Sequence record: NC_048182.1
DNA length: 64,000 bases
Strand: one strand, 5' to 3'
Shown: positions 1 through 64,000 of the stretch, piece by piece
Layout of the letters: each line of letters begins with the position of its first letter
How positions within the stretch are numbered: position 1 is the stretch's first letter
Translations under genes and position numbers: made by a program
Notes under the pieces: generated by a model
Told to the model about the DNA's origin: nothing
Databases searched by the model: none
Seen by the model: only the letters and a program-made list of their open reading frames with translations

Positions 1-50
1 GTCAAAGCAATACCCCTAACCATTTAACCATTCCATTAAGGAAAATAGAA

Positions 51-776
51 ATGCATAAAGTAGAAAACTTTGAAACCAAATTGTTTTCCAACGATGATGG
101 TTGGAAAATCTGGTTGTGTACTGAACGTGATGAGATAAAACTCTCTAGCTTCTTTAAAGTTCAGTATCCTGTCAAAGGAACTCCGCAGCGTGATACTAAA
201 GTAATTCCTATCACTGGTTATTACGACACCACTAGCGCGATCAAAAACCAATTACTTTCTCGTCGTCAGTTTGTTCATTACGCTGTGGGGACTACTTATC
301 TTGAAGATGAGTATTCAAAATGGTTCTTAGAAACTATGTTTGCTCTTATTGATGCCGGGACACTTATCCCCGCATTAAAAGAACACAATCGCAAAACAAT
401 CCACCGTTTGCATCTCATCCCTGGCTATTCCGGACAAGATGAAGGTAGTCGTACTTATACGGTTTATCATGATACTGTTTCGGCAACACTGGCTAAATTC
501 ACCATCACTCCTAAAGAGGATGATGGGTATGAGATGGCTGTACTGTGTATTGGCGATGCAAAAGGGCGTATGGTGAAAACAGACCATGTTTACACCGAGC
601 CTATGACTCGTCCTGAATCTTTGTCTAATGCACTATTCCGTGTGTTCAATCCACTCCTGGATGAAATGCAAGTTGATAAAGAAGAACGTATGGATATCGT
701 AGCTGACATCACTCATCACTTTGAGAAGTGTCGCTTTGGTTTCTGGGATCTCCTTAACAAAATCAACAAGAAGTAA
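51..776 (+). CDS. Hypothetical protein (241 aa)
   Basis: Long ORF, AAGGA Shine-Dalgarno (SD) upstream; no recognisable motif. Confidence 0.8.
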   Translation: MHKVENFETKLFSNDDGWKIWLCTERDEIKLSSFFKVQYPVKGTPQRDTKVIPITGYYDTTSAIKNQLLSRRQFVHYAVGTTYLEDEYSKWFLETMFALIDAGTLIPALKEHNRKTIHRLHLIPGYSGQDEGSRTYTVYHDTVSATLAKFTITPKEDDGYEMAVLCIGDAKGRMVKTDHVYTEPMTRPESLSNALFRVFNPLLDEMQVDKEERMDIVADITHHFEKCRFGFWDLLNKINKK

Positions 777-842
777 GTTTTAACACCTCAATCCATAAAC
801 TGTCATTAACCATTCTAACCAATATAACCAAGAGGCAATACC

Positions 843-1220
843 ATGACTACTCAAATCCGTACTCCGAAAGCAAAAGCCACTGCACCATCTGCTAACCCAA
901 TCCGCGAAGCGTTTATCGATAACCGCAAACAGCTGATCGAAGAAGTTAAAGTACTGCGCGCTAATCGCGAAAAACTGCGTGGTGTTTCCGGTACCCAGGT
1001 TGAGTGGCGTGAACTGACTGCTAAGATCGCAGAAAAGCAAGCCACTATTAATACCATCAATGAAGGTCTTGGTATTAAGAACAAAACTTTCCCGCCTCTG
1101 AACAAACCAGGTGCTGCGCCAGCTGAATCTCATCAGGTTCCGGCTAAGAAACCATCTGGCAAACGTCGCTTCACTGGTAAGCGCAAACCAACCAATAAAA
1201 CCGAAGCAGTAGCGGCGTAA
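843..1220 (+). CDS. Lys/Arg-rich protein with predicted coiled coil and basic disordered tail (125 aa)
   Basis: GAGG SD; helical middle (KQLIEEVKVLRANREKL); tail AKKPSGKRRFTGKRK. Confidence 0.8.
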   Translation: MTTQIRTPKAKATAPSANPIREAFIDNRKQLIEEVKVLRANREKLRGVSGTQVEWRELTAKIAEKQATINTINEGLGIKNKTFPPLNKPGAAPAESHQVPAKKPSGKRRFTGKRKPTNKTEAVAA

Positions 1221-1245
1221 CAAACTAACCAATTAACCAAGTTAG

Positions 1246-1265
1246 CCTGGAGTGACCGGGCTAAC
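1246..1265 (+). promoter_or_regulatory. Intergenic inverted repeat without a U-tract (possible processing or stability hairpin)
   Basis: GTTAGCCTGG-AGTGA-CCGGGCTAAC at about 1241-1265, between two co-directional genes. Confidence 0.4.
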
Positions 1266-1283
1266 TCTATAAGGAATAAAACA

Positions 1284-1814
1284 ATGGCAATCCGTAACGA
1301 ATATACCCTTCCTAATGGCACCAAACTGCGCGTAGCAGGCAATGATTTAAAAGACATTGGCGTTGTATTGTCTGCCATTGGCGATCGCTTACAGGACCTC
1401 CTGGAGCGTCGTTTGACGGGTATGGATTACGTTCACCAGATCGATTTCGGTAACCAGTTCCTCGACACCCCAAATGTGGTGCAATGCAAAGAAGCTCACC
1501 ACTTTGAGTCTGTTAAGAAACACTTCCGTAATTCTTCCCCTGTATCTAAAGTTCAGATTACTTTGTGTACTCTGTTTGGCGGACGCCGTGAAGGGATTCT
1601 GGAAGTTCATGAAGTCGATGGTGCTCGGACTTGGGTTCGTTTCTCTCCTCATGTGGAAACGATGTCTAAGTTAGCTGTGTTCTTCCAACGTGCTGGGCGT
1701 AAAGCTCAGTATGGTAAAAACTGTCATTGTCAAGTATGCCAGGCTATTGTCCTGGATGTGTTCCACAAACCTCATCACATTTGTGAAGAATGTGCATATA
1801 CGGTTATTAACTAA
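1284..1814 (+). CDS. Hypothetical protein with C-terminal Cys/His cluster, possible zinc ribbon (176 aa)
   Basis: AAGGA SD; CHCQVC...HHICEEC near the C-terminus. Confidence 0.75.
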   Translation: MAIRNEYTLPNGTKLRVAGNDLKDIGVVLSAIGDRLQDLLERRLTGMDYVHQIDFGNQFLDTPNVVQCKEAHHFESVKKHFRNSSPVSKVQITLCTLFGGRREGILEVHEVDGARTWVRFSPHVETMSKLAVFFQRAGRKAQYGKNCHCQVCQAIVLDVFHKPHHICEECAYTVIN

Positions 1815-1827
1815 GTAAGGGAAGCGC

Positions 1828-2055
1828 ATGACTAAAGATCAATTTATCATGCGCCTTCGTCACGGGCTGGTTGGTAAGCCCAAGGCGGTGGCCGAAATGA
1901 TCGACTTGGAGATTAATAAGATCTCTCGTATGAAACCAGAAGAGTTTGATGCTTATGTCCTTCAGACCGCTGGTATGCCAAACACCACTAAGAAGGAAGA
2001 GAAAGTCAAAGAAGAACCCGCACATGGATTCGGTCGAGTCATTAATCGCCGTTAA
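1828..2055 (+). CDS. Hypothetical protein (75 aa)
   Basis: AGGGA SD, packed in gene array. Confidence 0.7.
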   Translation: MTKDQFIMRLRHGLVGKPKAVAEMIDLEINKISRMKPEEFDAYVLQTAGMPNTTKKEEKVKEEPAHGFGRVINRR

Positions 2056-2103
2056 TCTTAAGTAACACCTCGCTAACCATTTAACTAAAGAGAATTATTT
2101 ATC

Positions 2104-2730
2104 ATGGCTAATACTAAAGCAACTCGTAAGAAATATTCCCCACTCCGCAAGAAAGCTGTGCATGTTACCAACGTCCTGAATCGTGTTATGCACAAGTTTT
2201 ACATGATGGGGGATATGAACCATGATCCAATGTCATTCCATATCGCCGACCTCAAACTCCACCTTAAAGGCGCTGACCGCGACTTGGCTCTACAGGAAGT
2301 ATGTAAGTTCCTGTATGCTGAACGCCGTACCTGGGTTTTAGCTATTTACCATTTCTTCAAAATCGATGACAAACTGGACGTAGTTCCAACTGTCATAACG
2401 TTGAGCGACTCCCTCTTGAATGAGGCCGCTGACTCTGTAGAAGAATACATCCGTGCCAGTAAGGAAGCCGTAATGGATCCTTCTGATGGACATACTGAAG
2501 AAAACCACATCTTCTATGGTTACTACATCAACTACGGTGATAACTTGCTGTTATCCGAAATGGAGCAGGACATCATTTCTGCTCTGATGAAAGTCAACAA
2601 AGACTTCTCTGATGTAAAACCTGAAGTTTGTGAGTGCAACGCTGAGAAAGTCCTCCGTGCCATTGCCGGTGAGAAGTTCAGCCTTGTCAATTCTAAAGCC
2701 CTAACCAGTGACCTTGTGGAGACCGAATAA
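2104..2730 (+). CDS. Hypothetical protein (208 aa)
   Basis: Long ORF, basic N-terminus, next gene abuts its stop. Confidence 0.8.
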   Translation: MANTKATRKKYSPLRKKAVHVTNVLNRVMHKFYMMGDMNHDPMSFHIADLKLHLKGADRDLALQEVCKFLYAERRTWVLAIYHFFKIDDKLDVVPTVITLSDSLLNEAADSVEEYIRASKEAVMDPSDGHTEENHIFYGYYINYGDNLLLSEMEQDIISALMKVNKDFSDVKPEVCECNAEKVLRAIAGEKFSLVNSKALTSDLVETE

Positions 2731-3090
2731 ATGAAACCGACCATTACGTTTACCGACCTGATTGAAAACCGTGACAGCAACATGTACTCTTTGGAAATTC
2801 TAGCCAGAGTTACTCCTAGCAGTAAACCAATTAAAGTGCTGTCACCTCCAGTTGCGCTGGAAACTGCTGACAAAGGTAAATGCGATGACATCTTCCGCAT
2901 GTCTTTGAATCAGCTTCTCATTGCGGCTCATTCACTTGCCACAAGCGCCGGTGTCAAGTTACCACCATCTGCGTTTATGCCTTTGCCAGATTTACTGTCC
3001 TTGTTTGATGTTCGCCAAACGGTTCAGTTCAATAACGATCTGAATAAAGCAGGTCGTGACACTTCCGTTATCATTGAGGCCATCTGGTAA
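2731..3090 (+). CDS. Hypothetical protein (119 aa)
   Basis: Abuts upstream gene; TAATG coupling to the next. Confidence 0.7.
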   Translation: MKPTITFTDLIENRDSNMYSLEILARVTPSSKPIKVLSPPVALETADKGKCDDIFRMSLNQLLIAAHSLATSAGVKLPPSAFMPLPDLLSLFDVRQTVQFNNDLNKAGRDTSVIIEAIW

Positions 3091-3416
3091 TGAAAAACAA
3101 ACCGGAATTACACTTTCTTAACTTTCATTATAAGTTGATTCCGGTACTTGGTTTTGCGGAAGAGTATTACTATAAGGTGACTTTCCGAATGGAAGGTCGC
3201 CAATATAGTTTTGTTTATCGTGATTTTAAACCAATGACGATAAATGACTTCTTCAGGCAGGTTGCTATTGTTACCAAGTGCCGAAACATTTTAAAACTAT
3301 GTTCCCGTTACCAAGTGACCGCCAGTAAAACTTGGTTTGATAAAGGTGGGAACAAGTTCACTAACCTAAAAGAGGACGTGGCATGCGCTTACCGGACAAA
3401 CTCCGTGCTTGGATAA
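3090..3416 (+). CDS. Hypothetical protein (108 aa)
   Basis: TAATG translational coupling. Confidence 0.65.
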   Translation: MKNKPELHFLNFHYKLIPVLGFAEEYYYKVTFRMEGRQYSFVYRDFKPMTINDFFRQVAIVTKCRNILKLCSRYQVTASKTWFDKGGNKFTNLKEDVACAYRTNSVLG

Positions 3417-4270
3417 AAAATAAGAAATTTCTTCTCAGAATAAAAAAGGATAGTTTGGTCTATTTCTTAAAGAAGAAACTCAATATCCATTGCGGTTCCA
3501 CTCGAGCTGTATTGGTGACTAAACGTTATGCGTTTAAGTTTCCTCGGTTGAAATCTCTGGATCAATTCTTCCGTGGGTTATCGGCTAATCAGAAAGAACG
3601 ACTTCATTGGAAAGAAGCACCTGACTACTTCGTTCCGGTGTTGTTTTCCATTCCTGGGTTATTAGTAGTCATGCCCACATTAAAACCATTCGGTGAAAAC
3701 TGTCCGATGGTAAGAGCATTTATGGCCGATCTTTGGCATGCCAACAATGACAACTCTAATACTGGTAACGGTGCTTGGATTGCAAGGCGTTACTGCGAAT
3801 ACATTAATGAAAATTATGCAATGTACAAAGGAAAACCAATGTGCATTGATTACGGAACTTATGTCAGAGCGGATGTCAACGAACAAGACTTCTTAAAAGA
3901 AATGAAGTGGTTGGTCGATAAGCTTGACGGTAAATTTGAGGTAATAGATGAGCCAGGCCAGTCTGAGGTTCAAGTTTTTGGAACATCCATTCAGATGGAT
4001 TTGGAGTTACTTGATATTCCAGTCTTTACCGCTAATGTGGAAAGTAAAGGTAGCGAACTGGCACATGTCGTGGATGATCAACAAACGACTGTGGAAGGAC
4101 AAGTACCTGGGCAAGCAACGCGTGATTATCACCGAGGTCGTCTCGGACTGGGAGACTATCAAGCTCCCACACGGATCGTACAAGTTAAGGGATATCCGTT
4201 ACTTGATCAAAAGGGAGCGTTTGCCCCTACTCTTACCACGATATATTCTGGGAACGCAACACTTCGATGA
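3383..4270 (+). CDS. Protein-kinase-like fold protein (295 aa)
   Basis: GSTRAVLVTKRYAFKFP (Gly-loop plus Lys), N..E, PV...LVVM and EYINENY...PMCIDYG (catalytic loop and DFG-like); GAGG SD. Confidence 0.6.
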   Translation: MRLPDKLRAWIKNKKFLLRIKKDSLVYFLKKKLNIHCGSTRAVLVTKRYAFKFPRLKSLDQFFRGLSANQKERLHWKEAPDYFVPVLFSIPGLLVVMPTLKPFGENCPMVRAFMADLWHANNDNSNTGNGAWIARRYCEYINENYAMYKGKPMCIDYGTYVRADVNEQDFLKEMKWLVDKLDGKFEVIDEPGQSEVQVFGTSIQMDLELLDIPVFTANVESKGSELAHVVDDQQTTVEGQVPGQATRDYHRGRLGLGDYQAPTRIVQVKGYPLLDQKGAFAPTLTTIYSGNATLR

Positions 4271-4409
4271 AGAAGCAATCCCATTTAAATATGGTAACCA
4301 TCTAACCATAGCCGAAGGGTTAGATAACGCCAATCGAATAATTAAAGGGATCAATTCCCGAATTGTGCAGATTAATGCTTTTAAGAATCCAACGGAGATT
4401 AATAAATGA
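3948..4409 (+). CDS. Hypothetical protein overlapping the kinase-like gene (up to 153 aa; start uncertain)
   Basis: GAGGT SD before ATG 3948; fills 4270-4409; ATGA overlap with the next gene. Confidence 0.55.
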   Translation: MSQASLRFKFLEHPFRWIWSYLIFQSLPLMWKVKVANWHMSWMINKRLWKDKYLGKQRVIITEVVSDWETIKLPHGSYKLRDIRYLIKRERLPLLLPRYILGTQHFDEEAIPFKYGNHLTIAEGLDNANRIIKGINSRIVQINAFKNPTEINK

Positions 4410-4732
4410 TGTATGACATTCCGGGTACAGTACATGGCGGTCAAATGACCGTTGGTGGTGAGTCTTTACAATCGCTGGATATGGGATCCCCAGTAGTTGT
4501 TGATGTTAAAAACGTCAGGACCACCACTAAGTTGGTTAAAACACGTATCCGTGTGGAAGCATGTATTAATGGGCTTAATTGCTCTATTTATGTTCCTCTG
4601 CGTTCTAACTTTAAAACTAAAGTTAAGCAGGCTGCTGTGGGTATGGGGTTGATTGACAAAGATGCGGCTTTGTATTTCAACTTTATCGGTAATACCGAAC
4701 AACTGTGTAAGAACTTAAATGTTCTGCGCTAA
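4406..4732 (+). CDS. Hypothetical protein (108 aa)
   Basis: ATGA coupling, in array. Confidence 0.7.
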   Translation: MMYDIPGTVHGGQMTVGGESLQSLDMGSPVVVDVKNVRTTTKLVKTRIRVEACINGLNCSIYVPLRSNFKTKVKQAAVGMGLIDKDAALYFNFIGNTEQLCKNLNVLR

Positions 4733-4761
4733 TTAACCAAACATCGGAAGAGAATAAACTT

Positions 4762-5520
4762 ATGATCGTAGGCAAAAAGAATTTTATCACAGTTACTGAT
4801 ATTCGTCTGTTTAATGACAATAACGCGCCTGGTGTTGAGAAATATTTCAAAGTTCAATATCTGGTTGGGACTAATCCAGGTCCAAAAGTCGCGCAGTCTG
4901 TTGATACCGATATGTTCGGTTTCATGAAAGAAATCATTGCGGCAGAATTTACCGAAGACGCAAAAGAAGAAAATCAGGTTAAGCGAATGTCTTATGACGA
5001 ATTTGCTAAATCGAAATACTGGATCAGTTTTAATGGCGTTGCTGAGCCATTGCAGACCGTTGCAGTAAAAGATCTTCGTCGTGTAGTGGATACTATCAAA
5101 AAGTATTCAGAGCAGTGGCAGACCATCCAGAATGTGAGCGAAGCTTTCCGTCAGATGTATCTGGCTGCTGATCAGGATGAAGAACAAAACCAACTGTCTC
5201 GACTGGTCGAGCGCATGTTCGATAAATCAGTCAAGTGGGAACCTAGTAATCAGGGTCAATCCAACTACTCTGGTATTTGCTGGGGCGCTGAGGTTAACTT
5301 CCGGGCATACACAGCTATCGGTAACTGGTTCCTTGAAGGTTACATCGAAGACGTAATCGTTCGTGTGTATAAGGATCATGCCAATCTTGGTATCTTTACC
5401 ACTTTCGATAAAGCTAATTGGCCGGAGCATTATGATGATACCTTCCATGTCGAAGACAAGGCTGGGTTCCTTAAGTTCCTGAAAGACAAATGCCAATGGC
5501 GTATGCAGATAAAAGGATAA
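4762..5520 (+). CDS. Hypothetical protein (252 aa)
   Basis: Long ORF in array. Confidence 0.8.
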   Translation: MIVGKKNFITVTDIRLFNDNNAPGVEKYFKVQYLVGTNPGPKVAQSVDTDMFGFMKEIIAAEFTEDAKEENQVKRMSYDEFAKSKYWISFNGVAEPLQTVAVKDLRRVVDTIKKYSEQWQTIQNVSEAFRQMYLAADQDEEQNQLSRLVERMFDKSVKWEPSNQGQSNYSGICWGAEVNFRAYTAIGNWFLEGYIEDVIVRVYKDHANLGIFTTFDKANWPEHYDDTFHVEDKAGFLKFLKDKCQWRMQIKG

Positions 5521-5525
5521 TAACC

Positions 5526-5906
5526 ATGAGCAAATGTTCCCCAAGCATTCCGGTCCCGCCAGAAGCTTTAGCCAGAGTGAATCTGGTTGAAGAAAACCCA
5601 CACGAAATGGTTGAAGCTTCTTTATCAATCGAAATCCACCCTTGGGATGACAGCGATGTTATCTTCATGCATCTGGCCGACGGTGTTCGACTTCATGAAT
5701 GGTTGGTGAGAGTCATGCACTCCAAGGGAGAAATTGGACCATTCGTAGTTAACACCAAACCGATCATGTATAAAGAAGGTCACGTGGTCATCGTTCCTGA
5801 TTTCTCCCGTGCATTAAGTCTGGATACCATGATTCGTCTCACCAAACGTATTGGTGAAAAAGTTCAACAGGTCAAACAGATCTGTAATGCTTTAGTCAAT
5901 TTCTAA
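5526..5906 (+). CDS. Hypothetical protein (about 126 aa)
   Basis: ATG 5526 (MSKCSP) follows AAGGA SD; the track start at 5490 overlaps the upstream gene. Confidence 0.7.
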   Translation: MSKCSPSIPVPPEALARVNLVEENPHEMVEASLSIEIHPWDDSDVIFMHLADGVRLHEWLVRVMHSKGEIGPFVVNTKPIMYKEGHVVIVPDFSRALSLDTMIRLTKRIGEKVQQVKQICNALVNF

Positions 5907-5940
5907 CCAACTTAACCATTCTCCAATAGAGGTAGTATAA

Positions 5941-6291
5941 ATGAAACGTGCTCTTGTTCTCGTGGTAGCTATTAGTATGATCCTTACCGGTTGTTTTATG
6001 GATAATGAGAAGACTAATGCTGAGATCAGTGCTGGTAATCATTATTTAAAGGGTCAGGTAATCGCTCTAGAAGCCTGCTACACCAACGCGACTGAAACAG
6101 GGTCTACTTGTGTGGGTGTCATTAGTTATGATGGTACAAAGCGTTCTGGACGCATTATCGGGGAAGTTCAAATAGGAACTTCGGTGTATAAGGAATGTAC
6201 AAATAACGGGGAAGTAAAATGTGCTGATTTCTGGCGCACCTCTGTTGGAGAGACATATCTGAATGGTGGAGAGATCACTGGCATTCAGTAA
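5941..6291 (+). CDS. Putative lipoprotein (116 aa)
   Basis: MKRALVLVVAISMILTGC signal with LTGC lipobox; four further Cys; GAGG SD. Confidence 0.7.
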   Translation: MKRALVLVVAISMILTGCFMDNEKTNAEISAGNHYLKGQVIALEACYTNATETGSTCVGVISYDGTKRSGRIIGEVQIGTSVYKECTNNGEVKCADFWRTSVGETYLNGGEITGIQ

Positions 6292-6342
6292 AGTAATAGT
6301 TGTTGGTATTAAGTCTGACATTTTAAATATGTAAAGACATAA

Positions 6343-6396
6343 CCCCTACCCCTCCTCACGGAGTGGGTAGGGGGAGTATGTTACTTATTTTTTTTT
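6343..6396. terminator. Intrinsic terminator between convergent genes
   Basis: CCCCTACCCCTCC-TCAC-GGAGTGGGTAGGGG followed by a T-rich tract. Confidence 0.75.
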
Positions 6397-6398
6397 AC

Positions 6399-7070
6399 TT
6401 ATACGAACTGAACATCGAAGCGATTAGTCGGGATAGAACCATCGTTGATGTTAGTGGTCAGAGCCACTGTAGCTTGCAGGCTGAACGGCACACCTGCATC
6501 TTCACCAGCGATAGTAACCACAGCGTCAGCAGTGATAGTTTCAGTGGTAGAAGACTGGATAGATTTGAACGTCCAGGCCGTATTTTCCAGATCACTAGTG
6601 AACTCGAACTTATCAGCAATAGCTGTTGGTTCAACGGTAACACTGGTAACAGAAGGAAGAATATCGTTCTCACCTTTAAACACCTGGAAGCTAAACGCTT
6701 TACTTTCCCACAGATTCATGGTCAGCGCGCTGCTAGCGTTTTCAAGACGAGCAACATCAGCGGCAGTTACGACGAAGCTAATAGTCTTCGTGCTCTTACC
6801 CCAGTTCTCTACGTTCGCATTACCGCCAGCATCAGCATACTTGAAGACAACAGTGATGTCTTGAGTACCTGGAGCAACACCAACGAAAGGAACGTTAACG
6901 ATACCTTCTGCGCCTGCTACGAAGGCATTGACAGAAACCAAACCTTTAAGGTCTGAGGAATCTGGATCAAAGCTAATTTTACCAACGGGAACAGCTGCAC
7001 CTTCAAACGTAGGTTTAATCTGAAGGGAGGTCATCTGACCTACGACAACTGAAGCACTTTTATCCGCCAT
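6399..7070 (-). CDS. Small two-module Ig-like fibre subunit (223 aa), paralogue of the repeats in the giant genes
   Basis: AGGAG SD; SDLKGLVSVNAF matches SDLKGVISVNSF in the 5119-aa protein; C-terminal ~120 aa and IPTNRFDVQFV match the end of the 3124-aa protein. Confidence 0.8.
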   Translation of the reverse strand: MADKSASVVVGQMTSLQIKPTFEGAAVPVGKISFDPDSSDLKGLVSVNAFVAGAEGIVNVPFVGVAPGTQDITVVFKYADAGGNANVENWGKSTKTISFVVTAADVARLENASSALTMNLWESKAFSFQVFKGENDILPSVTSVTVEPTAIADKFEFTSDLENTAWTFKSIQSSTTETITADAVVTIAGEDAGVPFSLQATVALTTNINDGSIPTNRFDVQFV

Positions 7071-7085
7071 TTTACAACTCCTGGT

Positions 7086-7105
7086 AAAAGGGGCCGAAGC
7101 CCCTT
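7086..7105 (-). terminator. UUCG-tetraloop hairpin between the 3124-aa stop and the 223-aa SD
   Basis: Minus strand AAGGGGC-TTCG-GCCCCTTTT. Confidence 0.65.
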
Positions 7106-7108
7106 ATG

Positions 7109-10100
7109 TTAAATAAACTCAATATTGAAACGGTTGGTTGGAATACCAGTGGTGTTCGCAACTACTGTCGTATTGAATTCGATAGGAAGTACGTAGTCAT
7201 TACCGTTGTAGTGTACATTAACGTTCACTTTAACCAATAATGTTACATCCTCCAAAGAATCGGCAGAGATCGCTTTAATACCCCATACACCTTCACTGAT
7301 AGCATTGAACTCCAGGTTAGAGGAGATATCATTGTTCAGTGTGAGTGAAGCGTCAGATGTAATATCTGTATCGCCAACCATGACTTTAAAGGCTATTGGT
7401 TTTTGTTCCCAAAGCTGTAAAGACATTGCTGTGGTTTGTTCGGTAACTGCCGGAGCAGCGGCTTCTTCCGCATTCAATTTAAAGCTAAACGGTACAGCAC
7501 TCCAAGTGATGTCATTAACAACAGGTGAGATTTCTGCGTTAACAGTGACCTCGCCTACATTACCATCACCCACTACGGTAAGATCAAAGATACCGTCAGC
7601 GTTATAGACTGTTGACACTGTTACAGCTTTAGCAGGACCTTCTACTGAAACAATGCGAAGATTACCCGCCTCTGGAGCATTAGGGGTTAAGTACTTATCT
7701 CTGGTCAGCGTCAGAGTGACAGGGGTAACCGCATCCAAGGTAGAATCAATCGTGTCAACAGAGAGTGCTGACTTGATTGGAGACCCTGGGTTAGTGAAGA
7801 CCATGTCAGTCAGTTTGTAACTGTCAGTACTACCAGGTACGGCCACAGTAAGCGATATCGTAAATGTACCAGCGGTTTGACCGAGGTTCATTGAGAGACG
7901 ATATTCACCAGGTGTGGTTGCACTGTTATTGGTAAGTGTGTTACTGTACCCAGCCAGCACAGAGCGCCATTTTGGATTTTCAGTAACATCCAGGCTCACT
8001 TTGGTTGCGTTGGTAATTGGATTACCTTCACCGTCTTTCAGCGTAAACAGAATGAGATTGTTTTGCGCTGCAACAACAATAGTGGTATCCTGAGTCACAT
8101 TAATGACATAGTCAACACCAATTTGCGTAATACTGATTGTACCTGTCGTATCCAAGCTCGGAGATACAGAGTTATAAATACGAACAGTTTGATCACCTGT
8201 CACATCAGAAGCGATCTGTCCTACGAAGCGAAGTTTGAAACCTCTTTCCGTTACAGAACCAGGAACAACTTCAACACGTCCGCCTGTAGTTTCAATAACC
8301 ACATTTGGATCGCTAAGATCGACCACACTTCCGCTGTTAACAACAGAACAAGAAACCGCCAACTCATCCCCATACGTACCTGACAGAGTTCCTGTCATTG
8401 CGGAGATAACATAGGACGGCGCACTGGTCTGATAAATCGCAAATGGAACATCAATCGTTGCAGAGTTAATTCCTGGAAGATTTCCACTAGAGCCGGTGAG
8501 CAATACTGGAACCTTAATAACCCCACCACCTTCATATCCAGAAGTTGTTGCTTTAGCACTATAACTCAACGCTAAACCAGAACCACTTGGAAGAGTGACA
8601 CTGAGATTAGGAACAGTTGCTGGTGACCCATAGGCTTGAATCGTTGTCGGTTCGCCTCTGAACACACCCACAATTTTAAACCCACGGTCTGTGTTTGTTC
8701 CTGCGTCTGGATTGTTGGAAACCATCAAAATTCCATCAACTACACCAGCAAAAGGATTTTCCAAGTATGGTGTAAACTCAGCACCATTATAGTCGGCAAT
8801 GATGAACGTACCAGAACCAGTACGGACCAAAGCTTCATCGTTAAGACGATAAGTAAACTCAGTTAACACTTGAATGGAACTGATTGCTGCGTTAGCGACA
8901 ATCTGCCACACTGAAGATGCTTTCTGAATCACGTACGTGTTAGCGGTGACTTCAAGGTCTGTAATCAGGTTAGTAACATCCTCCGTTCCTGCTTTCAGTG
9001 TAAATGGAACACCAGTACCGATATCCCAAACTTTAACGTTAATAGGAGAATCGGTCAATACAAGGTCTCGAGCCGTAGCAGTGAACTTGATTGGCTGAGC
9101 GAAGGTAGTGGTAGCAAACAACCCATCGGTGTATTCATACGTCACGGTGATATTGGAACTATAATCACCGGTCGGGTTTGTGTTAGCCAGAATGATCTTG
9201 TAATCAAAACCACTTGCTGTTTTGGTAACTTGAATACCGCTATCAGCAGTGATCGTAACTTTAGGGTCATTCGTAGGGGTGATATCTCCACCGTATGTCA
9301 GCGTCATTGGCATTGAACCAGTGTCGTTAAACTTGCCAACAATATTACTGGTTTGACTCGCCACCAATGGAAGCTTAGGATGAAGTGGTTGCTGGATAAA
9401 CGTCAGTGTAACCACAGTTGTTTTAGCGACGGTATTCAACAAACGTACGCTATAAGCTATGGTTGTCGTGGTTTCTTCTTGAACGTCAGCGCTGAACTCA
9501 TACTGCATGAGTCTAGGTGCAATCGGTTTAAGAACCCCAAGTACTGATGATGCAGCGGCATTCGGGATAAAGTTGATAAAGTTTGGCGACACGTTTGGTC
9601 TGTTTAATTGGACCGCACTTCCTCGGTCAGCTAAGTTAAGCGTATGTGTAAACACATCACCGAACTTACCGGTAAATGTCGTTGGACTGGATACGATTAC
9701 CTGAGCAGGGGTCTCCAACGTTGTGCTGTAGTAGAACACAGGAATAACAAATGTCGCTGTATTCTTACCCACTACTTCTGCGTCGGTACCGTATTTCAAC
9801 TTGATACTTAAGTTATTAAACTGTACGGCATTGTTACTGTGTTTAAAGGCATAAGTCCATTTACCATCAGTAGCCATTGCACTACTCTGGCTATTGAACC
9901 CTGAGGTTAATCCAGAGAACGTTGCCGTTGTAACAACTCGGTCACCACGATAATAACCATACACTTGAGCACTACAAATGTTGTTAACATTGTTGTTCTT
10001 AACAGCAACTAGACCATCATAGTCAGTGTTGTAGGCTACAGGAACAATCCAGAATTCAGACCCATCATCTTTATCAATTGTTATGTTGATTGTCTTATTA

Positions 10101-13100
10101 ACGGTATAATCACGAACACCATTATTTACAACAACCACAAATTCAACTTGAGTAGCGACAGGACCAGTTACCCCACCTTTCTTACATTGCCAGACATTGT
10201 TAAGCGAATCGGTAGAGATTGCGTCAATGTAGTCGTTAGTAGTTACCTGAACATTTTTAACTGTTCCGGTTAGCCCGTTTACTGTAACACCAAATGGAAG
10301 AGTACCTTTACCCCAGTTACGGGTATTGATATCCGTTACATCTGTAAACGCGACCACATCAGCATTGGTTCCATCCCCAGCGATTGTAAAGATCTGGGTG
10401 TACTCCATGGTGTAAGTAACACCGTTAGCTAGGTAAGAGTACTTAATCTTAACCGGAACATCCACTGCGTCAGAACCATGGTTAGCTGCATTGATTACCG
10501 CATTCCAGCTATTAACAAGTCTCGTTCCTGGTGTGATAATCCCACTTGGTGAAGTAGTGATTGTAAGCCCACCTGAATATGTTGGTAGAGCGCTATCGTC
10601 TCTATAAACAAAATCTGCTGGGACTATAATAGAATCACCCTTAGCACCTGCGATTGGACCTGGTTGAGTGCCCGATGTGAAACGAATATCGGCATCCCAA
10701 ATCCAAACATCGATCTCATAGGTTTGCCAGTTCTTATCCTTAGTTCCCACAGGCCAAAGGTTATAGTTAGTGCCTTTGTAATTGACAGCGGCATTGAACT
10801 TAAATTTACCCGCTTTAAGACCTTTAAATGTAACGTAAGGTCTATTAGCCGGTGAACTGGTGGCATCAGAAACCCATTGAACAACACCCTGTGACTGTGC
10901 AAGGATGTATGCCGCATCGGACCCCCAGGTTCCTGCCTGATAGACACTGACTTTACGGAATGCCTGATCGACAGTTACTGCTACCGAATCTCCAACTAAA
11001 CCGTAAACCGTGCTCGCGCCAGCAGGGGTGGCTGTATATTCAACACCATCCCAAGGGCTGACATTGATTGTGGCCATGTGGGTGTGGTTTTCAGCAACAC
11101 CGTCGATAGTGACTACAAAGTCAAACTGAACTTGGTAAACACCACCCTCTAAAGGAATGGTCGGTTCAGGACGCCATATGTTTCCGTTGTTACCATAAAT
11201 GAACGTGTTACCGGTAATTTTAACGCTGCTAGGAGTAAGAAGTTCACCCGACGCATTACCGACGTAGCATTCAAACGGAATCACTGTGGAAGATTGCATT
11301 ACAGTGCCAGTGGTTGGAATGTCTTTGATATAGAGCTTACTCACATCAACAGTTTGGAATGTTAATGGTTCTAAATCGTAGACGATACCGCTCTTACCGG
11401 TTTCGTAGAACTTACCAGTTAGCGTAGTATCCCCACCGCTACCAGAAATGGAGCTATTCCCAACTTTCCATGCGTTATCTGAAACTAAGGTAGCATTGGA
11501 CATTGTGGTTTGAGCACCACCTGTCAATGCAATCGAGTTAAAGACCCCAAGCATGGGAACAGTACCTTCATAATGAGGGATATCGACAGTAAAGATAAGA
11601 TCAGTTTTAGTTGTCCCTTTAACTTCAAATCGAGTAGCACCAACTAATTTAACAATACCTTTTGCTTTCTTAACTGTCACGGCGACTGGGGAAGCTGGCG
11701 CTGGAGCAGCAAGGATAACATCTGGAGTTGACGCATTAGCAATTGCACCTATTACAGTGAAACTATCACCACTATGCCCAACTCCAACATTGACCGTCCA
11801 AACTCCATCACTACCCATCACTGCGGTGTAACCTTTAGGTTCTGCTACAACTGCATTACCTATGGCTGGAGTAATAGTCGTTTTAAGTCCTTTAACCACC
11901 TTATCCAACAGAACGACACTCTTCCCTTTTTCACTGATCGTAAACTTGAATTGGCGATTACCAGCCGCATCAAGAGTCTGACCAGAAACAGGAACGATGT
12001 TGTACCAGGTAAGCGGGGCGTAGCCAGAACTAAACTCAACGTAGATTGCCGCAGCTGTTGACGTGCTGCCATTATAGGTCGCATTAATGTTGTTAAACGC
12101 ACCGACGTTATTCGCAATGGAGGTACAGAACAGATACATCGAAGTCTGATCAACACCTAAATTACTCATGAACAGCGAAACGTTACCAGCCAATATGTTA
12201 TACGTGATACCTGGATCATCAGTAGGGATAATTACTTTATCAGAACGAATTTCCAGAATAGCACGGAACGCAGAGTTGGGACCCACTTTAGGATAAGGGG
12301 TCTGGTTACTCAAGTTATAAATGGACGTACCGCCAGTGCGGTAAGTTCTCATTCTAACCGCATGGGTTACCTGGGTGACATCTTCAATGTTGTTAGCTTG
12401 ACCATTAAGGAACTCTGGTTTCAGCGTGTAAACAATCGTTGAATTCTGATTGTGGTTGGTTGCGTTGCCGGTAGGACCATTAGTGTTAATGGTGTAACCC
12501 GCATTGCTTTCTACAGGACCACCTGCAACAATAGTCATGCTTGGACTGTTGGTTTGAGTGCTGTATACAACCTTATCACCAGCAGGCTTGCCACGGAAGA
12601 TAGGATAAAGAGTGTAAGTGTTGATTACCGGAGATGCTCCGATTGCACCTAACACAGTTTTCTTATCTGTATCGGAATAGTTGTATCCGATCTTCAACAT
12701 TTTACCATCCCAAGCAGGGAGAGTAAACGTTGCTTCGTAAGTGAGCACTTCATCATTACCATTAGAGGTAACAGTGAACTGATACATTACTTTAGTTGTA
12801 CCGCCTGCGGTTGGACCTGACCAAATTTCCCAATCACTTCCACCATGAGTGATAACATACTGATTAGGAGTGATGGTAACATCTTTAACTGTTGAAGTAA
12901 TATCCCCAGTCGTATCGTTAACCGTAAATGGTAAACGAGTATCCCGTTCAAACATCGCCACGTTAAATGGAGAAATACCTACAACGTGAACGACACTATT
13001 ATTAACAGTGGTGACGTTACCTGAGAAACTGTATTCGACGGTAGAACCTGGTTCGGTAAAGATGCCAGAAATAGCAACAGTTCCGAATGACGGACTGATT

Positions 13101-16100
13101 GTCACAGGGACTTTGAATTTATTCCCGCCAACATGACTAACAGAACCATTAATATCTGCCCCACCTGCAACACTGATCGACTTAAACACAATTGCAGACA
13201 GATCCGCAGGGGTCTGTTTGTAATGCATCATCGCCAATGAGAACTCGATATCGAGATGTTGCCCACCCACTGCTGGGATATCAGTAGCTGATGGTGTAAA
13301 CGTTACAGTAGACCTAGGAACTGGAATTGTAACAGTAACACGGGACCAACGGCCACTCATTCCGGCATCTGTGATTCGACCATCCAGTTGGATTGAATCT
13401 CCAGTATGTCCTGCTGCAAAATCCAGGATAACTTTATTCTGATCGGCAGGATCTTTGATATACGACCACGGTGAGTCTGGAACTATTGCAGAACCGTTAC
13501 CTGGAATAGGTATCACTTTAACAATAAAGGCTGTTGGGTTGGTTAATGTTCTTCCACTTTGCAAGAATGTAAAATGAAGTTCATTATCATCAGCAGAAAC
13601 AGCCGACGCGTCCAATCCACCCAAAGTGGTAGGTGCCACACTTCCAGTGCCCGAATATCTTATCCAGAAATTCCCGTCAGTACTTGTGCCGTCATTTTTA
13701 GGTTCAAACTTATACGCGGAGTTTTTAGTCCAGTAAGCGGTCAGAACGTTGTGGTATCCGGTAGAGGAATAAGCCGCACTGATCTGTGAATAGATCGTTG
13801 TGCCTTGACCATACACCATAGATTGAGCAACGTTATTTGGGGCGCTGGTACTAAACCCAGTTCGAGAATAAAAATACATTTCTTCCAATGGAATACGAAC
13901 ACCATTGGCTACGGCATAGATCACAGACATGGCAGCGCCAGCTGTTGCATCAGCTCGATAGTGAGTTACCTCACCAGTTAAACCATACAACCCACCCGCG
14001 TAACCATAGAGACTTAAGAAGTCGCCGTTGAAATAGCCTTTTTGCGCTGGTTGAGTAACATAGTCAACATTGGCTGTAGTTCCTGGCGAACCGGTCAACG
14101 TAAACTTCATTCCTGTAATTGGAATAGTAGACCCTTGCCATTGGTTCAGCTTACCGGCATTGGGGTGACTTTTCCCCATGAAAGTAATTTTCAGTTTGGT
14201 GTTATCTTCGGAAGGAGTTTGGCTAACAATGGTCATCCATGTTGCCACAGAAGCTGGATCCATTAAGACCTTATCAGCCGCTGCTTTACCACGGTAAACA
14301 ACTTCCACTTCGAATTCACGATTAGTCACAAGAGAGCCAAACAGGAGATCATCTTGTTTGGTGACCTTTAACATCAAACCGTCCCAAGCACCAATGTTAA
14401 ATGTTGCAACATACGAGTGCTCTTCTAGTTCACCATTATAACCAGGAACTTTGAATGTATAGGTGATTTTCTCGGCAACGCCTGCGGTTGGAGCAGTCCA
14501 GATTTCCCAGTTAGTGCCACCAGAAGTAATAATGTTAGTTGTCGGAGTAATAACCACATCGGTCATCTGACTCGTGACATCCACACCTTCTACTTTTACC
14601 TGGAATGGGATATCGGTTCCTTGTTGGAATACGTTTACATTTAACGGAGCATCAATATACTCTACATCAGTCACACGGTTAAATTGAACAGCAAACTCAA
14701 CCGGATAGGTTACAGCAGTACCTGATTCATTAACGCTGACTGTACCAGTAATCGTTGCTGTACCAGTAACTGCCGTTGGTGTGACCAGTGCTTCATAAAG
14801 ACCATTACCTTTATTGGTAATCGTCCCAACAGCGGTACCCTCTCCAGTGATAACCATATCACTAAAGGTAGCTGTGGTGACATCAGTCAGAACGTTATCA
14901 AACTGAAGTTGCTTCAGTGTGAACTGTACAGGAACTGGTTCTGTTTTAGAAACAGAGACTTCGCCGGTAGTCACACCCACCATTGGAGCTTTAGGGACAA
15001 CGATCTGGACATTACGTAAACCAAGGATATCACCGGCTGGAGTCTTAAACGCCCCAGACAGCATAATCCCGGTACCAGTATGACCGTTATCCGTACTCAG
15101 CGTCAACGTACCCACTGCTGGGCTATCGCTGATAGCGATATCATCGTAATACTTAATCAGCGCTTTCGGACCGTTAGAAACGATTGAGGGCTTCCCTACA
15201 AGGGTAAGTCCTGGAATCTCTTCTTCAGTATCAACACGACAAACAAGCACGGAAATATCGTTATGGGTAGACGGAGTGATTTCAGACGTTTGAATTGGGA
15301 CGAGGGTTAGGTTCTCACCAACTTCAGTGGTGTAAGATGAGGTCATTAATGACCAACCTGCATACCCAGGAGAATCAATATACGTTACCGCGTTAACAAA
15401 ACTTCCAACGGTTTCAAATAAGTTCTGCATCCAAATCCCATCGGTATCAAACCCAAGGATTGCCCGTGATGCTTGTGAAGAACCGGTGATGACTAAACGT
15501 GGATCCTGAGGGGTAATGATTTCATGACCAAGACGAATCTGGGTGATTGGGAACTTGTACGTTTGATAGTACTTGGTATCCGTTCTAGCAGGAGCGCCAG
15601 TTACAGTAATCGCTTTAGCCCAGATTTTAATGTAAAACCACATAACAAAGGAAGTTGGAGTTCCGGTGGTGATTCCATCTTTATAGAAAATGATGCGATT
15701 ATAAATCGCATCATTTACTGTCGTTCCGGTAATGGTTACAACCAACAGTTCTTTTTCAAGATCGTCCGATTGACTATTGATAGTTACTCTGATGTTTGCG
15801 CCAGTAGTAGGGGAGATCTTTGTTCCAGGGGAGAACCGTCCCTGGTAAGTAGGTTTAAAATAAAGTTTGCTTGGTGTGTTAAGTGTGCCTTCAGCGGTCC
15901 CCACTAACACTACTTTATAATCAATACCGTCGTATTGAGCGATATTGAAAATGACCTGTCCTTTACAATGATAAACAACACCACCATGTTCAACATCGAA
16001 AGTAAAATCGACAGTAGAATTCATGGATTGGGTTTTGTTACCGTTAACGACACGCCATTTGGTATTATCGGTTATAGTTATGTACTCGTTTGAGATCATA

Positions 16101-16483
16101 ACCACATTGGTAATTGAAGCCGTAATGTCTTCAGCGGGATCAGTTCCCAAGAACATAACTTTAAACGGTATGTCGCCCCACGTTCCTTCATCCCAAACTT
16201 TAACTGATTTGGTTGGCCATGAGACCTGAATTTTTGGATCGTTCACAACGTGAGAGAGGGTAACTGGCATAACCAGTTTGTGAAGCTTTTTGTAAACGAA
16301 TGTCAGGTTCAGCGTATACGTGGAATCCTGGGTGATATCACCCAGGAATTTGTACGTAATAGAATCCTCTTGGATGGTATCGATTTGGACGCTCGGGTGA
16401 GCGTCCAGTGTGATAACCATATCCTTATCGAGGTTGCTGATTGCCTGACCATCTATAGCAAGTTGTTGCTTCAGAGTGGTCAT
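7109..16483 (-). CDS. Giant Ig-like repeat protein, putative virion fibre (3124 aa)
   Basis: Thr/Gly/Val-rich beta sequence; about 7 copies of the V(W/F)x2G..PF.V...D(I/V)T..W...FNI..(W/Y)DG module; several GH(T/S)G modules. Confidence 0.8.
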   Translation of the reverse strand: MTTLKQQLAIDGQAISNLDKDMVITLDAHPSVQIDTIQEDSITYKFLGDITQDSTYTLNLTFVYKKLHKLVMPVTLSHVVNDPKIQVSWPTKSVKVWDEGTWGDIPFKVMFLGTDPAEDITASITNVVMISNEYITITDNTKWRVVNGNKTQSMNSTVDFTFDVEHGGVVYHCKGQVIFNIAQYDGIDYKVVLVGTAEGTLNTPSKLYFKPTYQGRFSPGTKISPTTGANIRVTINSQSDDLEKELLVVTITGTTVNDAIYNRIIFYKDGITTGTPTSFVMWFYIKIWAKAITVTGAPARTDTKYYQTYKFPITQIRLGHEIITPQDPRLVITGSSQASRAILGFDTDGIWMQNLFETVGSFVNAVTYIDSPGYAGWSLMTSSYTTEVGENLTLVPIQTSEITPSTHNDISVLVCRVDTEEEIPGLTLVGKPSIVSNGPKALIKYYDDIAISDSPAVGTLTLSTDNGHTGTGIMLSGAFKTPAGDILGLRNVQIVVPKAPMVGVTTGEVSVSKTEPVPVQFTLKQLQFDNVLTDVTTATFSDMVITGEGTAVGTITNKGNGLYEALVTPTAVTGTATITGTVSVNESGTAVTYPVEFAVQFNRVTDVEYIDAPLNVNVFQQGTDIPFQVKVEGVDVTSQMTDVVITPTTNIITSGGTNWEIWTAPTAGVAEKITYTFKVPGYNGELEEHSYVATFNIGAWDGLMLKVTKQDDLLFGSLVTNREFEVEVVYRGKAAADKVLMDPASVATWMTIVSQTPSEDNTKLKITFMGKSHPNAGKLNQWQGSTIPITGMKFTLTGSPGTTANVDYVTQPAQKGYFNGDFLSLYGYAGGLYGLTGEVTHYRADATAGAAMSVIYAVANGVRIPLEEMYFYSRTGFSTSAPNNVAQSMVYGQGTTIYSQISAAYSSTGYHNVLTAYWTKNSAYKFEPKNDGTSTDGNFWIRYSGTGSVAPTTLGGLDASAVSADDNELHFTFLQSGRTLTNPTAFIVKVIPIPGNGSAIVPDSPWSYIKDPADQNKVILDFAAGHTGDSIQLDGRITDAGMSGRWSRVTVTIPVPRSTVTFTPSATDIPAVGGQHLDIEFSLAMMHYKQTPADLSAIVFKSISVAGGADINGSVSHVGGNKFKVPVTISPSFGTVAISGIFTEPGSTVEYSFSGNVTTVNNSVVHVVGISPFNVAMFERDTRLPFTVNDTTGDITSTVKDVTITPNQYVITHGGSDWEIWSGPTAGGTTKVMYQFTVTSNGNDEVLTYEATFTLPAWDGKMLKIGYNYSDTDKKTVLGAIGASPVINTYTLYPIFRGKPAGDKVVYSTQTNSPSMTIVAGGPVESNAGYTINTNGPTGNATNHNQNSTIVYTLKPEFLNGQANNIEDVTQVTHAVRMRTYRTGGTSIYNLSNQTPYPKVGPNSAFRAILEIRSDKVIIPTDDPGITYNILAGNVSLFMSNLGVDQTSMYLFCTSIANNVGAFNNINATYNGSTSTAAAIYVEFSSGYAPLTWYNIVPVSGQTLDAAGNRQFKFTISEKGKSVVLLDKVVKGLKTTITPAIGNAVVAEPKGYTAVMGSDGVWTVNVGVGHSGDSFTVIGAIANASTPDVILAAPAPASPVAVTVKKAKGIVKLVGATRFEVKGTTKTDLIFTVDIPHYEGTVPMLGVFNSIALTGGAQTTMSNATLVSDNAWKVGNSSISGSGGDTTLTGKFYETGKSGIVYDLEPLTFQTVDVSKLYIKDIPTTGTVMQSSTVIPFECYVGNASGELLTPSSVKITGNTFIYGNNGNIWRPEPTIPLEGGVYQVQFDFVVTIDGVAENHTHMATINVSPWDGVEYTATPAGASTVYGLVGDSVAVTVDQAFRKVSVYQAGTWGSDAAYILAQSQGVVQWVSDATSSPANRPYVTFKGLKAGKFKFNAAVNYKGTNYNLWPVGTKDKNWQTYEIDVWIWDADIRFTSGTQPGPIAGAKGDSIIVPADFVYRDDSALPTYSGGLTITTSPSGIITPGTRLVNSWNAVINAANHGSDAVDVPVKIKYSYLANGVTYTMEYTQIFTIAGDGTNADVVAFTDVTDINTRNWGKGTLPFGVTVNGLTGTVKNVQVTTNDYIDAISTDSLNNVWQCKKGGVTGPVATQVEFVVVVNNGVRDYTVNKTINITIDKDDGSEFWIVPVAYNTDYDGLVAVKNNNVNNICSAQVYGYYRGDRVVTTATFSGLTSGFNSQSSAMATDGKWTYAFKHSNNAVQFNNLSIKLKYGTDAEVVGKNTATFVIPVFYYSTTLETPAQVIVSSPTTFTGKFGDVFTHTLNLADRGSAVQLNRPNVSPNFINFIPNAAASSVLGVLKPIAPRLMQYEFSADVQEETTTTIAYSVRLLNTVAKTTVVTLTFIQQPLHPKLPLVASQTSNIVGKFNDTGSMPMTLTYGGDITPTNDPKVTITADSGIQVTKTASGFDYKIILANTNPTGDYSSNITVTYEYTDGLFATTTFAQPIKFTATARDLVLTDSPINVKVWDIGTGVPFTLKAGTEDVTNLITDLEVTANTYVIQKASSVWQIVANAAISSIQVLTEFTYRLNDEALVRTGSGTFIIADYNGAEFTPYLENPFAGVVDGILMVSNNPDAGTNTDRGFKIVGVFRGEPTTIQAYGSPATVPNLSVTLPSGSGLALSYSAKATTSGYEGGGVIKVPVLLTGSSGNLPGINSATIDVPFAIYQTSAPSYVISAMTGTLSGTYGDELAVSCSVVNSGSVVDLSDPNVVIETTGGRVEVVPGSVTERGFKLRFVGQIASDVTGDQTVRIYNSVSPSLDTTGTISITQIGVDYVINVTQDTTIVVAAQNNLILFTLKDGEGNPITNATKVSLDVTENPKWRSVLAGYSNTLTNNSATTPGEYRLSMNLGQTAGTFTISLTVAVPGSTDSYKLTDMVFTNPGSPIKSALSVDTIDSTLDAVTPVTLTLTRDKYLTPNAPEAGNLRIVSVEGPAKAVTVSTVYNADGIFDLTVVGDGNVGEVTVNAEISPVVNDITWSAVPFSFKLNAEEAAAPAVTEQTTAMSLQLWEQKPIAFKVMVGDTDITSDASLTLNNDISSNLEFNAISEGVWGIKAISADSLEDVTLLVKVNVNVHYNGNDYVLPIEFNTTVVANTTGIPTNRFNIEFI

Positions 16484-16499
16484 GTAACCATTTCCTTTC

Positions 16500-19400
16500 T
16501 TAGTTAGGTAAGTAGACAGACTGATTTAACGTCACAGGATTATCCTGGTTCCCACGACCTGTTGTTTCGAACCCGTCATTTGAAGCCAACGGAGTCGGAA
16601 CCGTAAAGGTAGTGTTAACAACAGTGAGATAATCCACACCTTCCACAGTGACTACCATACTGATTGGGACTGTACCATTGGTCAAGTCTCCAGCCTTACG
16701 GGTTACCACCATAGAGAAGTTATCGCCTGGATACTGTTTCACATTAGCTACTGATTCCACAATCGCGCTGTTAAACGTAATTGTTTTGAACCCGACACCT
16801 TCGATGTTAGCAATATCAACAATCGGTCCACCGTTAGTTCCACGCACCTGAGTCAGATCAAAGAACACTTCAACTGGGTCGTTACCAACTTCGTTAGTGA
16901 TATTTTTGACTGTCAGAGATTCTTGCGGGATGGTTATTTGTGTTGCATTGATGTTGTACCAATTGTTATCAACTCTAATGACACCTTGAAGAGTGACAGT
17001 ACCACCAGTCCACCCTGTTGTCATTGCCACGTAACGCTTTCTATTTCCGCTTGGATCGTTAGGTGCTTGGTTAGATGGAACATTAAGCACCGGCTTTTGG
17101 CTACCAGTAGGAGTGATTACTTCAACGTAGTGTTCATAAGAATCACCAAGTCCATAACCTTCACCCGCTTGGTTACCAATAGTGCCAATCCATTTGGTAT
17201 CTGCGTTTTTGGCCGGAAGAGATGTAGTCCAGAATGCGGAAGTCCAATCAGCTTGTGGTGGTGCTACAAATTTGACGAACACCTGCAAGGTGGATTTCTT
17301 CCCAGGTTGATCAATTAACTCAGCAGTGATGTTATTACTACCCACCACGCCAAGCGCCTGGTTAATACCAGCGACCCAGAAGTTTGTCTGGTCTACAAAC
17401 TGACGACGCAGAGCAAGTGAAATAGTACCAAAGGTGATGGTCCATTTGACATTCGGGTCATTGTTAGCCAGTAACTGGTCACCATACATTAAGGTAAGTG
17501 GGAGTTTAGCCGGAGAAAGAAGACTAATATCCACTGGAGCAGCCGAACTACCACCCACGGTACTTGTGAGTTTCAGTTGCGGAGTCTGCAAAACGACATT
17601 GACCGTGTAATTCTGGTCAATCCCGTTAATGCGGATAATACCGGTAAGAGTACCTGCTCCCACATTACCAGTCGGAACAATATCGATAGAGTACGGGAAG
17701 TTAGCGTCACCACTTGCGCTGATAGGACCAGCAGAAGCAATTTCACCACCCGTAACAATTTCTCCAAATGCTCCGGTAGGGAATGATACCTTAGAACTGC
17801 CTTGCATTTGCTCTAACTTGAATTTAACCGTGATTGGTGTTAACTCAGGGTTATACTCTTGTTTCTCAGTCGTACCAGTAACTGGAGCTTGTGCAATATT
17901 GTTAAAGGTATTATTGACTTTCCACCAACCTTTATAGTTAGCATCACCGGAAGCAATAAACCCTGTGATGTTTAAGCCAGTACCTGTCCAGCCGGTAGTG
18001 ACATCAGCACCAATTAGTTTACGATCAGATGGCGTTACATATTGCATTGGACTCTGTGTAAGTATAGAGTTTCCATTAGCGGGAACGCTGGTTAATTTCA
18101 GATCGCTAAAGTTATCGATGTTCACTATTGTCGCAGCAATACGAACCTGGAACTGAAGCTGTTTAGCCTCATTAGCGACTGCCTGAGTTGTTGACAATGC
18201 TGTTGCGCTTGTACTAGTATTATCAGAAAGAGTAGTCGTCAGTGACGATGTCTTAACTGTACCAGTAGGTACGTAGGTAATGGTTATTGGTGAATTAATA
18301 CTTCCTTTACCATGTGTAATCGCAATCAGTATGTTGTCACCGACTGCATCAAAAATACTTGATGAGCGGGTAAACTTAATATCAGGGCTTGTTGGACGAA
18401 CACGCTGAGTACCGTACCATGCAGTCATTGCTATAGATATGTACTGATTGGTGTGGTATTTGTAGTCTATTCCAAGGACAGGTAACGGCTCAAGTACAAA
18501 CCGAGGAGAGCTGGTAATAGACAGTTCCTCTCCGTTAGACTTATCGCTTTCGAAGTTAACAAACACCTGGACATTATCGAGAGTGTCTTCATCCACTTTC
18601 TTAACGAACTTAAAGTTCATTTTTCCAGAAGCTGAGTTAACATACTCGATGACACCAGCAGGTACAGTGGTAATGGTCACGCCTGTTTGTGTTACGTTAA
18701 ACGTAGTTCCGTTATTGGTGCAGGTATAAGGAACACCGATTGCCGCATCACCGAAACCACCAGTAAATGCTTTTCCACCAGTAAAGGTTAGAACAAGATT
18801 ATTCTTAGCTTTAAAGGTTACCGAAGCAGCTTTAGTGATATACGGCGTCACATTACCCACATTTTGCTTGGTCAGCTGGAATACAGCATCACCTACAAAT
18901 TGTGGAGAACTCGACGTGTGGGTGTACTCTATCACCAACTTACCGTCTTGTACCACGGCCTCGCTAAAGCTTAGCCCAGTAATCGTCGGTGAATTAATGG
19001 TGACTTCTGTCACACCCAACCCAGCCCATTCCAGATCAAATTCAATATGTCCTGTTTCCCCTGGTGCATAAGCAACCGGAGTTGGGGAGTAATTAACAAC
19101 CCAAGTATCACGGTAAGTTGGGAAGCCAGGTCCTGCCCAATAGAACATTTGCTGGACAGGCATATCGATGAAAGTATCGCGGAATGGAATTTTCAGAGCA
19201 TATATGAGGGTCTTAGTTGCGGCCTGGCCACTCACTGGACCGTTAACAACCCAGAACCATTTACCCACCGCTTTATGTTCCTCAGGAATTTCAAGGATCC
19301 AGTCATTAGCTGTAACGTTAGTGACTTCACATAAAGTAGAAATATCCGTAGTACCCGACATAATCGTCAAGGTGTTTGGGGTGATACCATACAGATATTC

Positions 19401-22400
19401 TCTTAATCCAAATGTTGGATTAGCGGTAATACGCGGATAGTCAGAAGGATCGGTAATTGTCATTGGCTGATCGAACTCACCTTTGGCAACTATACCAGGA
19501 CTGACTTCATATTCCACTTTAACGTTTACAGTCTTAGGACCTTTCTCACCCAGTGGAGTCGTAATCTCATAAAGGAAACTAGATACCTTAAACTCAGTGA
19601 TGGTAAAGTCACTTGCAACTGTGAAGGTCAGTTTACTGTCATTAACCGCAACATTATTTCCGTTGTGAGTAATAACTAAACCTGCACTACCTGTATCGAG
19701 GTTACCACCAATAATGGTTCCGATACCTGAGAACTCAAGAGGTGGAACAGCCGTTTTCAGATTGACCGTCAACTCTTGTTTGTGTGTTTCACCATACGCA
19801 GTCAGAATGATATCCGCCGTAAAGGTTTCATCAGCCGTTGCGTCTTTGATTACTTTAACCACAATCTCATCAGCAGAAACACTGACGATCTCAACCCACT
19901 CAGCCGGATTAGCAGTGATGGTCACTGCGGCATGGTTCAGTGGAAGGTTTGCACCTTGGTAGGTGGCAGAAGCACCCAGGTTTACAGTCTCTTGTTCAAA
20001 AGCATCAACCACGTCATCAACCAGAATGAATTCTACTTGAGACGGATCAGCGGCTTTCAATTTCAAAGTTACTGGATAAACAACACCGTCTTCATCAGTA
20101 ATGGTACCTTTAACCAATACATCACCTGTAGTTCCTGTCCCTTTCAGACTAATGAACTGAGTATGAGTTACTGGGTCTTTGATTCCATTAGCCACATAAG
20201 TAGCTGGACCTTCGATGGATGTGTAAACGAAGGTACTAATAAAGCGATACAATCCAGACTTACGAGCCTGAGTTAAGCGGAAGTCCACAGAAGTTGTTTT
20301 CTCTGTGCTGGTATTCACTTCGTTATTATCAATAGTCGAAAGCACCGGAGCGCCTGGGAGGTTTTGAGTAACGAAGCTTACTGGTAAGCGAGAACGATGG
20401 ATAGGAGCGCCATACGTCGCACCAGTGGTTAATTCCACGGTATCCAAAGTAATCGGTGTATTGATTTCAATGGTTCCAGGTTTATGACTCAACTCAACAG
20501 GAACGTGGTAACGACCTACTGAATCACGTTTTAAACCAGCTAATGGAATAGTAGAAGTTACCAACCCACTGCTCTTGTCTCTGATAACCAATTGACCATA
20601 AAGAACTGCAGCATTATCTAAAGTCCAGTTAGGACCTTTGAATGGGGTAGGGGTCGAACCCTGGGTAACCCAGTCGTACTCTGGTTGAGCTACGGTGAAC
20701 AGGAATTCACCAGCAACGTTAGCCTGAGGGACTTTATACTCACTCGCTGCAGTTGTTGATGCAGTGGCGCTGTAAGTGGACAGAGAGTGGTAAGTAGAGT
20801 ACTTGACACCTTTATAAGTGAAATCGAAATAGAAATTCACCCATGCAGTGCTTTTGAATCTGACAACCACACCGCTAGCAACACGTTCAACAATTTCCAA
20901 CTTAGCAGCCGCACCAGGTGAAGTATCACCATCACGCAACGCAATAGCTGTGAAATCAGAACTGGTGATTGGAACAGCGACCTCATTATAGAAAGCATCG
21001 AAGTTCACGTAATAAACATCACCGACTGCCCCACCAAGGTTAACATCTGTGTTACTTCTTGCCATGATGGTCAGAGTGTTGGCCGTACCCACAAGCAGAC
21101 GAACGTAAGAATACGCATACGTTTTGTTCAGTACTGGGGTATCACCACTCGTCGGACTGTACTTACATGAAACAACCAAGTTGGTATTAGCGGAAGCTAC
21201 TGTGGTTTTAATCACAAAGACTTTGCTGAACCCATCAGGGTCGTTGGTTACACTGGTTACTGTGTTTGGAGCAGGGATAGAACTATGATCAGGGTCGTGT
21301 TCAAAGTCCGTGTTAGGGACCAACAATCCTAAACGTTCCATTCTTACTTTGACTGTCAGGGAATTTCCACCAATTACAGAGGTAGGAGCAACCGGAGTGA
21401 CAGTAGCTACTTTTAACGTATTACCGCTAAACTTCAGAATAGTCATTGGAACTTCTACAACCATTTCGGTTTCGAAGCCAGCATCCTGAACAGTAATAGT
21501 AAAGCGCGCAGTACCAGTAACATCTACAGTTGTGTCTTTATAGATCACAGTGTAGGTGTCGTCACTATTGAGTTTGAAGTATGAAGTATTGCTGTTGAGC
21601 ATCAAACCAGTCAGAACCGCAGTATCAGAGATATCGCGACCATCCAACCCACTCAGAACCTTGAACGGTAATTTATACGTCTTACCATCTTCGACTTCAG
21701 CATCCGTTACATCAGCAACCGTAGGGTTACCCTCAACAGTTTGTTGTGTTAGTGTTAATGGGACCGTAATCTTAGCAACGCCTTTGTATTCAAAGATAAC
21801 ACTTGGGCGATGAGTAGTCTCAGCAGTAATTGTCTCCAGGAAGCGATAAGAGATACTCTCAGGATAAACCGTAGAGATACCAACTTTAGTACCTGATGAC
21901 ATTGAGATTTTCAGATTAGGATCATCATTTTCTAACACAACCCCGTTATAGCTAACTTGTTGCTGGAGAAGCGCTGGTGCGTATTGTGTACCAGTGCCCA
22001 CTGTTTCAAACGGAGAAACAGTTTCCAGAACAATCAGCATCACTTCGATCCCTAAGGTTACGTCTTTCCAGTCATATCCTTCAACCGGAGTTGCGTTACC
22101 ATTTTTCACTTTGAACCGCAGTACAACATTACCGCTAGCCAAAGAGGAACCGCCTGTGTAGTTAACAGTGATGGATCCATCACTATTCGGGGTTGTGCCA
22201 TCCACGGTGATTAACGTACCGAGCTGACTATTAGCCAGATCAAGTTCAACGTTATCAGCCAGGTTGTTCGATCCCCAAGAACCTGTGAACTTCATTGAAC
22301 CTGGTTTACCAACACCAACTGTAGCAGAGGCCGCAGCAGGATGGATATCCAGAACCGCATCGTTAAATGGCGCGATAACAAAGTTGGCAGATTGCTCTAA

Positions 22401-25400
22401 GGAGAACTGAATACCTTTAGCAATAACTTTAAAGGCAAACTTAACTGGAGCTGTTACACCAGCCACTTCCGACTTAATGACTTCCCAGACATTCGCATCA
22501 CCGGTATTGAACGCAGTTTGCTGAACGTACTTCCCACCCGTGACAACAATGTCAGTAATGGTACTGGTTAAGTCTACCCCATCATGCATAACCGTAAACG
22601 GTACTTTACCTTTCTGGGATACAACAACATTAGGAGATAAAACATTTTCAATTGTCGGTTTAACGACAGTCGTCAATTGTTTCACTTTCATGTTGAAGGC
22701 GTTGGCTGCAACAGGAGTGTCAATGCTTCTGGCGGTAACAATTACATTGGTCTCTACGTATTCTTGTGTTATGTCTTTCTTGAACGTGAAGTTAATACCG
22801 TCACCAGTAGGGAAATAACTGGCTACAGCAACCTCAGTATCAGGAGCAAGAGAATAAACACGAACAAGGTCATTGGAAGACACACCCCATGCTTTTTCAG
22901 CTAACCCAATACGCACACGACAGTTAAACGGAATGGTATCACCAAACTTACCAGTAATACCTTCATCCTGACTGATGACCAGAACCTTATTACCGTACCC
23001 CAACATAGGGACGTCAAGAAGAACGTAGTCAACACCAGCAACCCCACCTGTTGGGCCAGCAGCAGTTCTGTAAACACGGAACTGGTAGGTGATAGGGTTA
23101 GGTTGTGTTGCAGCAGCGGCTGTACCATCAATAACCATGTAAATCTGGGCTGGTTGGTTGGTAGTAACAGTTCTGACTGTCCAGTAAGGACTTCCACCGT
23201 TTGGTCCGGCTAAAGAGTAGGTGCTTGCAGGGATTGGTTCACCGCGATAGAACACATCGAAATAAATTCCCGAGTTCCCGCCACTCAACACCCCAACAAC
23301 TCTTTCAGGCCACCATGTTAATGAAGTAAAGTTTCCATCACGCACATTGGCATACAGTTCTTGACCGCTATACTGAGCGATGTTAAAACGAACTGTAACA
23401 TTTTTGGTTACCCGATATCCTACATCTCCAACCACAACAGCAAATGTTACATCGGAAGTGATTGGCTTGGTAGGATCACCAGCAATAACAACCCATGTGG
23501 TTAATGCCGCTGGGGCATTGGCCATTTTAACATTTGAGTTATCAACAATACTTACAGACTTAACTGACCAGCCAGACGGTAGTGTAGTGGACCCATTGAC
23601 AGCAACATCAAACGGCAATGGTCCGCGTTCCCATACCTTGGCACTTACCGCATGTGGGTTATCCAGGGTCAACACAGGAACTGCTGCACCTGCACCACGA
23701 AGGTTAACCTTCTGCATATACGTTTTGGTATATGTTACAGACCCGATTATGACCGAGAAAGTAATTGATGCCTGGTAATGAAGATCTTGATACTTGTTGA
23801 TATAAAGGTTACGAAGAGGGAACCGTGTTACTTCTTTGGCTGGGCTATTATTAAGCGGTGTACTGACTACAGTGTTATCGCTTAACGTTATTGTGGTATT
23901 CACATAACTGATTGGAGTACGACCAAATTTCAACTGTCTTTCGACATATCCAATCTGATTCCCAAGCGTTGAAGCATCAATGGTAATCTCATCTGGCTCA
24001 ACTTCACCGACCCAAGTCAACTCAGGTTCAAAGACTTCATAGTAAACATCAAAAGTCTGACGGTTCTTACCTTCCGTACCTGGCGGGTATCCGTTAGGAA
24101 GACTCGTGTTGTTTCCTGCAAAATCAACAGCAAGTTTACCCTTGACATAACCATTGGTCAAGCCATTGATACTTGCGGTAAACTGTGTACCACCTGCTGA
24201 GTTATTAGTTGCACTGACGATGTTGTACGATGCGATTAAGCCCAAATCCAAACGAGAGTAAGTTGTGATTTGACCACCTGGGTTACCCCAAGTAGGGTTA
24301 TCCGCATTACGGGTTTGAGAAGACATCGTTAAGTTGACTTTCAAACCACGTCCAATCGAGATAATTGGAAGTCCATCATCAGCAACTGGGAACGTATCAA
24401 GCGGAACGGTTGCTTTAAACTGCTGTTGGTCCCAAGCTTTGAAGTTGACCGGAGCCATTACTTCAAGAGTTTGTCCAGCAAATGCACCTTTCGTGAAAGT
24501 CACAATGAACTTCATCGTTTTCAGTGTATCTACTTTTGCAGCGTCGATCACCTGATAAACTGGACCAGTAGTAGAAGTAAGAGTCTTGTTACGCACCCAT
24601 ACATCTGGAAGGGTTGACGAAGCCGTCAGTCCATCCATAAGGTTTGTAGTGCCTGACATCAACGTAAATGGCGCAGGATAGTTTCCGTAGATGTCCCAGT
24701 TTGGAGGAGTATCAGGGAGAACAATACGAACGTTAGGAATAACCGACACGTTCATTTTCAAGCGGTTGATATTGTCAGTATACGTATCGAATCCTGGGAG
24801 ATCCCAGCAGAAGACCAACGTGTTGGTTTCTTCTTTCAATGCCGTATAGTTAACAGTGATAGTGGATGTAGCGTTATCAATATCAAAACTATTAACAGAG
24901 ATAACACCTTTCAAATCACTTACACTGTCATTCATAACCGGGACAACAGTCTTTTCCCCACGATAAGTTAGGTTGAACTGAATTGAACCAGTTTCTCCTG
25001 CTTTCAAGAACACAGGGTTTGGTTTATAAGTGCCTGTTAAATGAGCTGGGTTGGCCGGGACACCATACATGTACCACTCGATGGTGTGACTAAGATCAAC
25101 CGTACCTCCACGGAATGGAGCTTTAAAGATCCAATACTGTCTGGAGTACAACCCACCTATTACATCAGCCCCACGGATACACTGAACCCAGTTCACGTTA
25201 GTGGTAGCGAAAGGATCAAGTATCTGACAGAATTCTATCCCTCTGTTAGGGTCATTTTTGAATTCCGTCATTTGAGAAGTAATGTCATTACTGCCAGACG
25301 TAATCTTAAACAGCTGACCAAACTTCTTCCACAAGACCAATGGGTTACCTGGACCACCTCCAACCAAACCAGTAACAACTGGGTAGTCGGCAGGGTTAAC

Positions 25401-28400
25401 ATAAGTAACCGGAACTGCTTGGGTACCTTCGTGAGTTAAACCAGTACCTGGATCGGTATAAGCGTATTTGAAGTTGGCAGTGAACTTAGAGTTAATTGCC
25501 GTGTTCAGAGGGAGCTTACAACGATAGGTTAATGAGGTAGCTGTTTTAGTCTCAATGGTTAAGACATCGGGATCCAGCGCAGTGATAACCAGGTTAGGGT
25601 CATTGACTGGAATGTTGAGTGTGTTTAACTTAACCGTAACCGTACCGGAAGGCTTCACGTCATCATTACCAGCACTGATTGCAGCAGGAGCACTGAGTGT
25701 CAGCGGCCTAACTTTAACATCAAAAATTATAGGACGGGTGTAGTAATCGTAATAAAGTTCTTTTGGATCTTTATACGGGAAGGTATCAAGGTTAATGAAA
25801 CGATCAAACCACAGTGACGCGTTGTACGTTCCAGGCAACATCCCTTTTAAAGTAAAGTAACGCCAGTAGTAACCACCAAAACTAGTAGTCCTGCTAGTGT
25901 ACTCTAATGTTGCCACACCACTAAGGTCACTCTGTTCCGTATTAAGGAAATCACCAGGAGCACCAAAACCACCTGCACGGAATTTCTCAGAAATTAACAC
26001 ATCTAAGGTTTCCCCAACAAACACAGAAAGTGTTGTAGGTTCTGAGTTAATCACTACCTTATATGTCTTCTGGTCCCAAGCTGGAAGCTGGTAGGTGATG
26101 TCGTGGTCAACTGTCCATGGATACCCACGGTAGGTTGAACTGAATGTGGTAGTGACCACGGTATTGGTCGCCACTTGTTCAGCGTACTCGGCACGGTACT
26201 TTTTACCGGTGTAAACAATGTACTTCGATTTGACACCGTTTTGAGTAACTGTACCTGTCGCTGTCCATGTTGATGCCAAATCAAGACCATCGCACATAAA
26301 GCTCAGTGCTGAGAGATCTTTATCAACAAACATGTCAGCCAGCAAGATTGGGTAAACATCTTTCCCGCTTGCTACCATTGCGCTTGAGGTATACCCCAGA
26401 GGAACTTCGACTTCACGTGTATAGGTTTGACCGCCGTACTTATAAGCCAACTGAAGAATCTCTTTGGTCTCAGCACGATTACCAACCCACAACGGCCCAG
26501 CTAATTTGTAGTTAAAGGTATCAGCACCTGTTCCGGTAATAGTCATTACCTGAGCATTTCGGTCAGTCGCGTTATACGACTTAACGTTAATGGTCAGAAG
26601 ACCTTTACCTATTTCGGCATTAGTATCCAGAGGGAGACCGCCAAACAGGATTTCAAGCTTGTATGTACCGGTGTCGTTGTGTTTACCTTCAATCAGGTTA
26701 TCACGATTACCGATTTCAATACCAGGTTCACCCATGATACGTACTTGGATGTCCCCTTCCCAAGACAGCAACTCTGGACTAACTTCCCCAGCGCCTTCTT
26801 GATACTGCCAAATGAACTTACACTGACCAACACCTTCAGCGTCACCAGAAAGAGTAACGATGGTCCACTCTGTGTTATTAGGATCCTTCTTAACCTCAGT
26901 GATCGATACCTGTGCAGGAATCGTTGAGAGGTCTTGCCTAAAGACAGCGGTAGAAGCCGGTAAGTCTTTGTACAGCGGACGGAACCGAACATCACGGGTC
27001 TCGCCTAACACGCCTTCAGAAACTGTCGGAGTAAACTGACAGTAGAAGCGAGGTTGTACGTGACCAACGATATTTAACGTGGTGTCAAAACGGAAGGTCT
27101 GTGGTTCTGCCACACCTTTCAATGTGTACGTCAGTTCCAGGGGAACTGTCACATCAGAAGTGGTTGGAGGAGCACCCACTACTTCAAAGGAGAAGGCGGT
27201 GTACATTTCCACGTACTGGTTAGGGACAGTCTGAGGAACAATACTTTCACGAGTGGTTGGTGCAATAACACCACCGGTACCGCTTTGGTTAAAGTTCAGA
27301 GACTGACGGAAAGTAGCACGGTCATAAATTGACAGAGTTAACTTGTCGTTATTTGTAAGCGTCGGGATTGGAGTTGTAATGCGGGTGTTGAATTGAACCT
27401 TCAACGTTTTAGGCGTGGCCGCCCCAACATCGTAACTAACTTCGATCTCATCCAGATAAGATTTCTTCGTACCAGGAATAGAAGCAAGATCAGCTCTCAG
27501 AACAACGCCATTTCCATCACGAGATGTAATCACAACACCTTGGTCACCAGCAGCGGTGACTTTGTACGACAGACCAGGAGCATTACCAGCCAACTCATAA
27601 TCGCCATATTTAACCTTGATAGGCAAGGTCCCTGTTGTCATCCAGTCGAGTTCAATTTCATCATCGTTAGAAACGAGAGTGAAAGCTTCATCGGAGGAAG
27701 TAGAAATAACAGGCAGCGTTACAATAACGAAATCTTTACCCTCTACCGGAGTCTGACTACCCCCAACACGGTTGAACCGGAATTGAGCAGTATCCTGACC
27801 TTGACCTTTTAAGGTATACGGTAATTGAGAGTTAGTTAATTGACCAATTAACAGGTTAGCTGGGATAATTGATGCAGGATCCAAAGTAACGCCATGAATG
27901 ACATCGCCTTTATATTTGAACACAAATTCTGCAACAGCTTGATCGCCTGCCTTACCTTCCAGTTTAGACTGAACCGGAGTACCAACAAAATCAATACCAT
28001 CAAACTGAGTGATGTTGAACGTAATCTCAGTATCGATAGTGTACGCGTTTCCACCAATTTCATAACTTAGTGTCAGAGGAAGCTTGGTAACAACTGCTTG
28101 TGTCTCATCACCCTTAACAACGTAATAACTGTTAGGAGCAACAAAGGCAACAAAGTTGTTTGTGCCGTTTGGTGTATACAGGGTAATTGGAATTTCTTTA
28201 CCACGTGAATCAACCAATTTAACACGGAACTGCCCGCGGTCATATACTTTCACTTGCGTGACAGGATTTGAACCAACAGCGACAGTAGGAACTTTGATTT
28301 CAGTTGGAACAATAAGTTCATTACTGCTTACGGCCTGAGTATCCGGATCGGTATATTCGGCATGAACAGTAAACTGACAGTTATAGGTCGTACCTTGTAA

Positions 28401-31400
28401 CCCACCTTGGTCAAGACTGATACGCAATTTATCAGCTTGTTTCTCAACAAGAGATGTCGAACCAGTAGGAGCCGCGGTGTAAGTAATAGCAAGGTTGTTG
28501 TTACTGACCGGAACACCAGAATAGTTGTACTTCAGTACAAAGTCCAGCACATCGGTATGATAACCTGACAAAGTGCTTTGCTTACTTTCAAGGTTAAGCC
28601 CAGGTGCCCATTTAACATCAACGGTCATTGGAACTGTAACAGTATCAGACTGAGTTGGATGCATAAACACCAAAGTCATCGGATACTTATAACCGCGTTT
28701 TAAACGATACTTGATGATAGCTTTTTCTGATACCGGATCCCAAATAGGCTCGTCAATATCAATGTTGTCAGGAATAACCGAACGTGTACGGTCTAGTCGA
28801 ATACCATTGGTAACGTTATCATACTTATAAGTAAACGTTCCGCTGATTTCACCTTCATCACCTGAGTTACCAACAATGTCAGTAGGAGTCAGGGTATGAC
28901 GGAAAGTGATACCGTCCCAGCCGTCGATGTTAAACGTCTTAGGAACATAAGCGGTAAGCTGAGTATAGTCAACGTTAATGGTGTAGAACATGCGAACGTT
29001 AATGAATTCGCTATGTGGTTGTGTATCTGCACCGATAATGGTCCAGCTACGCCCACCGAAACTAACATACCGGTTAACAGGTAATCCACCACCATTATAG
29101 TTCATCAAGGTAGTGATGTCACGTTTACCGATCATTGCCTTAAAGTTCAGGCTGCCAGTTTCCCACATACGAGTGTTAATAACACCGTCATCAAACTGAG
29201 TAATCACCAGCTGTTGAATACGGATAGTCATATTCAAAACAACCCTGAGTTTCTGTAACTCACCCGTTACCGGATCAGTATAGGAGAACTCATACTCCAT
29301 AGGAGCGTTGTGCGCTGAGTTAGGTCCCTGTAAAGTTGTGTAGGTAAAATCAATGTAATCTTCACCAACAGCAACTTCCGTGACTTGCTTAGTTCCTGGG
29401 TTATTTGGACTGATAATGGCGCGATTTAAATCCAGCAGTGAAATTGGCTCACCGGCAAAACTCAGTTTAAGCGTTGCACGACCAGTTTCATCTAACCAAA
29501 CAGGTTCTGAGGTATCTTGTTCTGTAACACGCAGGACACGAGACTGTTTGATGTTAGCCGTGATGTACATACGACCACGACGATTAGCAGGCAGGTTAGC
29601 CTGTGCTCCGTCTTTAGGATCAGTATAGAACAGTTTAGCTACGCCGCCCTCGACTTCGTCCAGTTTGTAATACGTCCACACCAACATACCGGTGGCATTG
29701 TCATAACGAATACCTTCATTACGCAATTGAGGAGGCATGACTGTACGAGCGCTGTCAAGTACCGCTGTTTTGGTAATCTCTTTGCCGTCAGAATAAACAC
29801 GGAAAGAAACTGTTCCACGCTCGTCTGAATCGCCATCGATACCCCAGTACATCGGGAACACAACAACTTCGGTGTTTACCGCACCATCATCATTGTTACC
29901 TGAACCACCTTGGTCTCCGCCACCGCCACCGCCGGTTTCGCCATCACCACCACCAGGGTTGGTGTTTGGATCCCAGACTTTAATACGAAGTGTGCCTTCG
30001 TAAGACATGTCATGGTTGGCACCGTCGTACGGTTGCTTCCAGGTAAACTTAACAGGAACGACTCTAACAGTATCGGTGGAATACTTGATAAGCCATTCGT
30101 TTCCTTCCCAGGTGACAAACTGATCATCGGCAGCGGCCCAGGTCATATTCAACCCGATTGCTTGTGAAGTTTTATCTTCACCGTTAACCATCACCTTGAA
30201 TAATGGACCACCCTTCTGATAACGAATAACGTCACGAGGGTCATTAAACGGGATTACCTGAACAACAGAAACTTTAGAAATGATAATGTTGATCGTACGG
30301 AACAAAGTGTGTTTAACACCATCATCGGAGAGATAGGTAAACTTCTGCTCAAACGAATCTTCAATATCTTCGCCAGGCTTTTGAGAATCACGAATAACCG
30401 TATAGTTAACCGCATCAGCAGTTGCACTGTCCACACGGATCAACTGGTGAAGGTCACCACGAGGACCTGGAAGGATCCCAAGGTTATACGCAGGGACAGG
30501 GGTGTCACCGTAGAAGGCTTTCACCTCCATTTGCTTCTGGTCGTCGATATAACCGCGAAGCGTGGTGGTCAGTCCTTTAATGCCGAACACAGGTTTACTA
30601 TCAGCACGCACTAACTCAAAGTTAATGTACGCTGGAGCTTGATAAGGTGTAGAACCATCAACGTAGTTAAACGTTGCGATGTACAGATCCTTATCGGTTT
30701 CCAAACCTAAAGGCGGAACCCCTGTAATCTTACCAGCGTAAATCATCCCACCATCAGACAGTGTTTCCACATACGTCAGATCACCGTATTTCTTAGGTGA
30801 GGCAAATGTACTTGGTGGAGAAGGGATAGTGATAGGCTGACCTTTAAAGAAACCATACACAGTAACCTGAACATCATCACCACGAGCTGCTTTAATAGTA
30901 GCAGGTCGAACTTCAAACGTCAGATCAAAAGCAGTGTCTTTATCGATGCGCACTTGAATACGGAAAGTACGACGAACAGGACGACCGTTGTACATGTGAG
31001 TAACACGCACGATGATCTGGTCTGTAACTGGGTTATCAGATGAACCAAAGATGGTTTCACCGGTGATGGACAGTTTGTCGTCAGAACGAGTAGGGATGGT
31101 GTAACCAGCCGCTGTTGTGATTTCAACTGTTGCTGTCTGAGTAATATCCAGCGTTCCACCAAACCAATAGGTATTAGGGATACTGAAGTTATCACCACGA
31201 GATGTCGTAATAAACTCAGGAAGGTTAGAGGTGATGACTGGAAGATTCGCTTCCACCAAGACCAGTTCTTGAATGAACAGTGGATAAATACCAACACCAA
31301 TAGACGGGTCAGTAATGGTTACTGTACCTGACTCAATAGTGTCGTAATCAATCCAATCCAGACTTTCGCGTTCTGTCTTATACTGACCAAAGAACAAATC

Positions 31401-31859
31401 ACCGAAGGCTGACATTGGACCGTCAACAGTGGTAGCTGCATCTTGGGTCAGGAGAACACCGTAGGTATTCTTGTATTCCAACCACAGGAGAACGGCAGGT
31501 TCTTCATTAGTCTTACTGAAAGCTTTTAACGCATCAGTATCCACAATGTTGACAAACGGAATACCGAAGTCATCAAGGATATCCTGCATAGAAACTTTCT
31601 GGAACTCGATGTCGACACGAGCAAAGCCAGTCTTACGAGATACAATACAGACACGCTGAATACCATCAGCAAACGTCTTAACGTCTTCAATAACGAGATC
31701 ACCCGCAACCAAAGAGTCATAACGTTCTTTTGCTAAAGCAAGTTCAGCCGGATCACCGTCAATCTCTAACTGCGCAATGCGCTGAGTCAACCATTGACGA
31801 ACAGGGGTATACATCGGGTCATTAATGACCTTCTTGTTTACCTTAATCATTTCAGCCAT
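16500..31859 (-). CDS. Giant Ig-like repeat protein, putative virion fibre, with distinct N-terminal ~200-aa domain (5119 aa)
   Basis: AGGAG SD; about 12 copies of the same module as the 3124-aa protein; N-terminal domain paralogous to 43854-44465 and 56685-57530. Confidence 0.8.
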   Translation of the reverse strand: MAEMIKVNKKVINDPMYTPVRQWLTQRIAQLEIDGDPAELALAKERYDSLVAGDLVIEDVKTFADGIQRVCIVSRKTGFARVDIEFQKVSMQDILDDFGIPFVNIVDTDALKAFSKTNEEPAVLLWLEYKNTYGVLLTQDAATTVDGPMSAFGDLFFGQYKTERESLDWIDYDTIESGTVTITDPSIGVGIYPLFIQELVLVEANLPVITSNLPEFITTSRGDNFSIPNTYWFGGTLDITQTATVEITTAAGYTIPTRSDDKLSITGETIFGSSDNPVTDQIIVRVTHMYNGRPVRRTFRIQVRIDKDTAFDLTFEVRPATIKAARGDDVQVTVYGFFKGQPITIPSPPSTFASPKKYGDLTYVETLSDGGMIYAGKITGVPPLGLETDKDLYIATFNYVDGSTPYQAPAYINFELVRADSKPVFGIKGLTTTLRGYIDDQKQMEVKAFYGDTPVPAYNLGILPGPRGDLHQLIRVDSATADAVNYTVIRDSQKPGEDIEDSFEQKFTYLSDDGVKHTLFRTINIIISKVSVVQVIPFNDPRDVIRYQKGGPLFKVMVNGEDKTSQAIGLNMTWAAADDQFVTWEGNEWLIKYSTDTVRVVPVKFTWKQPYDGANHDMSYEGTLRIKVWDPNTNPGGGDGETGGGGGGDQGGSGNNDDGAVNTEVVVFPMYWGIDGDSDERGTVSFRVYSDGKEITKTAVLDSARTVMPPQLRNEGIRYDNATGMLVWTYYKLDEVEGGVAKLFYTDPKDGAQANLPANRRGRMYITANIKQSRVLRVTEQDTSEPVWLDETGRATLKLSFAGEPISLLDLNRAIISPNNPGTKQVTEVAVGEDYIDFTYTTLQGPNSAHNAPMEYEFSYTDPVTGELQKLRVVLNMTIRIQQLVITQFDDGVINTRMWETGSLNFKAMIGKRDITTLMNYNGGGLPVNRYVSFGGRSWTIIGADTQPHSEFINVRMFYTINVDYTQLTAYVPKTFNIDGWDGITFRHTLTPTDIVGNSGDEGEISGTFTYKYDNVTNGIRLDRTRSVIPDNIDIDEPIWDPVSEKAIIKYRLKRGYKYPMTLVFMHPTQSDTVTVPMTVDVKWAPGLNLESKQSTLSGYHTDVLDFVLKYNYSGVPVSNNNLAITYTAAPTGSTSLVEKQADKLRISLDQGGLQGTTYNCQFTVHAEYTDPDTQAVSSNELIVPTEIKVPTVAVGSNPVTQVKVYDRGQFRVKLVDSRGKEIPITLYTPNGTNNFVAFVAPNSYYVVKGDETQAVVTKLPLTLSYEIGGNAYTIDTEITFNITQFDGIDFVGTPVQSKLEGKAGDQAVAEFVFKYKGDVIHGVTLDPASIIPANLLIGQLTNSQLPYTLKGQGQDTAQFRFNRVGGSQTPVEGKDFVIVTLPVISTSSDEAFTLVSNDDEIELDWMTTGTLPIKVKYGDYELAGNAPGLSYKVTAAGDQGVVITSRDGNGVVLRADLASIPGTKKSYLDEIEVSYDVGAATPKTLKVQFNTRITTPIPTLTNNDKLTLSIYDRATFRQSLNFNQSGTGGVIAPTTRESIVPQTVPNQYVEMYTAFSFEVVGAPPTTSDVTVPLELTYTLKGVAEPQTFRFDTTLNIVGHVQPRFYCQFTPTVSEGVLGETRDVRFRPLYKDLPASTAVFRQDLSTIPAQVSITEVKKDPNNTEWTIVTLSGDAEGVGQCKFIWQYQEGAGEVSPELLSWEGDIQVRIMGEPGIEIGNRDNLIEGKHNDTGTYKLEILFGGLPLDTNAEIGKGLLTINVKSYNATDRNAQVMTITGTGADTFNYKLAGPLWVGNRAETKEILQLAYKYGGQTYTREVEVPLGYTSSAMVASGKDVYPILLADMFVDKDLSALSFMCDGLDLASTWTATGTVTQNGVKSKYIVYTGKKYRAEYAEQVATNTVVTTTFSSTYRGYPWTVDHDITYQLPAWDQKTYKVVINSEPTTLSVFVGETLDVLISEKFRAGGFGAPGDFLNTEQSDLSGVATLEYTSRTTSFGGYYWRYFTLKGMLPGTYNASLWFDRFINLDTFPYKDPKELYYDYYTRPIIFDVKVRPLTLSAPAAISAGNDDVKPSGTVTVKLNTLNIPVNDPNLVITALDPDVLTIETKTATSLTYRCKLPLNTAINSKFTANFKYAYTDPGTGLTHEGTQAVPVTYVNPADYPVVTGLVGGGPGNPLVLWKKFGQLFKITSGSNDITSQMTEFKNDPNRGIEFCQILDPFATTNVNWVQCIRGADVIGGLYSRQYWIFKAPFRGGTVDLSHTIEWYMYGVPANPAHLTGTYKPNPVFLKAGETGSIQFNLTYRGEKTVVPVMNDSVSDLKGVISVNSFDIDNATSTITVNYTALKEETNTLVFCWDLPGFDTYTDNINRLKMNVSVIPNVRIVLPDTPPNWDIYGNYPAPFTLMSGTTNLMDGLTASSTLPDVWVRNKTLTSTTGPVYQVIDAAKVDTLKTMKFIVTFTKGAFAGQTLEVMAPVNFKAWDQQQFKATVPLDTFPVADDGLPIISIGRGLKVNLTMSSQTRNADNPTWGNPGGQITTYSRLDLGLIASYNIVSATNNSAGGTQFTASINGLTNGYVKGKLAVDFAGNNTSLPNGYPPGTEGKNRQTFDVYYEVFEPELTWVGEVEPDEITIDASTLGNQIGYVERQLKFGRTPISYVNTTITLSDNTVVSTPLNNSPAKEVTRFPLRNLYINKYQDLHYQASITFSVIIGSVTYTKTYMQKVNLRGAGAAVPVLTLDNPHAVSAKVWERGPLPFDVAVNGSTTLPSGWSVKSVSIVDNSNVKMANAPAALTTWVVIAGDPTKPITSDVTFAVVVGDVGYRVTKNVTVRFNIAQYSGQELYANVRDGNFTSLTWWPERVVGVLSGGNSGIYFDVFYRGEPIPASTYSLAGPNGGSPYWTVRTVTTNQPAQIYMVIDGTAAAATQPNPITYQFRVYRTAAGPTGGVAGVDYVLLDVPMLGYGNKVLVISQDEGITGKFGDTIPFNCRVRIGLAEKAWGVSSNDLVRVYSLAPDTEVAVASYFPTGDGINFTFKKDITQEYVETNVIVTARSIDTPVAANAFNMKVKQLTTVVKPTIENVLSPNVVVSQKGKVPFTVMHDGVDLTSTITDIVVTGGKYVQQTAFNTGDANVWEVIKSEVAGVTAPVKFAFKVIAKGIQFSLEQSANFVIAPFNDAVLDIHPAAASATVGVGKPGSMKFTGSWGSNNLADNVELDLANSQLGTLITVDGTTPNSDGSITVNYTGGSSLASGNVVLRFKVKNGNATPVEGYDWKDVTLGIEVMLIVLETVSPFETVGTGTQYAPALLQQQVSYNGVVLENDDPNLKISMSSGTKVGISTVYPESISYRFLETITAETTHRPSVIFEYKGVAKITVPLTLTQQTVEGNPTVADVTDAEVEDGKTYKLPFKVLSGLDGRDISDTAVLTGLMLNSNTSYFKLNSDDTYTVIYKDTTVDVTGTARFTITVQDAGFETEMVVEVPMTILKFSGNTLKVATVTPVAPTSVIGGNSLTVKVRMERLGLLVPNTDFEHDPDHSSIPAPNTVTSVTNDPDGFSKVFVIKTTVASANTNLVVSCKYSPTSGDTPVLNKTYAYSYVRLLVGTANTLTIMARSNTDVNLGGAVGDVYYVNFDAFYNEVAVPITSSDFTAIALRDGDTSPGAAAKLEIVERVASGVVVRFKSTAWVNFYFDFTYKGVKYSTYHSLSTYSATASTTAASEYKVPQANVAGEFLFTVAQPEYDWVTQGSTPTPFKGPNWTLDNAAVLYGQLVIRDKSSGLVTSTIPLAGLKRDSVGRYHVPVELSHKPGTIEINTPITLDTVELTTGATYGAPIHRSRLPVSFVTQNLPGAPVLSTIDNNEVNTSTEKTTSVDFRLTQARKSGLYRFISTFVYTSIEGPATYVANGIKDPVTHTQFISLKGTGTTGDVLVKGTITDEDGVVYPVTLKLKAADPSQVEFILVDDVVDAFEQETVNLGASATYQGANLPLNHAAVTITANPAEWVEIVSVSADEIVVKVIKDATADETFTADIILTAYGETHKQELTVNLKTAVPPLEFSGIGTIIGGNLDTGSAGLVITHNGNNVAVNDSKLTFTVASDFTITEFKVSSFLYEITTPLGEKGPKTVNVKVEYEVSPGIVAKGEFDQPMTITDPSDYPRITANPTFGLREYLYGITPNTLTIMSGTTDISTLCEVTNVTANDWILEIPEEHKAVGKWFWVVNGPVSGQAATKTLIYALKIPFRDTFIDMPVQQMFYWAGPGFPTYRDTWVVNYSPTPVAYAPGETGHIEFDLEWAGLGVTEVTINSPTITGLSFSEAVVQDGKLVIEYTHTSSSPQFVGDAVFQLTKQNVGNVTPYITKAASVTFKAKNNLVLTFTGGKAFTGGFGDAAIGVPYTCTNNGTTFNVTQTGVTITTVPAGVIEYVNSASGKMNFKFVKKVDEDTLDNVQVFVNFESDKSNGEELSITSSPRFVLEPLPVLGIDYKYHTNQYISIAMTAWYGTQRVRPTSPDIKFTRSSSIFDAVGDNILIAITHGKGSINSPITITYVPTGTVKTSSLTTTLSDNTSTSATALSTTQAVANEAKQLQFQVRIAATIVNIDNFSDLKLTSVPANGNSILTQSPMQYVTPSDRKLIGADVTTGWTGTGLNITGFIASGDANYKGWWKVNNTFNNIAQAPVTGTTEKQEYNPELTPITVKFKLEQMQGSSKVSFPTGAFGEIVTGGEIASAGPISASGDANFPYSIDIVPTGNVGAGTLTGIIRINGIDQNYTVNVVLQTPQLKLTSTVGGSSAAPVDISLLSPAKLPLTLMYGDQLLANNDPNVKWTITFGTISLALRRQFVDQTNFWVAGINQALGVVGSNNITAELIDQPGKKSTLQVFVKFVAPPQADWTSAFWTTSLPAKNADTKWIGTIGNQAGEGYGLGDSYEHYVEVITPTGSQKPVLNVPSNQAPNDPSGNRKRYVAMTTGWTGGTVTLQGVIRVDNNWYNINATQITIPQESLTVKNITNEVGNDPVEVFFDLTQVRGTNGGPIVDIANIEGVGFKTITFNSAIVESVANVKQYPGDNFSMVVTRKAGDLTNGTVPISMVVTVEGVDYLTVVNTTFTVPTPLASNDGFETTGRGNQDNPVTLNQSVYLPN

Positions 31860-31941
31860 TTCAGGCTCCTTTATATAAATGAATTTTATCTATGTCGTCT
31901 AACAAACTGCATGGAACAAAGAATCAGATTTCCAGTGAAAA

Positions 31942-31978
31942 CATAAGAGAATCCCCCAACCCGTGAGGGCTGGAGGAT
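31942..31978 (-). terminator. Hairpin downstream of the 1488-aa gene
   Basis: Minus strand ATCCTCCAGCCC-TCAC-GGGTTGGGGGAT then TCTCTTATGTTTT. Confidence 0.65.
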
Positions 31979-31985
31979 TATCTAA

Positions 31986-34900
31986 TTAAAGTACTACGTT
32001 AAAGCTAACAGGGATATTTTCTTTACCCGTAGTCAGGACACCATTAGCTTTGAATACACGTTGTCCCGTAATGCGCTGGGATGGTGCAAACTCTGCATAA
32101 TAGATACCGGTCTCAGGGTTGTACTGCTCTTTGGTAGGACGAGGAGTGTTGAGGTTAGAGACATTGGTCCACTCATCTTTGGTTCCCAGGTTTACTTTAG
32201 CAGGATGTTGACCATCCACACCATAGATAATCCAAGATGCCGTAACACGGTTCGTCTCTTTATTGAAGCCACAAGAAACGATGTGAGTGATACCTTCTGG
32301 ATAAATCATGCCAGAATCAATTTCAGCCTGATACTGCTCTCCATCCAAAGCAACGACCAGTTTACCGCGAATCGCTAAAGCAGCGAACTTAGGTTTAGTT
32401 GTCGGAACAAATACGGAGATAATACCGCTTTGATAGTCGTAAGAAAGGTCTGCATTTTCGATATTGAAAGAGAGCCCTTTGAGGTTCTCAACCAAATCAA
32501 CTTGTACAGGTTTCTTACCCTGTTTACGGGCCGTTAAACTAAAGAGGATACCATTAGCTACCCATTGATGAGCCAGCTGTGTGATGCCTTCTGGGCCGTT
32601 AGAATCGACAAGTGTTAAGCGAGTCATTACGTTATCACGGTTACCGGAAATTGACACACTAGACAATTCATCAGTGATATAAAGGATACCACTTACTGAG
32701 GAAGCGTATGTTGGGTAGATGTTTCCAGCGATAGTAACATGAGCCAAACCTTTTACTTTATCGTATTCGATAGAGACATTAGGCGCGGAACATGAAAGAT
32801 CGGGAGCAGTCGGTGGATAGAGATAATCAGCATACCCAAGTCGAACTGTAAACTGAGAACGTCCAGGCTGACTATCAACACCGATCAACTCAGTGGTCAA
32901 CTGACGTGCTTCATTGTTGTCACGAGTAACAACATGAATGTTTACAGGAATCTGACCCGACTTACCTTTACCATCCACAACGCCCAACATGGAAATACCA
33001 GAGTAAAGGACGTCACCAATCGGACGAGCATTTCCCTTAACACGGAATTCCAGAATACCTGTTGCTTTATCGTATTCTACACCATGCGGCGTTACACCAC
33101 CTTCAATACCTTCAGCATACTGGAACCCAGACAAGAAGTTTACAAATGCCGGACGTGTAACGGTTGGATACCCATAACCCACACCAGCACGGAAAACAAC
33201 TTCCCCTTTATTAGGGATATGACGGATACTAATGATTTCACACGTGTTGTCTTGGCCAGAGAACCCTGTGATAGTCCCGTTGTAGTTGTTAGCCACGTTT
33301 GGTGAAGTGATAAGCACTTTCAGTTCAGCGTTCGGATAGCGTACCGATGAACGGTCATGAATTTTCACCAGGTAGAAACCTTTACCGGTTGCTGGATCTA
33401 ACTCATAAACTACTTCTTCATTTGTAAGGAACTGTCCGTCTTTAGCCACAACCTTAATGCTGGTTTCTTGTGGGATACCGAAACCAGCTGTACCAAATGC
33501 TTCGATGGTAAAGTTAATCTTCATCACACCTTGCTTGTAATCAACAGTTGAACCACCCTGGGTCAGGATGAAATTGTTGTACATTGGCTTAATGGCTTTA
33601 ATCGACATGTGAGCTTTATACTGCTCTTGGACGTCACCCAAATCAATCGCACCTTCTACGGCATAAGTACGTCCAACAAACTCGTTAGACTTGACAGGAT
33701 AATCAATAAAGATCAAACCAGTCGTGATGTCACAGGTGACAGTTGGTGGGTAGTTTGTTACGTCATTAGAAACAGATTTAACTACATGACCTAAACGACC
33801 AACATCGACCCCTGGTGCTTTACCATAGAAGCGTACAAACCCTTCTTTATGATAAGCTGCATCAATGATGGTAAACTTATTCACACTCTTTTCTGTGGTG
33901 ATGACTGTTTCAGCATGACCACGAGCGTTAGGACCAGTGATATCCAAACGGAAATCAGCAACGAAATCGATGTTGATTTTAGCAGGACTAATTCCGACAG
34001 TAACCACTAAACGATCAGCTGTGAAGTTGTGAGAGATAATCCCACTTGGCACAGAGTCGTTATGGTGAATCATTCCAGAAATACGAAGGTCGTGATATGT
34101 AACATCTTCCGGGATGTTTAATTCATAGAAGACAGTCGCAGTCATGGAATCCGTATCGACAATCACACCGTCTTGGGTAACCCCAATGATGCGAACTGCA
34201 CGATCAGATTTCTTATGGTTAAAGACGGAGTCCAACCAGTAAACGTTTGCGTCCGGAATTGGGAATTGGAATTTAGCCTTGACTGAGTAAACAGAGTCAA
34301 CGTTACCTTCCAGGGATTTAAACCCTTGGGTAAGAATACCGTTCTGAGAGTTGTAACGCGGAGCGCCAACAGGACCACCCAGATTCTCGGAAATCGCCCA
34401 GGAGCTTTTATTCACCACGATGTTCGCAGGAACAAGTCCCATCCCGTCACGGAAGATCCAGCTCAGCTCAACAATACCATCGTTATAATGAGAGCTTACC
34501 GGTTCCGCTTTACCAGGTTTGCTGTAGATACCACCAGGGACGGTCAAATCAACTTGGTACTCTGACGTTTTGCTCTTGAGCACAACATGGCCAGAATACG
34601 GGAAGTGATCAATGTCGTCTGGAGCTGTACCAGTAATGACAATAACTTGCTCGGAATGGATATACCGGACTACTGTGTTTCGCAACCCTTCGATCGTGTC
34701 GTTACTGACAAAGAAATCCTGACCAAAATCTGGAGTGATATTGACCAAACTATAAGTCAGTGCAACCTGACGACCTTCATCCATGTTAGAGGTTCCGTTC
34801 AGAACCAGTTCCGGCTTACCAGAACGTTGAGTCGGAGAATACTCTACATATACCGGGATGGAGCTTAATCCATTTGGGGTATCGACATCAATCACGACAG

Positions 34901-36452
34901 ATAAAGAATACACTTTACCAACCATGTTTGCCAAGCTAGTGCCAGCAATCTGGAAACTGATAGTTCCGTTATCATTATAAACATGGCGGTTAACCAAGTT
35001 AGTAACATCCAGATTTGAGAAATTCAGAACAGAAGAGATTTTGGCATTAAGAGGAGCTTCCCCATTAGCCATGCACACTGGGATAGTTATCCCAACATCA
35101 GTATCCCCACCTGCATACACGATCGGGTTAAATGTTGCACCTACTGAACGTGCTGGTCGATATACGTCTTCTTCAATAGCGATTGAAGAGTGGAATTCAC
35201 CTTCAATAATTTCATCGCTATAGTCATAAGCCATGATCTTCCCGCGAGTGGTCAAAAGACCCGTCACAGTGCTCACAGAACGCAACACAGTCAACACACC
35301 GGTTGTAGGGTTATAATCTACCGTGTTACGGGTAGAGAGGTCTGACGGCGCATCCAGGCGCAATCCATCGACATTGATCAAAGGAGTACGTTCATCATTA
35401 TTCAACGTAAACCGGAATACCGCTTTCTCCACACCGTTTGTATAACTGTGGGAGATATTCTCCACTTCAATTTTCGGCGAAGGAAGGAGATTGGCTTTGA
35501 CAAAGTCGGTGGTTTCAAATTCAAACGGCAACATGCGTTTGTAGTTTCCACCCAGAACAATTCCACCTGTTACGGTGTACTCAATCTTGTTACGGGTAGG
35601 AACAGTTCGTACCAGGCGGATTGAGACCTGGCGACCTATAACGACCGGCGCAGAGGCAACGACTTGGACAGCTTTACCATTTTCTTTCAATGTCATGGTC
35701 GGAATAGAGAAAGGACCTTCACAGGCATCAGAAAGATTGAATACCAGCTCCAGTTCTTTGGCATTGAATTTAATCTCGCTTGACTCAATAGAGACAGCTT
35801 TAGATTGGAAAGCTACTGAGTAACCAGCGGTGTCCGTGCCGATGTTCAATAGACCAGAAGCAATAAAGATCTGCTCTGCAGAGTTGTTAATGTTCGCATT
35901 CCACTTCAGGAATACTTGGTTGCCCTTCTGAACAACTTCAGGTCCATTGGCTGTACGGTTCGTTAGACCAACCAGGATTTGCGGCTTAGCAGTTGCTACA
36001 AAGATTTCATTCCCATCACGAGAAGTAACCTCAAAGCCTGCAACTAATTTATCACCTTCAAACTCAACTCCGATAGATTTCATGGAATAAGCAGGGACGG
36101 GGATAACATCCCCGAGACGAACCTGTTGTTCCACACCATCCACAGTGAGATTAAAGTCAAAGGTGTATTCCATGCCTTTGGTCTTATCGACCAAGACAGG
36201 AATCTCAAAATGGTAAGTACCTGTTGATGGTTCGTAAATGCTTTTAGTTGGCATTACACGACCAGGTCTTACATTAGTACCTGATAAGAAAGGAGTAGCT
36301 ACGTTAATAGCTTTTGGTGTTCCTGTACCATTCTTATAGACAACTAATGCGTCGACAATCAGGGTTTCGCCATCAAGTACAAAATTGCGGGGTAGAACTG
36401 TTACCAGTTCTCTACTTGCTGGAGATGATGCAACGTCAGTAGTAGTGTTCAT
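31986..36452 (-). CDS. Large beta-rich repeat protein, probable virion structural protein (1488 aa)
   Basis: GGAG SD; recurrent Y-[DN]-x2-[ST]-G-x-[LI] motif (YEPSTGTY, YNPTTGVL, YNSQNGIL, YDKATGIL, YDYQSGII, YNPETGIY). Confidence 0.75.
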   Translation of the reverse strand: MNTTTDVASSPASRELVTVLPRNFVLDGETLIVDALVVYKNGTGTPKAINVATPFLSGTNVRPGRVMPTKSIYEPSTGTYHFEIPVLVDKTKGMEYTFDFNLTVDGVEQQVRLGDVIPVPAYSMKSIGVEFEGDKLVAGFEVTSRDGNEIFVATAKPQILVGLTNRTANGPEVVQKGNQVFLKWNANINNSAEQIFIASGLLNIGTDTAGYSVAFQSKAVSIESSEIKFNAKELELVFNLSDACEGPFSIPTMTLKENGKAVQVVASAPVVIGRQVSIRLVRTVPTRNKIEYTVTGGIVLGGNYKRMLPFEFETTDFVKANLLPSPKIEVENISHSYTNGVEKAVFRFTLNNDERTPLINVDGLRLDAPSDLSTRNTVDYNPTTGVLTVLRSVSTVTGLLTTRGKIMAYDYSDEIIEGEFHSSIAIEEDVYRPARSVGATFNPIVYAGGDTDVGITIPVCMANGEAPLNAKISSVLNFSNLDVTNLVNRHVYNDNGTISFQIAGTSLANMVGKVYSLSVVIDVDTPNGLSSIPVYVEYSPTQRSGKPELVLNGTSNMDEGRQVALTYSLVNITPDFGQDFFVSNDTIEGLRNTVVRYIHSEQVIVITGTAPDDIDHFPYSGHVVLKSKTSEYQVDLTVPGGIYSKPGKAEPVSSHYNDGIVELSWIFRDGMGLVPANIVVNKSSWAISENLGGPVGAPRYNSQNGILTQGFKSLEGNVDSVYSVKAKFQFPIPDANVYWLDSVFNHKKSDRAVRIIGVTQDGVIVDTDSMTATVFYELNIPEDVTYHDLRISGMIHHNDSVPSGIISHNFTADRLVVTVGISPAKINIDFVADFRLDITGPNARGHAETVITTEKSVNKFTIIDAAYHKEGFVRFYGKAPGVDVGRLGHVVKSVSNDVTNYPPTVTCDITTGLIFIDYPVKSNEFVGRTYAVEGAIDLGDVQEQYKAHMSIKAIKPMYNNFILTQGGSTVDYKQGVMKINFTIEAFGTAGFGIPQETSIKVVAKDGQFLTNEEVVYELDPATGKGFYLVKIHDRSSVRYPNAELKVLITSPNVANNYNGTITGFSGQDNTCEIISIRHIPNKGEVVFRAGVGYGYPTVTRPAFVNFLSGFQYAEGIEGGVTPHGVEYDKATGILEFRVKGNARPIGDVLYSGISMLGVVDGKGKSGQIPVNIHVVTRDNNEARQLTTELIGVDSQPGRSQFTVRLGYADYLYPPTAPDLSCSAPNVSIEYDKVKGLAHVTIAGNIYPTYASSVSGILYITDELSSVSISGNRDNVMTRLTLVDSNGPEGITQLAHQWVANGILFSLTARKQGKKPVQVDLVENLKGLSFNIENADLSYDYQSGIISVFVPTTKPKFAALAIRGKLVVALDGEQYQAEIDSGMIYPEGITHIVSCGFNKETNRVTASWIIYGVDGQHPAKVNLGTKDEWTNVSNLNTPRPTKEQYNPETGIYYAEFAPSQRITGQRVFKANGVLTTGKENIPVSFNVVL

Positions 36453-36527
36453 TAAAAAGCTCCAATAAAGGATATGGTATTGTCCGCAATGGACATAATA
36501 TCAGAGTCTGAGTAAATAAATATAGAC

Positions 36528-36566
36528 CATAGAATCCCTCCTATTCCAATTAAGGAATAGGAGAGA
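36528..36566 (-). terminator. Hairpin downstream of nrdB
   Basis: 13-bp stem TCCCTCCTATTCC/GGAATAGGAGAGA just after the nrdB stop. Confidence 0.7.
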
Positions 36567-36574
36567 AACAAGGA

Positions 36575-37705
36575 TTACAGTTGGAAATCACCGAACTCTT
36601 CGGTGTTTACTTCGGAGTCAATTTGACCCACCAAGTAGGAAGATACTTCTACTTCTTGAGGAGCTACCTGAACGTTATCAGACACTAACCAGGTGTTAAT
36701 CCATGGGATTGGGTTAGTTGCCGTTTTGAACGGAAGATCCAGACCGATTGCTTGCATACGGATATTAGCAATGTACTCAACATACTGACACAGGATCTCT
36801 TTGTTCAGGCCGATCATAGAACCGCCTTCAAACAAGTATTCCGCCCAGTCTTTCTCTTGCTCAACTACATCCATGAACAGTTGCATGCTTTCTGCTTTAC
36901 ACTCTTCAGCAATCTCTGCCATTTCTGGGTCATCACGGCCGGTAGCCATCAGGTTCAGCATGTGCTGAGTACCGGTCAGGTGCAGAGCCTCATCACGAGC
37001 GATCATCTTAATGATCTTAGCATTCCCTTCCATCAGCTTACGTTCTGCGAATGCAAACGAGCAAGCGAAAGATACATAGAAACGAATAGCTTCTAACGCG
37101 TTAACGGACTGCAGACATAACCACAATGCTTTCTTAATTTCACGCAGACTGACAACAACCTTAACACCATTGACAGTATGGACACCTTCACCCAGCTGAT
37201 GCCATTTCTGCACCAGGTCAATCAGTTTGTCATAGTACTTAGATACCGACCCAGCACGACGGATGATGTGCTCGTTCTCAACCACGTCATCAAAGACGAT
37301 AGAAGGATCGTTCACAATGTTCCTGATGATGTGAGTATAGGAACGGGAGTGAATGGTTTCAGAGAACGCCCAGGTTTCAATCCAGGTTTCCATTTCTGGA
37401 ATGGATGCAATTGGTAAGAATGCGACGTTAGGACCACGACCCTGAATGGAATCCAGCAGTGTCTGGTATTTCAGGTTACTGATGAACAGATGTTTCTCAT
37501 GGTCTGGAAGACTCATGTAGTCAATACGGTCACGTGATACATCTACTTCTTCAGGACGCCAGAAGAAGGACAGTTGTTTCTCAATCAGTTTCTCAAAGAT
37601 TTCGAACTTCTGTTGGTCGTAACGAGATACGTTAACGTTCTGACCTAAGAACATGTGTTCTTGAAGTTGATCATTTTTATTCTGATTGAAAGTTGAGTAT
37701 GCCAT
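36575..37705 (-). CDS. nrdB: Ribonucleoside-diphosphate reductase class Ia beta subunit (376 aa from ATG 37705)
   Basis: MAYSTFNQ..., [48 protein letters not shown]; follows the enterobacterial NrdB sequence closely. Confidence 0.98.
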
Positions 37706-37916
37706 GTGTTCAAAATCCTGTTTCAAAGTAGTTAGAGTTTCTTAGCTAAAGATTGGAGGGTAAATAAAACAATACTTGAGATGTGTATTATTTAGAACTT
37801 AAACATGGTTACTCCGAAAGGAGGGACGGGGGAAGGGGGATTTGTTTATATACGGTTTACGTAGTAAACATCCTCTTTTTCTTTTCACCCGGTAAACTTG
37901 CATTTCTTTTCAAGCC

Positions 37917-37933
37917 TACATTATCAACGTGTA
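37917..37933 (+). promoter_or_regulatory. phiKZ-like early promoter motif
   Basis: TACATTAT-N4-GTGTA, same spacing as the copies at 49384, 52166 and 56175. Confidence 0.6.
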
Positions 37934-37960
37934 TAAACAATCACATTTAACGTAGAGGAA

Positions 37961-38347
37961 ATGAACATGTTTAAATCTATCTGGGAAACTATTTGTACTG
38001 CAATCCGTAATGTTGGCGACATCATGTTTGGTGCTTTAGAACGTCGCTACATTCGTAACTTTGCTAACTACTCTGTTGATGTTTACGACACTCTTGAAAA
38101 TGTTAGCGATAAAGACTTCTCTTGGGTCAAATGGTTCAAAGGTGAGTACATTACCAAAGTAAAAGGCGAAGTTACTTTTATGGGAACCATGATCAGTGGT
38201 GCCATTGGGTATATCGGCGGTTACATGCTGTTCTCATTTGCTTTAGCACCAGTACTGGGCCCAATATCCATCATTACTTCTATTATGGGTGCCTACATGG
38301 GCGCTGGTGTGTGTAATGGTGTTTACTTGCGTTTCCACGCAGAGTAA
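37961..38347 (+). CDS. Membrane protein with two C-terminal Gly-rich TM segments (128 aa)
   Basis: GAGGA SD; hydrophobic GxxxG stretches. Confidence 0.75.
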   Translation: MNMFKSIWETICTAIRNVGDIMFGALERRYIRNFANYSVDVYDTLENVSDKDFSWVKWFKGEYITKVKGEVTFMGTMISGAIGYIGGYMLFSFALAPVLGPISIITSIMGAYMGAGVCNGVYLRFHAE

Positions 38348-38577
38348 GATTACCATTCGGCAAACTAATTAAGAAGGATTCAATTATGAAGTCTTTATAG
38401 TCAGCTATCACTAGACGATAGCACTTAACCCTAAATACATTACACAGGAAAATTGAAATCAGTATACTTACTGAAGACCCTATTAAATGTTTTACCTCAC
38501 CCCCGTAGTACTTCAAGAATGCCGTTCAATGATGAGCGGTATCCCCCAAGTGTTAATCACTAACCAAAGGAAGTAAG

Positions 38578-38829
38578 ATGAAAACTGTGTTTGGCTTGAT
38601 AATTATTGCCGTATTATTAGTGTTCATGTGGACACCTGGTTCTGGTTATCAACCGGCTGTTGAGCAAGCGGGTTACACCAATGTAGATATGGGTACTTAC
38701 TCATTCTTCTATTGTCCTAAAGAAGAAGTAGGGTATGACTTCACCGCTACCATGAATGGTAAACGTGTTGAAGGTGTTGTTTGTCGTTCCCATTTCTTCT
38801 GGGGTTCTTATCAAGTTCGCACACTGTAA
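38578..38829 (+). CDS. Small membrane-anchored protein with two Cys (83 aa)
   Basis: N-terminal TM; AAGGA SD. Confidence 0.75.
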   Translation: MKTVFGLIIIAVLLVFMWTPGSGYQPAVEQAGYTNVDMGTYSFFYCPKEEVGYDFTATMNGKRVEGVVCRSHFFWGSYQVRTL

Positions 38830-38838
38830 GGTATTGAA

Positions 38839-39144
38839 ATGAAAAAGCTTTTACTGGTAATTGCATTGCTCACTGTCAACCAAGCTCAGGCGTCTACTGA
38901 TTTGAATCAACCGATGTGTCGTGTGGAGATCTGTAACAAGATTGAACGTTTCACATTGTCTCTCGGTAGTATCATCGGTGATGCAATGGGTGAGAAGTGT
39001 GATGTGGTTATCATGCCTAAATCAGAAGCAGTGGTTGGGCGCGTATTAAGTTCTGAATCTCGCTGGTATCAAGGTAGTTCTATTAACCCTACCAAGAAAT
39101 CGGTTACCCGTGTCAGTCAAGTCCTGGAATGCCAGGAAGATTAA
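38839..39144 (+). CDS. Putative secreted protein (101 aa)
   Basis: Signal peptide MKKLLLVIALLTVNQAQA; four Cys. Confidence 0.75.
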   Translation: MKKLLLVIALLTVNQAQASTDLNQPMCRVEICNKIERFTLSLGSIIGDAMGEKCDVVIMPKSEAVVGRVLSSESRWYQGSSINPTKKSVTRVSQVLECQED

Positions 39145-39159
39145 TAAGGTATCATTATC

Positions 39160-39636
39160 ATGAAAACTATTTTAGCTGCAATTCTGTTCTGCTTTACTTC
39201 TGTTTCTTTTGCTGCGTCTTACGATATGAAAACCGGCGATGAGCTGGTAGGTGATCGTTGCGCTCCTGGTGATGTCATTTATTATGGTGTCACTAAGAAA
39301 GGCACCAAAGATGTGGTCATCTGTCAGGATGGTCAAACTGTTACTTATGGTTTCGGTAACATTCTGAAGAACTGGTCTGGTAAAGACCTGGTACTTGACG
39401 TTAAATCGTCAGAAGTTATTGAACGAGTTACGGACAACGACCAAGAAAGTTCTGAGATCTTTATTGTCCGTAATGCTACTAATGCATACGCCATTGTTCA
39501 CCGTGTAGATTTGAAGACCGGTGACGAAACCAACACGCTGGAAGTCCATACCCGTGATGGTAAGAAACAACTGGCAAACATCGAACTGGATAACGACTTT
39601 ATCGTTAACCGTATCCGTGACAACTTTGTTAAGTAA
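39160..39636 (+). CDS. Putative secreted protein (158 aa)
   Basis: Signal peptide MKTILAAILFCFTSVSFA. Confidence 0.75.
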   Translation: MKTILAAILFCFTSVSFAASYDMKTGDELVGDRCAPGDVIYYGVTKKGTKDVVICQDGQTVTYGFGNILKNWSGKDLVLDVKSSEVIERVTDNDQESSEIFIVRNATNAYAIVHRVDLKTGDETNTLEVHTRDGKKQLANIELDNDFIVNRIRDNFVK

Positions 39637-39645
39637 GGAACGACC

Positions 39646-40047
39646 ATGGAAGTAACTTTAGATTTGAGCTGCCCTGAACATCATCACAGCTCTAAGTTTC
39701 CAAAAGCAATCCGTGAGCTGATTTACCGTAAGGAACATGACGATCTTTTCAGCATGATTCCTAACCGTTATTGTTCTCCTCACTCTGGCGGACAGCATCG
39801 TTTAACTATGCGCGGTAAGCGCGCTGATGTTGTTGCTTGGCTGGATATGTTCAGTGAAACCTTTGGTAAAGATGTGGGGCCGGAGATAGCTATCCTCAAA
39901 CACCGCATCCGCACTTATTTTATTCAGAATACTGATAAGCCAACCTACTCACTCAAGTTGGGTGAGATTGAGCGTCAGATCCCAGTCCATGGTGAACTGA
40001 AAAGCCGCCCTTGGTTCTGGCACATGGAAGATGAACTCCATGGATGA
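39646..40047 (+). CDS. Hypothetical protein (133 aa)
   Basis: AAGGA SD, in array. Confidence 0.75.
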   Translation: MEVTLDLSCPEHHHSSKFPKAIRELIYRKEHDDLFSMIPNRYCSPHSGGQHRLTMRGKRADVVAWLDMFSETFGKDVGPEIAILKHRIRTYFIQNTDKPTYSLKLGEIERQIPVHGELKSRPWFWHMEDELHG

Positions 40048-40327
40048 TTTTAAAGAAATCCTGACTTTTAAAGGTGGGATCTTTCTTGGAGTCATAATGT
40101 GGATTTTATTCTTAATGGCGTTCATGCTTATTGGGATGCTGATCATGCTTCCTTTCCAGCTTGCCGCTGATAAGAAAGAAATGGAAGAACAGCATTGTGT
40201 CTTTACTGAAGAAACCAAAACGCATATGCAATCGGGCACTATGTTGGTAGGAAAAGTTATTATCCCCACCCAACACCTAGTTACCGAAAATAAATACATC
40301 TGTGATGATCACGAACGTTGGAGGTAA
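40031..40327 (+). CDS. Membrane protein (98 aa)
   Basis: Long hydrophobic segment GGIFLGVIMWILFLMAFMLIGMLIMLPF. Confidence 0.7.
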   Translation: MNSMDDFKEILTFKGGIFLGVIMWILFLMAFMLIGMLIMLPFQLAADKKEMEEQHCVFTEETKTHMQSGTMLVGKVIIPTQHLVTENKYICDDHERWR

Positions 40328-40328
40328 T

Positions 40329-40691
40329 ATGCAATACGTATCAAGCTTTATCCATGTCCCTGTTTCTGATGGCCGTATGGCAGCTATCGATGTTAAATCA
40401 ATAACATTGATGGTAAAACCAAATGCACGTTATTGCGATGGAAAAACCAAAGTTTATCACGATAACGATGGTCATATTGAAGTTCTTATGGATCGTGAAA
40501 AACTGGTTGATCTGGTTGAAGATAAACGTCGTGAGTTGTGGATGAATGAACGCGCTGCTCAGATTGAGAGCAGCAAACTCATGATAACCTTGATCGAAAC
40601 TGTTGGGGTATTAAGTTCTAACTCCATTCAAAAAGCCTCTAATGAGATTGACAAGATGGGTTTGCAATTACCCGATGGTTCTAATCTCTAA
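40329..40691 (+). CDS. Hypothetical protein with FlbD-like small beta domain
   Basis: GAGG SD before ATG 40329; AIDVKSITLM..TKVY..IEV pattern. Confidence 0.65.
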   Translation: MQYVSSFIHVPVSDGRMAAIDVKSITLMVKPNARYCDGKTKVYHDNDGHIEVLMDREKLVDLVEDKRRELWMNERAAQIESSKLMITLIETVGVLSSNSIQKASNEIDKMGLQLPDGSNL

Positions 40692-40723
40692 ATCATCGAT
40701 CAACCTTTATTAAGGAACCTTAT

Positions 40724-41017
40724 ATGGATTTCCAGATAGAGTTTACTTACGAAGAGACTGGCGATAAGTTTGCGCTAGATCCTCGTGATATTACCATGAT
40801 TAGTTCTTTTGGTTCCAAAGCGATCGTTCACCACCATGGCAAAGAAACCATTGTGGACAATTCTTATGTGGATTGTCGAACTCGTCTTCGTGAAGCTCGT
40901 GTCGCAATAATTGAGTATAACCGGACTGAAGAAACCAATCGTGAGATAGAGCGCGAACATGCCAATGGTAAGTTTGGGCGTACTCCGGTTCCCCATAACA
41001 GTAAGTGGAGTTTCTAA
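40724..41017 (+). CDS. FlbD-like small beta-domain protein (97 aa)
   Basis: IEFTYEETGDKFALDPRDITMI..AIV..G..IVDNSY resembles the FlbD pattern. Confidence 0.65.
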   Translation: MDFQIEFTYEETGDKFALDPRDITMISSFGSKAIVHHHGKETIVDNSYVDCRTRLREARVAIIEYNRTEETNREIEREHANGKFGRTPVPHNSKWSF

Positions 41018-41436
41018 TGCATAGACATATTGAGTTTATCGAAATTTTGGAAATCCAGGGGGATGGAGTTATTAAGAAAAGGCCACACATGGTCAGTTTC
41101 GATTCCATCAAATCACTGGTCACTTCTAAGCACGATGGTTGCTGCGAAGTAAAGTTTAACAACGACGATCGGATGCTGGTTGTTGGTCAGTACGAAACAC
41201 TTAAGACCTTGTTGGAGGAATGTCGTACAGGTCTGCTTCCAAAGCTCTGCTATGTGTTCCAGCAATCTGCCGTGGGTAGCACTTATTCCCATTACGTACC
41301 TACCGACACTGTTGGAAGTATCATGGTGAATAAAGGTAGTAACGTCGTTACTCTTGTTCTGAAAACTGGCGAAAAGATTAGCACGGGCCTGGTCATGACA
41401 GAACTGAAGAAAACATTAATTGAGGTTCGTTTCTGA
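41017..41436 (+). CDS. Protein with two FlbD-like repeats
   Basis: GGAG SD, TAATG coupling; VSFDSIKSL..EVKF..LV and VPTDTVGSI..TLVLKTGEKI. Confidence 0.6.
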   Translation: MHRHIEFIEILEIQGDGVIKKRPHMVSFDSIKSLVTSKHDGCCEVKFNNDDRMLVVGQYETLKTLLEECRTGLLPKLCYVFQQSAVGSTYSHYVPTDTVGSIMVNKGSNVVTLVLKTGEKISTGLVMTELKKTLIEVRF

Positions 41437-41786
41437 TGCCCCATTATTTAAAAGTGCTTGAAGTAGACAAAGTCCTGGTCGAAGGTGTTAAAGTATTCAA
41501 CCACGATGCGCTGGAAGGTAAGTACACTACGGTATTCGAAACTTGGCGTACATTCATGAATAACGTCGTTAAGAATCATTACGATGTACATAACGGCGAG
41601 TGGGACCATGACATGTTCGTCATGGATCAAAATGATGTCTGCTGGTTAGAAGAATCATTGATACAGTCGTTAACCGGCGGACTTGATGATCAGGAAGAAA
41701 TTGAAAAGCTTGGGGAGTTCTGTGCGGCTCTTAGTAACCTTGATTTCTCCAAAGATAAAGCTTACTTAATCTGCTGGGGTAAATAA
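41436..41786 (+). CDS. Hypothetical acidic protein (116 aa)
   Basis: TGATG coupling. Confidence 0.7.
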   Translation: MPHYLKVLEVDKVLVEGVKVFNHDALEGKYTTVFETWRTFMNNVVKNHYDVHNGEWDHDMFVMDQNDVCWLEESLIQSLTGGLDDQEEIEKLGEFCAALSNLDFSKDKAYLICWGK

Positions 41787-41956
41787 TGTCAAAAGGTGTG
41801 AGTAGACGCTCACTGCTGCTATTTGTGGTGGGTAAGTCATTCACGCCAAAAGCAGTGGTAGAGGACGTGGTTGTATCAACAATCTTAAAAGCCGCGGTTG
41901 GGCCAAAGTTAGAACTTTTAACATCACTTAGAAAGAGATTAAATTATGCAAAGTAA
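41786..41956 (+). CDS. Small ORF (56 aa, not in the track) MSKGVSRRSLLLFVVGK...
   Basis: TAATG coupling to the upstream gene; fills an otherwise empty gap. Confidence 0.4.
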   Translation: MSKGVSRRSLLLFVVGKSFTPKAVVEDVVVSTILKAAVGPKLELLTSLRKRLNYAK

Positions 41957-42701
41957 AAACAAAGACTGGTTCTTTTATAACGGGTTCTCCTGGTCACGTG
42001 TCATACTCCGTGGTGGTGGCGATTATCGCTTTCAGGTTGCCATTAAACTGACCGATAAAAACTTCGGTCCCATTGAACTCCGTGAAGTTTTGATTTCTCA
42101 AACTTATTGGTCTGAATTAATTCAGACCAGCAAAGACATCTGGACCCATGAGCTTCCAGAGCACGTCTATAAACATTTACAAGAGTCGTATAGTCGCGAT
42201 CGACTCAATACCTTATTGCATGCCGATCTCTATCCTCTGATCGATTGGGAGCGTTATCGTAAGGCTAACAAGAAATATGTTCCTTTAGAGGAATGTATTA
42301 AACTGTGCGGTGTTCCTTACACCGACCTTGAAATCAGTCCAGAAGGGAATAAAGAATTATTCCTTACTGAAGAACAGTGGTTCAAGAAATTTGAGATTGA
42401 ACTGTGTGAAGATATTCGTGGTGTTGGTGGGTTCCATCATGGTAATGGAGATTGCGATCTATTAGCTTATATCACTTATGAAATGACGACCGGGAAGGTT
42501 GTATTGGATATTCGCGGATCTAATCCTGATCAAGATTCCATCGTGAGATTCCAACAGCACCGTAGTAAAGATTGGGCGCATGAATTTAACTTGGGTATCA
42601 ATAGGATGACTTGGGTTAGCGAAGAACATGAGTTCTCTATTCTGGACCTAAAAGATATGGTCCGTCGCGCCGCTGTTTATATTTCATCTTTTAATCAATA
42701 G
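41946..42701 (+). CDS. Hypothetical protein (251 aa)
   Basis: Long ORF in array. Confidence 0.8.
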   Translation: MQSKNKDWFFYNGFSWSRVILRGGGDYRFQVAIKLTDKNFGPIELREVLISQTYWSELIQTSKDIWTHELPEHVYKHLQESYSRDRLNTLLHADLYPLIDWERYRKANKKYVPLEECIKLCGVPYTDLEISPEGNKELFLTEEQWFKKFEIELCEDIRGVGGFHHGNGDCDLLAYITYEMTTGKVVLDIRGSNPDQDSIVRFQQHRSKDWAHEFNLGINRMTWVSEEHEFSILDLKDMVRRAAVYISSFNQ

Positions 42702-42710
42702 GGACTTTTC

Positions 42711-43154
42711 ATGCTAGAGTACATCGCGCATAACGGTGCTGTTGTTCGTGAACCTCATCACACCAACATCAATCCGATTCAGGCAGTTCTGTTTGTTGAA
42801 TCAACCGATGTTGATTTTGATCCAGGATTTCGTATCAATGTTAACGGGGATCGTCCTATTCCCATTACTGGTGGATTCCAATCATTTCAGCAAATTGTGG
42901 GTGACTATCAGCCTCGTCAGGGTGGTGGGCAAGATGCTGAAGATATTAAAGATATTCTCAGTAAGCTGGAATGGACTGGTTATGCGTACATTCATGAAGG
43001 CCCGCTTCAGTTTGGCATCCCTCGTTTACTTCTCGTCTCTCATAATAACTTGGTAGACAGCGATCCATTGTGGCGTGAGATCTCCACTACCAAACTGAAA
43101 GACATCATCAATCAATTTTACACTGGACCTAAGGTAGAAAAAGAATGGAAGTAA
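42711..43154 (+). CDS. Hypothetical protein (147 aa)
   Basis: AGGGA SD. Confidence 0.75.
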   Translation: MLEYIAHNGAVVREPHHTNINPIQAVLFVESTDVDFDPGFRINVNGDRPIPITGGFQSFQQIVGDYQPRQGGGQDAEDIKDILSKLEWTGYAYIHEGPLQFGIPRLLLVSHNNLVDSDPLWREISTTKLKDIINQFYTGPKVEKEWK

Positions 43155-43612
43155 AATACTTGTGGGGTACGTTCATTGCGCTCAAAGAGGGTGATGAAGA
43201 CATTAAGGACAACTGGAAGTTCGAGGAAGGGTTAGTACTGACTCGTAAAGCAGATGTCTATCAACATCGTGACATGATGAAAGATGTCCGTTGTAATGTT
43301 TGCTATGGTGGGTTTGCTAAACGTTTCCGCAAACCGGATGAGATTACCTTCTATGGCGAATCGATCTCTTGTCGTGTTAATACCCCAGAAGACGAGAAGG
43401 GTAAAGCTCGACTGATGAGTTCCTATGTCGGCGCTCGTTACTGGAAAGCAGAGTTCGGCGAGTCAGGTCGTAAGCATGCCGTATTCCTGTTACTGGATAA
43501 AGCGCTGGTCCCTTCTAAAGGGTTTGAAGAAACCTCACCATGGAGTGAATCCTCTCATGCCGAAATGCGAGAAATCATCGAAGCGGAAGTCACAGCAAAC
43601 GGATACTGGTAA
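43145..43612 (+). CDS. Hypothetical protein (155 aa)
   Basis: Short overlap with the upstream gene. Confidence 0.75.
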   Translation: MEVKYLWGTFIALKEGDEDIKDNWKFEEGLVLTRKADVYQHRDMMKDVRCNVCYGGFAKRFRKPDEITFYGESISCRVNTPEDEKGKARLMSSYVGARYWKAEFGESGRKHAVFLLLDKALVPSKGFEETSPWSESSHAEMREIIEAEVTANGYW

Positions 43613-43640
43613 TTACCCTAACAAAGGTAAGTTAGGGGAT

Positions 43641-43793
43641 ATGGGTCCAGATCCCAGAATGGGCGGGTACAAAGCTCCCCTGGATAGTTATCCCCACACC
43701 ATGCCACACATTTCCACCATTGTAAAAACCCGTACATCTATTGCAGTAAACATTGCATTAGGTCGTGGGCTACTTGCTGCCAAATTGCGATAA
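43641..43793 (+). CDS. Small ORF (50 aa) MGPDPRMGGY...
   Basis: AGGGG SD; ends just before a terminator. Confidence 0.45.
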   Translation: MGPDPRMGGYKAPLDSYPHTMPHISTIVKTRTSIAVNIALGRGLLAAKLR

Positions 43794-43804
43794 GCAAACA
43801 TATT

Positions 43805-43856
43805 CCCCTACCCCTCCTTTCGGAGCGGGTAGGGTGTATGCTTTATTTCTTTTTTA
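43805..43856. terminator. Terminator between convergent genes, near-copy of the 6343 hairpin
   Basis: CCCTACCCCTCC-TTTC-GGAGCGGGTAGGG plus T-rich tract. Confidence 0.75.
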
Positions 43857-44465
43857 TACTATAGCGTTAACGTCTTCAATAAAGAAGAGATCGCCAGTAA
43901 CTGAATCGATGTTGATTGCTTCAACACGGAATGTTCCTGAGGCTTTGGTAACAGGGTCCATTTGCGGCGCAGCTTCACTTGCTACAGTGTCCCAGTAGAT
44001 ATCTTCCATGACACTCATTACTTCATCTGGGTTGGCGTTAGCTGCGTTGATTACAACACCGTATCGTTCAGTGCTGTGAATATAAACCAATCCACGACCT
44101 TGACTATCGCCGTTAATAGCTGCAACTAAAGCATCTGCATCGATGTACTCAGTTGGGATAATGCCGAACTCTGTAAAGATATCAGCAATGTTGACTTTCT
44201 CTACAGAAATGTCAGCACGCAAGAAACCTGTTTTACGGGAAACGAAACAAGCACGGACAATACCGTTACTCATACCTACTGGAGGTTCAATGATGACGTC
44301 CGACCAAATCAATCCGTCGTATCGACGTTTGGCCAGAGCAAGTTCTGCCGCTGCCGGTTCGCCCAGCGCTTCCAGTTTGGCAATGCGCTCAGCCATGAAC
44401 CTTTTGGCGGACAAGAACACAGGGTCTTTAACCCTTTTGCTGTTTGTACCGGTAACTGTGATCAT
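43854..44465 (-). CDS. Stand-alone paralogue of the N-terminal domain of the 5119-aa protein (203 aa)
   Basis: AELALAKRRYDGL..DVIIE..GIVRACFVSRKTGF vs AELALAKERYDSL..DLVIE..GIQRVCIVSRKTGF. Confidence 0.85.
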   Translation of the reverse strand: MITVTGTNSKRVKDPVFLSAKRFMAERIAKLEALGEPAAAELALAKRRYDGLIWSDVIIEPPVGMSNGIVRACFVSRKTGFLRADISVEKVNIADIFTEFGIIPTEYIDADALVAAINGDSQGRGLVYIHSTERYGVVINAANANPDEVMSVMEDIYWDTVASEAAPQMDPVTKASGTFRVEAINIDSVTGDLFFIEDVNAIV

Positions 44466-44600
44466 ATTAATACCTATGGTGAAACTCGCTAAGGAAACTC
44501 AATCTCAAACGATTCTTTCGTTCAAGAAGTTCTAATTATTTATAGGCTGATATTATCCTATTGACATACCATACACATGTTAAAGAAAAGGTTACGAATA

Positions 44601-45020
44601 ATGACTGATCCAGTAAAAGATACCGCTAAATTGGCTGAAGAAGTTTTTGGGGAAATTCATGGGAAAGAATGGCGTGCTCAGGTCGCCACTCAATCACGTA
44701 TCATACTGGCTAAAAGTAAAATAGCTTACCTTCAACGCTATAAGCGTATGGTGAGTAATGGGTTAGACGGTTTACGCGGTAAACTGAAATGGTATCATTT
44801 ATATCAGCGAGTGAGATTAAACATACATTGCTATGTCTTTAAGCATGAATTATCTCCCCGTGTTGATAAACTTTGTGCTGAGTGGGAACGAGTAATCAAG
44901 TTCCCTAATAACATGATTTTTGACATGGCTAAGAAAGAGCAAGCTTTGTTTGAGCAAGATTATAAAAAATCATTAGCCATAATGGCTCGTCTCCCAAACA
45001 CAGATTCAATGGAAGGTTAG
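44601..45020 (+). CDS. Hypothetical helical protein
   Basis: AAGG SD before ATG 44601. Confidence 0.7.
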   Translation: MTDPVKDTAKLAEEVFGEIHGKEWRAQVATQSRIILAKSKIAYLQRYKRMVSNGLDGLRGKLKWYHLYQRVRLNIHCYVFKHELSPRVDKLCAEWERVIKFPNNMIFDMAKKEQALFEQDYKKSLAIMARLPNTDSMEG

Positions 45021-45021
45021 A

Positions 45022-45396
45022 ATGGAAACTAATTTAGAAGTTCGTGTGATGTTATCAGGTCAGGTTCATCAAGATTTGTTGAAAGCTTTATATAATGCCA
45101 AAAATGATTTCTTGGAAGTTCGAGGATCTGGTAAATATTTCTGGCCTAACTTGATTAAGTGGTGGAAATTCAACGGGGTTATTCGCAGCTGGAAGAAAGC
45201 GTGGGATTACGATAATGAAGCGCTGGACATTATCAGCGATACTCAATCCCCAGAGTGTATGGTTGAACCAGTTAATGAGATGAACGATTTACTTGTTAAC
45301 TACAAATCCGATATAGTAGGTGTACTCTCTTTCGCTTATGGGAAGGATGTCGCCATTGATTTCTTCAATATCTATTCGTTCGGAGGCCGTATTTAA
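45022..45396 (+). CDS. Hypothetical protein (124 aa)
   Basis: Tightly packed in array. Confidence 0.7.
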   Translation: METNLEVRVMLSGQVHQDLLKALYNAKNDFLEVRGSGKYFWPNLIKWWKFNGVIRSWKKAWDYDNEALDIISDTQSPECMVEPVNEMNDLLVNYKSDIVGVLSFAYGKDVAIDFFNIYSFGGRI

Positions 45397-45914
45397 TGAA
45401 TAAAGTAATTTGGTCGGATTTGCATATCGACCATCTCTCTGCTGCTAAACACCGCGGTTTCGAAAGTCTTAAAGATTTTCAGGAGTGTGTTGCCGAGGCG
45501 TGGATTAAGAAAGTCACTCCAAGAACTGACATTATCATTGTTGGTGATTGTGCATTATGGAACGATGGGTTATCCATTATCAAGAAGCTTCCTGCTCGTA
45601 AGAAGATTCTGGTATTGGGTAATCACGATCTGGAACGTGGGAATTGCATTCGCGATATCTTGGAAGTCTTTGATGAAGTCCAAGGATTGATGAAAGAAGA
45701 TAAACACAAAATCTGGTATCAACATTGCCCGATGCACCACACCCAACTACGCCATGGAATTAATATCCATGGGCATACACATAAAGACATCATTAAAGAT
45801 GAACGTTATGTGAATGTATGTTGGGATCTTCTTAAAGACGGTCCTGTTGATTTCGAGAAAATCTTGACAGGGGAATACAGGAGCTATCATGCCCCAGCAA
45901 CCAACGCTGCGTGA
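45396..45914 (+). CDS. Calcineurin-like metallophosphoesterase (172 aa)
   Basis: SDLH, VGD, GNHD, HCP and HGHTH motifs. Confidence 0.9.
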   Translation: MNKVIWSDLHIDHLSAAKHRGFESLKDFQECVAEAWIKKVTPRTDIIIVGDCALWNDGLSIIKKLPARKKILVLGNHDLERGNCIRDILEVFDEVQGLMKEDKHKIWYQHCPMHHTQLRHGINIHGHTHKDIIKDERYVNVCWDLLKDGPVDFEKILTGEYRSYHAPATNAA

Positions 45915-46146
45915 ATTAACTGCAGCGTATTGGGAGTTGTTTAAAGGACAACTCATAAAGGCAGTGGTTGGAATTTTCTTTGTGTGTATCTTAGCGACTT
46001 GTGTTGGGTTATATTACGGTGAGGACGCTATGAATGACATGATGATATTCTGGAAAATTGAAATTTATCTATCACTGTTTGTAATAGCACTGTTTCTATT
46101 CAAACGCTTTATTTTTAATCGCTTAACTGGAAAACGTAAATCATGA
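45889..46146 (+). CDS. Two-TM membrane protein (85 aa)
   Basis: AGGAG SD; two hydrophobic helices; basic tail. Confidence 0.7.
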   Translation: MPQQPTLRELTAAYWELFKGQLIKAVVGIFFVCILATCVGLYYGEDAMNDMMIFWKIEIYLSLFVIALFLFKRFIFNRLTGKRKS

Positions 46147-46487
46147 AACTGACTTGGTATAAAGTTTATCGTGTTCTGATGCTTCTTGTTATTATAAGTT
46201 GGGTACTTCCTGATCTGTTTATCGGAAATCCGATTGCTGATAAGATCCATGAATTTTGGTACGCCAAAAATCTTTATTATGCGATCGTTGCCGTAGCTAT
46301 CTTTGATTTGGGTTGGTGTGTTGGCTACGCCGTTAAAGAACGTGAGATGAAGAAGCGTTGTACTCTTCGTCATGCTAACGACCCAAAGCGTCATAACCTT
46401 GTTGGTGCTCAATGTAACAGCAGTGAGCCATCTCGTGATTATAAAGAAACTGTGATCGAGCAACTTAACCAGGAGATTAAGAAGTGA
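46143..46487 (+). CDS. Two-TM membrane protein (114 aa)
   Basis: ATGA coupling; two hydrophobic segments. Confidence 0.7.
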   Translation: MKLTWYKVYRVLMLLVIISWVLPDLFIGNPIADKIHEFWYAKNLYYAIVAVAIFDLGWCVGYAVKEREMKKRCTLRHANDPKRHNLVGAQCNSSEPSRDYKETVIEQLNQEIKK

Positions 46488-47668
46488 GAAAGGTCAACCG
46501 TTACGAGCAGTGGTATATCGAAACCGGAAACCGTATTCTGAAAGAAGGGCAGTTCCGCGGTGACCGTACCGGTACGGGTGTATACTCACTTCCTTTTATC
46601 AACTATACCCATGACTTACGTGAATCTCATCCACTGATGACAACCCGTGAGTTTGTCTATGATCAGCCGATTACGGAAATGATCTGGATGATGTCGGGCA
46701 GTTCCAACATCAAGTACCTGGTTGAGAACGGTTGTCCATTCTGGAATTCCTTTGCTACTAAAGGTGATGAGATTGTTCAACAGTTACTGCAACGTTCTGA
46801 CCGCATTCGGATGTATGCAGATAAGCGTGGTGTTTCATATGCTGAAGCTATTACCATGTTCATGCATGAAAGCCCTGAAGTTGCAGATGCGTTGATGGAC
46901 AAAGAACAGATTCCTAACGTTGTGGATCTGAAATCTCCTCCTGGTGAGCTGGGTCCGGTATATGGTGTTCAGTGGCGTAACTGGCCAAACCCTGATGGGT
47001 CAACTTTCGATCAGTTACAATATGCTCTCGACCAGCTTGAGACCAATCCAAACAACCGTCGTATTGTGGTTGATTGCTGGAACCCAAGTTTCTTACCTGA
47101 TCCGAAGAAGCCACCTCGCATCAGTGCGTCTGAAGGTAAGATGGCATTAACTCCATGTCACTTTGCTTTCGGCTTCTATACTGCAGCTATTCCTTTCCAT
47201 GAACGTGCAGAACTTCTTATCAAGGTTATTGATCAAGATCAGAAATGGTCGGTGTACCCAATCAAAACCGATGAGAAAAGTCGCTCTCATTACGAAGGGT
47301 TATTCCAGATGTATGGTATTCCTGAATACTATCTGGATGTCAACTTTGTGATGCGCAGTAATGACTGGGTACTTGGTCAACCTGCAAACATGAACATGTA
47401 CTCAGCTCTTTGCATGATGTATGCGAATGAACTGAACATGGTTCCTCGCTATGTCAACTATACGGGTTGGGACTGTCATATTTACAGTAACCATCTTAAA
47501 GGTTGGGAAGAGATTAACCGTCGTTGGAATACAGGTGACCATAAATTCATCGACCACACGGTATCTTTAAACACTGAACCGAAAGGTTTGTTCAATTATC
47601 ATAAATCGGATTTTAGCTGTGCTAATTACTTGCCGGATGCTAAGATCAAATTCCCTATTGCGATATAA
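46484..47668 (+). CDS. thyA: Thymidylate synthase (ThyA family, 394 aa with insertions)
   Basis: DRTGTG, LGPVYGVQWR, RRIVV..WNP, LTPCH, RSND..LG.P.N and DCHIYSNH motifs; AGGAG SD, GTG start. Confidence 0.92.
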   Translation: MRKVNRYEQWYIETGNRILKEGQFRGDRTGTGVYSLPFINYTHDLRESHPLMTTREFVYDQPITEMIWMMSGSSNIKYLVENGCPFWNSFATKGDEIVQQLLQRSDRIRMYADKRGVSYAEAITMFMHESPEVADALMDKEQIPNVVDLKSPPGELGPVYGVQWRNWPNPDGSTFDQLQYALDQLETNPNNRRIVVDCWNPSFLPDPKKPPRISASEGKMALTPCHFAFGFYTAAIPFHERAELLIKVIDQDQKWSVYPIKTDEKSRSHYEGLFQMYGIPEYYLDVNFVMRSNDWVLGQPANMNMYSALCMMYANELNMVPRYVNYTGWDCHIYSNHLKGWEEINRRWNTGDHKFIDHTVSLNTEPKGLFNYHKSDFSCANYLPDAKIKFPIAI

Positions 47669-47684
47669 GCGCTAAGGTTTTTAA

Positions 47685-48053
47685 ATGGATAATGCAGCGT
47701 TCTTTGATTGTGGCGTAAGTGTTCTGGATATGGTTTACGACACACTGGTCGGTATTAAGACTGAAAAGACTGTTTACCGTACCTCAATTAACGGAGCACC
47801 TACTGACATCCTGTTGTCGAACTTCATGGATTCGACAGTCGCAGTAGGCAAGCGTCAAAATCTTTCTTTCTTAGCTGCTCATTATGGCGGGAAAACAAAG
47901 ATCTGGTATAACCGCGAAAAAGATGTGATCACCAAAGATGAAGATCCTAAGCGCTTGGCTGCGTTTATCCAGGATCCAACCACGGTATCCATTTCATTCC
48001 CAGCTTGCAAGGAAAGCTTTATTGCCAAGTTGACCCAAACAGTTCTGATATGA
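47685..48053 (+). CDS. Hypothetical protein (122 aa)
   Basis: AAGG SD. Confidence 0.7.
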   Translation: MDNAAFFDCGVSVLDMVYDTLVGIKTEKTVYRTSINGAPTDILLSNFMDSTVAVGKRQNLSFLAAHYGGKTKIWYNREKDVITKDEDPKRLAAFIQDPTTVSISFPACKESFIAKLTQTVLI

Positions 48054-48099
48054 TAAACCACTCAGGGATCCTAATGGGTCCCTGGGTAGGAGACTAATA

Positions 48100-48285
48100 A
48101 TGAATGTCTTATCTCTGGTATTATCTCTGTGCGCTTTTCTTGCTATTATTTTTACCTTAAATGACTGGACTCCTAAACACGGTATCGCTACTTTAATTAG
48201 CCGTACCTTAATTAGCGGTTTTAAGTTACTCGTAATAAGTGCAGTTGTACTGTACATACTCCTCATCTTAAATAAAGGTATTTAA
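48100..48285 (+). CDS. Small two-TM membrane protein (61 aa)
   Basis: AGGAG SD; two hydrophobic helices. Confidence 0.7.
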   Translation: MNVLSLVLSLCAFLAIIFTLNDWTPKHGIATLISRTLISGFKLLVISAVVLYILLILNKGI

Positions 48286-48287
48286 TC

Positions 48288-49316
48288 ATGTATTCACACA
48301 TCTCTGCAGACGACCACAAAAACATTGCCGGTATCGCTTACCTTCAATCTAAGCTGAAAGAGCTGGATCCTGAAATCAAGATCGACGGGATGTTCGGCGC
48401 TGAATCAATTGCCGCATTCCGTGACGCCATTGAGAAAGGTATGGGAATCGAAGACTTCCGTGTTGATCTTCAAGGTACTGGGATGGGTCTGATTCAGAAC
48501 ATGATCCGTCAAGCCGCTCAATTGACCAAACGTAAAGACTTCCCTATTGGACGTCTTCATGATAACCAGTGGGGTGACGGTACCAAAGCAGCCATTGATC
48601 TGATTCTGGGTGAAATGTGTTTCTTGAAACAGCTGGAGAAAGCAAAAGAGTTATTGGCCGATAAACGTTCAGCCGGTCATCTATCCGAACATGTATTGAA
48701 TCATGTTCGCAATCGCATTGGTCGTACATCCACGGTCCCTCCGGTTTATGATGCCCATAATAAACTGAAGGAAGGCACGCATTGGTGCTCTGGAATGGAA
48801 TTCGAAGTAAGCGAACAAACCGATAAACTGCTGGCCAAAGCGATGGGTTACGAAAATCCAGTAGTGACCATTCACCAGATGTTGGCTGCCAAGTATCAGA
48901 TCGCTCTGGAATACTACCGTGGTCGCGCGGTAGGGGTTATTGTTGTTCGTCCTTTTGAAGTAATTCCTCCTATTTCTAAAACAACTAAAACTGAAACCAT
49001 CGGTGCTGGTGAAGGTAAAACTTCTACCCACGGAATGATCGAAGGCATTTATGTCAATAAAAACATTCGTGGTGCTGGCGTCGGTACTCGTCTGTTAGTA
49101 GCGGCTAAATTCAGATGTGAGGAACTTGGTTATAACCGAATCGTGTTTGTTCGTGGTCCGGCTACTCACTCTCTGGAAGATACCCTCGACGGGGTTCGCA
49201 ACCCTAAAGAACGCATCTTTGATCAACTGATCAATGGACACGGATATCGCCCAGTCATGACAGCACTGGACACTAGTCGCGCAGAACGTTGTGTTCGTGA
49301 TTTGAATAAACAATAA
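48288..49316 (+). CDS. GNAT-family acetyltransferase with N-terminal peptidoglycan-binding-like repeats (342 aa)
   Basis: IYVNKNIRGAGVGTRLL acetyl-CoA motif A; N-terminal LQSKL..DGMFGAES and LIQNM..DNQWGDGTKAA. Confidence 0.7.
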   Translation: MYSHISADDHKNIAGIAYLQSKLKELDPEIKIDGMFGAESIAAFRDAIEKGMGIEDFRVDLQGTGMGLIQNMIRQAAQLTKRKDFPIGRLHDNQWGDGTKAAIDLILGEMCFLKQLEKAKELLADKRSAGHLSEHVLNHVRNRIGRTSTVPPVYDAHNKLKEGTHWCSGMEFEVSEQTDKLLAKAMGYENPVVTIHQMLAAKYQIALEYYRGRAVGVIVVRPFEVIPPISKTTKTETIGAGEGKTSTHGMIEGIYVNKNIRGAGVGTRLLVAAKFRCEELGYNRIVFVRGPATHSLEDTLDGVRNPKERIFDQLINGHGYRPVMTALDTSRAERCVRDLNKQ

Positions 49317-49322
49317 TTGATT

Positions 49323-49352
49323 CCCTCTTACTCCTTAACGGGAGTAAGAGGG
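49323..49352 (+). terminator. Terminator-like hairpin
   Basis: CCCTCTTACTCC-TTAACG-GGAGTAAGAGGG directly after a stop codon. Confidence 0.7.
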
Positions 49353-49383
49353 TTTCACATTTAGTTGAATTTTGTTTCAAACC

Positions 49384-49400
49384 TATATTACTATAGTGTA
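49384..49400 (+). promoter_or_regulatory. phiKZ-like early promoter
   Basis: TATATTAC-N4-GTGTA; TATATTAC is the phiKZ early consensus as I recall it. Confidence 0.7.
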
Positions 49401-49442
49401 TAGAAGAACAAGTATTTACTACAGTTTAAGTAAGGAGTTACT

Positions 49443-49715
49443 ATGTTTAGCAATGAAGAATTAAAACGCCCTATTCACCGTGAAATGTCTGGTCGCTTTG
49501 CTGGGTTGAAAGTGAAAGACGATGGTGTCTATGGTATTGATGATATCGGTAATGCCGAGGAATTCATCTTTGCAGTAATTAATGAAAATCGTCCGATGGC
49601 GGTTGCAACTCGTTTAGTCCGCAAGTTCTTTACTTCGGCTGGATCAGTTGTAATTGAATACGATCCAATAATGGTTCGTTCCAAACAGATCGATGAAGCA
49701 CTGAAAAAGCTATAA
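49443..49715 (+). CDS. Hypothetical early protein (90 aa)
   Basis: AAGGAG SD; first gene after the promoter. Confidence 0.8.
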   Translation: MFSNEELKRPIHREMSGRFAGLKVKDDGVYGIDDIGNAEEFIFAVINENRPMAVATRLVRKFFTSAGSVVIEYDPIMVRSKQIDEALKKL

Positions 49716-49758
49716 CCAAATTTTATTAACTTCCTAAGTTAGAGAAAAGGAAACTATC

Positions 49759-50085
49759 ATGAACAACTTCAACACCGTAGAACATTTCGAAATCCGTAAC
49801 GAAGAAGCAGTTGCATACATGATCAGCAACCTGTCTCAAAAAGAAGAATCTGTAGCAAATGAAACTGCTGTTAACGGTATCGTAATTGGTGCGCTGAAAT
49901 CTATCGCCCGTCGCACCTTTGGTCGTATCCCACTGTTCCGTCCAACTATCACTGACAACAGCGTGGAAACTTTCCAGATCTGGTTCAACGAATTCGCTGA
50001 AGCCAACAACATCACTAAACGTGTTCGCGTTACTGGTGTATGGTCTGAAGAAACCAAAGCAGCCTACGACTTAGTTGTAGCTTAA
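49759..50085 (+). CDS. Hypothetical early protein (108 aa)
   Basis: AAGGA SD. Confidence 0.8.
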   Translation: MNNFNTVEHFEIRNEEAVAYMISNLSQKEESVANETAVNGIVIGALKSIARRTFGRIPLFRPTITDNSVETFQIWFNEFAEANNITKRVRVTGVWSEETKAAYDLVVA

Positions 50086-50130
50086 TCATTTAGTTATCCA
50101 ATTCACTCAATCTAAGTAAGGAAGTTAATC

Positions 50131-50301
50131 ATGACTCGTTTAAACGCTATCATCATCGCTATCTGTGTATTCGCATTCCTGGGTCTGTGCGTAGCATTTG
50201 GTTCTACCTTTATGGCTAAGGCGCTCATCTGTGTTGTTCTGGGTGGGGCTATAGTAGCAGGTATCGCAGTAACCACTCGCAATGCGATTAAGTACAGATA
50301 A
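50131..50301 (+). CDS. Small two-TM membrane protein (56 aa, not in the track) MTRLNAIIIAICVFAFLGLCVAFG...
   Basis: AAGGA SD; two hydrophobic helices; hairpin (50304-50338) follows the stop. Confidence 0.7.
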   Translation: MTRLNAIIIAICVFAFLGLCVAFGSTFMAKALICVVLGGAIVAGIAVTTRNAIKYR

Positions 50302-50371
50302 CAAATCACCTTCCTAGTTTAATACTGGGAGGGTGATTCATTGTTTACCTTTATTTTTGTTTGGAGCATTA

Positions 50372-51013
50372 ATGAAAAAGCACATTATGCTGGCGTTCGA
50401 CATGGACGGCACATTAACCAAGACAGCAAAGTTATTACGTGAAGAAGGTATCCGCGAATTCCATAAACGCGGGATGGACGATGCTATTCAGTATACTATC
50501 GACAACCCAGAAGGTTCCACTTTGTTGTGGCCTCAGTACATGCGCGATGTGACTGATGAGATCGTGCGCGAAGGTACATTCATGTTGCGTGTAGAACCTA
50601 CTGAGATCGTCCAGCAAGGGCTTCTGCACGAGATCGCTACCATACGTCGAATGAGTTGGAATAAACGCTTAGATACGTGTGTATGCACTCATCGTGGGTT
50701 CCATGATAAAGGTACCGAATACACAGGTATGTGGTTATCCGAAAACAAAGCAATTCACGTTATGGATAACATCCATGCCATAGATCCAGCTAAGCATCCT
50801 AACAAGCTGGAATATCTGGAAGCTTTATATCCCAACCATGAGATCCGTTTGTTGGATGACAATCCATTATTCCGTACTGACATTCCTCATGAGTATGATG
50901 AGCGTTTGTGCATCGTTAGTGAAGAAGGTGTTATGCCTGGTTACGCTAACCAACAACAATTCCCAGGTGTCTACACCTTTTCCCGTTCGATTCGTGATTT
51001 GTTATTAGCTTAA
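50372..51013 (+). CDS. HAD-superfamily hydrolase, nucleotidase-like
   Basis: LAFDMDGTL motif I, THRG, K and LLDDNP motifs; GGAG SD before ATG 50372. Confidence 0.8.
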   Translation: MKKHIMLAFDMDGTLTKTAKLLREEGIREFHKRGMDDAIQYTIDNPEGSTLLWPQYMRDVTDEIVREGTFMLRVEPTEIVQQGLLHEIATIRRMSWNKRLDTCVCTHRGFHDKGTEYTGMWLSENKAIHVMDNIHAIDPAKHPNKLEYLEALYPNHEIRLLDDNPLFRTDIPHEYDERLCIVSEEGVMPGYANQQQFPGVYTFSRSIRDLLLA

Positions 51014-51023
51014 GGATAAAGTA

Positions 51024-51707
51024 ATGCAAGTTAGTAAACTAGATAAAACAATGATGTACGTTAAGCCGTTCACTTACTCCATGATCATGGCTCGTGATGC
51101 TCGTGGTGGTATTGGTATGGGTAATGGAATGCCTTGGCCGAAATGCAAGGAAGACTTCAAGTGGTTCAAAGACAACACTTGGGGTAAGGTTGTAGTAATG
51201 GGATTCAAGACCTGGGAAACTCTGGGTAGCCTTCCATTGAAAGGTCGCTTAAACGTTGTTATGACAACTAAGCGTGAATTCACTCTTGACAAGAACTATC
51301 GTGTTGACCAGAAATTGGACGGACAGAAAGTTGTTTACTGTCGTTCAATAGCCGGGCTGAAAGAGTTCCTGGGTACTTTTGCTGGTTCAGAATTTGACTG
51401 TGGTGAGACAGTCGGAGAATCCGAAACCATTAAACACCTTGTCCGTGTTCATGGTGAAATAATGATCATGGGTGGTGCTTCACTGTACCAGCAATTCCAA
51501 CATCATTACGATCGTTTGTATCTGACCACCTTTGCCGGTGAATGGGATGCGGATACGTTCCTTAAAATCAATATGACTCCGGATAGTTGGGATCTGCGGT
51601 TCCGTAACTCGCTGTCTCACATGTTGCCGGTATTCGAAATTTACACCCGTGCTCCTTTAATGGTGGCGGATCATGGTTTTGTTGAAGGGGATCATCAAAG
51701 TGTTTAA
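51024..51707 (+). CDS. folA: Dihydrofolate reductase (with insertion)
   Basis: GIG..NGMPWP..EDFKWFK, VVMGFKTWETL, PLKGRLNVV, IMGGASLYQQ and DTF motifs. Confidence 0.92.
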   Translation: MQVSKLDKTMMYVKPFTYSMIMARDARGGIGMGNGMPWPKCKEDFKWFKDNTWGKVVVMGFKTWETLGSLPLKGRLNVVMTTKREFTLDKNYRVDQKLDGQKVVYCRSIAGLKEFLGTFAGSEFDCGETVGESETIKHLVRVHGEIMIMGGASLYQQFQHHYDRLYLTTFAGEWDADTFLKINMTPDSWDLRFRNSLSHMLPVFEIYTRAPLMVADHGFVEGDHQSV

Positions 51708-51960
51708 AATTCCTGATGAGTTGGTAACAAAGGTTAAGGTTGGTGAGAAGTTCTATATCTCTTCAGTTGGGAATGGTAAAGCAAAACTCTGCGGTAATCA
51801 ATTCTGTATGGAAGTTCCAGGCGACCAAGTTAAACTTGGCGAATGCTTCTATGCCACCGCGACTAATCGACTGGTTAAACGTCTTGGTCTTACTGATGTA
51901 ATTACACCGGTTCCCGATAAGCCGACACAACTTCTTTATAAAGGTAAACGTGTGGCATAA
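51700..51960 (+). CDS. Hypothetical small beta protein
   Basis: GTG 51700 with AAGGGG SD, overlapping the folA stop. Confidence 0.6.
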   Translation: MFKIPDELVTKVKVGEKFYISSVGNGKAKLCGNQFCMEVPGDQVKLGECFYATATNRLVKRLGLTDVITPVPDKPTQLLYKGKRVA

Positions 51961-51983
51961 CCCCCGTATGGAGGTATGAAGCA

Positions 51984-52109
51984 ATGTTTGACATCTTACT
52001 CGATCTTCTCAAGGTGTTTCTTTCTTGTATTATTATTGGTGGCGTTATTGCAACGGTTTGGCACCTAAATAAAAAGTACTTTGGCAAGAAGACAACTCTA
52101 CGTCATTGA
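51984..52109 (+). CDS. Small single-TM protein (41 aa, not in the track) MFDILLDLLKVFLSCIIIGGVIATVWHLNKK...
   Basis: GGAGG SD; ends just before a UUCG terminator. Confidence 0.6.
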   Translation: MFDILLDLLKVFLSCIIIGGVIATVWHLNKKYFGKKTTLRH

Positions 52110-52112
52110 CCT

Positions 52113-52160
52113 ATAGCTGAACTGGGAACTTCGGTTCCTGGTTCAGCTGTATTTCATTTC
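52113..52160 (+). terminator. UUCG-loop terminator
   Basis: ATAGCTGAACTGGGAAC-TTCG-GTTCCTGGTTCAGCTGT then ATTTCATTT. Confidence 0.75.
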
Positions 52161-52165
52161 AGACC

Positions 52166-52182
52166 TATATTACCTAAGTGTA
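52166..52182 (+). promoter_or_regulatory. phiKZ-like early promoter
   Basis: TATATTAC-N4-GTGTA. Confidence 0.7.
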
Positions 52183-52226
52183 AGAACATAAACTATTTAT
52201 TAATTCAACCATAGAGAGAATTAACC

Positions 52227-52616
52227 ATGACTACTTTCGCATCCAACGTTAAAGCTAAACTGGCTAGCATGAAAATTGAAATCAAAGAAGAAGTTCAGTT
52301 TTACGCTTTGGCTAACTTCACTGAAAAAGCAGGCTTTAACCTGAACAGTGAAGATGCAGTTTGGTTTGCTACTGGAGTCCTGGTAGTAACTGAATGTGGC
52401 GTTGTAAAACCTACTGACGAATTCCACACCGGAATGCATATGCGTGCGTTCGGTCGCGCAGCTGTAAAAGGTCGCCGCGCTGGACATCTGACTGGCTTCT
52501 ACAAAGAAGTTCGTGAATCAATCGCTGATGGCTTACTTCCGGCAGATGCTGAAGAAGTAGCAATGAGTAAAGCATTGATCGGTCAGATGGCATTCGGTTT
52601 TTATAACGCAGCCTAA
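52227..52616 (+). CDS. Hypothetical early protein (129 aa)
   Basis: First gene after the promoter. Confidence 0.8.
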   Translation: MTTFASNVKAKLASMKIEIKEEVQFYALANFTEKAGFNLNSEDAVWFATGVLVVTECGVVKPTDEFHTGMHMRAFGRAAVKGRRAGHLTGFYKEVRESIADGLLPADAEEVAMSKALIGQMAFGFYNAA

Positions 52617-52650
52617 TTAATAAACATAATTAACTTAGAGGATTAAAATT

Positions 52651-52842
52651 ATGACTATGTTCGCTAACTCATCTATGATTATCACTGTTGAAGATGCAAT
52701 TATCGGTATGGAAAAACTATTAGCTGACGCTACAGAAGCCAACCGTGAATTGGCTGTCAGTGCCTACACTAAACGTCTAGCTAGAATGCGCACTCAAACT
52801 ACTGAAGAATTCCGTAAAGAGATGGGATGGTCAGTAAACTGA
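52651..52842 (+). CDS. Small helical early protein (63 aa)
   Basis: GAGGA SD. Confidence 0.75.
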   Translation: MTMFANSSMIITVEDAIIGMEKLLADATEANRELAVSAYTKRLARMRTQTTEEFRKEMGWSVN

Positions 52843-52846
52843 TTAC

Positions 52847-52910
52847 TTGAGGCTACCTTAACGGGTAGCCTCAATCCATTTATTCTTTTTCTTTTCTTTA
52901 TTATTTTACA
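52847..52910 (+). terminator. Intrinsic terminator
   Basis: TTGAGGCTACC-TTAACG-GGTAGCCTCAA plus long T-rich tract. Confidence 0.75.
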
Positions 52911-52914
52911 GACC

Positions 52915-52931
52915 GATATTATCTTTATGTA
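52915..52931 (+). promoter_or_regulatory. Early-promoter variant
   Basis: GATATTAT-N4-ATGTA, with the AGAC flank seen at the 52166 and 56175 copies. Confidence 0.55.
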
Positions 52932-52960
52932 AAACTAATCATAATTTATCTGGAGCTCAG

Positions 52961-53509
52961 ATGGAACTCTTAAACAACCTTAATGAATTCATTCACAGCG
53001 GAAACGGATTACTATTGGTAATCGGTATAGTGGTATGGCTGGGAATAGGGATGGTCTTATTCTACAAAATCTTTGTAATGGGGTTGATCGGATGTACTGG
53101 AAAAGGGGACACTCCTTTTATTCTGATGTACACGATCGGCTGCATTGTATTTTGGCCAGGTTATCTGTTCTGGATGTTTGCTGGGGTTATTGACATCAAG
53201 GCGATATTCAAGAAACCCCAAATCAAAATCCGGCACAAGCATAAAGTAACTGGCGGGGTATACGAAAAGATAGCGATGGCAAAACACGCTATTGACATAT
53301 CTCCATCATACCCTAACAACATGTTGTTTGCGGCTTCCAAAGGAAAGAGCGGTGAACCCGTCATGTTCTATAAAAGAAATGACGATACCGATTTCCGTTA
53401 TACTGGCGCAATCAATTATGGCGACATTGTCGTCTACAAAAATCTGGAGAACAATAAGTACCATCTCTCCACTCCAGAAGAATTCGAACAGAATTTTATT
53501 AAACGTTAA
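52961..53509 (+). CDS. Membrane protein with C-terminal DUF1653-like small beta domain (182 aa)
   Basis: Two N-terminal TMs; RHKHKVTGGVYEKIAMAKHA..IVVYKNL..STPEEF resembles YRH.KG..Y...A.H..VVY..RP..EF. Confidence 0.55.
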   Translation: MELLNNLNEFIHSGNGLLLVIGIVVWLGIGMVLFYKIFVMGLIGCTGKGDTPFILMYTIGCIVFWPGYLFWMFAGVIDIKAIFKKPQIKIRHKHKVTGGVYEKIAMAKHAIDISPSYPNNMLFAASKGKSGEPVMFYKRNDDTDFRYTGAINYGDIVVYKNLENNKYHLSTPEEFEQNFIKR

Positions 53510-53538
53510 TTAACCAATCCACATAGAAGGAATAAGTA

Positions 53539-55119
53539 ATGTCCATGTTAACCGATATCTCTTTCACCAATGCTAAAGACACTCGCGTCATCATTGATGA
53601 AGTTATGGAACATGCTTTTGAATCTGTCTGTTCTACCATGGGTCCGAATGGCCGGTACGTTGTTATCAACCAGTTGAATAAACCACGCGTAACCAAAGAT
53701 GGTGTATCCGTGGCAAAGGCGCTGGATTTCAACGAGACTCGCAAAAACCTGATTGCAAATATCATCATGGAACCGTCAATTAAAACTGACGTAGAAGTTG
53801 GTGATGGTACAACCACAACTGTCTTTATGACGTATAAGCTGTACAATGCGTTTAAAGACAAAATGACTTTCCGTAACCTGCGTTATCTGGACGACCGTAT
53901 CGGCAAGATCATCGAGAGTATCGGTGCGTTGATTAAAGTGGTCAAAGTAGAAGATCCTGAGTTCCGCAAAATGCTTCTCACCTCTTCTAACTATGAAGAA
54001 GAGATTGTGGATAAAATTCTGGAGATCTATAAAGAACACAAATCTCCGAACATCCGTCTGATGAAAGCACCGCAGCTTCCTGCTGATGAGATAAAGTTCA
54101 CCCGTGAGATTACCTTTGACGGTAACTATGCTCATGAGAACTATGTCCCGCAAAACCAAAATGGTTCTTGCCTTCTGAAAGCTGGAACAGCGGCAGTGAT
54201 TATTGTTGATGGAAACATTCAACAATTTGGTCCTGCTGAATTCAGTCGTATCTGTGAAGCAGAAACAGGTATGGTTGTTCTGATGGCTCGTAACTTTGAT
54301 CCAATGGCTTTGGCTGGCATCAATGCCGAAAACCAAAAGCTTCGTCAATCTAATCCACAAAGTAACATCAAAGTTCTTCCTTATAAGTTGAACGCAGGTG
54401 GCACACTGGGTAGCGCATCAATTAACGATCTGGGTAAACTGTTGGATTGCGATCCAATCTTTGATTTCGATGCATTCCAACCAGAGCTCCTGAAAGTACT
54501 GGATGTGGATTTGGTACTGCTGGCAAAACTGTTAGCGGTAACCAAAGACGATGAGCTGATTAAGCAGCGTGCTGAACCAATCCTGGAAACTCTGGATGAA
54601 CGCTATGATGCATTCAGTATCATGGATCGTCAGCAACCAGTTGGGATGGAAGTAGCTCGCCGTATTGGTCGACTGCGCGCCAACAACGTTATCATCAACG
54701 TGACCGGTGTAACTGTATCCGATACAGAAGAACGCTACTATCGTTATGAAGACGTAATGAAAGCAGCTAAGACCGGTCTGCAGTTTGGTGTCATTCCGGG
54801 GATCGGTTATGGCTATCTGATGGCTCGTCAGATGCTGGAGAATGATAAACCTGCACAATCTGATGAGGAACTCAATCGACTGCATGAATTGCTGATGGAT
54901 GTTTTAACCTCACAGTACGAACATCTTACTGGTAATAAATATACTGGTGATAGTTCTGTGTGTTATGTGGATATGGTCACTGGCGAAGAAACAGTCGTTC
55001 CTAATAACGTATATGATAATGCTGCAGCAACTTTGACTGCACTGAAGGGCGCGTGGGCGACTGCGAAGACTTTGGGTAAGATCAGTAATGTGATGGGCAA
55101 ATCAAACTCAGCATACTAA
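53539..55119 (+). CDS. groEL: Phage GroEL-like chaperonin (526 aa)
   Basis: STMGPNG, VTKDGVSVAK, VGDGTTTT, RYEDV and GVIPGIG motifs. Confidence 0.9.
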   Translation: MSMLTDISFTNAKDTRVIIDEVMEHAFESVCSTMGPNGRYVVINQLNKPRVTKDGVSVAKALDFNETRKNLIANIIMEPSIKTDVEVGDGTTTTVFMTYKLYNAFKDKMTFRNLRYLDDRIGKIIESIGALIKVVKVEDPEFRKMLLTSSNYEEEIVDKILEIYKEHKSPNIRLMKAPQLPADEIKFTREITFDGNYAHENYVPQNQNGSCLLKAGTAAVIIVDGNIQQFGPAEFSRICEAETGMVVLMARNFDPMALAGINAENQKLRQSNPQSNIKVLPYKLNAGGTLGSASINDLGKLLDCDPIFDFDAFQPELLKVLDVDLVLLAKLLAVTKDDELIKQRAEPILETLDERYDAFSIMDRQQPVGMEVARRIGRLRANNVIINVTGVTVSDTEERYYRYEDVMKAAKTGLQFGVIPGIGYGYLMARQMLENDKPAQSDEELNRLHELLMDVLTSQYEHLTGNKYTGDSSVCYVDMVTGEETVVPNNVYDNAAATLTALKGAWATAKTLGKISNVMGKSNSAY

Positions 55120-55125
55120 TGTATA

Positions 55126-55180
55126 AAGTTGACCTCGGCGAAAGCTGGGGTCAACTTATTAGTTCCTCTTTTCTTTTTCG
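55126..55180 (+). terminator. GNRA-loop terminator after groEL
   Basis: AAGTTGACCTCGGC-GAAA-GCTGGGGTCAACTT plus T-rich tail. Confidence 0.75.
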
Positions 55181-55271
55181 TTGTTTTACTATTATACTGA
55201 AGGAGTAATATGCGGAAATTTACATTTCTGGTTTATCTCCAAATTCAGTTAGGGAGACTGGAGTCACCACC

Positions 55272-55547
55272 ATGATCCTCAAGAAGATAGCTGCTGTTAA
55301 AGGTGCTGGTAGAAAACAGTTCTTTGGGCTGGATAATCTACTTGCACTTATCTTCATCATTGCCGCGATAACTTACTCTCTAGCAAATTCGCAATACATG
55401 TTTGCGTATTTCTGCATGGGGTTGGTTGTAGTTCGCGTAGGGGAAATTATCTTCGAACTGAAAACAAACATGTTCGATAAGCCATTCTTTCATTATTTGA
55501 TTGGAATTGGAATTCCACTGCAAATAGCATGGAATGAGCTTAGGTAA
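55272..55547 (+). CDS. Three-TM membrane protein (91 aa)
   Basis: GGAG SD; basic N-terminus; three hydrophobic helices. Confidence 0.7.
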   Translation: MILKKIAAVKGAGRKQFFGLDNLLALIFIIAAITYSLANSQYMFAYFCMGLVVVRVGEIIFELKTNMFDKPFFHYLIGIGIPLQIAWNELR

Positions 55548-55564
55548 TTTTCCAGGAGTAAGTG

Positions 55565-56155
55565 ATGGCTTCACTTCATTTTTATTACAGCACTATGAAT
55601 GCTGGCAAGTCTTTAGATTTGCTTCGTTCGAACTTCAACTATCTTGAACGCAAAATGAGAACATATGTTCTTAAACCGCAAATAGATAATCGTGAAAGCA
55701 AAGAGGTCATTCGATCACGCTGTGGACTAGAGGTCGAATGCGAACTATTCAAGCAAGATCATGATCTCTTTGCCATGATCTCTGAATACACCGTGCTCAA
55801 TGGTGATGTGCATTGTGTATTTATCGACGAAGGTCAGTTCATGACAGAAGCCCAGGTTATCCAACTGAGCATGGTGGCGGTTAAACTCCATATCCCTGTT
55901 GTGGTGTACGGACTTCGTTCTGACTTCCAAGGTAAACTCTTCCCTGGGTCAGCGGCTCTATTGGTTTGGGCTAACAAACTCAAAGAGCTGAAAACTATTT
56001 GCTGGTGTGGATCTAAGGCCACGATGGTCTTACGTTTAGACTCAGCAGGTAAAGTTGTTCGAATTGGCGAGCAAGTCCAAATCGGTGGTAATGACAGTTA
56101 CGTGTCAGTTTGCACGGAACACTTCATGGATGGTAAAATAGAGTCAGCAAGTTAG
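55565..56155 (+). CDS. tdk: Thymidine kinase
   Basis: STMNAGKS P-loop, FIDEGQF, YGLRSDF, CWCG...QIGGNDSYVSVCTEH zinc site. Confidence 0.95.
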   Translation: MASLHFYYSTMNAGKSLDLLRSNFNYLERKMRTYVLKPQIDNRESKEVIRSRCGLEVECELFKQDHDLFAMISEYTVLNGDVHCVFIDEGQFMTEAQVIQLSMVAVKLHIPVVVYGLRSDFQGKLFPGSAALLVWANKLKELKTICWCGSKATMVLRLDSAGKVVRIGEQVQIGGNDSYVSVCTEHFMDGKIESAS

Positions 56156-56174
56156 TTACATTCAGTTTCAGACA

Positions 56175-56191
56175 TATATTATTTAAGTGTA
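56175..56191 (+). promoter_or_regulatory. phiKZ-like early promoter
   Basis: TATATTAT-N4-GTGTA; flanks nearly identical to the 52166 copy. Confidence 0.7.
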
Positions 56192-56233
56192 AACATAAAC
56201 AAGTTATGCTTAAACCTATATAAGGAATATCCC

Positions 56234-56563
56234 ATGTCTGACTTCGATAACATCGCTGCTGCTTCTCTGTTAGGTGCAATCGCTACCGATAAAGAAACTC
56301 GTCCTGAAGGCTTCCACGTATCTTGCGCTATCGCAGGTGTAGTGGCGGCGGCCGGTCTGGAGCTTCTGTCTCCTACTGGTTCTAAAACTTCTGCTATCGT
56401 AGCAGGGGTTGTTGGTGGTGCTGTAGTTTATGCGTCCAAGGATTATCTGGATGCCGTACCTCAGAACGATCTCATGGGGGCAATCAGTTTTGGCGCTACC
56501 GCTCTCATTTCTATGAAAGCCGGTCGTATCACTGCTGACTACTTCCCAGGCAACATAGAGTAA
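56234..56563 (+). CDS. Gly/Ala-rich membrane protein, glycine-zipper-like (109 aa)
   Basis: AAGGA SD; AIAGVVAAAG, AIVAGVVGGA and GAISFGA segments. Confidence 0.75.
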   Translation: MSDFDNIAAASLLGAIATDKETRPEGFHVSCAIAGVVAAAGLELLSPTGSKTSAIVAGVVGGAVVYASKDYLDAVPQNDLMGAISFGATALISMKAGRITADYFPGNIE

Positions 56564-56568
56564 TGATG

Positions 56569-56620
56569 AACCCACTCCCTAGCGGAGTGGGTTTGTTATG
56601 TTCTTTATTTTTTTATCCTA
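56569..56620 (+). terminator. Intrinsic terminator
   Basis: AACCCACTCC-CTAGC-GGAGTGGGTT plus T-tract. Confidence 0.7.
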
Positions 56621-56684
56621 TGAAGGTAACTCATGGGCTTAGACATTTGTCTTGGCTGACTTCTGTTAATAATGGAAATATAAA

Positions 56685-57530
56685 ATGCGTAAATATCCAA
56701 CTCCTTGGCAATACCTGGTTGATCTCGTTGGTCAAGGCCGACTGAAAGCAGCATATGCCAGCGGTGACGCGAAACAACGCGCTGAGGCCGAAAAGAACTT
56801 CCGCGGCTTAACTGAAGATGAAGTCGTCTTTGAAAAGCTGGTCGATCGTAAAGATGGCAAGCTGGGTTATTCCCTGACTTGTAAAGTTCGTGGTTTCAAA
56901 ATCAAAGAACTGACCTTTGCTACAGGTTCTCTGGCCAAGATGATTCAGCAGAATGCTAATCTGATGGTTCAGCACGAAGACCTGGCAACTTCCCAGATCA
57001 CTGGCTTCTATTTCTGTGAAGACGCCGATCAACTTCATCTTCTGGTTCACCCGAATAGCAATATTCATGAAGCACTGAAAATGACCGGTTATGAATTCCA
57101 ACCGGAACACTACAGCGCTACCATGTATGCTGGTCGTGATGAAATCCTGCAGGCTGATGGTGTTGTAAGTATCGAACACCCAGTTATCGCTGGTCAAATC
57201 TACATCAGCTACGTTCAGCCTACTGGCTCTGCTGAGCAGGAACTGGAAAATGCTGGTTTCGGTGACTTCGGTAAACGTGATGGTCTGGAATCTCTTCAGA
57301 TTAATAACGCTCCTTATTCAGAAACCGCTCCGGTTACTGATCTTACTAAAGGTGGTCAGATTGGTGCTGTTGCTGAACCAACAGCACCGGCTGCTGAAGA
57401 TAAAGTGATTATCCCTTCTGTTGTGAACCCAGTTATCGTTAAAGAAGACGAAACTGCAGTTGAAAGCGAAACTGCTAATGAGCAGCCAGCTGAAGAACCA
57501 GTGGTTCAGATCCAAAAGAAAAAGAAATAA
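56685..57530 (+). CDS. Distant paralogue of the 5119-aa N-terminal domain with acidic low-complexity tail (281 aa)
   Basis: Gapless 62-aa alignment (13 identities) to the 5119-aa N-terminus; matching ADGVVSIEHPVIAGQIY / ESGTVTITDPSIGVGIY. Confidence 0.7.
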   Translation: MRKYPTPWQYLVDLVGQGRLKAAYASGDAKQRAEAEKNFRGLTEDEVVFEKLVDRKDGKLGYSLTCKVRGFKIKELTFATGSLAKMIQQNANLMVQHEDLATSQITGFYFCEDADQLHLLVHPNSNIHEALKMTGYEFQPEHYSATMYAGRDEILQADGVVSIEHPVIAGQIYISYVQPTGSAEQELENAGFGDFGKRDGLESLQINNAPYSETAPVTDLTKGGQIGAVAEPTAPAAEDKVIIPSVVNPVIVKEDETAVESETANEQPAEEPVVQIQKKKK

Positions 57531-57537
57531 TCTAATC

Positions 57538-57563
57538 GCTAAGGTGGGAAATCCCACCTTAGC
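57538..57563 (+). terminator. Hairpin after the 281-aa gene
   Basis: GCTAAGGTGGGA-AA-TCCCACCTTAGC followed by TTTT. Confidence 0.7.
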
Positions 57564-57638
57564 TTTTATGTCGTTCATTCCATTTTAAGTAGATATTATC
57601 TACTTGAGTTAGACCACAAATTTTAATAAGGAGTTATT

Positions 57639-58115
57639 ATGAGTAACGAAGCTATTGCAAAAGAATTAAAAAGAATAGCGGGTAACCTTTGGGATGTTCA
57701 AAGTGACATCATCCGAAAAGCACGTGAAGAGAATAAAGATAAAGAAGCGACACTTAAACTCATTCACGAGTACAACTCTTTAACGGGAGAGGAAAACATT
57801 TTCTTCCGTTGCAATACTACCATAGCTCGCAATCATGATCGCCCTCAATGTGAAAGCACAACGTATCCTGTTGAGGGGATTATGGAATACGATCCAGAAA
57901 TCATTAACGATATCGTGCGTGAACTGCTTCAAGCGGTTAATCAGCAAATCGATTTCGTGGTGATGGGTGGGTTAACCATGTACGATGAAGATATCTCCAG
58001 TCTGTTCAAACAGTACTGGCGTGGCGCTATGGAATCCATGGGTGTCGAAGGCTTCAATGTTGGTCTAGTCATTGTATTGGGCTCCATTCACAAAGTAACT
58101 GTAACGGTGAGCTAA
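57639..58115 (+). CDS. Hypothetical protein (158 aa)
   Basis: AAGGAG SD. Confidence 0.8.
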   Translation: MSNEAIAKELKRIAGNLWDVQSDIIRKAREENKDKEATLKLIHEYNSLTGEENIFFRCNTTIARNHDRPQCESTTYPVEGIMEYDPEIINDIVRELLQAVNQQIDFVVMGGLTMYDEDISSLFKQYWRGAMESMGVEGFNVGLVIVLGSIHKVTVTVS

Positions 58116-58633
58116 TGAACGCCCCAGCTATTGTATATTTATCACGACAAGGTGCATTGCACTTTGATCCAGAATCGGTGGGTAATAAAGAACACGTCGT
58201 TCTGAATAATCCTGATGGTGCTTCGGTAACAGTTCGTTCTATCGGACCGTTGGTTTATGTGGTGCGCTTTGGTGATGAACGTAAAGTTACCTTAGTGGTA
58301 TTCCGTTTGAACCCGTGTTATAAAGCTCGCGCTGTTGTTATTCATGACGTTAAAGATGCGCAGTCTAATCAAGACCTTGCGGTTAATATCTTTAGCCGTA
58401 TGTTGAGCTTTGATAACAACCGTATGGGTAACCGGGATCGTAATACCTTATTACCGATCGTTCGTCAGAGTTGTCCTATTAACTTCTCTGGTAAATTCTG
58501 TTCTCCAACAAAAACGTTGCGTTACCGTTTACGCAATGAACTTCTTACTATTACCGACCCAACCGATCACGAAACAGTTTTACTTCGTACCGGGTATGTC
58601 AAGATGTCACGCTCGATCAAGGATAAACTGTAA
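58115..58633 (+). CDS. Hypothetical protein (172 aa)
   Basis: TAATG coupling on both sides. Confidence 0.75.
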   Translation: MNAPAIVYLSRQGALHFDPESVGNKEHVVLNNPDGASVTVRSIGPLVYVVRFGDERKVTLVVFRLNPCYKARAVVIHDVKDAQSNQDLAVNIFSRMLSFDNNRMGNRDRNTLLPIVRQSCPINFSGKFCSPTKTLRYRLRNELLTITDPTDHETVLLRTGYVKMSRSIKDKL

Positions 58634-59466
58634 TGATTAACCAAATACTTTCCGCACTTCGTATCTCTTTAAAAGAATGTAAGAAATACGAAGATCCAGC
58701 AGAATACATCTATCAGATCAATCAAGTCTTGAATCGTTATAAGACCAATCTGTTTAAGATGATTCCTGATAAGGAACAACTGGCTTATGATCCGAAAGAA
58801 TTGTTTAACATTCAGATCAAAGCTAACTGGCGATGCAGTCCTGACTACAAACGTCGGACCTCTATCCTTGATCACTCTCCAGTAATGTTACACTTTATCG
58901 GATTCCTGCCGATTGTTGGTGTTCGTCTGAATCTGGAAAAGAATGTCAGTAAAGCTATCGACATTAGTGACATCATTGACCTTGATCGTATAAACGGATT
59001 AAAAACCGATTATTATTCTCGTCGTGTAGGGGATGAAGGTTTCTATAATGAGGAAACGATTATGGAAAATACTATCGGGTTTGGTAAAGCTGATAGTTGT
59101 TCCCTGTATTGGACAGCCGATCGCGCCCCTGACGATATCATTGTGTTTAACTTCCAGGTTAATGCAAAAGTCCATGACTCGGTTATTGATAAATATAATC
59201 TTGCTTCTGCGGCAGCCATGGCAATTAAAGATGGAACCCCACGTCAAATGGCGATTCAGAAAGCGTTGGAAGATAAGCTACTGAATAAAGGTACTGGTGC
59301 TCACTATACCGAGATCCATGAAGATCAGCCGATGCCTGTCGGTGGCGCGGTTCGTGACTTCTTTGGGTTAAGCCCTGAAAGTTCCAAAGATCGAAAAACT
59401 GATTTTACTATGAAACCAAAGAAAACCAATGCCGGAGTTCCTCGCAAGAAGCATAACTTCTGGTAA
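58633..59466 (+). CDS. Hypothetical protein (277 aa)
   Basis: Long ORF, TAATG coupling. Confidence 0.8.
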   Translation: MINQILSALRISLKECKKYEDPAEYIYQINQVLNRYKTNLFKMIPDKEQLAYDPKELFNIQIKANWRCSPDYKRRTSILDHSPVMLHFIGFLPIVGVRLNLEKNVSKAIDISDIIDLDRINGLKTDYYSRRVGDEGFYNEETIMENTIGFGKADSCSLYWTADRAPDDIIVFNFQVNAKVHDSVIDKYNLASAAAMAIKDGTPRQMAIQKALEDKLLNKGTGAHYTEIHEDQPMPVGGAVRDFFGLSPESSKDRKTDFTMKPKKTNAGVPRKKHNFW

Positions 59467-59499
59467 GTAATAACAACGGTATCGTTAACACGATAAGGA

Positions 59500-60087
59500 A
59501 TGATCATGGAAAACCTAAACTCTAGAGAGTTTAAAAAGTTAGAACCCGGTTTAGGCTTTTATAACATCGGGGTCCATCCTCACATGGATAACGTTTTAAC
59601 TGTGACGTTAACACCATCCCAAGGAAGAGTGGGTATTCCTGCTGAACGTTGGGCTGGTCATATTTATACTGATAAACTATCTTGCATCCTGACAAGTGCT
59701 GATAAATACGGTGTGTACTTCTCCTACTATTCGATACGTCGAATCAATGAAGGGGAAGATGGAAGTTACTCACTGTACGCAACCTTGGAAGACCTTGGCA
59801 TACATCCGTGTGCTGTTACAAAAGCTGTACTCGATGACTATCTTGTATTGCTTCAGAAATACATCTACACGAAGTTCTTTAAACATGTCTTGTCATTGGG
59901 TAGTCGTGCCCGTAGAGTCGCTCTACGTTGGTTACATGACGTCCAGAGCGGTGATGAGATGTGGCGCATTGATAACCGTTACAAACTTATCCGTGAAGGT
60001 AATTTGTACAACATCTATCTTTGTGATACCCATCGCATGGTGACCCGTTTAGAACCTGAACGCCTAACGGTGAACATGTTCCAATAA
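59500..60087 (+). CDS. Hypothetical protein (195 aa)
   Basis: AAGGA SD. Confidence 0.75.
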   Translation: MIMENLNSREFKKLEPGLGFYNIGVHPHMDNVLTVTLTPSQGRVGIPAERWAGHIYTDKLSCILTSADKYGVYFSYYSIRRINEGEDGSYSLYATLEDLGIHPCAVTKAVLDDYLVLLQKYIYTKFFKHVLSLGSRARRVALRWLHDVQSGDEMWRIDNRYKLIREGNLYNIYLCDTHRMVTRLEPERLTVNMFQ

Positions 60088-60097
60088 GCATAATGAT

Positions 60098-60146
60098 TCC
60101 TACTCTACCCCTGCGGGTAGAGTAGGAGTATCATTTATTTATTTTA
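60098..60146. terminator. Terminator between convergent genes
   Basis: TCCTACTCTACCC-CTGC-GGGTAGAGTAGGA plus T-rich tract. Confidence 0.75.
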
Positions 60147-60779
60147 GCTTTTTGCTTTAACCTGATTTTCCAGTACAGTAATGTACGCTTTCAACTCAGC
60201 ATTTTCAGCCAGAGCTTTCTCTAAGCGTAACAAGTCTGAGGGATCTTCAGTAACTGCTGCAGCACGAGTCTTCTCCCAAGCCAATGACTGTTCAAGAGAA
60301 ACAAACCCACGAGTAGGAATAGTCCCTATTACCGTGGTAGGGTTTTGAATACCCAATGATTTCTTAATGTAGTTATTGAAATGATCAATCGCGGAGTTAA
60401 CACGATCTTTCAAACTTGGTGGAACAGCCCCTAAATCAGAAATGATACAGAAGCGTTCATACGTGACACCATCAACCAGCGGGAACGACGTAATATAGTT
60501 CGTTGGAATATAGACTGGTTTATTATTGCGCGATGTCAGGGTGATGATTAATGCATTAAGCTGAATAGCTTCCGCTAGTTTAGCTTGATAGTCATTTGGG
60601 TCAACACCAACTGGCTCGAATACCATCTTAAAGAGATCAAGCTTAAGCGCTTGCATCTCACCGATAGTACGAACCGCTTCTACCGTAAAGAAAATGTCTT
60701 GCTTTACAACGGTATCAAACGGCGGCTTTGCAGTGAACGATCCCTGAGCATAGACTGCTGGGTTTACGTTTTCACTCAT
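60144..60779 (-). CDS. Probable phiKZ-like virion-associated protein (211 aa)
   Basis: ATGA-coupled to the 445-aa gene; C-terminal coiled coil; family assignment from memory. Confidence 0.55.
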   Translation of the reverse strand: MSENVNPAVYAQGSFTAKPPFDTVVKQDIFFTVEAVRTIGEMQALKLDLFKMVFEPVGVDPNDYQAKLAEAIQLNALIITLTSRNNKPVYIPTNYITSFPLVDGVTYERFCIISDLGAVPPSLKDRVNSAIDHFNNYIKKSLGIQNPTTVIGTIPTRGFVSLEQSLAWEKTRAAAVTEDPSDLLRLEKALAENAELKAYITVLENQVKAKS

Positions 60780-62113
60780 TCAGGGATAACTCCATCTTGC
60801 ACAAATTGATAACGAGTGATCATGGTAATTTTAATCTTACTTGATCGACGCGTAATATAGAGTTTACCGTCACGAACTACACGTTGGATACCTTTAGGAG
60901 GCATGCCGTTTGGTGTAACCACTTCACCTGCTGCGAGCATCTCTTCCAGATCGAAGATAAACTTCGTGGTGTCTTTAGACATCATCCCTGCTTGGGAATC
61001 GGTAGAAGGAATCAGCTGATAGTCGGGGAATACCTGACTAATATGCCAGAGGTTATTATGGTTCTTAGGCTTTCCTACAAAACCCATTTTAGCGGATTTG
61101 TACAGATGAGGTACAATCTGCAAGGATTCTATGACCTGAGCCTCTCCCCACAACGAACCGTACGCTGTTGGTAAGTCAGTACCACCCTTATAAGTAAAGA
61201 TTGGGGTGTACGTTGAACCCACCACAGTTTCATTAACCAGACCCAGTTCATTCCAATAAGGAATGACACAGAACTCCAATGGGTTAAAGAGATCAGGAAT
61301 AATGTCAGACCATTTCTCTTCGTTATATTTGGAGTGATCAAGAATACACTTCTTGATAGCCTCGTAAGTTTCTTCTTCAGCGTCGTTAGGGTTGCCGTAA
61401 TAGATGACAGTCCAGAACCCCATGTTCTTTTGAGGAACGTTAATGAGATCGTAGATATCGAAGCCCATTACAATGCGCTCGGTATACGGCTCGTAAAGTC
61501 CCTTCCCGCCTAATACTGCATCAACACGGTCTTGAACTTTATCCGTAGTTTCAGCTGCTAACCGATCACGCACTTGTTTATAGTTGTTGTCGGCCAGGTA
61601 GTCAATGTCAGCAATCGGAATTGGATGCACAACATAAATTTCACGATACGGGAATTCAACCGCAAAGAAATCATTGGCAAACCAAATCTTGAATTCGTGA
61701 GCAACCCCACCGACTGTATAAACGAAGTTAATAGAAGACGGTAACCAAATGTCATTATTCGTGACCATTTCGTTAACGCCTTTCCATTCCCACCCATTCG
61801 TATATTGAGCCTTTAGTAGCTGAAGGCATCCTTGCGGAGAGTCGGTGGTTTTCTTGCCTTTAGCCTGCTCGAACAACCATGCCATCATATCAATGATTGG
61901 ATCATAGTGTGTTTTGGGAACTTGCTCGTACATGGATGTATCAGATACACCGCGGAAACCAACTAGTCCAACGGGTTTTCCATCCTTGAAGTAAAAGTCA
62001 GGCTCCTTGGAATAGGAGACGGATTTGGTGCTTAATTCCCCCAATGGTGAAGTTGACCCATTGATGACCAAGTCCTTGATAACACAAAAACAACTGTAGA
62101 GGTTTGTTGACAT
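60776..62113 (-). CDS. Probable phiKZ-like virion structural protein (445 aa)
   Basis: N-terminal PLGELSTKSVSYSKE and internal FKIWF..F..EFP recall conserved phiKZ-like virion proteins; adjacent to an RNase H-like gene. Confidence 0.6.
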   Translation of the reverse strand: MSTNLYSCFCVIKDLVINGSTSPLGELSTKSVSYSKEPDFYFKDGKPVGLVGFRGVSDTSMYEQVPKTHYDPIIDMMAWLFEQAKGKKTTDSPQGCLQLLKAQYTNGWEWKGVNEMVTNNDIWLPSSINFVYTVGGVAHEFKIWFANDFFAVEFPYREIYVVHPIPIADIDYLADNNYKQVRDRLAAETTDKVQDRVDAVLGGKGLYEPYTERIVMGFDIYDLINVPQKNMGFWTVIYYGNPNDAEEETYEAIKKCILDHSKYNEEKWSDIIPDLFNPLEFCVIPYWNELGLVNETVVGSTYTPIFTYKGGTDLPTAYGSLWGEAQVIESLQIVPHLYKSAKMGFVGKPKNHNNLWHISQVFPDYQLIPSTDSQAGMMSKDTTKFIFDLEEMLAAGEVVTPNGMPPKGIQRVVRDGKLYITRRSSKIKITMITRYQFVQDGVIPE

Positions 62114-62165
62114 ATTGCAACCTTTAGGCTATAATGAACTATTACAGAATGCGGTGGACACAGAG

Positions 62166-62585
62166 ATGAACGTATTTTTACAGGAGCTAATTGATAGGTT
62201 AATAAATTACCTAGTTAGGATCTCCAAAGGTGATACCTACGAAGAGAAGATCGAACAGCTTCTGAGAAAGACGCTCGTAATCACTTTCTTCACTATATTA
62301 CTGACAGCTACGATGACTTCCAAGTACTTGGTATCAAGCTGGTACTTGCAAGACCTTGAAAGGGCTATCACCAAAATTGATCAATTCATGGGCACTCAGT
62401 CCAATCAGATCAACCAGCTGTTCAAGATAAACAATGATTACATGGGAAGGCTTCAGAACTTCAGAGAAGCCACTGACGAAATGTTAGGCGACATGCGTTC
62501 CCTTGATCAAGAAAATCAGGAATTAAAGAAAGAGAACAAGGAACTTCAAGATAAGCTCGACAAGAAAAGGAATATCAAAAAGTAA
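62166..62585 (+). CDS. Single-TM protein with long coiled coil
   Basis: TM TLVITFFTILLTATMT then heptad-rich C-terminus; likely start ATG 62166. Confidence 0.65.
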   Translation: MNVFLQELIDRLINYLVRISKGDTYEEKIEQLLRKTLVITFFTILLTATMTSKYLVSSWYLQDLERAITKIDQFMGTQSNQINQLFKINNDYMGRLQNFREATDEMLGDMRSLDQENQELKKENKELQDKLDKKRNIKK

Positions 62586-62639
62586 TTTAAGACAAGGATG
62601 TCTATCAGTTGTTACATAACAATAAGTCAGGAACAAATA

Positions 62640-64000
62640 ATGAACATTGTTTATTACATAGTGAGTTCGTTTCTCAAAGATAAGGAGATAGGAGTATCTG
62701 GAGGACACGGATATTCATATGACCCGACAAATGAGAGCAAACGTAAGCTGAGTAAAGATGTGCCTTCTGTGTACGGTTACTTTGTAAACGGTAACTATCA
62801 AAGTATCGCAGTGGATATGGTTGACATCTATAACGGCCGTGTTCTGCGACGACCTAATGAAACAGAAGCATTCCTTCTTCATTTAGAAGCCATTATCAAT
62901 GAGTGGCTGAAAGATAAGAAGGATAATGAAAAGTTGTTGGTTATTACAAACAGTGTCAAAGGACACAAGATGTTAACTAACAACAAGCACCCTGACAGTC
63001 TGAATGCGGAAGTATTCAAACGTGTGCACAGCCTCTGGAAAGAACATGAGAAAAACATCATCATTGATGTTGAGTATTATGCCAAAGGCGGCGAAGGTCC
63101 TAAAGTTGCACATAAGCAGATGGAAATGGCAATAGCACTTTGCAGTTTGCCAGGCTCTGAAGACATCGTTCTCGACAAGATGGACCTAAAGGCATATAAG
63201 GATCCCGAGATCGATTTCAATCGATTAGTCACTGCTTCTCGCTGGTACTTCAATACCGGTGATAAGTCTGACTTCTTCGATGTGGATGAGTTTGGTTACC
63301 GCAAATATACGTTCGGTCGGGTCGACCCTGACAAGAACTATTACGGCAAAGCAACTCCTGACGTTTATTATTCGGCACTGTATACCAAAACTCCTATTGA
63401 TATACTGGATAAGCTATTCCTGTTCTGTCAAAAGAACAAGCCCAATCCATACAACATTATGAGCGCTGGTAATCTCAACCATATCAAGTCTAAAGAAGTG
63501 GCGCGCATCATCGACACACTTCCTGGTACCTTTACCAAGACCGAACTGGTTGCACCGATGACAATCGGCAGTACTGAAAATGCGGCATTGGTTGAGTTTA
63601 TCGATCCACCTGGGTTATCGTACCGTATCCGTGACTTCCACGCGAAGCTGAACTTTATTCATACTTTCTTCCGTAAGCGGGATGAGAAAGGTGAGTATAA
63701 GAAAAACAAGTTTGTGGACATTACTGATCTGTTCTTTACCAGAGACCCGAAAGGTAAACTTAAAATCCATCCTGACTTTACCAACAACACCTTAAAGATG
63801 CAGGTCCCTATTGAAGCTCCCAATTGCGTGAAGCCTGTTGTCATTAACTTGTCTATCAAGTATGACACTCCTGAACGTAATGCTTTGAACTCTCTGATAG
63901 CCAACAAGGTAGAAGATGTCAAAGTGTATTTGGCGCTGGACTTCAATAATGACTCTGGTGTGAGTTATTGTACTATTGTCAGCACTCCTGACTTTGACTA
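62640..64000 (+). CDS. Putative RNase H-like protein of the phiKZ type, truncated by the window end (not in the track)
   Basis: Open frame from ATG 62640 (or 62598) to the window edge: MNIVYYIVSS..GGHGYSY..EAF..RWYF..YGK..D..Y; position beside virion genes. Confidence 0.55.
   Translation, partial: MNIVYYIVSSFLKDKEIGVSGGHGYSYDPTNESKRKLSKDVPSVYGYFVNGNYQSIAVDMVDIYNGRVLRRPNETEAFLLHLEAIINEWLKDKKDNEKLLVITNSVKGHKMLTNNKHPDSLNAEVFKRVHSLWKEHEKNIIIDVEYYAKGGEGPKVAHKQMEMAIALCSLPGSEDIVLDKMDLKAYKDPEIDFNRLVTASRWYFNTGDKSDFFDVDEFGYRKYTFGRVDPDKNYYGKATPDVYYSALYTKTPIDILDKLFLFCQKNKPNPYNIMSAGNLNHIKSKEVARIIDTLPGTFTKTELVAPMTIGSTENAALVEFIDPPGLSYRIRDFHAKLNFIHTFFRKRDEKGEYKKNKFVDITDLFFTRDPKGKLKIHPDFTNNTLKMQVPIEAPNCVKPVVINLSIKYDTPERNALNSLIANKVEDVKVYLALDFNNDSGVSYCTIVSTPDFD

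What the first reader, a model, noticed from the sequence alone, without database searches (positions are those of the whole stretch)
6399..7144. Self-complementing 223-aa subunit: candidate head-to-tail polymerising phage fibre
Seen: the 223-aa protein starts abruptly inside a repeat domain (MADKSASVVVGQMTSLQIKP) and ends with a lone beta-strand (IPTNRFDVQFV). Joining its C-terminus to its own N-terminus gives RFDVQFV|ADKSASVVVGQ. This reproduces intact internal junctions of the 5119-aa protein: VLDIHP-AAASATVGVGK (~22311-22360) and PRFYCQF-TPTVSEGVLGE (~27001-27060). The 3124-aa giant ends in the same strand (IPTNRFNIEFI) after a homologous ~120-aa module. Known: donor-strand complementation builds chaperone-usher pili. 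Inference: the giant's last strand inserts into a 223-aa subunit, whose last strand recruits the next, forming an extensible Ig-like filament. I know of no description of this in jumbo phages.
Basis: partly seen in the sequence, partly recalled or inferred. Interest (0 to 1): 0.88.

Follow-up and report, generated by a model that had tools for sequence, protein, structure and literature searches.

The report
Two-domain link protein ending giant chain
The 223-residue protein of jumbo phage pEt-SU is two Ig-like domains plus a highly conserved free C-terminal tail, and comparison across relatives suggests it plugs end-to-end onto the neighbouring giant proteins; whether it also polymerises with itself, or is in the virion at all, is not shown.

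Summary
The window is Edwardsiella phage pEt-SU, a nucleus-forming jumbo phage of the OBP group. The ORF (6399-7070, minus strand, gp131), both quoted termini and the quoted 5119-aa strings are all real. Its last ~115 aa match the C-terminus of the 3124-aa protein (E 6e-11).

AlphaFold gives two complete Ig-like sandwiches (residues 4-102 and 107-206). The 17-residue tail (207-223) is unpaired in the monomer and is the most conserved stretch of the family.

New evidence comes from about 15 related genomes and a census of 1.84 billion proteins:
- The tail module is always at a C-terminus.
- The p223-type N-domain (gamma) always starts a protein that directly follows a tail-bearing gene.
- A second pair of terminus types, B tail then alpha N-domain, follows the same rule.
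- Both boundary types occur as contiguous junctions inside the 5119-aa protein. There the tail equivalent is a beta-strand three residues before strand A of the next domain, exactly where p223 begins.

I read p223 as a link in a chain of proteins joined in gene order (confidence 0.5). Self-polymerisation stays possible, because pEt-SU encodes no other gamma domain, but it is untested (about 0.18). Virion location is unverified.

The parts
6399..7070 (-). gene of the 223-aa protein (pEt-SU gp131), including its stop codon
   Evidence: ORF list and RefSeq annotation. 24 orthologues of 221-230 aa at 48-100% identity.
6756..7070 (-). residues 1-105: N-terminal Ig-like domain (the 'gamma' or N-type domain), the proposed acceptor
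   Evidence: AF2 strands at 4-10, 13-18, 32-34, 45-47, 58-64, 68-78 and 92-102, with pLDDT above 90. The HMM finds it at the N-terminus of every non-giant protein that has it. Internal copies lie in the 5119-aa protein.
6453..6755 (-). residues 106-206: C-terminal Ig-like domain ('C-type')
   Evidence: AF2. Homologous to the last domain of the 3124-aa protein and to internal copies in both giants.
6402..6452 (-). residues 207-223: conserved C-terminal tail (an NDG turn, IPTNR, then the amphipathic FDVQFV), the proposed donor element
   Evidence: Most conserved 12-residue window of the family (0.96; 9 of 12 core positions invariant). Coil and unpaired in the monomer model. Present only on terminal copies of the C-type domain; internal copies stop before it.
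7088..7105 (-). 7-bp stem with a UUCG loop between the 3124-aa gene and the 223-aa gene
   Evidence: -13.6 kcal/mol for the 50-nt stretch 7066-7115 containing it. It is the only such hairpin in the 64-kb window. It is conserved with different stem sequences in OBP, Kc263, L012, L013 and L014.
7078..7082 (-). AGGAG ribosome-binding site, 7 nt before the ATG of the 223-aa gene
   Evidence: Sequence. It implies independent initiation. The gap to the upstream stop is 38 nt, so the gene is not in frame with the 3124-aa ORF.
7109..16483 (-). gene of the 3124-aa protein (gp132): alpha N-domain, variable Ig-like array, C-type domain and A tail
7112..7447 (-). residues 3013-3124 of the 3124-aa protein: terminal C-type domain plus A tail (the last 12 aa lie at 7112-7147)
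   Evidence: BLASTP E 6e-11; HMM 2.8e-20, ending at the last residue.
16187..16483 (-). residues 1-99 of the 3124-aa protein: conserved 'alpha' N-terminal domain
   Evidence: The same N-terminus occurs in OBP 205 and 206, Kc263 021, N1M2 160, Survivor 295 and 296, and in proteins of 201 to 3223 aa. HMM.
16500..31859 (-). gene of the 5119-aa protein (beta N-terminus, B tail)
   Evidence: Nine homologues of 5094-5134 aa.
16503..16577 (-). last 25 residues of the 5119-aa protein: 'B tail'
   Evidence: Conserved C-terminus in the proteins that precede alpha-N genes.
22374..22607 (-). 5119-aa protein residues 3085-3162: internal C-type domain
   Evidence: HMM; AF2.
22338..22352 (-). residues 3170-3174 (LDIHP): junction strand, the cis equivalent of the tail
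   Evidence: AF2 beta-strand with pLDDT about 95, three residues before strand A of the next domain. It follows the conserved N-D turn, as the tail does.
22035..22337 (-). residues 3175-3275: internal N-type domain. p223 residue 1 aligns to residue 3174.
   Evidence: HMM positions 5-96 at residues 3178-3268; AF2.
21705..22016 (-). residues 3282-3385: a B-tail-like segment directly followed by an internal alpha-like domain (the cis equivalent of the 5119 to 3124 boundary)
   Evidence: Window sequence. Alpha HMM E 1.9e-16 at residues 3298-3385. The separate B-tail HMM does not reach threshold for the short segment; its likeness (about 10 of 24 identical) is by eye.
24450..25007 (-). about residues 2285-2470 of the 5119-aa protein: an internal N-type plus C-type pair collinear with p223 residues 8-204 (bounds approximate)
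   Evidence: hhalign probability 93%, E 3.4e-7; HMM and BLAST.
31986..36452 (-). gene of the 1488-aa protein, first of the same-strand cluster. Its part in the system is not established.
   Evidence: It ends in a short amphipathic stretch. No family hits.

Best explanation
p223 (gp131) is a two-Ig-domain link protein at the end of a multi-protein array of Ig-like repeat proteins assembled head-to-tail in gene order (5119 aa, then 3124 aa, then 223 aa).

Shown:
- The proteins of this cluster have a small set of conserved terminus types.
- A C-type domain carrying the 'A tail' is always a C-terminus. The p223-type 'gamma' domain always starts the next gene.
- A 'B tail' C-terminus is always followed by a gene with an 'alpha' N-domain.
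- Both boundary types exist as uninterrupted junctions inside the 5119-aa protein.
- The tail is outside the fold and unpaired in the p223 monomer model.

Inferred:
- The gene boundaries are split inter-domain junctions.
- The A tail of the 3124-aa protein lies against the N-terminal edge of p223's gamma domain, as the equivalent strand does in cis, and joins the two proteins non-covalently.
- The variable middles of these proteins are spacers.
- p223's own A tail is then left free. In relatives it would hold a cap protein. In pEt-SU the only gamma domain in the genome is p223's own, so it either recruits further p223 copies or has another partner.
For: - Identity and family: the window is pEt-SU. 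Orthologues occur in OBP, Kc263, AH04, SXP01 and about 20 metagenomic phages.
- Structure: the model has pLDDT 93.6 and shows two sandwiches plus an unpaired tail. The best PDB matches are tandem Ig domains such as titin Z1Z2.
- Grammar in my tally over about 15 loci: every large A-tailed protein is directly followed by a gamma-N gene, and every gamma-N gene is directly preceded by an A-tailed gene. 16 of 17 B-tailed genes are followed by an alpha-N gene.
- Census of 1.84 billion representative proteins: 40 hits. The C-type plus tail match ends at the last residue in every case, in proteins of 95 to 4123 aa. Gamma starts at residues 1-5 in all non-giant hits.
- Alpha...A proteins range from 201 to 3223 aa with both ends conserved.
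- Internal C-type copies lack the tail.
- Cis junctions: C-type, junction strand, N-type, B-like segment and alpha-like domain are contiguous at residues 3085-3385 of the 5119-aa protein.
- AF2 of residues 3060-3290 (pLDDT 88.7) makes the tail equivalent a strand three residues before strand A.
- The tail is the most conserved segment. It stays invariant in seven lineages without a cap gene.
- No other gamma domain, A tail, alpha domain or B tail is found in six-frame translations of the whole pEt-SU genome, scanned piece by piece.
Against: - No complex could be modelled and no coordinates were available. Whether the junction strand pairs with the N-type domain or folds back on the G strand of the C-type domain is not known.
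- The tail's pLDDT of 84 in the monomer may mean it packs on its own domain.
- The grammar can arise by unequal crossing-over in a repeat array plus conserved synteny, so it is not independent proof of binding.
- Both p223 domains look complete, so this would be edge augmentation rather than completion of a missing core strand.
- Virion location is unsupported. The OBP GenBank record, from the group that sequenced OBP, marks many genes 'putative virion structural protein' but not OBP_203-207. RefSeq does the same for pEt-SU gp131-134.
- There are no Pfam, PHROG or PDB sequence matches.
Confidence: 0.5

Rival explanations
1. p223 polymerises head-to-tail with itself: the tail of one copy inserts into the gamma domain of the next. 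This would form an open-ended Ig-like filament seeded by the tail of the 3124-aa protein.
For: - p223 carries both the acceptor-type domain and the donor-type tail.
- The hydrophobic face of the tail (F, V or I, F) is the same in giant tails and small-subunit tails.
- pEt-SU has no other gamma domain anywhere in its genome, and no OBP_203-type cap by tblastn.
- Even so, the tail is invariant in at least seven cap-less lineages, so it must have a partner or a role.
- The extended tandem-Ig geometry makes a closed monomer unlikely, and none was predicted.
Against: - In OBP, AH04, L008-L011 and Survivor the chain ends in a single distinct cap protein with a gamma domain and no A tail, and N1M2 has a 62-aa candidate cap. 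That looks like a defined chain.
- Small-subunit tails differ consistently from giant tails: D-V-Q with a final Q or E, against N-I/V-E with a final hydrophobic residue. This holds in cap-less lineages too, which suggests a different partner.
- A hairpin resembling a weak terminator lies upstream of the gene rather than after it, which gives no sign of higher expression.
- No chaperone is evident that would prevent runaway polymerisation.
- No homo-oligomer could be modelled.
Confidence: 0.18
2. The proteins act independently. The C-type domain plus tail would be a self-contained terminal module. Either the tail packs on its own domain as an end cap that shields the last sandwich, or the module anchors each protein to a common site, as the C-terminal capsid-binding domain of T4 Hoc does. 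On this reading p223 is a short stand-alone decoration or adhesin, and the terminus grammar reflects shared descent and synteny only.
For: - The tail is always terminal and absent from internal copies, as an end cap would be.
- Its pLDDT of 84 without beta pairing suggests a defined position on its own domain.
- Both p223 domains are complete folds.
- The grammar can be generated by unequal crossing-over.
- Hoc has the same overall plan, an Ig string plus a conserved C-terminal binding domain (abstract of PMC10385173, seen).
Against: - It does not explain why the N-termini (alpha, gamma) are as conserved as the C-termini while the middles vary from 0 to about 3000 residues.
- It does not explain why 201-aa proteins consist of only an alpha domain plus the tail module.
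- It does not explain the 62-aa gamma-only ORF that follows the A-tailed protein in N1M2.
- It does not explain why both boundary types reappear as contiguous junctions in cis.
Confidence: 0.25
3. A relic of gene fission. An ancestral giant ORF was cut by stop codons at domain junctions, and the pieces no longer associate. p223 would be a free two-domain protein with an unrelated role, or one produced mainly as an occasional fusion.
For: - p223 residues 8-204 are collinear with an internal N-type plus C-type pair of the 5119-aa family.
- The junction homology fits a fission origin.
- The gap between the upstream stop and the small gene's ATG is a multiple of three in 8 of 10 relatives.
Against: - The termini are more conserved than the bodies of the proteins.
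- The tail carries a conserved insertion (IPTNR) that internal junctions lack.
- The small gene has been kept, always in the same position, in at least 24 lineages.
- In pEt-SU the two ORFs are out of frame and the small gene has its own strong ribosome-binding site.
Confidence: 0.07

Closest known systems
Chaperone-usher pili (donor-strand complementation and exchange, e.g. type 1 and P pili); from general knowledge
   Same: Ig-like subunits are proposed to join non-covalently through a terminal strand that carries alternating hydrophobic residues. Tip or cap subunits use the same acceptor fold. Order along the fibre is set by end compatibility.
   Different: In pili the donor is an N-terminal extension and the acceptor fold lacks its last strand. 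Here the donor is C-terminal and both domains are complete in the model. There are no chaperone or usher genes and no pilin family match. The setting here is cytoplasmic phage proteins.
Type V pili of Bacteroidota (FimA/Mfa1 class; C-terminal strand exchange after proteolytic removal of an N-terminal strand); from general knowledge
   Same: The polarity matches: a C-terminal strand of one subunit is thought to occupy the site next to the N-terminal strand region of the next subunit. p223 begins exactly where an N-terminal strand present in the cis version is missing.
   Different: There is no sequence or family relationship and no lipoprotein signal. The 'missing' strand is absent from the gene rather than removed by a protease. 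Polymerisation is not shown.
T4 long tail fibre (gp34, gp35, gp36, gp37 joined end to end); from general knowledge
   Same: Several gene products would join end-to-end in the order of their genes, with conserved joint regions and variable shafts.
   Different: T4 fibres are trimeric beta-structured rods that need dedicated chaperones. Here the units are single-chain Ig-like beads. There is no homology (PHROG search empty).
Titin Z1Z2 and telethonin
   Same: It is the best structural match of the p223 model, an extended tandem Ig pair. In that complex a partner joins terminal Ig domains by beta-strand cross-linking.
   Different: The likeness is in fold only (13% identity). In titin the partner is a separate small protein, not the tail of the next chain.
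T4 Hoc and other Ig-like phage decoration proteins
   Same: A string of Ig-like domains with a conserved C-terminal module (abstract of PMC10385173, seen).
   Different: There is no family match. Here the N-termini are conserved as well, and the proteins reach 5119 aa. Capsid binding was not tested.

Membership tests
OBP gp204 / pEt-SU gp131 family (uncharacterised) | Full-length similarity, 221-230 aa, positioned as the gene after the A-tailed large protein | tested here: met
   24 orthologues at 48-100% identity over the full length. The position is conserved in every locus examined.
Tandem Ig-like beta-sandwich proteins (fold class) | Two seven- to nine-stranded sandwiches in an extended arrangement | tested here: met
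   AF2 pLDDT 93.6. Foldseek gives probability 1.0 to titin, NCAM, Robo, cadherin and LigA tandem domains, and to viral Ig-like proteins.
Chaperone-usher pilins | Incomplete Ig fold that lacks the C-terminal G strand, leaving a groove | tested here: not met
   Both domains are modelled as complete sandwiches at pLDDT above 90. Only a short extra N-terminal edge strand, seen in the cis junction, is absent.
Chaperone-usher pilins | N-terminal donor extension | tested here: not met
   The N-terminus runs straight into strand A at residue 4. The extension is C-terminal.
Chaperone-usher pilins | Periplasmic chaperone and usher genes nearby; a pilin family match | tested here: not met
   No Pfam or PHROG match for p223 or the cluster proteins tested (the last 500 aa of the 3124-aa protein and the 1488-aa protein). 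PDB profile search is empty.
Type V pilins (FimA/Mfa1) | Sequence or family membership and a lipoprotein precursor | tested here: not met
   No Pfam hit. The N-terminus MADK... has no signal or lipobox.
Type V pilins (FimA/Mfa1) | A C-terminal strand donated to the next subunit | tested here: inconclusive
   The tail is unpaired in the monomer and its equivalent is a strand in cis. No inter-chain model could be made.
Hoc-like decoration proteins | Hoc family match and a C-terminal capsid-binding domain | tested here: not met
   No Pfam or PHROG match. Capsid binding is not testable with these tools.
Phage tail fibre proteins (trimeric, T4/T5/lambda types) | Family match, or a position in a tail or baseplate module | tested here: not met
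   No PHROG match. The cluster lies between the ribonucleotide reductase small-subunit gene and small hypothetical genes. pEt-SU has a separately annotated tail fibre gene, gp197.
Virion structural proteins of OBP-like phages | Detected in, or annotated as part of, the particle | tested here: inconclusive
   OBP_203-207 and pEt-SU gp131-134 are 'hypothetical protein', while many other genes in the same records are marked virion structural. The OBP paper with the proteome was not readable here.

The most novel reading that the evidence does not exclude
OBP-like jumbo phages would build a beads-on-a-string array of up to about 10,000 residues from three to five gene products. The joints would follow a two-letter code (B tail into alpha domain, A tail into gamma domain) made from split inter-domain junctions. 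In cap-less phages such as pEt-SU, the 223-aa subunit would extend the array by polymerising on its own tail. That would be a chaperone-free, C-terminal strand-donating Ig filament in a virus.
Probability: 0.17. Interest if true: 0.85.

Novelty: new variant of a known kind. Interest (0 to 1): 0.6.

Why it matters
These are among the largest proteins encoded by any phage, and every one of them is annotated as hypothetical.

If the terminus grammar reflects real joints, it explains two things. It explains how such arrays can be cut into different numbers of genes in different phages without loss of function. It also gives a simple, testable rule for which protein binds which.

It would add a viral, cytoplasmic example to the short list of fibres held together by strand donation between Ig-like domains. 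It would also offer small natural connector modules: proteins of about 200 aa made only of an acceptor domain and a donor module.

If instead the tails are end caps or anchors, the finding reduces to an ordinary family of Ig-like decoration proteins.

Tried and rejected
I scored the 18-residue string quoted in the finding (the last 7 plus the first 11 residues of p223 after the Met) against the 5119-aa protein and its shuffles. It was not above chance (one search timed out).
- A tail-only HMM found no internal tail copies in the giants. It hit only the two termini.
- Pfam and PHROG searches of p223, the giants and the cap proteins gave nothing above threshold. The sub-threshold hits were Invasin_D3, PKD and NPCBM.
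- The PDB profile search was empty.
- Literature searches found no description of these proteins or of strand-donating phage fibres. The OBP genome and proteome paper is not held. The N1M2, Kc263 and SXP01 papers give electron microscopy remarks only.
- Programmed read-through or frameshift joining the 3124-aa and 223-aa ORFs is rejected for pEt-SU. The gap is 38 nt, so the ORFs are out of frame, and the small gene has its own ribosome-binding site.
- A sigma-70 promoter and terminator scan of 5900-7600 was uninformative.
- The structure tools return no coordinates, so which sheet the junction strand joins, and where the tail lies in the monomer, could not be read. No multimer prediction is available.
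- The alignment tool printed consensus lines. The observation reported rests only on the window's own sequence and HMM searches.


Full report
**What is there**

The window is identical to Edwardsiella phage pEt-SU, NC_048182 positions about 124001-188000. pEt-SU is a nucleus-forming jumbo phage of the OBP group: shell protein, PhuZ and split RNA polymerases are annotated elsewhere in the genome.

The finding's ORF lies at 6399-7070 on the minus strand. It encodes 223 aa with the quoted start and end and is gp131, 'hypothetical protein'. It is the last gene of a same-strand cluster: ribonucleotide reductase small subunit (36575-37726), then proteins of 1488 aa, 5119 aa, 3124 aa and 223 aa. The next gene converges on it. 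None of the large proteins has a Pfam or PHROG match.

**Checking the observation**

- The C-terminal 115 residues of p223 match the C-terminus of the 3124-aa protein, with 31% identity and E 6e-11. Both end in the IPTNRF... motif.
- The two strings quoted from the 5119-aa protein are at the stated places.
- As bare peptides they are not convincing. The joined 18-mer scores 23 at best against the 5119-aa protein, while its shuffles give 22.0 +/- 3.8, and the cited sites are not the top hits.
- At domain level the first junction is real. HMMs of the two halves of the p223 family place a C-type domain at 3085-3159 and an N-type domain at 3178-3268, with p223 residue 1 falling on residue 3174.
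- The same arrangement, with the same N-D/G turn after the last strand, occurs in a 5283-aa relative.
- p223 residues 8-204 are also collinear with an internal N-type plus C-type pair near residue 2285.

**Structure**

With 24 orthologues, AlphaFold2 gives a confident model with pLDDT 93.6 and pTM 0.65. It has two beta-sandwiches at residues 4-102 and 107-206.

The last 17 residues have no beta pairing, with pLDDT of 84 falling to 73. The model is not a closed monomer. The nearest solved structures are extended tandem Ig pairs, led by titin Z1Z2. The viral library returns only relatives and generic Ig-like proteins.

The tail is the most conserved part of the family. The share of the commonest residue is 0.96 over the best 12-residue window, against 0.68 and 0.75 for the two domains. 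Its end, R-F-D-V-Q-F-V, has the alternation expected of a strand with one buried face.

**The terminus grammar**

Reading the ends of all cluster proteins showed a small set of terminus types. The set covers OBP, Kc263, N1M2, Survivor, four IMG/VR contigs and five metagenomic contigs.

| Type | End | Description |
|---|---|---|
| A tail | C-terminus | C-type domain plus IPTNRF... |
| B tail | C-terminus | ...NPVTL.QS.YLPN |
| alpha | N-terminus | M.TLKQ...G..(I/L)SN.D |
| beta | N-terminus | MAE.IKVNKK... |
| gamma | N-terminus | the p223 N-domain |

- In my tally every large A-tailed protein is directly followed by a gamma-N gene.
- Every gamma-N gene is directly preceded by an A-tailed gene.
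- 16 of 17 B-tailed genes are followed by an alpha-N gene.
- A profile search of 1.84 billion representative proteins found only 40 relatives. In each, the tail module ends at the last residue, whether the protein has 95 or 4123 residues. In all non-giant hits, gamma starts at residues 1-5.
- Internal C-type copies stop before the tail.
- Alpha...A proteins run from 201 to 3223 aa with both ends conserved.
- In seven genomes or contigs the last gene is a 'cap' with a gamma domain and a different C-terminus: OBP_203, AH04_194, Survivor, and L008 to L011. N1M2 has a 62-aa ORF with only a weak gamma match.
- pEt-SU, Kc263 and L012 to L016 have no such gene.
- A six-frame HMM scan of the whole pEt-SU genome, done piece by piece, finds no further gamma, alpha, A-tail or B-tail module.

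**Both boundary types exist in cis**

In the 5119-aa protein the order at residues 3085-3385 is:

- a C-type domain
- an N-D turn and a short segment (LDIHP)
- an N-type domain
- a B-tail-like segment
- an alpha-like domain (alpha HMM E 1.9e-16)

The order reproduces, without interruption, both the 3124-to-223 boundary and the 5119-to-3124 boundary.

AlphaFold2 of residues 3060-3290, with nine homologues, gives pLDDT 88.7. It makes LDIHP a beta-strand with pLDDT about 95. Seven coil residues separate it from the last C-type strand, and only three separate it from strand A of the N-type domain. p223 starts immediately after this strand.

Compared with the internal junction, the terminal tail has an extra IPTNR between the turn and the strand-like end.

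**Interpretation**

The simplest reading is that the gene boundaries are split inter-domain junctions and that the proteins reassociate head-to-tail in gene order. The A tail would take the place of the cis junction strand next to the gamma domain. That makes p223 a link protein.

This is inference, for three reasons:

- No complex could be modelled and no coordinates were available.
- The short three-residue connection favours, but does not prove, that the junction strand belongs with the N-type domain rather than folding back on the C-type G strand.
- The grammar can also be produced by unequal crossing-over in a repeat array.

I give the link model 0.5.

**The polymer claim**

In favour:

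- p223 has both elements.
- The buried face of its tail matches that of the giant tails.
- pEt-SU has no other gamma domain.
- The tail is invariant in cap-less lineages.

Against:

- Relatives end the chain with one distinct cap.
- Small-subunit tails differ consistently from giant tails: D-V-Q with a final Q or E, against N-I/V-E with a final hydrophobic residue. pEt-SU's own tail ends F-V.
- The hairpin lies upstream of the gene.
- Nothing shows high expression.

I give the polymer about 0.18.

**Rivals**

- The tail module may be a self-contained end cap or a Hoc-like anchor, and the proteins may act independently (0.25). This fits the tail's fairly high pLDDT and the complete folds. It does not explain the conserved N-termini, the 201-aa alpha-plus-tail proteins or the cis junctions.
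- A fission relic with no interaction is the weakest reading (0.07).

**Is it a fibre on the particle?**

This is unknown.

- The OBP record marks many genes 'putative virion structural protein' but not OBP_203-207. pEt-SU's RefSeq annotation does the same for gp131-134.
- The paper with OBP's particle proteome could not be read.
- Electron microscopy notes are contradictory and unspecific. Kc263 has a 'tail ... with visible fibers' (PMC8402661), while for N1M2 no tail fibers were visible (PMC7058600).

**Comparison and novelty**

Functionally the proposal resembles donor-strand assembly of pili, and in polarity it resembles type V pili. In gene-order collinearity it resembles the T4 long tail fibre. 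It is a member of none of these (see the membership table).

I found no description of these proteins or of this grammar. I rate it a new variant of a known kind, with interest 0.6. The grammar and the cis junctions are solid and testable. The binding, the polymer and the location are not yet shown.

Noticed in passing
window 7088-7105 (- strand); also OBP (L002), Kc263 (L003), L012, L013, L014 between the same two genes: A GC-rich hairpin with a UUCG loop sits between the stop of the A-tailed large gene and the ribosome-binding site of the small gene. It is the only such hairpin in the 64-kb window. It is kept in five relatives with different, compensating stem sequences, and is absent where the gap is short (L008, L015, L016). 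It could be a weak terminator, a processing site or a stability element that sets the ratio of the two products.
   Followed up: partly
gap between the A-tail gene stop and the next gene's ATG, in OBP, Kc263, L008 and L012-L016 (window: 7071-7108): The gap is a multiple of three in 8 of 10 giant-to-small boundaries, with lengths of 15, 18, 33, 39, 42, 48 and 48 nt among them. Naive binomial P is about 0.003, and the lineages are not independent. In pEt-SU the gap is 38 nt, so the genes are out of frame. Over all 17 A-to-gamma boundaries the count is 11 of 17.
   Followed up: partly
window 21705-22016 (- strand), residues 3282-3385 of the 5119-aa protein: An internal B-tail-like segment is fused to an alpha-like domain. 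The last ~10 residues of the B tail and the first ~10 residues of the alpha N-terminus both align to the same internal segment, as if the junction strand were duplicated at the split.
   Followed up: partly
L004:12466-12654 (Klebsiella phage N1M2 gp159): A 62-aa ORF directly follows the A-tailed protein. Its first ~26 residues weakly match the start of the gamma domain (HMM E 0.0033). It may be a minimal cap or the remnant of a longer cap gene.
   Followed up: no
window 31986-36452 (- strand), C-terminus of the 1488-aa protein; Kc263 gp019: The first large protein of the cluster also ends in a short amphipathic stretch (...IPVSFNVVL; Kc263 ...PLTFSYKL). This may be a third tail type, preceding the beta N-terminus of the 5119-aa protein.
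   Followed up: no
window 4762-5520 (+) and 41946-42701 (+): Two genes 36 kb apart each match one half of the same PHROG (phrog_30474). The first matches profile positions 172-277 and the second matches positions 1-114.
   Followed up: no
window about 29700-29860 (- strand), residues 668-705 of the 5119-aa protein; Survivor homologue P0073: There is a weak, sub-threshold NPCBM carbohydrate-binding match (E 0.0033). A source names the Survivor homologue 'PA14 domain-containing protein'. Together these hint at sugar binding by the giant.
   Followed up: no
window 53539-55119 (+), 46484-47668 (+), 36575-37726 (-): The window also holds a GroEL-type chaperonin, a thymidylate synthase and the small subunit of ribonucleotide reductase (PHROG and Pfam matches). 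The giant cluster therefore lies among metabolism genes, not in an annotated structural module.
   Followed up: no

Follow-up and report, generated by a model that had tools for sequence, protein, structure and literature searches.

Two adjacent giant genes of the Edwardsiella jumbo phage pEt-SU, pETSU_133 and pETSU_132 (hereafter pa and pb), are initiated separately, and the boundary between them cuts a single Ig/cadherin-like beta-sandwich domain at a residue-exact position, with one strand (B) encoded on both sides of the cut. The same kind of domain occurs uncut within pa, and orthologous sites in related phages are either fused or split. We consider it probable (about 0.6) that the divided domain is completed in trans, by analogy with donor-strand exchange, and that this links pa and pb head to tail.

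The Gene Pair and Its Transcription Unit

The window analysed is a stretch of 64,000 nt of record NC_048182.1, which derives from pEt-SU; the pETSU_133 ORF shows 100% identity to MK689364. Coordinates are collected in Table 1. From a conserved N-terminal region, the pa protein runs through about 50 beta-sandwich domains to a tail module at its C-terminus. The pb protein begins at residue 1 with what is here called the head domain, continues with further beta-sandwich domains and ends in a C-terminal IPTNRFNIEFI domain. At the junction, pa terminates with ...GFETTGRGNQDNPVTLNQSVYLPN and a TAA codon (16502-16500), and the gap to the start codon of pb, whose product begins MTTLKQQLAIDGQAISNLD..., includes a Shine-Dalgarno-like (SD) sequence, GAAAGGA, at 16499-16493. 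The gene pair, stop, 16-nt gap, SD and start had all been reported in a preliminary description of this DNA and are borne out by the sequence, as is the statement that the pb frame, which is +1 relative to pa, is open for 14 codons 5' of its ATG; that stretch has no ATG, GTG or TTG. The SD lies unpaired in the minimum free energy (MFE) fold of the junction RNA, whose structure is unremarkable (z -2.05), and a site scan found no promoter- or terminator-like sites there.

Table 1. Features of the pa-pb locus of pEt-SU, in window coordinates
Feature	Position	Strand	Basis or remark
pETSU_131, 223-aa gene	6399..7070	-	BLASTP
Hairpin GGGGCTTCGGCCCC followed by TTTT, directly 3' of pb	7086..7103	-	read from sequence
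pETSU_132 (pb), 3124 aa	7109..16483	-	ATG at 16483
Head domain, pb residues 1-82, beta sandwich from strand B	16238..16483	-	
TAA stop and 16-nt gap GAAAGGAAATGGTTAC (16499-16484)	16484..16502	-	
pETSU_133 (pa), 5119 aa	16500..31859	-	ORF list
Strand B, upstream copy PVTLNQSVYLPN, with near-invariant Gln	16503..16538	-	
Tail module, last ~40 aa of pa (residues 5080-5119)	16503..16622	-	A, A', B copy 1
Fused type B junction, pa 3373-3405: A, A', B (..TYKLPFKVLSGL) of next domain	21645..21743	-	
Fused tail + head copy inside pa, residues 3275-3372	21744..22037	-	HMM/BLASTP, AlphaFold
Intergenic region 5' of pa	31860..31985	-	alignment of 8 phages

The likely start of a pa-pb transcription unit is the intergenic region upstream of pa, which contains a hairpin with a T-run (31956-31973), a conserved GATTCTTTG(C/T)T (31915-31925) and an SD. 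Its end is likely to be the hairpin that follows pb, which a scan for consensus terminators did not list because it is followed by only four T. Beyond this lies pETSU_131, which shares homology over its C-terminal half with the C-terminal domain of pb (BLASTP 30% identity, E 3e-12). Genes of the pETSU_131 type also follow the last giant gene in AH04, SXP01, Kc263, OBP, L010, L014 and L015.

Conservation of the Junction

Junctions with the order tail, stop, SD, start and head number about 26 in 16 related genomes or contigs, and in these relatives the connector would join from two to five consecutive gene products. The gaps measure 11-33 nt, and an SD is present in all except Kc263, as an SD-like GGA/AGGA placed 10-18 nt ahead of the start codon, which is ATG, or GTG in L017b and L018b. 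Where a tail of this type (type A) has a downstream gene, a head lies within 11-33 nt in 25 of 26 cases. When a 2 kb query was used for megablast, the junction was the sole conserved island between pEt-SU and Survivor (16289-16559, 81% identity). Among 1.84e9 cluster representatives, 56 clusters match the head, and in 47 of these it starts at residue 1-5 of the protein. A scan of viral contigs returned four loci only, and a scan of metagenome contigs no further loci. Adjacency and pairing are not strictly one to one, since in SXP01 a type-A tail adjoins a gene with a type-B head (see below), and in L016-L018 the tail that closes the last protein is not followed by any head gene.

The end of pa is itself well conserved. 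The terminal tail peptide, including its hydrophobic positions and a near-invariant Gln, is maintained across phages whose identity is otherwise just ~25-30%, which argues for a binding partner.

A Domain Cut by a Gene Boundary, with an Overlap

The tail module is read as strands A (P-L-A-S), A' (GFETTGRG) and a first copy of strand B (PVTLNQSVYLPN), strands being assigned from the homologous fused copy within pa as modelled by AlphaFold. The head opens with a second copy of strand B (MTTLKQQLAIDG, 16448-16483). A single 12-residue stretch of the internal copy (PALLQQQVSYNG) is matched twice, by the last ~12 residues of pa and again by the first ~12 of pb, and the cut therefore overlaps instead of being clean. 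It was previously proposed that the break falls inside one repeat domain, and a beta-sandwich domain is indeed cut here by the gene boundary, which does not lie between domains. The accompanying proposal, that pa carries the first strands and pb the rest, holds for A and A', which are found only upstream, and fails for strand B, which together with its near-invariant Gln is present on both sides.

This Gln is conserved in at least 90% of sequences across tails, heads and fused copies. The two DNA copies of strand B in pEt-SU are identical at only 11 of 36 nt, and duplication or gene conversion at the DNA level was rejected for this reason; the similarity of the two strands is thus selected rather than a trace of recent duplication. 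Random 8-mers have a BLOSUM62 score of -5.5 +/- 6.0, tail-B and head-B strands as classes a mean of 9.5, and cognate pairs reach 11.8 (permutation p 0.0006, a value inflated by orthologous junctions). Two strands that compete for one slot would be expected to resemble each other in this way.

In AlphaFold models of parts of the giant proteins the beta-sandwich is repeated about every 100 aa. The fused copy was modelled as tandem Ig/cadherin-like sandwiches (pLDDT 91.5), and its A/A'/B segment reached pLDDT 93-98, indicating that it is packed and not a floppy linker. Residues 1-215 of pb, modelled alone, gave a pLDDT of 88.9, with strands at residues 2-5, 8-10, 13-15, 22-26 and onwards to 68-78. 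The preliminary description held that a self-sufficient N-terminal fold of pb would speak against complementation. The confident model does count against a simple, obligatory form of it, with AlphaFold being an unreliable judge of this matter.

Domain lengths and paralog patterns suggest that A and A' may belong to the head domain and not to the domain that precedes it. Neighbouring domains are all-beta and 98-106 aa long, and the head alone has ~78 aa, about 20 residues fewer. Internal paralogs of the head type carry ~22 additional N-terminal positions (A 'LxLxx', A' 'IxGKxxD') that are missing from the heads, and hhalign matches the heads to these paralogs with 97.9% probability, starting at template column 46 of 140. 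The match of the tails to the paralog profile is weak and non-significant (hhalign E 0.27; HMM iE 0.005-0.1 in 3 of 20).

Family searches added little. The giants had no Pfam family at E <= 0.01, except for a sub-threshold NPCBM stretch, and did not match the curated Ig-like families (Big_1/2/3, Cadherin, PKD, FN3) or any PHROG; sequence searches of Pfam, PHROGs and PDB with the giants, the head profile, the pa N-terminus and the pb C-terminus gave nothing informative. At the level of fold, a modelled three-domain segment matched giant tandem-repeat adhesins and related arrays (Foldseek E 6e-10 to 2e-8), with cadherin, RTX-adhesin and titin arrays at E ~1e-9 to 1e-10 and probability 1.00, and a fold search of BFVD returned uncharacterised relatives only. 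A split intein was ruled out, as the tail (~40 aa) is made of beta strands and lacks Cys, and the head is a beta-sandwich homologous to internal domains; intein or Hint matches were likewise absent from the Pfam results. Neither heads nor tails have an invariant Lys, which speaks against an isopeptide bond. The Gln is invariant on both copies of strand B and Thr is not invariant in the tails; a covalent lock formed through this Gln appears very unlikely.

Fused and Split Orthologs

The preliminary description had pointed to an uninterrupted copy of the junction domain inside the 5119-aa protein. Its existence is confirmed, with a similarity well above what chance would give: pb 4-110 matches pa 3298-3402 (BLASTP E 2e-13; head HMM iE 5e-20), and the pa tail aligns with pa 3224-3302 / 3278-3303 (E 0.003 for each). 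Taken together the matches span window positions ~21651-22037 and enclose the ~21760-22010 given earlier. In this copy strand B occurs once (3295-3306 = 21942-21977), preceded by A and A' and followed by the remainder of the sandwich. In total, eleven fused tail + head copies were detected, and the tail HMM matches fused copies.

A comparison of fused and split junctions in related phages, suggested at the outset, revealed orthologous fused forms. The site corresponding to pa ~3295-3306 is split between two genes in OBP, AH04 and Kc263, and fused in pEt-SU and others. The C-terminal end of OBP gp207 maps to pa up to residue 3303 (E 3e-24) and the N-terminal end of gp206 maps to pa from residue 3296 (E 1e-22); the junction proteins of AH04 and Kc263 map onto pa in the same way. 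The existence of orthologous fused versions is the classic argument that split parts interact.

A second type of junction (type B) affects another domain, with the cut at the same structural position and with the same overlap. It is fused in pEt-SU, where its strands were read from the AlphaFold model, and divided between two genes in N1M2, Yubaba, SXP01 and L013, where ..PFKV.. appears on either side of the cut. The split proteins give collinear BLAST matches onto pa from residue 3389 and up to residues 3401-3403, and the region of overlap corresponds to pa 3389-3405 (21645-21695).

These comparisons bear on an alternative in which pa and pb are independent, non-binding products of an ancestral split, strand B being kept for solubility and the tail serving some other role, such as virion attachment, a degradation or assembly signal, or translational coupling. 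The head folds confidently on its own in AlphaFold, SXP01 shows a non-cognate adjacency and L016-L018 have free tails, all of which would suit independent products. However, the orthologous fused forms show that both parts function as one contiguous domain, cognate tail-B and head-B strands covary, and the tail is an incomplete fragment (A/A'/B) that is deeply conserved and, in 25/26 cases, has a head close behind it. Independent, non-binding products are judged unlikely.

Recoding and Sequence Errors

A +1 frameshift had been named in the preliminary description as the less likely explanation, and this judgement stands. Each downstream gene has its own SD and start, and the frame offsets among 25 type-A junctions are 0 (7), +1 (5) and +2 (13). 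Even at the orthologous junction the offset varies between close relatives, with gaps of 16 nt in pEt-SU (+1), 15 nt in Survivor (0), 17 nt in L016 (+2) and 15 nt in L017. Since the offsets differ in this way and each downstream gene is self-initiating, frameshifting, readthrough and bypass are excluded as a conserved mechanism. That the ORFs are nonetheless joined in translation by one of these routes, so that some of the product is a single chain of 8,240 aa, is highly improbable. A short gap and an open pb frame before the ATG would be in keeping with it, as would the reappearance within the gap, at a few junctions, of a codon for the amino acid that ends the upstream protein (10 matches in 29 junctions when the last sense codon was compared with gap codons, mostly one orthologous Asn codon by the SD). 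Most junctions, however, have no take-off/landing match, several gaps contain stops in the downstream frame, and neither a slippery heptamer nor an SD 5' of the stop was found at the junctions. In addition, all 47 N-terminal cluster representatives begin at the same Met, and a read-through product would hold two B strands, whereas the natural fused copies lack the second.

An indel introduced into the pEt-SU record by sequencing or assembly could in principle account for the split, as had also been raised beforehand. This is a general possibility with nothing more in its favour, and its probability is negligible: two independent Logan assemblies from different runs (L014 and L015) have an identical 16-nt gap, which excludes an artefact, and every relative shows the same architecture.

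A Proposed Connector Between Giant Proteins

Under the preferred reading, completion of the domain in trans, pa and pb would be produced as two polypeptides from one mRNA, with pb translated from its own SD and start. The gene boundary leaves A, A' and B of an Ig/cadherin-like sandwich at the end of pa and the domain from strand B onwards in pb, and the pa tail would insert into the N-terminal domain of pb, supplying the missing A/A' strands by beta-strand complementation. The first ~11 residues of pb may be a built-in placeholder that allows the head domain to fold, and the incoming tail would either displace the placeholder (donor-strand exchange, which is favoured) or pack beside it. The product would be one fibre of about 8,240 residues and roughly 85 domains, several hundred nm in length if extended. 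In the relatives, two to five gene products would be coupled in series, like train cars, by the same connector. Any protein bearing an A-type connector at each end, head and tail, would have to recognise its proper partner to avoid polymerising with itself. Separate initiation, the residue-exact conservation of the cut, the orthology of fused and split forms, the overlap and the beta-sandwich fold are observed, whereas we infer that A/A' belong to the head domain, that the tail docks and displaces a strand, and that the proteins are located in the virion. The literature searched contained neither virion proteomics nor EM data on these proteins, the papers on N1M2 and Kc263 giving EM remarks only.

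A further-reaching version, which we put forward as a tentative and rather doubtful possibility, is that these phages use a chaperone-free, self-primed viral form of donor-strand exchange. The A-A'-B segment of the preceding product would oust the placeholder, possibly co-translationally on the mRNA that they share, and an ordered megadalton fibre of two to five products, several hundred nm in length, would result, held together by orthogonal A and B connectors. Types A and B would then be connectors that evolution has fused, split and duplicated, again like train cars.

If docking is true, the type A and type B junctions would represent a natural, genetically encoded pair of orthogonal connectors for Ig-like arrays. 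Docking would also explain how jumbo phages of the OBP/pEt-SU clade have fibres of 4,000-11,000 residues specified by a variable number of genes, and why fission and fusion in these giants always hit one structural position. The natural pairs of fused and split orthologs make the docking hypothesis directly testable with small recombinant fragments. The analysis also provides annotation for about 10 kb per genome of featureless 'hypothetical protein', and corrects several mis-called gene starts.

Comparison with Known Systems

If real, the docking would to our knowledge be the first case in a virus of large proteins being strung into a fibre by beta-strand complementation or exchange. The long tail fibre of T4 (gp34-gp35-gp36-gp37) is built of trimeric beta-helical or fibrous segments that are joined by dedicated interfaces with the help of chaperones. 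It resembles the arrangement proposed here in that consecutive genes specify consecutive fibre segments, but it has no single Ig-like domain divided between two monomeric chains. RTX-adhesin extenders, cadherins, titin and FdeC share the beads-on-a-string organisation, as the Foldseek matches indicate at the level of fold; these arrays are single polypeptides, however, and the phage giants fall outside their sequence families as judged by Pfam and PDB sequence searches.

In engineered pairs such as SpyTag/SpyCatcher (from CnaB2) and split ester-bond domains, the terminal strand of one chain docks in an Ig-like domain of another, as is proposed for pa and pb. These systems depend on a reactive Lys-Asp/Asn or Thr-Gln pair and a catalytic residue, whereas the phage heads and tails, with no invariant Lys, give no indication of covalent chemistry.

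In chaperone-usher pili, an incomplete Ig-like fold is completed in trans by a terminal strand that the next subunit contributes, and the resulting non-covalent link is very stable. The phage heads, judged from their sequences, would be comparable incomplete acceptors, as they lack the ~22 A/A' positions that the tails carry. The geometry is reversed: pilins miss the C-terminal G strand and receive an N-terminal donor, while the phage heads miss the N-terminal A/A' and would receive a C-terminal tail. Unlike the pilins, the phage acceptor also keeps a copy of the adjoining strand, and Pfam identified no chaperone or usher families among the proteins searched.

The type V pili of Bacteroidia (FimA/Mfa1) offer a further parallel. 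They assemble by protease-mediated strand exchange, in which the groove of the acceptor is filled by its own N-terminal strand and the neighbour contributes donor strands from its C-terminus. The duplicated strand B, as putative placeholder in the head and putative donor in the tail, would mirror this logic, and both would be head-to-tail polymers of beta-sandwiches. The phage giants have no sequence relation to these pilins (no Pfam match), and show no evident lipoprotein signal or gingipain-type site; in particular, no obvious signal or lipobox is present at the start of pb (MTTLKQQ...). Finally, type V pili are homopolymers, whereas the phage partners are different giant multi-domain proteins that would be joined once each, in an order defined by their genes.

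The pa/pb junction and its conservation

The window is 100% identical to MK689364 (Edwardsiella phage pEt-SU). The upstream giant gene, pa, is separated by 16 nt (GAAAGGAAATGGTTAC) from the downstream giant, pb, which lies in the +1 frame relative to pa. The pb frame is open for 14 codons 5' of its ATG, and these lack any other start codon and encode nothing that resembles a domain. An uninterrupted copy of the last ~40 aa of pa (the tail) and the N-terminal domain of pb (the head, ~80 aa) occurs within pa. In sequence searches pb 4–110 aligns to pa 3298–3402 (E 2e-13) and the pa tail to pa 3224–3302 (E 0.003), while head and tail HMMs match pa 3298–3403 (iE 5e-20) and 3278–3303 (iE 0.003). 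The junction, gap and internal copy reported in the preliminary description are all present.

A tblastn search with the N-terminal 110 aa of pb returned eight kinds of jumbo phage: pEt-SU, Survivor, AH04, N1M2, SXP01, Yubaba/Sureiya, Kc263 and OBP. For every relative examined, the alignment starts at the exact first codon of a gene, 11–33 nt past the stop of a giant gene. Including further loci from IMG/VR and Logan contigs (L010, L012–L018), about 26 such junctions (type A) were counted over 16 genomes or contigs. At these, the upstream protein ends ..L.L...[DG]F[EQ]T.G.G....PVTL.Q.V.LP. before the stop, an SD-like GGA/AGGA follows at all junctions except one, and the downstream gene starts with ATG (GTG in two) and reads M.TLKQ.L..dGQ.ISN.D..MVITLD... 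With a 2-kb query, nt 16,289–16,559 (81% identity) is the sole stretch conserved at the DNA level between pEt-SU and Survivor. An 85-aa head profile, run with HMMER against all 1.84 billion cluster representatives, detected only 56 clusters; the domain starts at residue 1–5 in 47 of these, and a complete copy lies internally in six, five of them at ~3200–3300 of proteins of 3308–5283 aa.

A frameshift had been considered as a less likely explanation of the split. Frame offsets at type A junctions are 0 at 7, +1 at 5 and +2 at 13, and they vary even at the orthologous junction, where the gap is 16 nt (+1) in pEt-SU, L014 and L015, 15 nt (0) in Survivor, L017 and L018, and 17 nt (+2) in L016. 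Selection has thus acted on the stop, SD and start and not on the frame relation, which rules out frameshifting or readthrough; judged from the junctions compared, this is not a recoding site. An indel artefact is likewise ruled out, as the identical gap occurs in L014 and L015, which were assembled independently.

No promoter- or terminator-type signals occur at the pa/pb junction. Upstream of every first giant is a hairpin with a T-run, followed ~50 nt from the ATG by GA(A/T)T(T/C)(C/A)TTTGCTT, a candidate motif that may be a phage promoter. Together with a hairpin downstream of pb, these signals bracket pa and pb as a single transcription unit, and pb is initiated separately on one transcript, a few nt past the termination of pa.

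Fused and split forms of one site

In OBP, AH04 and Kc263, and by alignment in L010 and L012, the first giant terminates in a tail at the site orthologous to pa ~3303, and the next gene opens with a head whose orthologue is pa from ~3296. The C-end of OBP gp207 aligns to pa 2913–3303 (E 3e-24) and the N-end of gp206 to pa 3296–3478 (E 1e-22), a stronger match than to pb. The same site (pa ~3296–3303) is fused in pEt-SU, Survivor, N1M2, Yubaba, SXP01 and L013–L018. By these alignments the internal copy in pa is more than a paralog: it is the orthologue of junctions that are split elsewhere. The comparison of related phages thus yielded both forms, which, by the usual logic of gene fusions, argues that tail and head function as one unit.

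A duplicated strand at the cut

In all fused copies the tail profile reaches position 42–43 of 45 and the head profile begins at 2–5, so that they overlap, and alignments with tails and heads in separate rows gave the same overlap. Twelve residues at the C-terminal end of the tail (PVTLNQSVYLPN) and twelve at the N-terminus of the head (MTTLKQQLAIDG) align to a single set of 12 columns, which read PALLQQQVSYNG in pa. A Gln in these columns is conserved at 90% or more over tails, heads and fused copies, and distances to flanking landmarks agree on both sides, with 10 residues from G-x-G to Q and 11 from Q to the Asn of NxD. A split junction thus has this strand once more than a fused copy does, and the clean partition of the domain proposed initially does not hold. 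As classes, tail and head strand copies score a mean BLOSUM62 of 9.5 (8-mers) against -5.5 ± 6.0 for random 8-mers; cognate pairs average 11.8 (permutation p 0.0006, inflated by orthology). The two pEt-SU copies are identical at only 11/36 nt, so their similarity is maintained at the protein level. At the level of sequence, these comparisons show the overlap to be under selection.

AlphaFold2 modelling of pa 3160–3500 (alignment of 37 rows) gave three all-beta domains of ~100 aa each (mean pLDDT 91.5), for which Foldseek returned cadherin/protocadherin EC arrays, an RTX-adhesin extender, titin Ig and FdeC (E 6e-10 to 2e-8). The preceding domain ends with a strand at model residues 105–115. Beyond it, the LIVLETVSP segment forms bridges at 118 and 120–121, FETVGTG a strand at 128–131, and ALLQ/VSY (137–145) the duplicated strand, followed by six further strands up to 213. 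Residues 116–150 have pLDDT 93–98, indicating a packed segment rather than a linker. Within these proteins, internal paralogues of the domain begin with the usual Ig pattern L.L.....I.GK..D ahead of the equivalent of the duplicated strand. Heads align to a profile of 16 such paralogues only from column ~44–46 (HMM iE to 1e-15; hhalign 97.9%), so ~22 N-terminal positions are absent from them; the head is ~78 aa long versus 98–106 aa for its neighbours. We read the absent positions as A and A' strands and the duplicated one as B. The match of tails to the paralogue profile is weak (hhalign E 0.27, register correct), so the A/A' assignment comes mainly from fused orthologues, domain lengths and the model. 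The fused orthologues and the fold model show that the cut falls within a beta sandwich, as the preliminary description had held for a single domain. That description had also named a self-sufficient pb N-terminal fold as contrary to its reading. AlphaFold does fold pb 1–215 alone, lacking A/A' (pLDDT 88.9; strands as in the fused model from B onward), so its model does not require the missing strands. By that criterion the result speaks against obligatory complementation in its simple form, although AlphaFold is known for confident models of incomplete domains.

A second connector (type B) was found where the first giants of N1M2, Yubaba, SXP01 and L013 end ~100 aa further on (..EYGKSYA.PFKV....stop). 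The next gene has a GTG start 18–21 nt on (V.NKQSS.VPFKV.S..TG.DIT). By BLAST, upstream ends align up to pa 3401–3403 and downstream starts from pa 3389, an overlap of ~15 residues. In the model this region comprises strands A (221–223), A' (228–230) and B (235–243) of the domain that follows. The structural position of the cut, after B and with B on both sides, is thus shared by two unrelated domain types, a recurrence that points to a mechanistic reason over accident.

Features of the window and related loci
Feature	Location	Strand	Remarks
pa (pETSU_133), 5119 aa	16500–31859	minus	ends ...GFETTGRGNQDNPVTLNQSVYLPN then TAA
pb (pETSU_132), 3124 aa	7109–16483	minus	begins MTTLKQQLAIDGQAISNLD...
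Intergenic region 5' of pa	31860–31985	minus	motif 31915–31925; hairpin 31956–31973
First-giant N-terminal region	pa 1–100, ~31560–31859	minus	alignment
GC hairpin + TTTT 3' of pb	7086–7103	minus	read from sequence
223-aa gene	6399–7070	minus	C-terminal homology to pb segment 7112–7450
Type B site, window	21645–21743	minus	fused; pa 3373–3405, ..VEDGKTYKLPFKVLSGLDGRDIS
Type B site, N1M2	L004 15343–15369		split, PFKV on both sides
Type B site	L006 15313–15338		split, PFKV on both sides
Type B site, SXP01	L005 7284–7309		split, PFKV on both sides
Type B site	L013 19925–19948		split, PFKV on both sides
SXP01 1519-aa gene	L005 11925–16484		GTG start, type-B head, type-A tail; paralog of preceding gene
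421-aa last member, apparent free tail	L016 25713–26978; L017 18942–20207; L018 18963–20228		

Proposed joining of the chains

The preliminary interpretation holds in part: the domain is split, though not cleanly, frameshifting is ruled out, and joining of the chains is predicted. The upstream tail would enter the downstream head domain and supply A/A' in trans, coupling the chains head to tail; we put the probability of such trans-completion at about 0.6. The head's own B would be a placeholder, which the tail's B either replaces or packs beside. Replacement, a strand exchange, is favoured over packing alongside, tentatively and with low confidence, because B directly follows A' in the native topology and the B copies covary. 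Tight gene spacing would set the finished tail beside the nascent head and favour cognate pairing. Single phages can carry divergent tail/head pairs, four of them in L016, a sign that pairing may be specific. Two cases complicate this picture. In SXP01 an unannotated gene of 1519 aa that shares 28% identity with the gene beside it is an old tandem copy, and here a type-A tail precedes a type-B head; pairing there would be by connector type, not adjacency. The last protein of L016–L018 ends with the tail motif (..EGEGETAVVLKQQVNDPNA) with no head-bearing gene next, and by its motif is a free connector end.

Several annotated starts need revision: ATG 16501 for 16522 in the SXP01 gene after the 1519-aa one, and GTG 15367 for 15970 in N1M2, 15442 for 15469 in L017 and 15463 for 15490 in L018. 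The three GTG starts restore conserved head N-termini and short gaps.

Chain composition and neighbouring proteins

Chain lengths (aa) are 5119/3124 in pEt-SU, 5094/1174/1756 in Survivor, 5114/2823/837/1559/421 in L016, 4079/1859/939 in OBP and 3445/396 in AH04. The N-terminus of every first giant is conserved across the clade (MAE.IKVNKK.INDP.YTPV...L..RI..LE..G), is not beta-repeat-like and is probably the fibre anchor; no PDB or Pfam relatives of this region of pa were found. Over its C-terminal ~110 aa, the 223-aa protein encoded after pb is homologous to the pb C-terminal domain (30% identity, E 3e-12), both ending IPTNRF[ND][IV][EQ]F. In most relatives, too, the last giant is followed by this same small gene. 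The common domain may serve for attachment or as a tip. The consecutive proteins encoded in 6399–36452 (minus strand; 1488, 5119, 3124 and 223 aa, 9,954 aa in total, pa in two pieces) match no Pfam or PHROG family and are confidently modelled as beta-sandwich arrays. The Survivor ortholog is named 'PA14 domain-containing' in UniRef, and the Kc263 auto-annotation reads 'attaching and effacing protein'.

Comparison with known systems

No paper on the pa/pb proteins or their junction was found. By electron microscopy, N1M2 has 'no tail fibers visible' (PMC7058600) and Kc263 a 'tail ... with visible fibers' (PMC8402661). A split intein was rejected for the junction, and heads and tails show no invariant Lys, which makes an isopeptide-type reactive pair unlikely. 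At the fold level pa and pb belong with tandem Ig/cadherin-like arrays, and they match no Pfam, PHROG or PDB sequence family. The closest working analogue of their proposed coupling is strand complementation in pili. Closest in logic are type V pili, whose donor strands are C-terminal and whose acceptor carries its own N-terminal placeholder strand; chaperone-usher donor-strand exchange is a further analogue. The pa/pb pair is a member of neither family: it has no sequence relation to either system, its polarity is the reverse of that in chaperone-usher pili, and the proteins examined match no chaperone or usher family. By this analogy, the new aspect would be strand complementation or exchange as the coupling of giant phage fibre proteins.

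Follow-up and report, generated by a model that had tools for sequence, protein, structure and literature searches.

The 203-residue protein gp150 of Edwardsiella phage pEt-SU is a free-standing copy of the N-terminal domain of the 5119-residue giant gp133, and both belong to an undescribed domain family of about 200 residues that is limited to the jumbo-phage clade of OBP, pEt-SU and the Aeromonas phages. The reading preferred here, to which a probability of roughly 40% is assigned, is that accessory giant fibres share the domain as their attachment or oligomerisation module and that gp150 is a fibre-less subunit co-assembling with the fibre-bearing copies. The window analysed was a stretch of 64,000 nucleotides corresponding to positions 124001-188000 of the pEt-SU genome (NC_048182.1; 276,734 bp), which megablast matched at 100% identity; positions refer to the window unless they are marked as genome positions, and the main features are collected in Table 1.

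Table 1. Features of the gp150 locus and of related loci in the window.
Feature	Position	Strand	Basis
gp133, 5119-aa giant carrying the module	16500..31859	-	ORF and annotation; orthologues begin with the module
N-terminal module, aa 1-205 of gp133, paralogous to gp150	31245..31859	-	BLASTP, profile, model superposition
Stem-loop directly after the gp150 stop, followed by TATG (likely terminator)	43806..43837	-	-30.1 kcal/mol, z -6.33
gp150, free-standing 203-aa module copy	43854..44465	-	ORF and translation; HOV39_gp150, hypothetical protein
Conserved box (A/T)GAATC(G/T)TTTG(A/G), about 40 nt upstream of the gp150 start	44505..44516	-	five-phage alignment
Early-promoter-like motif for the divergent gp151, not for gp150	44540..44563	+	OBP/N1M2 consensus match
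Distant third member of the fold, 281 aa, acidic disordered tail, early operon	56685..57530	+	hhalign, AF2, Foldseek

In a BLASTP comparison of gp150 with gp133, 61 of 158 positions were identical (39%; E 2e-31; query residues 8-164 against subject residues 8-163). A profile of gp150 orthologues (41 sequences, 201 positions) matched gp133 with its positions 6-195 at E 2.7e-41 and covered residues 6-198 or so of the giant. From the coverage of both alignments it follows that gp150 is the N-terminal domain of the giant from end to end: the whole protein corresponds to about residues 1-200 of gp133, including the C-terminal SGT..I/V strand, which bears out the alignment proposed in the first-pass annotation. 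The distance of 12 kb given there also held, the two start codons being 12.6 kb apart. A profile search of the complete genome returned gp150 and the gp133 N-terminus as the only two copies of the module, and no similarity was found between gp150 and the neighbouring giants gp132 (3124 aa) and gp134 (1488 aa). These two flank gp133 in a minus-strand block beside the gene for the small subunit of ribonucleotide reductase, and repeat similarity was found between gp132 and gp133. Two further statements of the first-pass annotation stood in part. It had described gp150 as a lone minus-strand gene; gp150 is the single one between plus-strand runs, but such isolated genes are common in this genome, which switches to the minus strand about 25 times. 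It had also given the gene its own terminator; a strong hairpin does follow the stop codon, but its tail lacks a clean T-run and a scan based on T-runs made no call.

The free copy is old and well conserved. A word-indexed search returned gp150 homologues in 58 clusters from isolates and metagenomes (195-219 aa, 51-91% identical), whose alignment contained 47 invariant columns, and dN/dS between gp150 and its orthologue in Pantoea phage Survivor was 0.10. The gene is under purifying selection and conserved over its full length; it is a functional gene and not a decaying fragment of the giant gene. By tblastn gp150 was found in 33 phage records, including pEt-SU, Survivor, Shewanella phage SXP01, Klebsiella phage N1M2, Serratia phages Yubaba and Sureiya, Kosakonia phage Kc263, Erwinia phage AH04, Pseudomonas phage OBP and 19 Aeromonas jumbo phages. 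A search with the giant's N-terminal part retrieved the same 33, and a second copy of the module was present in 33 of the 33 phage records having the fused form. gp150 is a conserved core gene of the clade. In the lineages checked (OBP, N1M2, SXP01, Survivor, Aeromonas phage D3 and one metagenomic lineage) the free gene lies antisense at the same position, between small plus-strand early genes and upstream of the genes for a phosphoesterase and thymidylate synthase. In a quick maximum-likelihood tree of the modules, the principal group of free copies, 15 rows drawn from phages of the Petsuvirus-like and Aeromonas types, formed one clade with an SH-aLRT of 91 and the giant N-termini (19 rows) a separate one with an SH-aLRT of 97, so that the free copy is an old paralogue and not a recent duplicate. 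The Survivor orthologue (PP885733.1, L016:1501-2112, plus strand) is annotated from an internal ATG at 1546 and is thereby 15 codons short; the full frame of 203 codons is conserved with pEt-SU.

A profile search of 1.84 billion representative sequences yielded 77 clusters carrying the domain, 64 of them at E below 1e-10. In these it occurs either as a free protein of about 200 aa or as residues 1-200 of proteins of 355-5283 aa, the exceptions being two metagenomic giants with a tandem double domain. All orthologues of gp133 (2412-5283 aa, with two shorter rows of 355 and 955 aa) start with the module, and the remainders of the large proteins that bear it are unrelated or variable. One fused copy was counted in pEt-SU, two in OBP and four in D3, each genome having one free copy in addition: in OBP the module heads OBP_207 (4079 aa) and OBP_209 (711 aa) and the free copy is OBP_226, and in D3 it heads four of the four large proteins of the block (678, 1077, 2794 and 1077 aa) and the free copy is gp087. 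Judged from these sequences, a discrete, shared N-terminal module of 200 residues is supported. Across both paralogues 27 columns were invariant, mostly in the N-terminal arm, the helical hairpin and the first sheet (among them N8, K10, D14, P15, R27, E32, R48, Y49, D56, E60, R77, T79, G80, F81, R83 and D85), a pattern that would fit an interface shared by free and fused copies.

Directly after the module, gp133 residues 205-350 or so (30800-31245, minus strand) are strongly conserved among the giant orthologues, with conserved residues including N212, P214, R221, G222, F233, T240, T249, G252 and Y253; this stretch is absent from the free copy and may be a giant-specific connector. The two metagenomic giants of 3223 and 2903 aa (L030:10001-19672 and L031:591-9302, both plus strand) begin with tandem copies at about residues 40-120 and 215-400, and the gene next to these giants (1060 or 921+ aa) starts with another copy. 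The contig of the former keeps a free antisense copy of 202 aa (L032:14818-15426, minus strand). The idea that the tandem arose by fusion of the free copy was rejected, because the contig retains its syntenic free copy and, of the tandem copies, the first is no nearer to the free clade. Also rejected was the idea that gp150 and the module-less gp134 are parts of one split module-bearing protein, given that gp134 has no similarity to gp133 or gp132 and that D3 retains its free copy though all its large proteins have the module. In the search for related loci, the giant N-terminus alone gave no match and an alignment query returned only free copies.

The AlphaFold2 model of gp150, calculated from the orthologue alignment (pLDDT 88.8, pTM 0.81), combines a helical hairpin (residues 17-49) with alpha/beta sheets and a short strand at the N-terminus. 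An N-terminal fragment of gp133 (BFVD model) was superposed on it with a TM-score of 0.89 and an rmsd of 2.2 over 204 columns. This fragment and the N-termini of large OBP and Aeromonas phage proteins were the best matches among predicted viral structures; weaker matches (TM 0.4-0.5) were proteins of the Erwinia phages RisingSun, Joad and RAY, some of them annotated as virion structural, and RisingSun gp197 sits in a structural gene cluster. A Foldseek search of the PDB with the gp150 model gave no match at E up to 0.001. Nor did any of the 48,161 chains compared by VIA-align rise above noise, the best match (Z 4.0) covering the helical hairpin only. Pfam and PHROG scans of gp150 and of the giant N-terminus returned only noise at E up to 1 and assigned no family, and Pfam assigned none to gp132 or gp134 at E up to 0.01; in gp133 a sub-threshold match to NPCBM was obtained (19.9 bits against a cut-off of 23.9). 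The family DUF7941 (PF25613), suggested by an ESM Atlas score of 0.86 with 152 shared features, was discarded, as the score was below trust level and PF25613 was absent from the Pfam scan of gp150 at E up to 1.

The same window encodes a third protein with this fold, distantly related to the other two. The 281-residue protein matched the gp150 family in hhalign with a probability of 72% (E 3.5e-5, 148 columns). Residues 1-178 of its AF2 model show the same order of helices and strands as gp150, and a disordered, acidic stretch of about 100 residues, ending in KKKK, forms the tail; in Foldseek the model matched those of gp150 and the gp133 N-terminus at E 7e-10 to 1e-8. Its operon lies behind a perfect early-promoter motif (56166-56189), and its OBP orthologue has 220 aa. 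Since this member belongs to an early operon, the fold is not exclusively tied to giant fibres and may be a general interaction domain.

An early-promoter consensus has been published for OBP and N1M2 (PMC7058600). It matched the pEt-SU genome 23 times, in 23 of 23 cases on the plus strand, and within the window the plus-strand sites begin at 37908, 44540, 49375, 52157, 52906, 56166 and 57583. The whole-genome consensus search found no such motif for gp150, for the giant genes or for any other minus-strand gene, which sets both gp150 and the giants apart from the early regime of their neighbours. Strand appears to separate temporal classes in pEt-SU, as all 23 motifs lie on the plus strand and none serves a minus-strand gene, and gp150 is a separate transcription unit. 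The core of the conserved box upstream of gp150, GAATC.TTTG, was invariant in pEt-SU, Survivor, N1M2, SXP01 and OBP. The 12-nt box has one other copy in the genome (genome positions 83776-83787, minus strand), 34 nt upstream of a gene for a putative structural protein of 411 aa (phrog_3337); both sites are also present in N1M2 and SXP01, and the second one in Survivor. A shared promoter box was nevertheless rejected, because the second copy falls in codons 2-5 of a divergent gene and about 0.13 chance hits are expected per genome, so that the match is not significant; the second copy is probably coincidental. A TATG late-promoter signal upstream of gp150 was likewise dropped, as it is not conserved in N1M2, SXP01 and OBP. 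GC-rich hairpins followed by TATG within 0-8 nt were observed on the minus strand after gp150 (43806-43837) and upstream of gp133, gp134 and two further minus-strand genes (31950-31985 and 36520-36560 in the window; about 192450 and 247140 in the genome). They may be combined terminator and late-promoter units, and the one after gp150 would then read antisense into early genes.

Parallels are known for the principle that the N-terminal module of a fibre also exists as a separate protein; it is the domain family itself that is undescribed. The decoration proteins Hoc of T4 and pb10 of T5 join a capsid-binding domain to Ig-like domains. They resemble gp133 in that a small, presumed binding domain is followed by a beta-sandwich chain, which in Hoc and pb10 projects from the particle. 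In contrast to the giants, whose chains run to thousands of residues, they have one to four Ig domains and no free copy of the binding domain, and Pfam, Foldseek and VIA-align linked gp150 to them neither by sequence nor by fold. The gp37 adaptor of K1-5/K1E/SP6-type podophages is reportedly a free-standing homologue of the N-terminal domain of T7 gp17, a finding said to go back to Leiman et al. in 2007. Like gp150 it is a stand-alone relative of a fibre N-terminal domain, and it serves as a virion-bound base on which receptor-binding proteins are mounted. It differs in that the K1-5-type spikes have lost the domain whereas the pEt-SU giant keeps it, and in that pEt-SU is a myovirus-type jumbo phage; no T7 tail-fibre match was obtained for gp150 in Pfam or PHROG (E up to 1), and no fold match in the PDB.

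[quoted passage not shown] In both cases chimallivirus-type jumbo phages encode paralogues that share an N-terminal domain of about 200-250 residues and differ in their C-terminal parts, and the domain stands on several paralogues (two fused and one free in OBP, four and one in D3). The domains themselves differ. hhalign of the gp150 family against the gp131-like domain gave a probability of 0.07% (E 0.67), and profiles of the gp150 family and of the 281-residue relative found no match in the phiKZ genome; by hhalign and the profile searches, homology between the gp150 domain and the gp131-like N-domain (about 250 aa) was rejected. Unlike the phiKZ set, moreover, the gp150 family heads proteins of up to 5283 aa beside the ribonucleotide reductase gene and not in the tail cluster, and its free copy is encoded alone, 12 kb away. 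pEt-SU also has a true gp131-like set, consisting of a free N-domain protein of about 254 aa and then three fibres of 1232, 1262 and 1700 aa; the free gene, a homologue of OBP_142, extends from genome position 83773 to about 84537 and the three large proteins occupy genome positions 84589-97277, all on the plus strand. Sequence comparison shows no kinship between the two domains, yet the gp150 family repeats the free-plus-fused design of the gp131 family.

Shared N-terminal modules with differing remainders are the usual signature of attachment or oligomerisation modules, and because this one is found on one to four large proteins per genome with a conserved arm and hairpin, it is most simply read in that way. 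To that extent the comparison between genomes lends partial support to the first-pass interpretation of the domain as a putative virion-docking module, which is a reasonable one. The gp131-type precedent and the shared architecture together favour a mixed base with gp150 subunits. In such a base gp150 would co-assemble with the N-terminal domains of gp133, or in relatives of several large proteins; only some positions would carry a chain of more than 5000 residues, and the fibre-less subunits would fix the number and spacing of the giant chains per site. We infer for gp150 a virion location, self-association and a filler role. The tandem double domains look as would be expected for a module working in multiples. 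That D3 keeps a free copy though all its large proteins have the module argues that the free copy is not simply an adaptor for module-less fibres. Electron microscopy showed no fibres on N1M2 but did show fibres on the tail of Kc263; the literature on N1M2, Kc263, ZPAH34 and RisingSun held no data on gp150-type or giant proteins.

Three other explanations were weighed against the mixed base. The module could act as a monomer that binds a site repeated on the capsid, neck or sheath, in the manner of the capsid-binding domains of T4 Hoc or T5 pb10, with free and fused copies occupying the same sites without co-assembly, as in the first-pass suggestion that the free copy may occupy, cap or compete. 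gp150 would then be a plain decoration or cement protein filling most sites, with gp133 on a few and the ratio set by expression. The residues invariant in both paralogues are of a surface type, chains of beta-sandwich repeats such as the giant are typically monomeric, and the ribosome-binding site is AAGGAG for gp133 but no more than AGG for gp150, all of which speaks for such a division. We nevertheless regard it as rather unlikely, since no fold similarity to solved decoration proteins was found and the tandem double domains and the several module-bearing proteins per genome fit an oligomeric base better. If gp150 were instead an assembly factor outside the virion, it would pair transiently with the N-terminal module of the nascent giant, as a chaperone or as a placeholder that keeps the chain from self-associating too early, and would come off no later than at attachment. 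Its place in a separate transcription unit at a distance from the structural block is consistent with this, as is the OBP record, in which OBP_226 lacks the label 'virion structural protein' that many other genes have. Known fibre chaperones, however, are usually encoded beside their clients, no chaperone family was matched in Pfam or PHROG, and gp150 is about as conserved between pEt-SU and OBP (52-55% identity) as the module that would be its client (60%), so that this role is improbable.

The same label is missing in that record from OBP_205-209, the OBP giants included, which together with the lack of visible fibres on N1M2 and the third member with its acidic tail in an early operon points in another direction. 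The fold could be a general protein-interaction or targeting domain unrelated to docking on the virion, and the giants something other than virion fibres; gp150 and its 281-residue relative would have roles inside the infected cell, such as localisation or host take-over, and the module of the giant would direct it to the same partner. This is doubtful in turn, because giant chains of beta-sandwich repeats with no signal peptide are hard to place except on the particle, because the weak Foldseek links lead mainly to chimallivirus proteins annotated as virion structural, such as RisingSun gp197, and because gp150 does not lie behind an early promoter.

The preferred reading of a fibre base with fibre-less subunits can be extended, speculatively and with little probability, to one in which free and fused modules form a mixed oligomeric socket of an unseen fold, the ratio of free to fused copies sets the number of fibres per site, and the early relative with the acidic tail engages the same partner in the cell. 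If true, the clade as a whole would have a new way of mounting the longest phage appendages known. The proteins concerned, of 3000-5000 residues, are products of the largest genes in a widespread clade of jumbo phages with hosts in Edwardsiella, Pseudomonas, Klebsiella, Serratia, Erwinia, Aeromonas and Shewanella, and the new family provides an annotation for about 80 protein clusters now labelled hypothetical. A confidently modelled 200-residue domain that occurs in free and in fused form is also an experimental handle that can be expressed, tagged, crystallised or used as bait, and it could help to show where on the particle the giant chains sit and whether fillers set the number of fibres.
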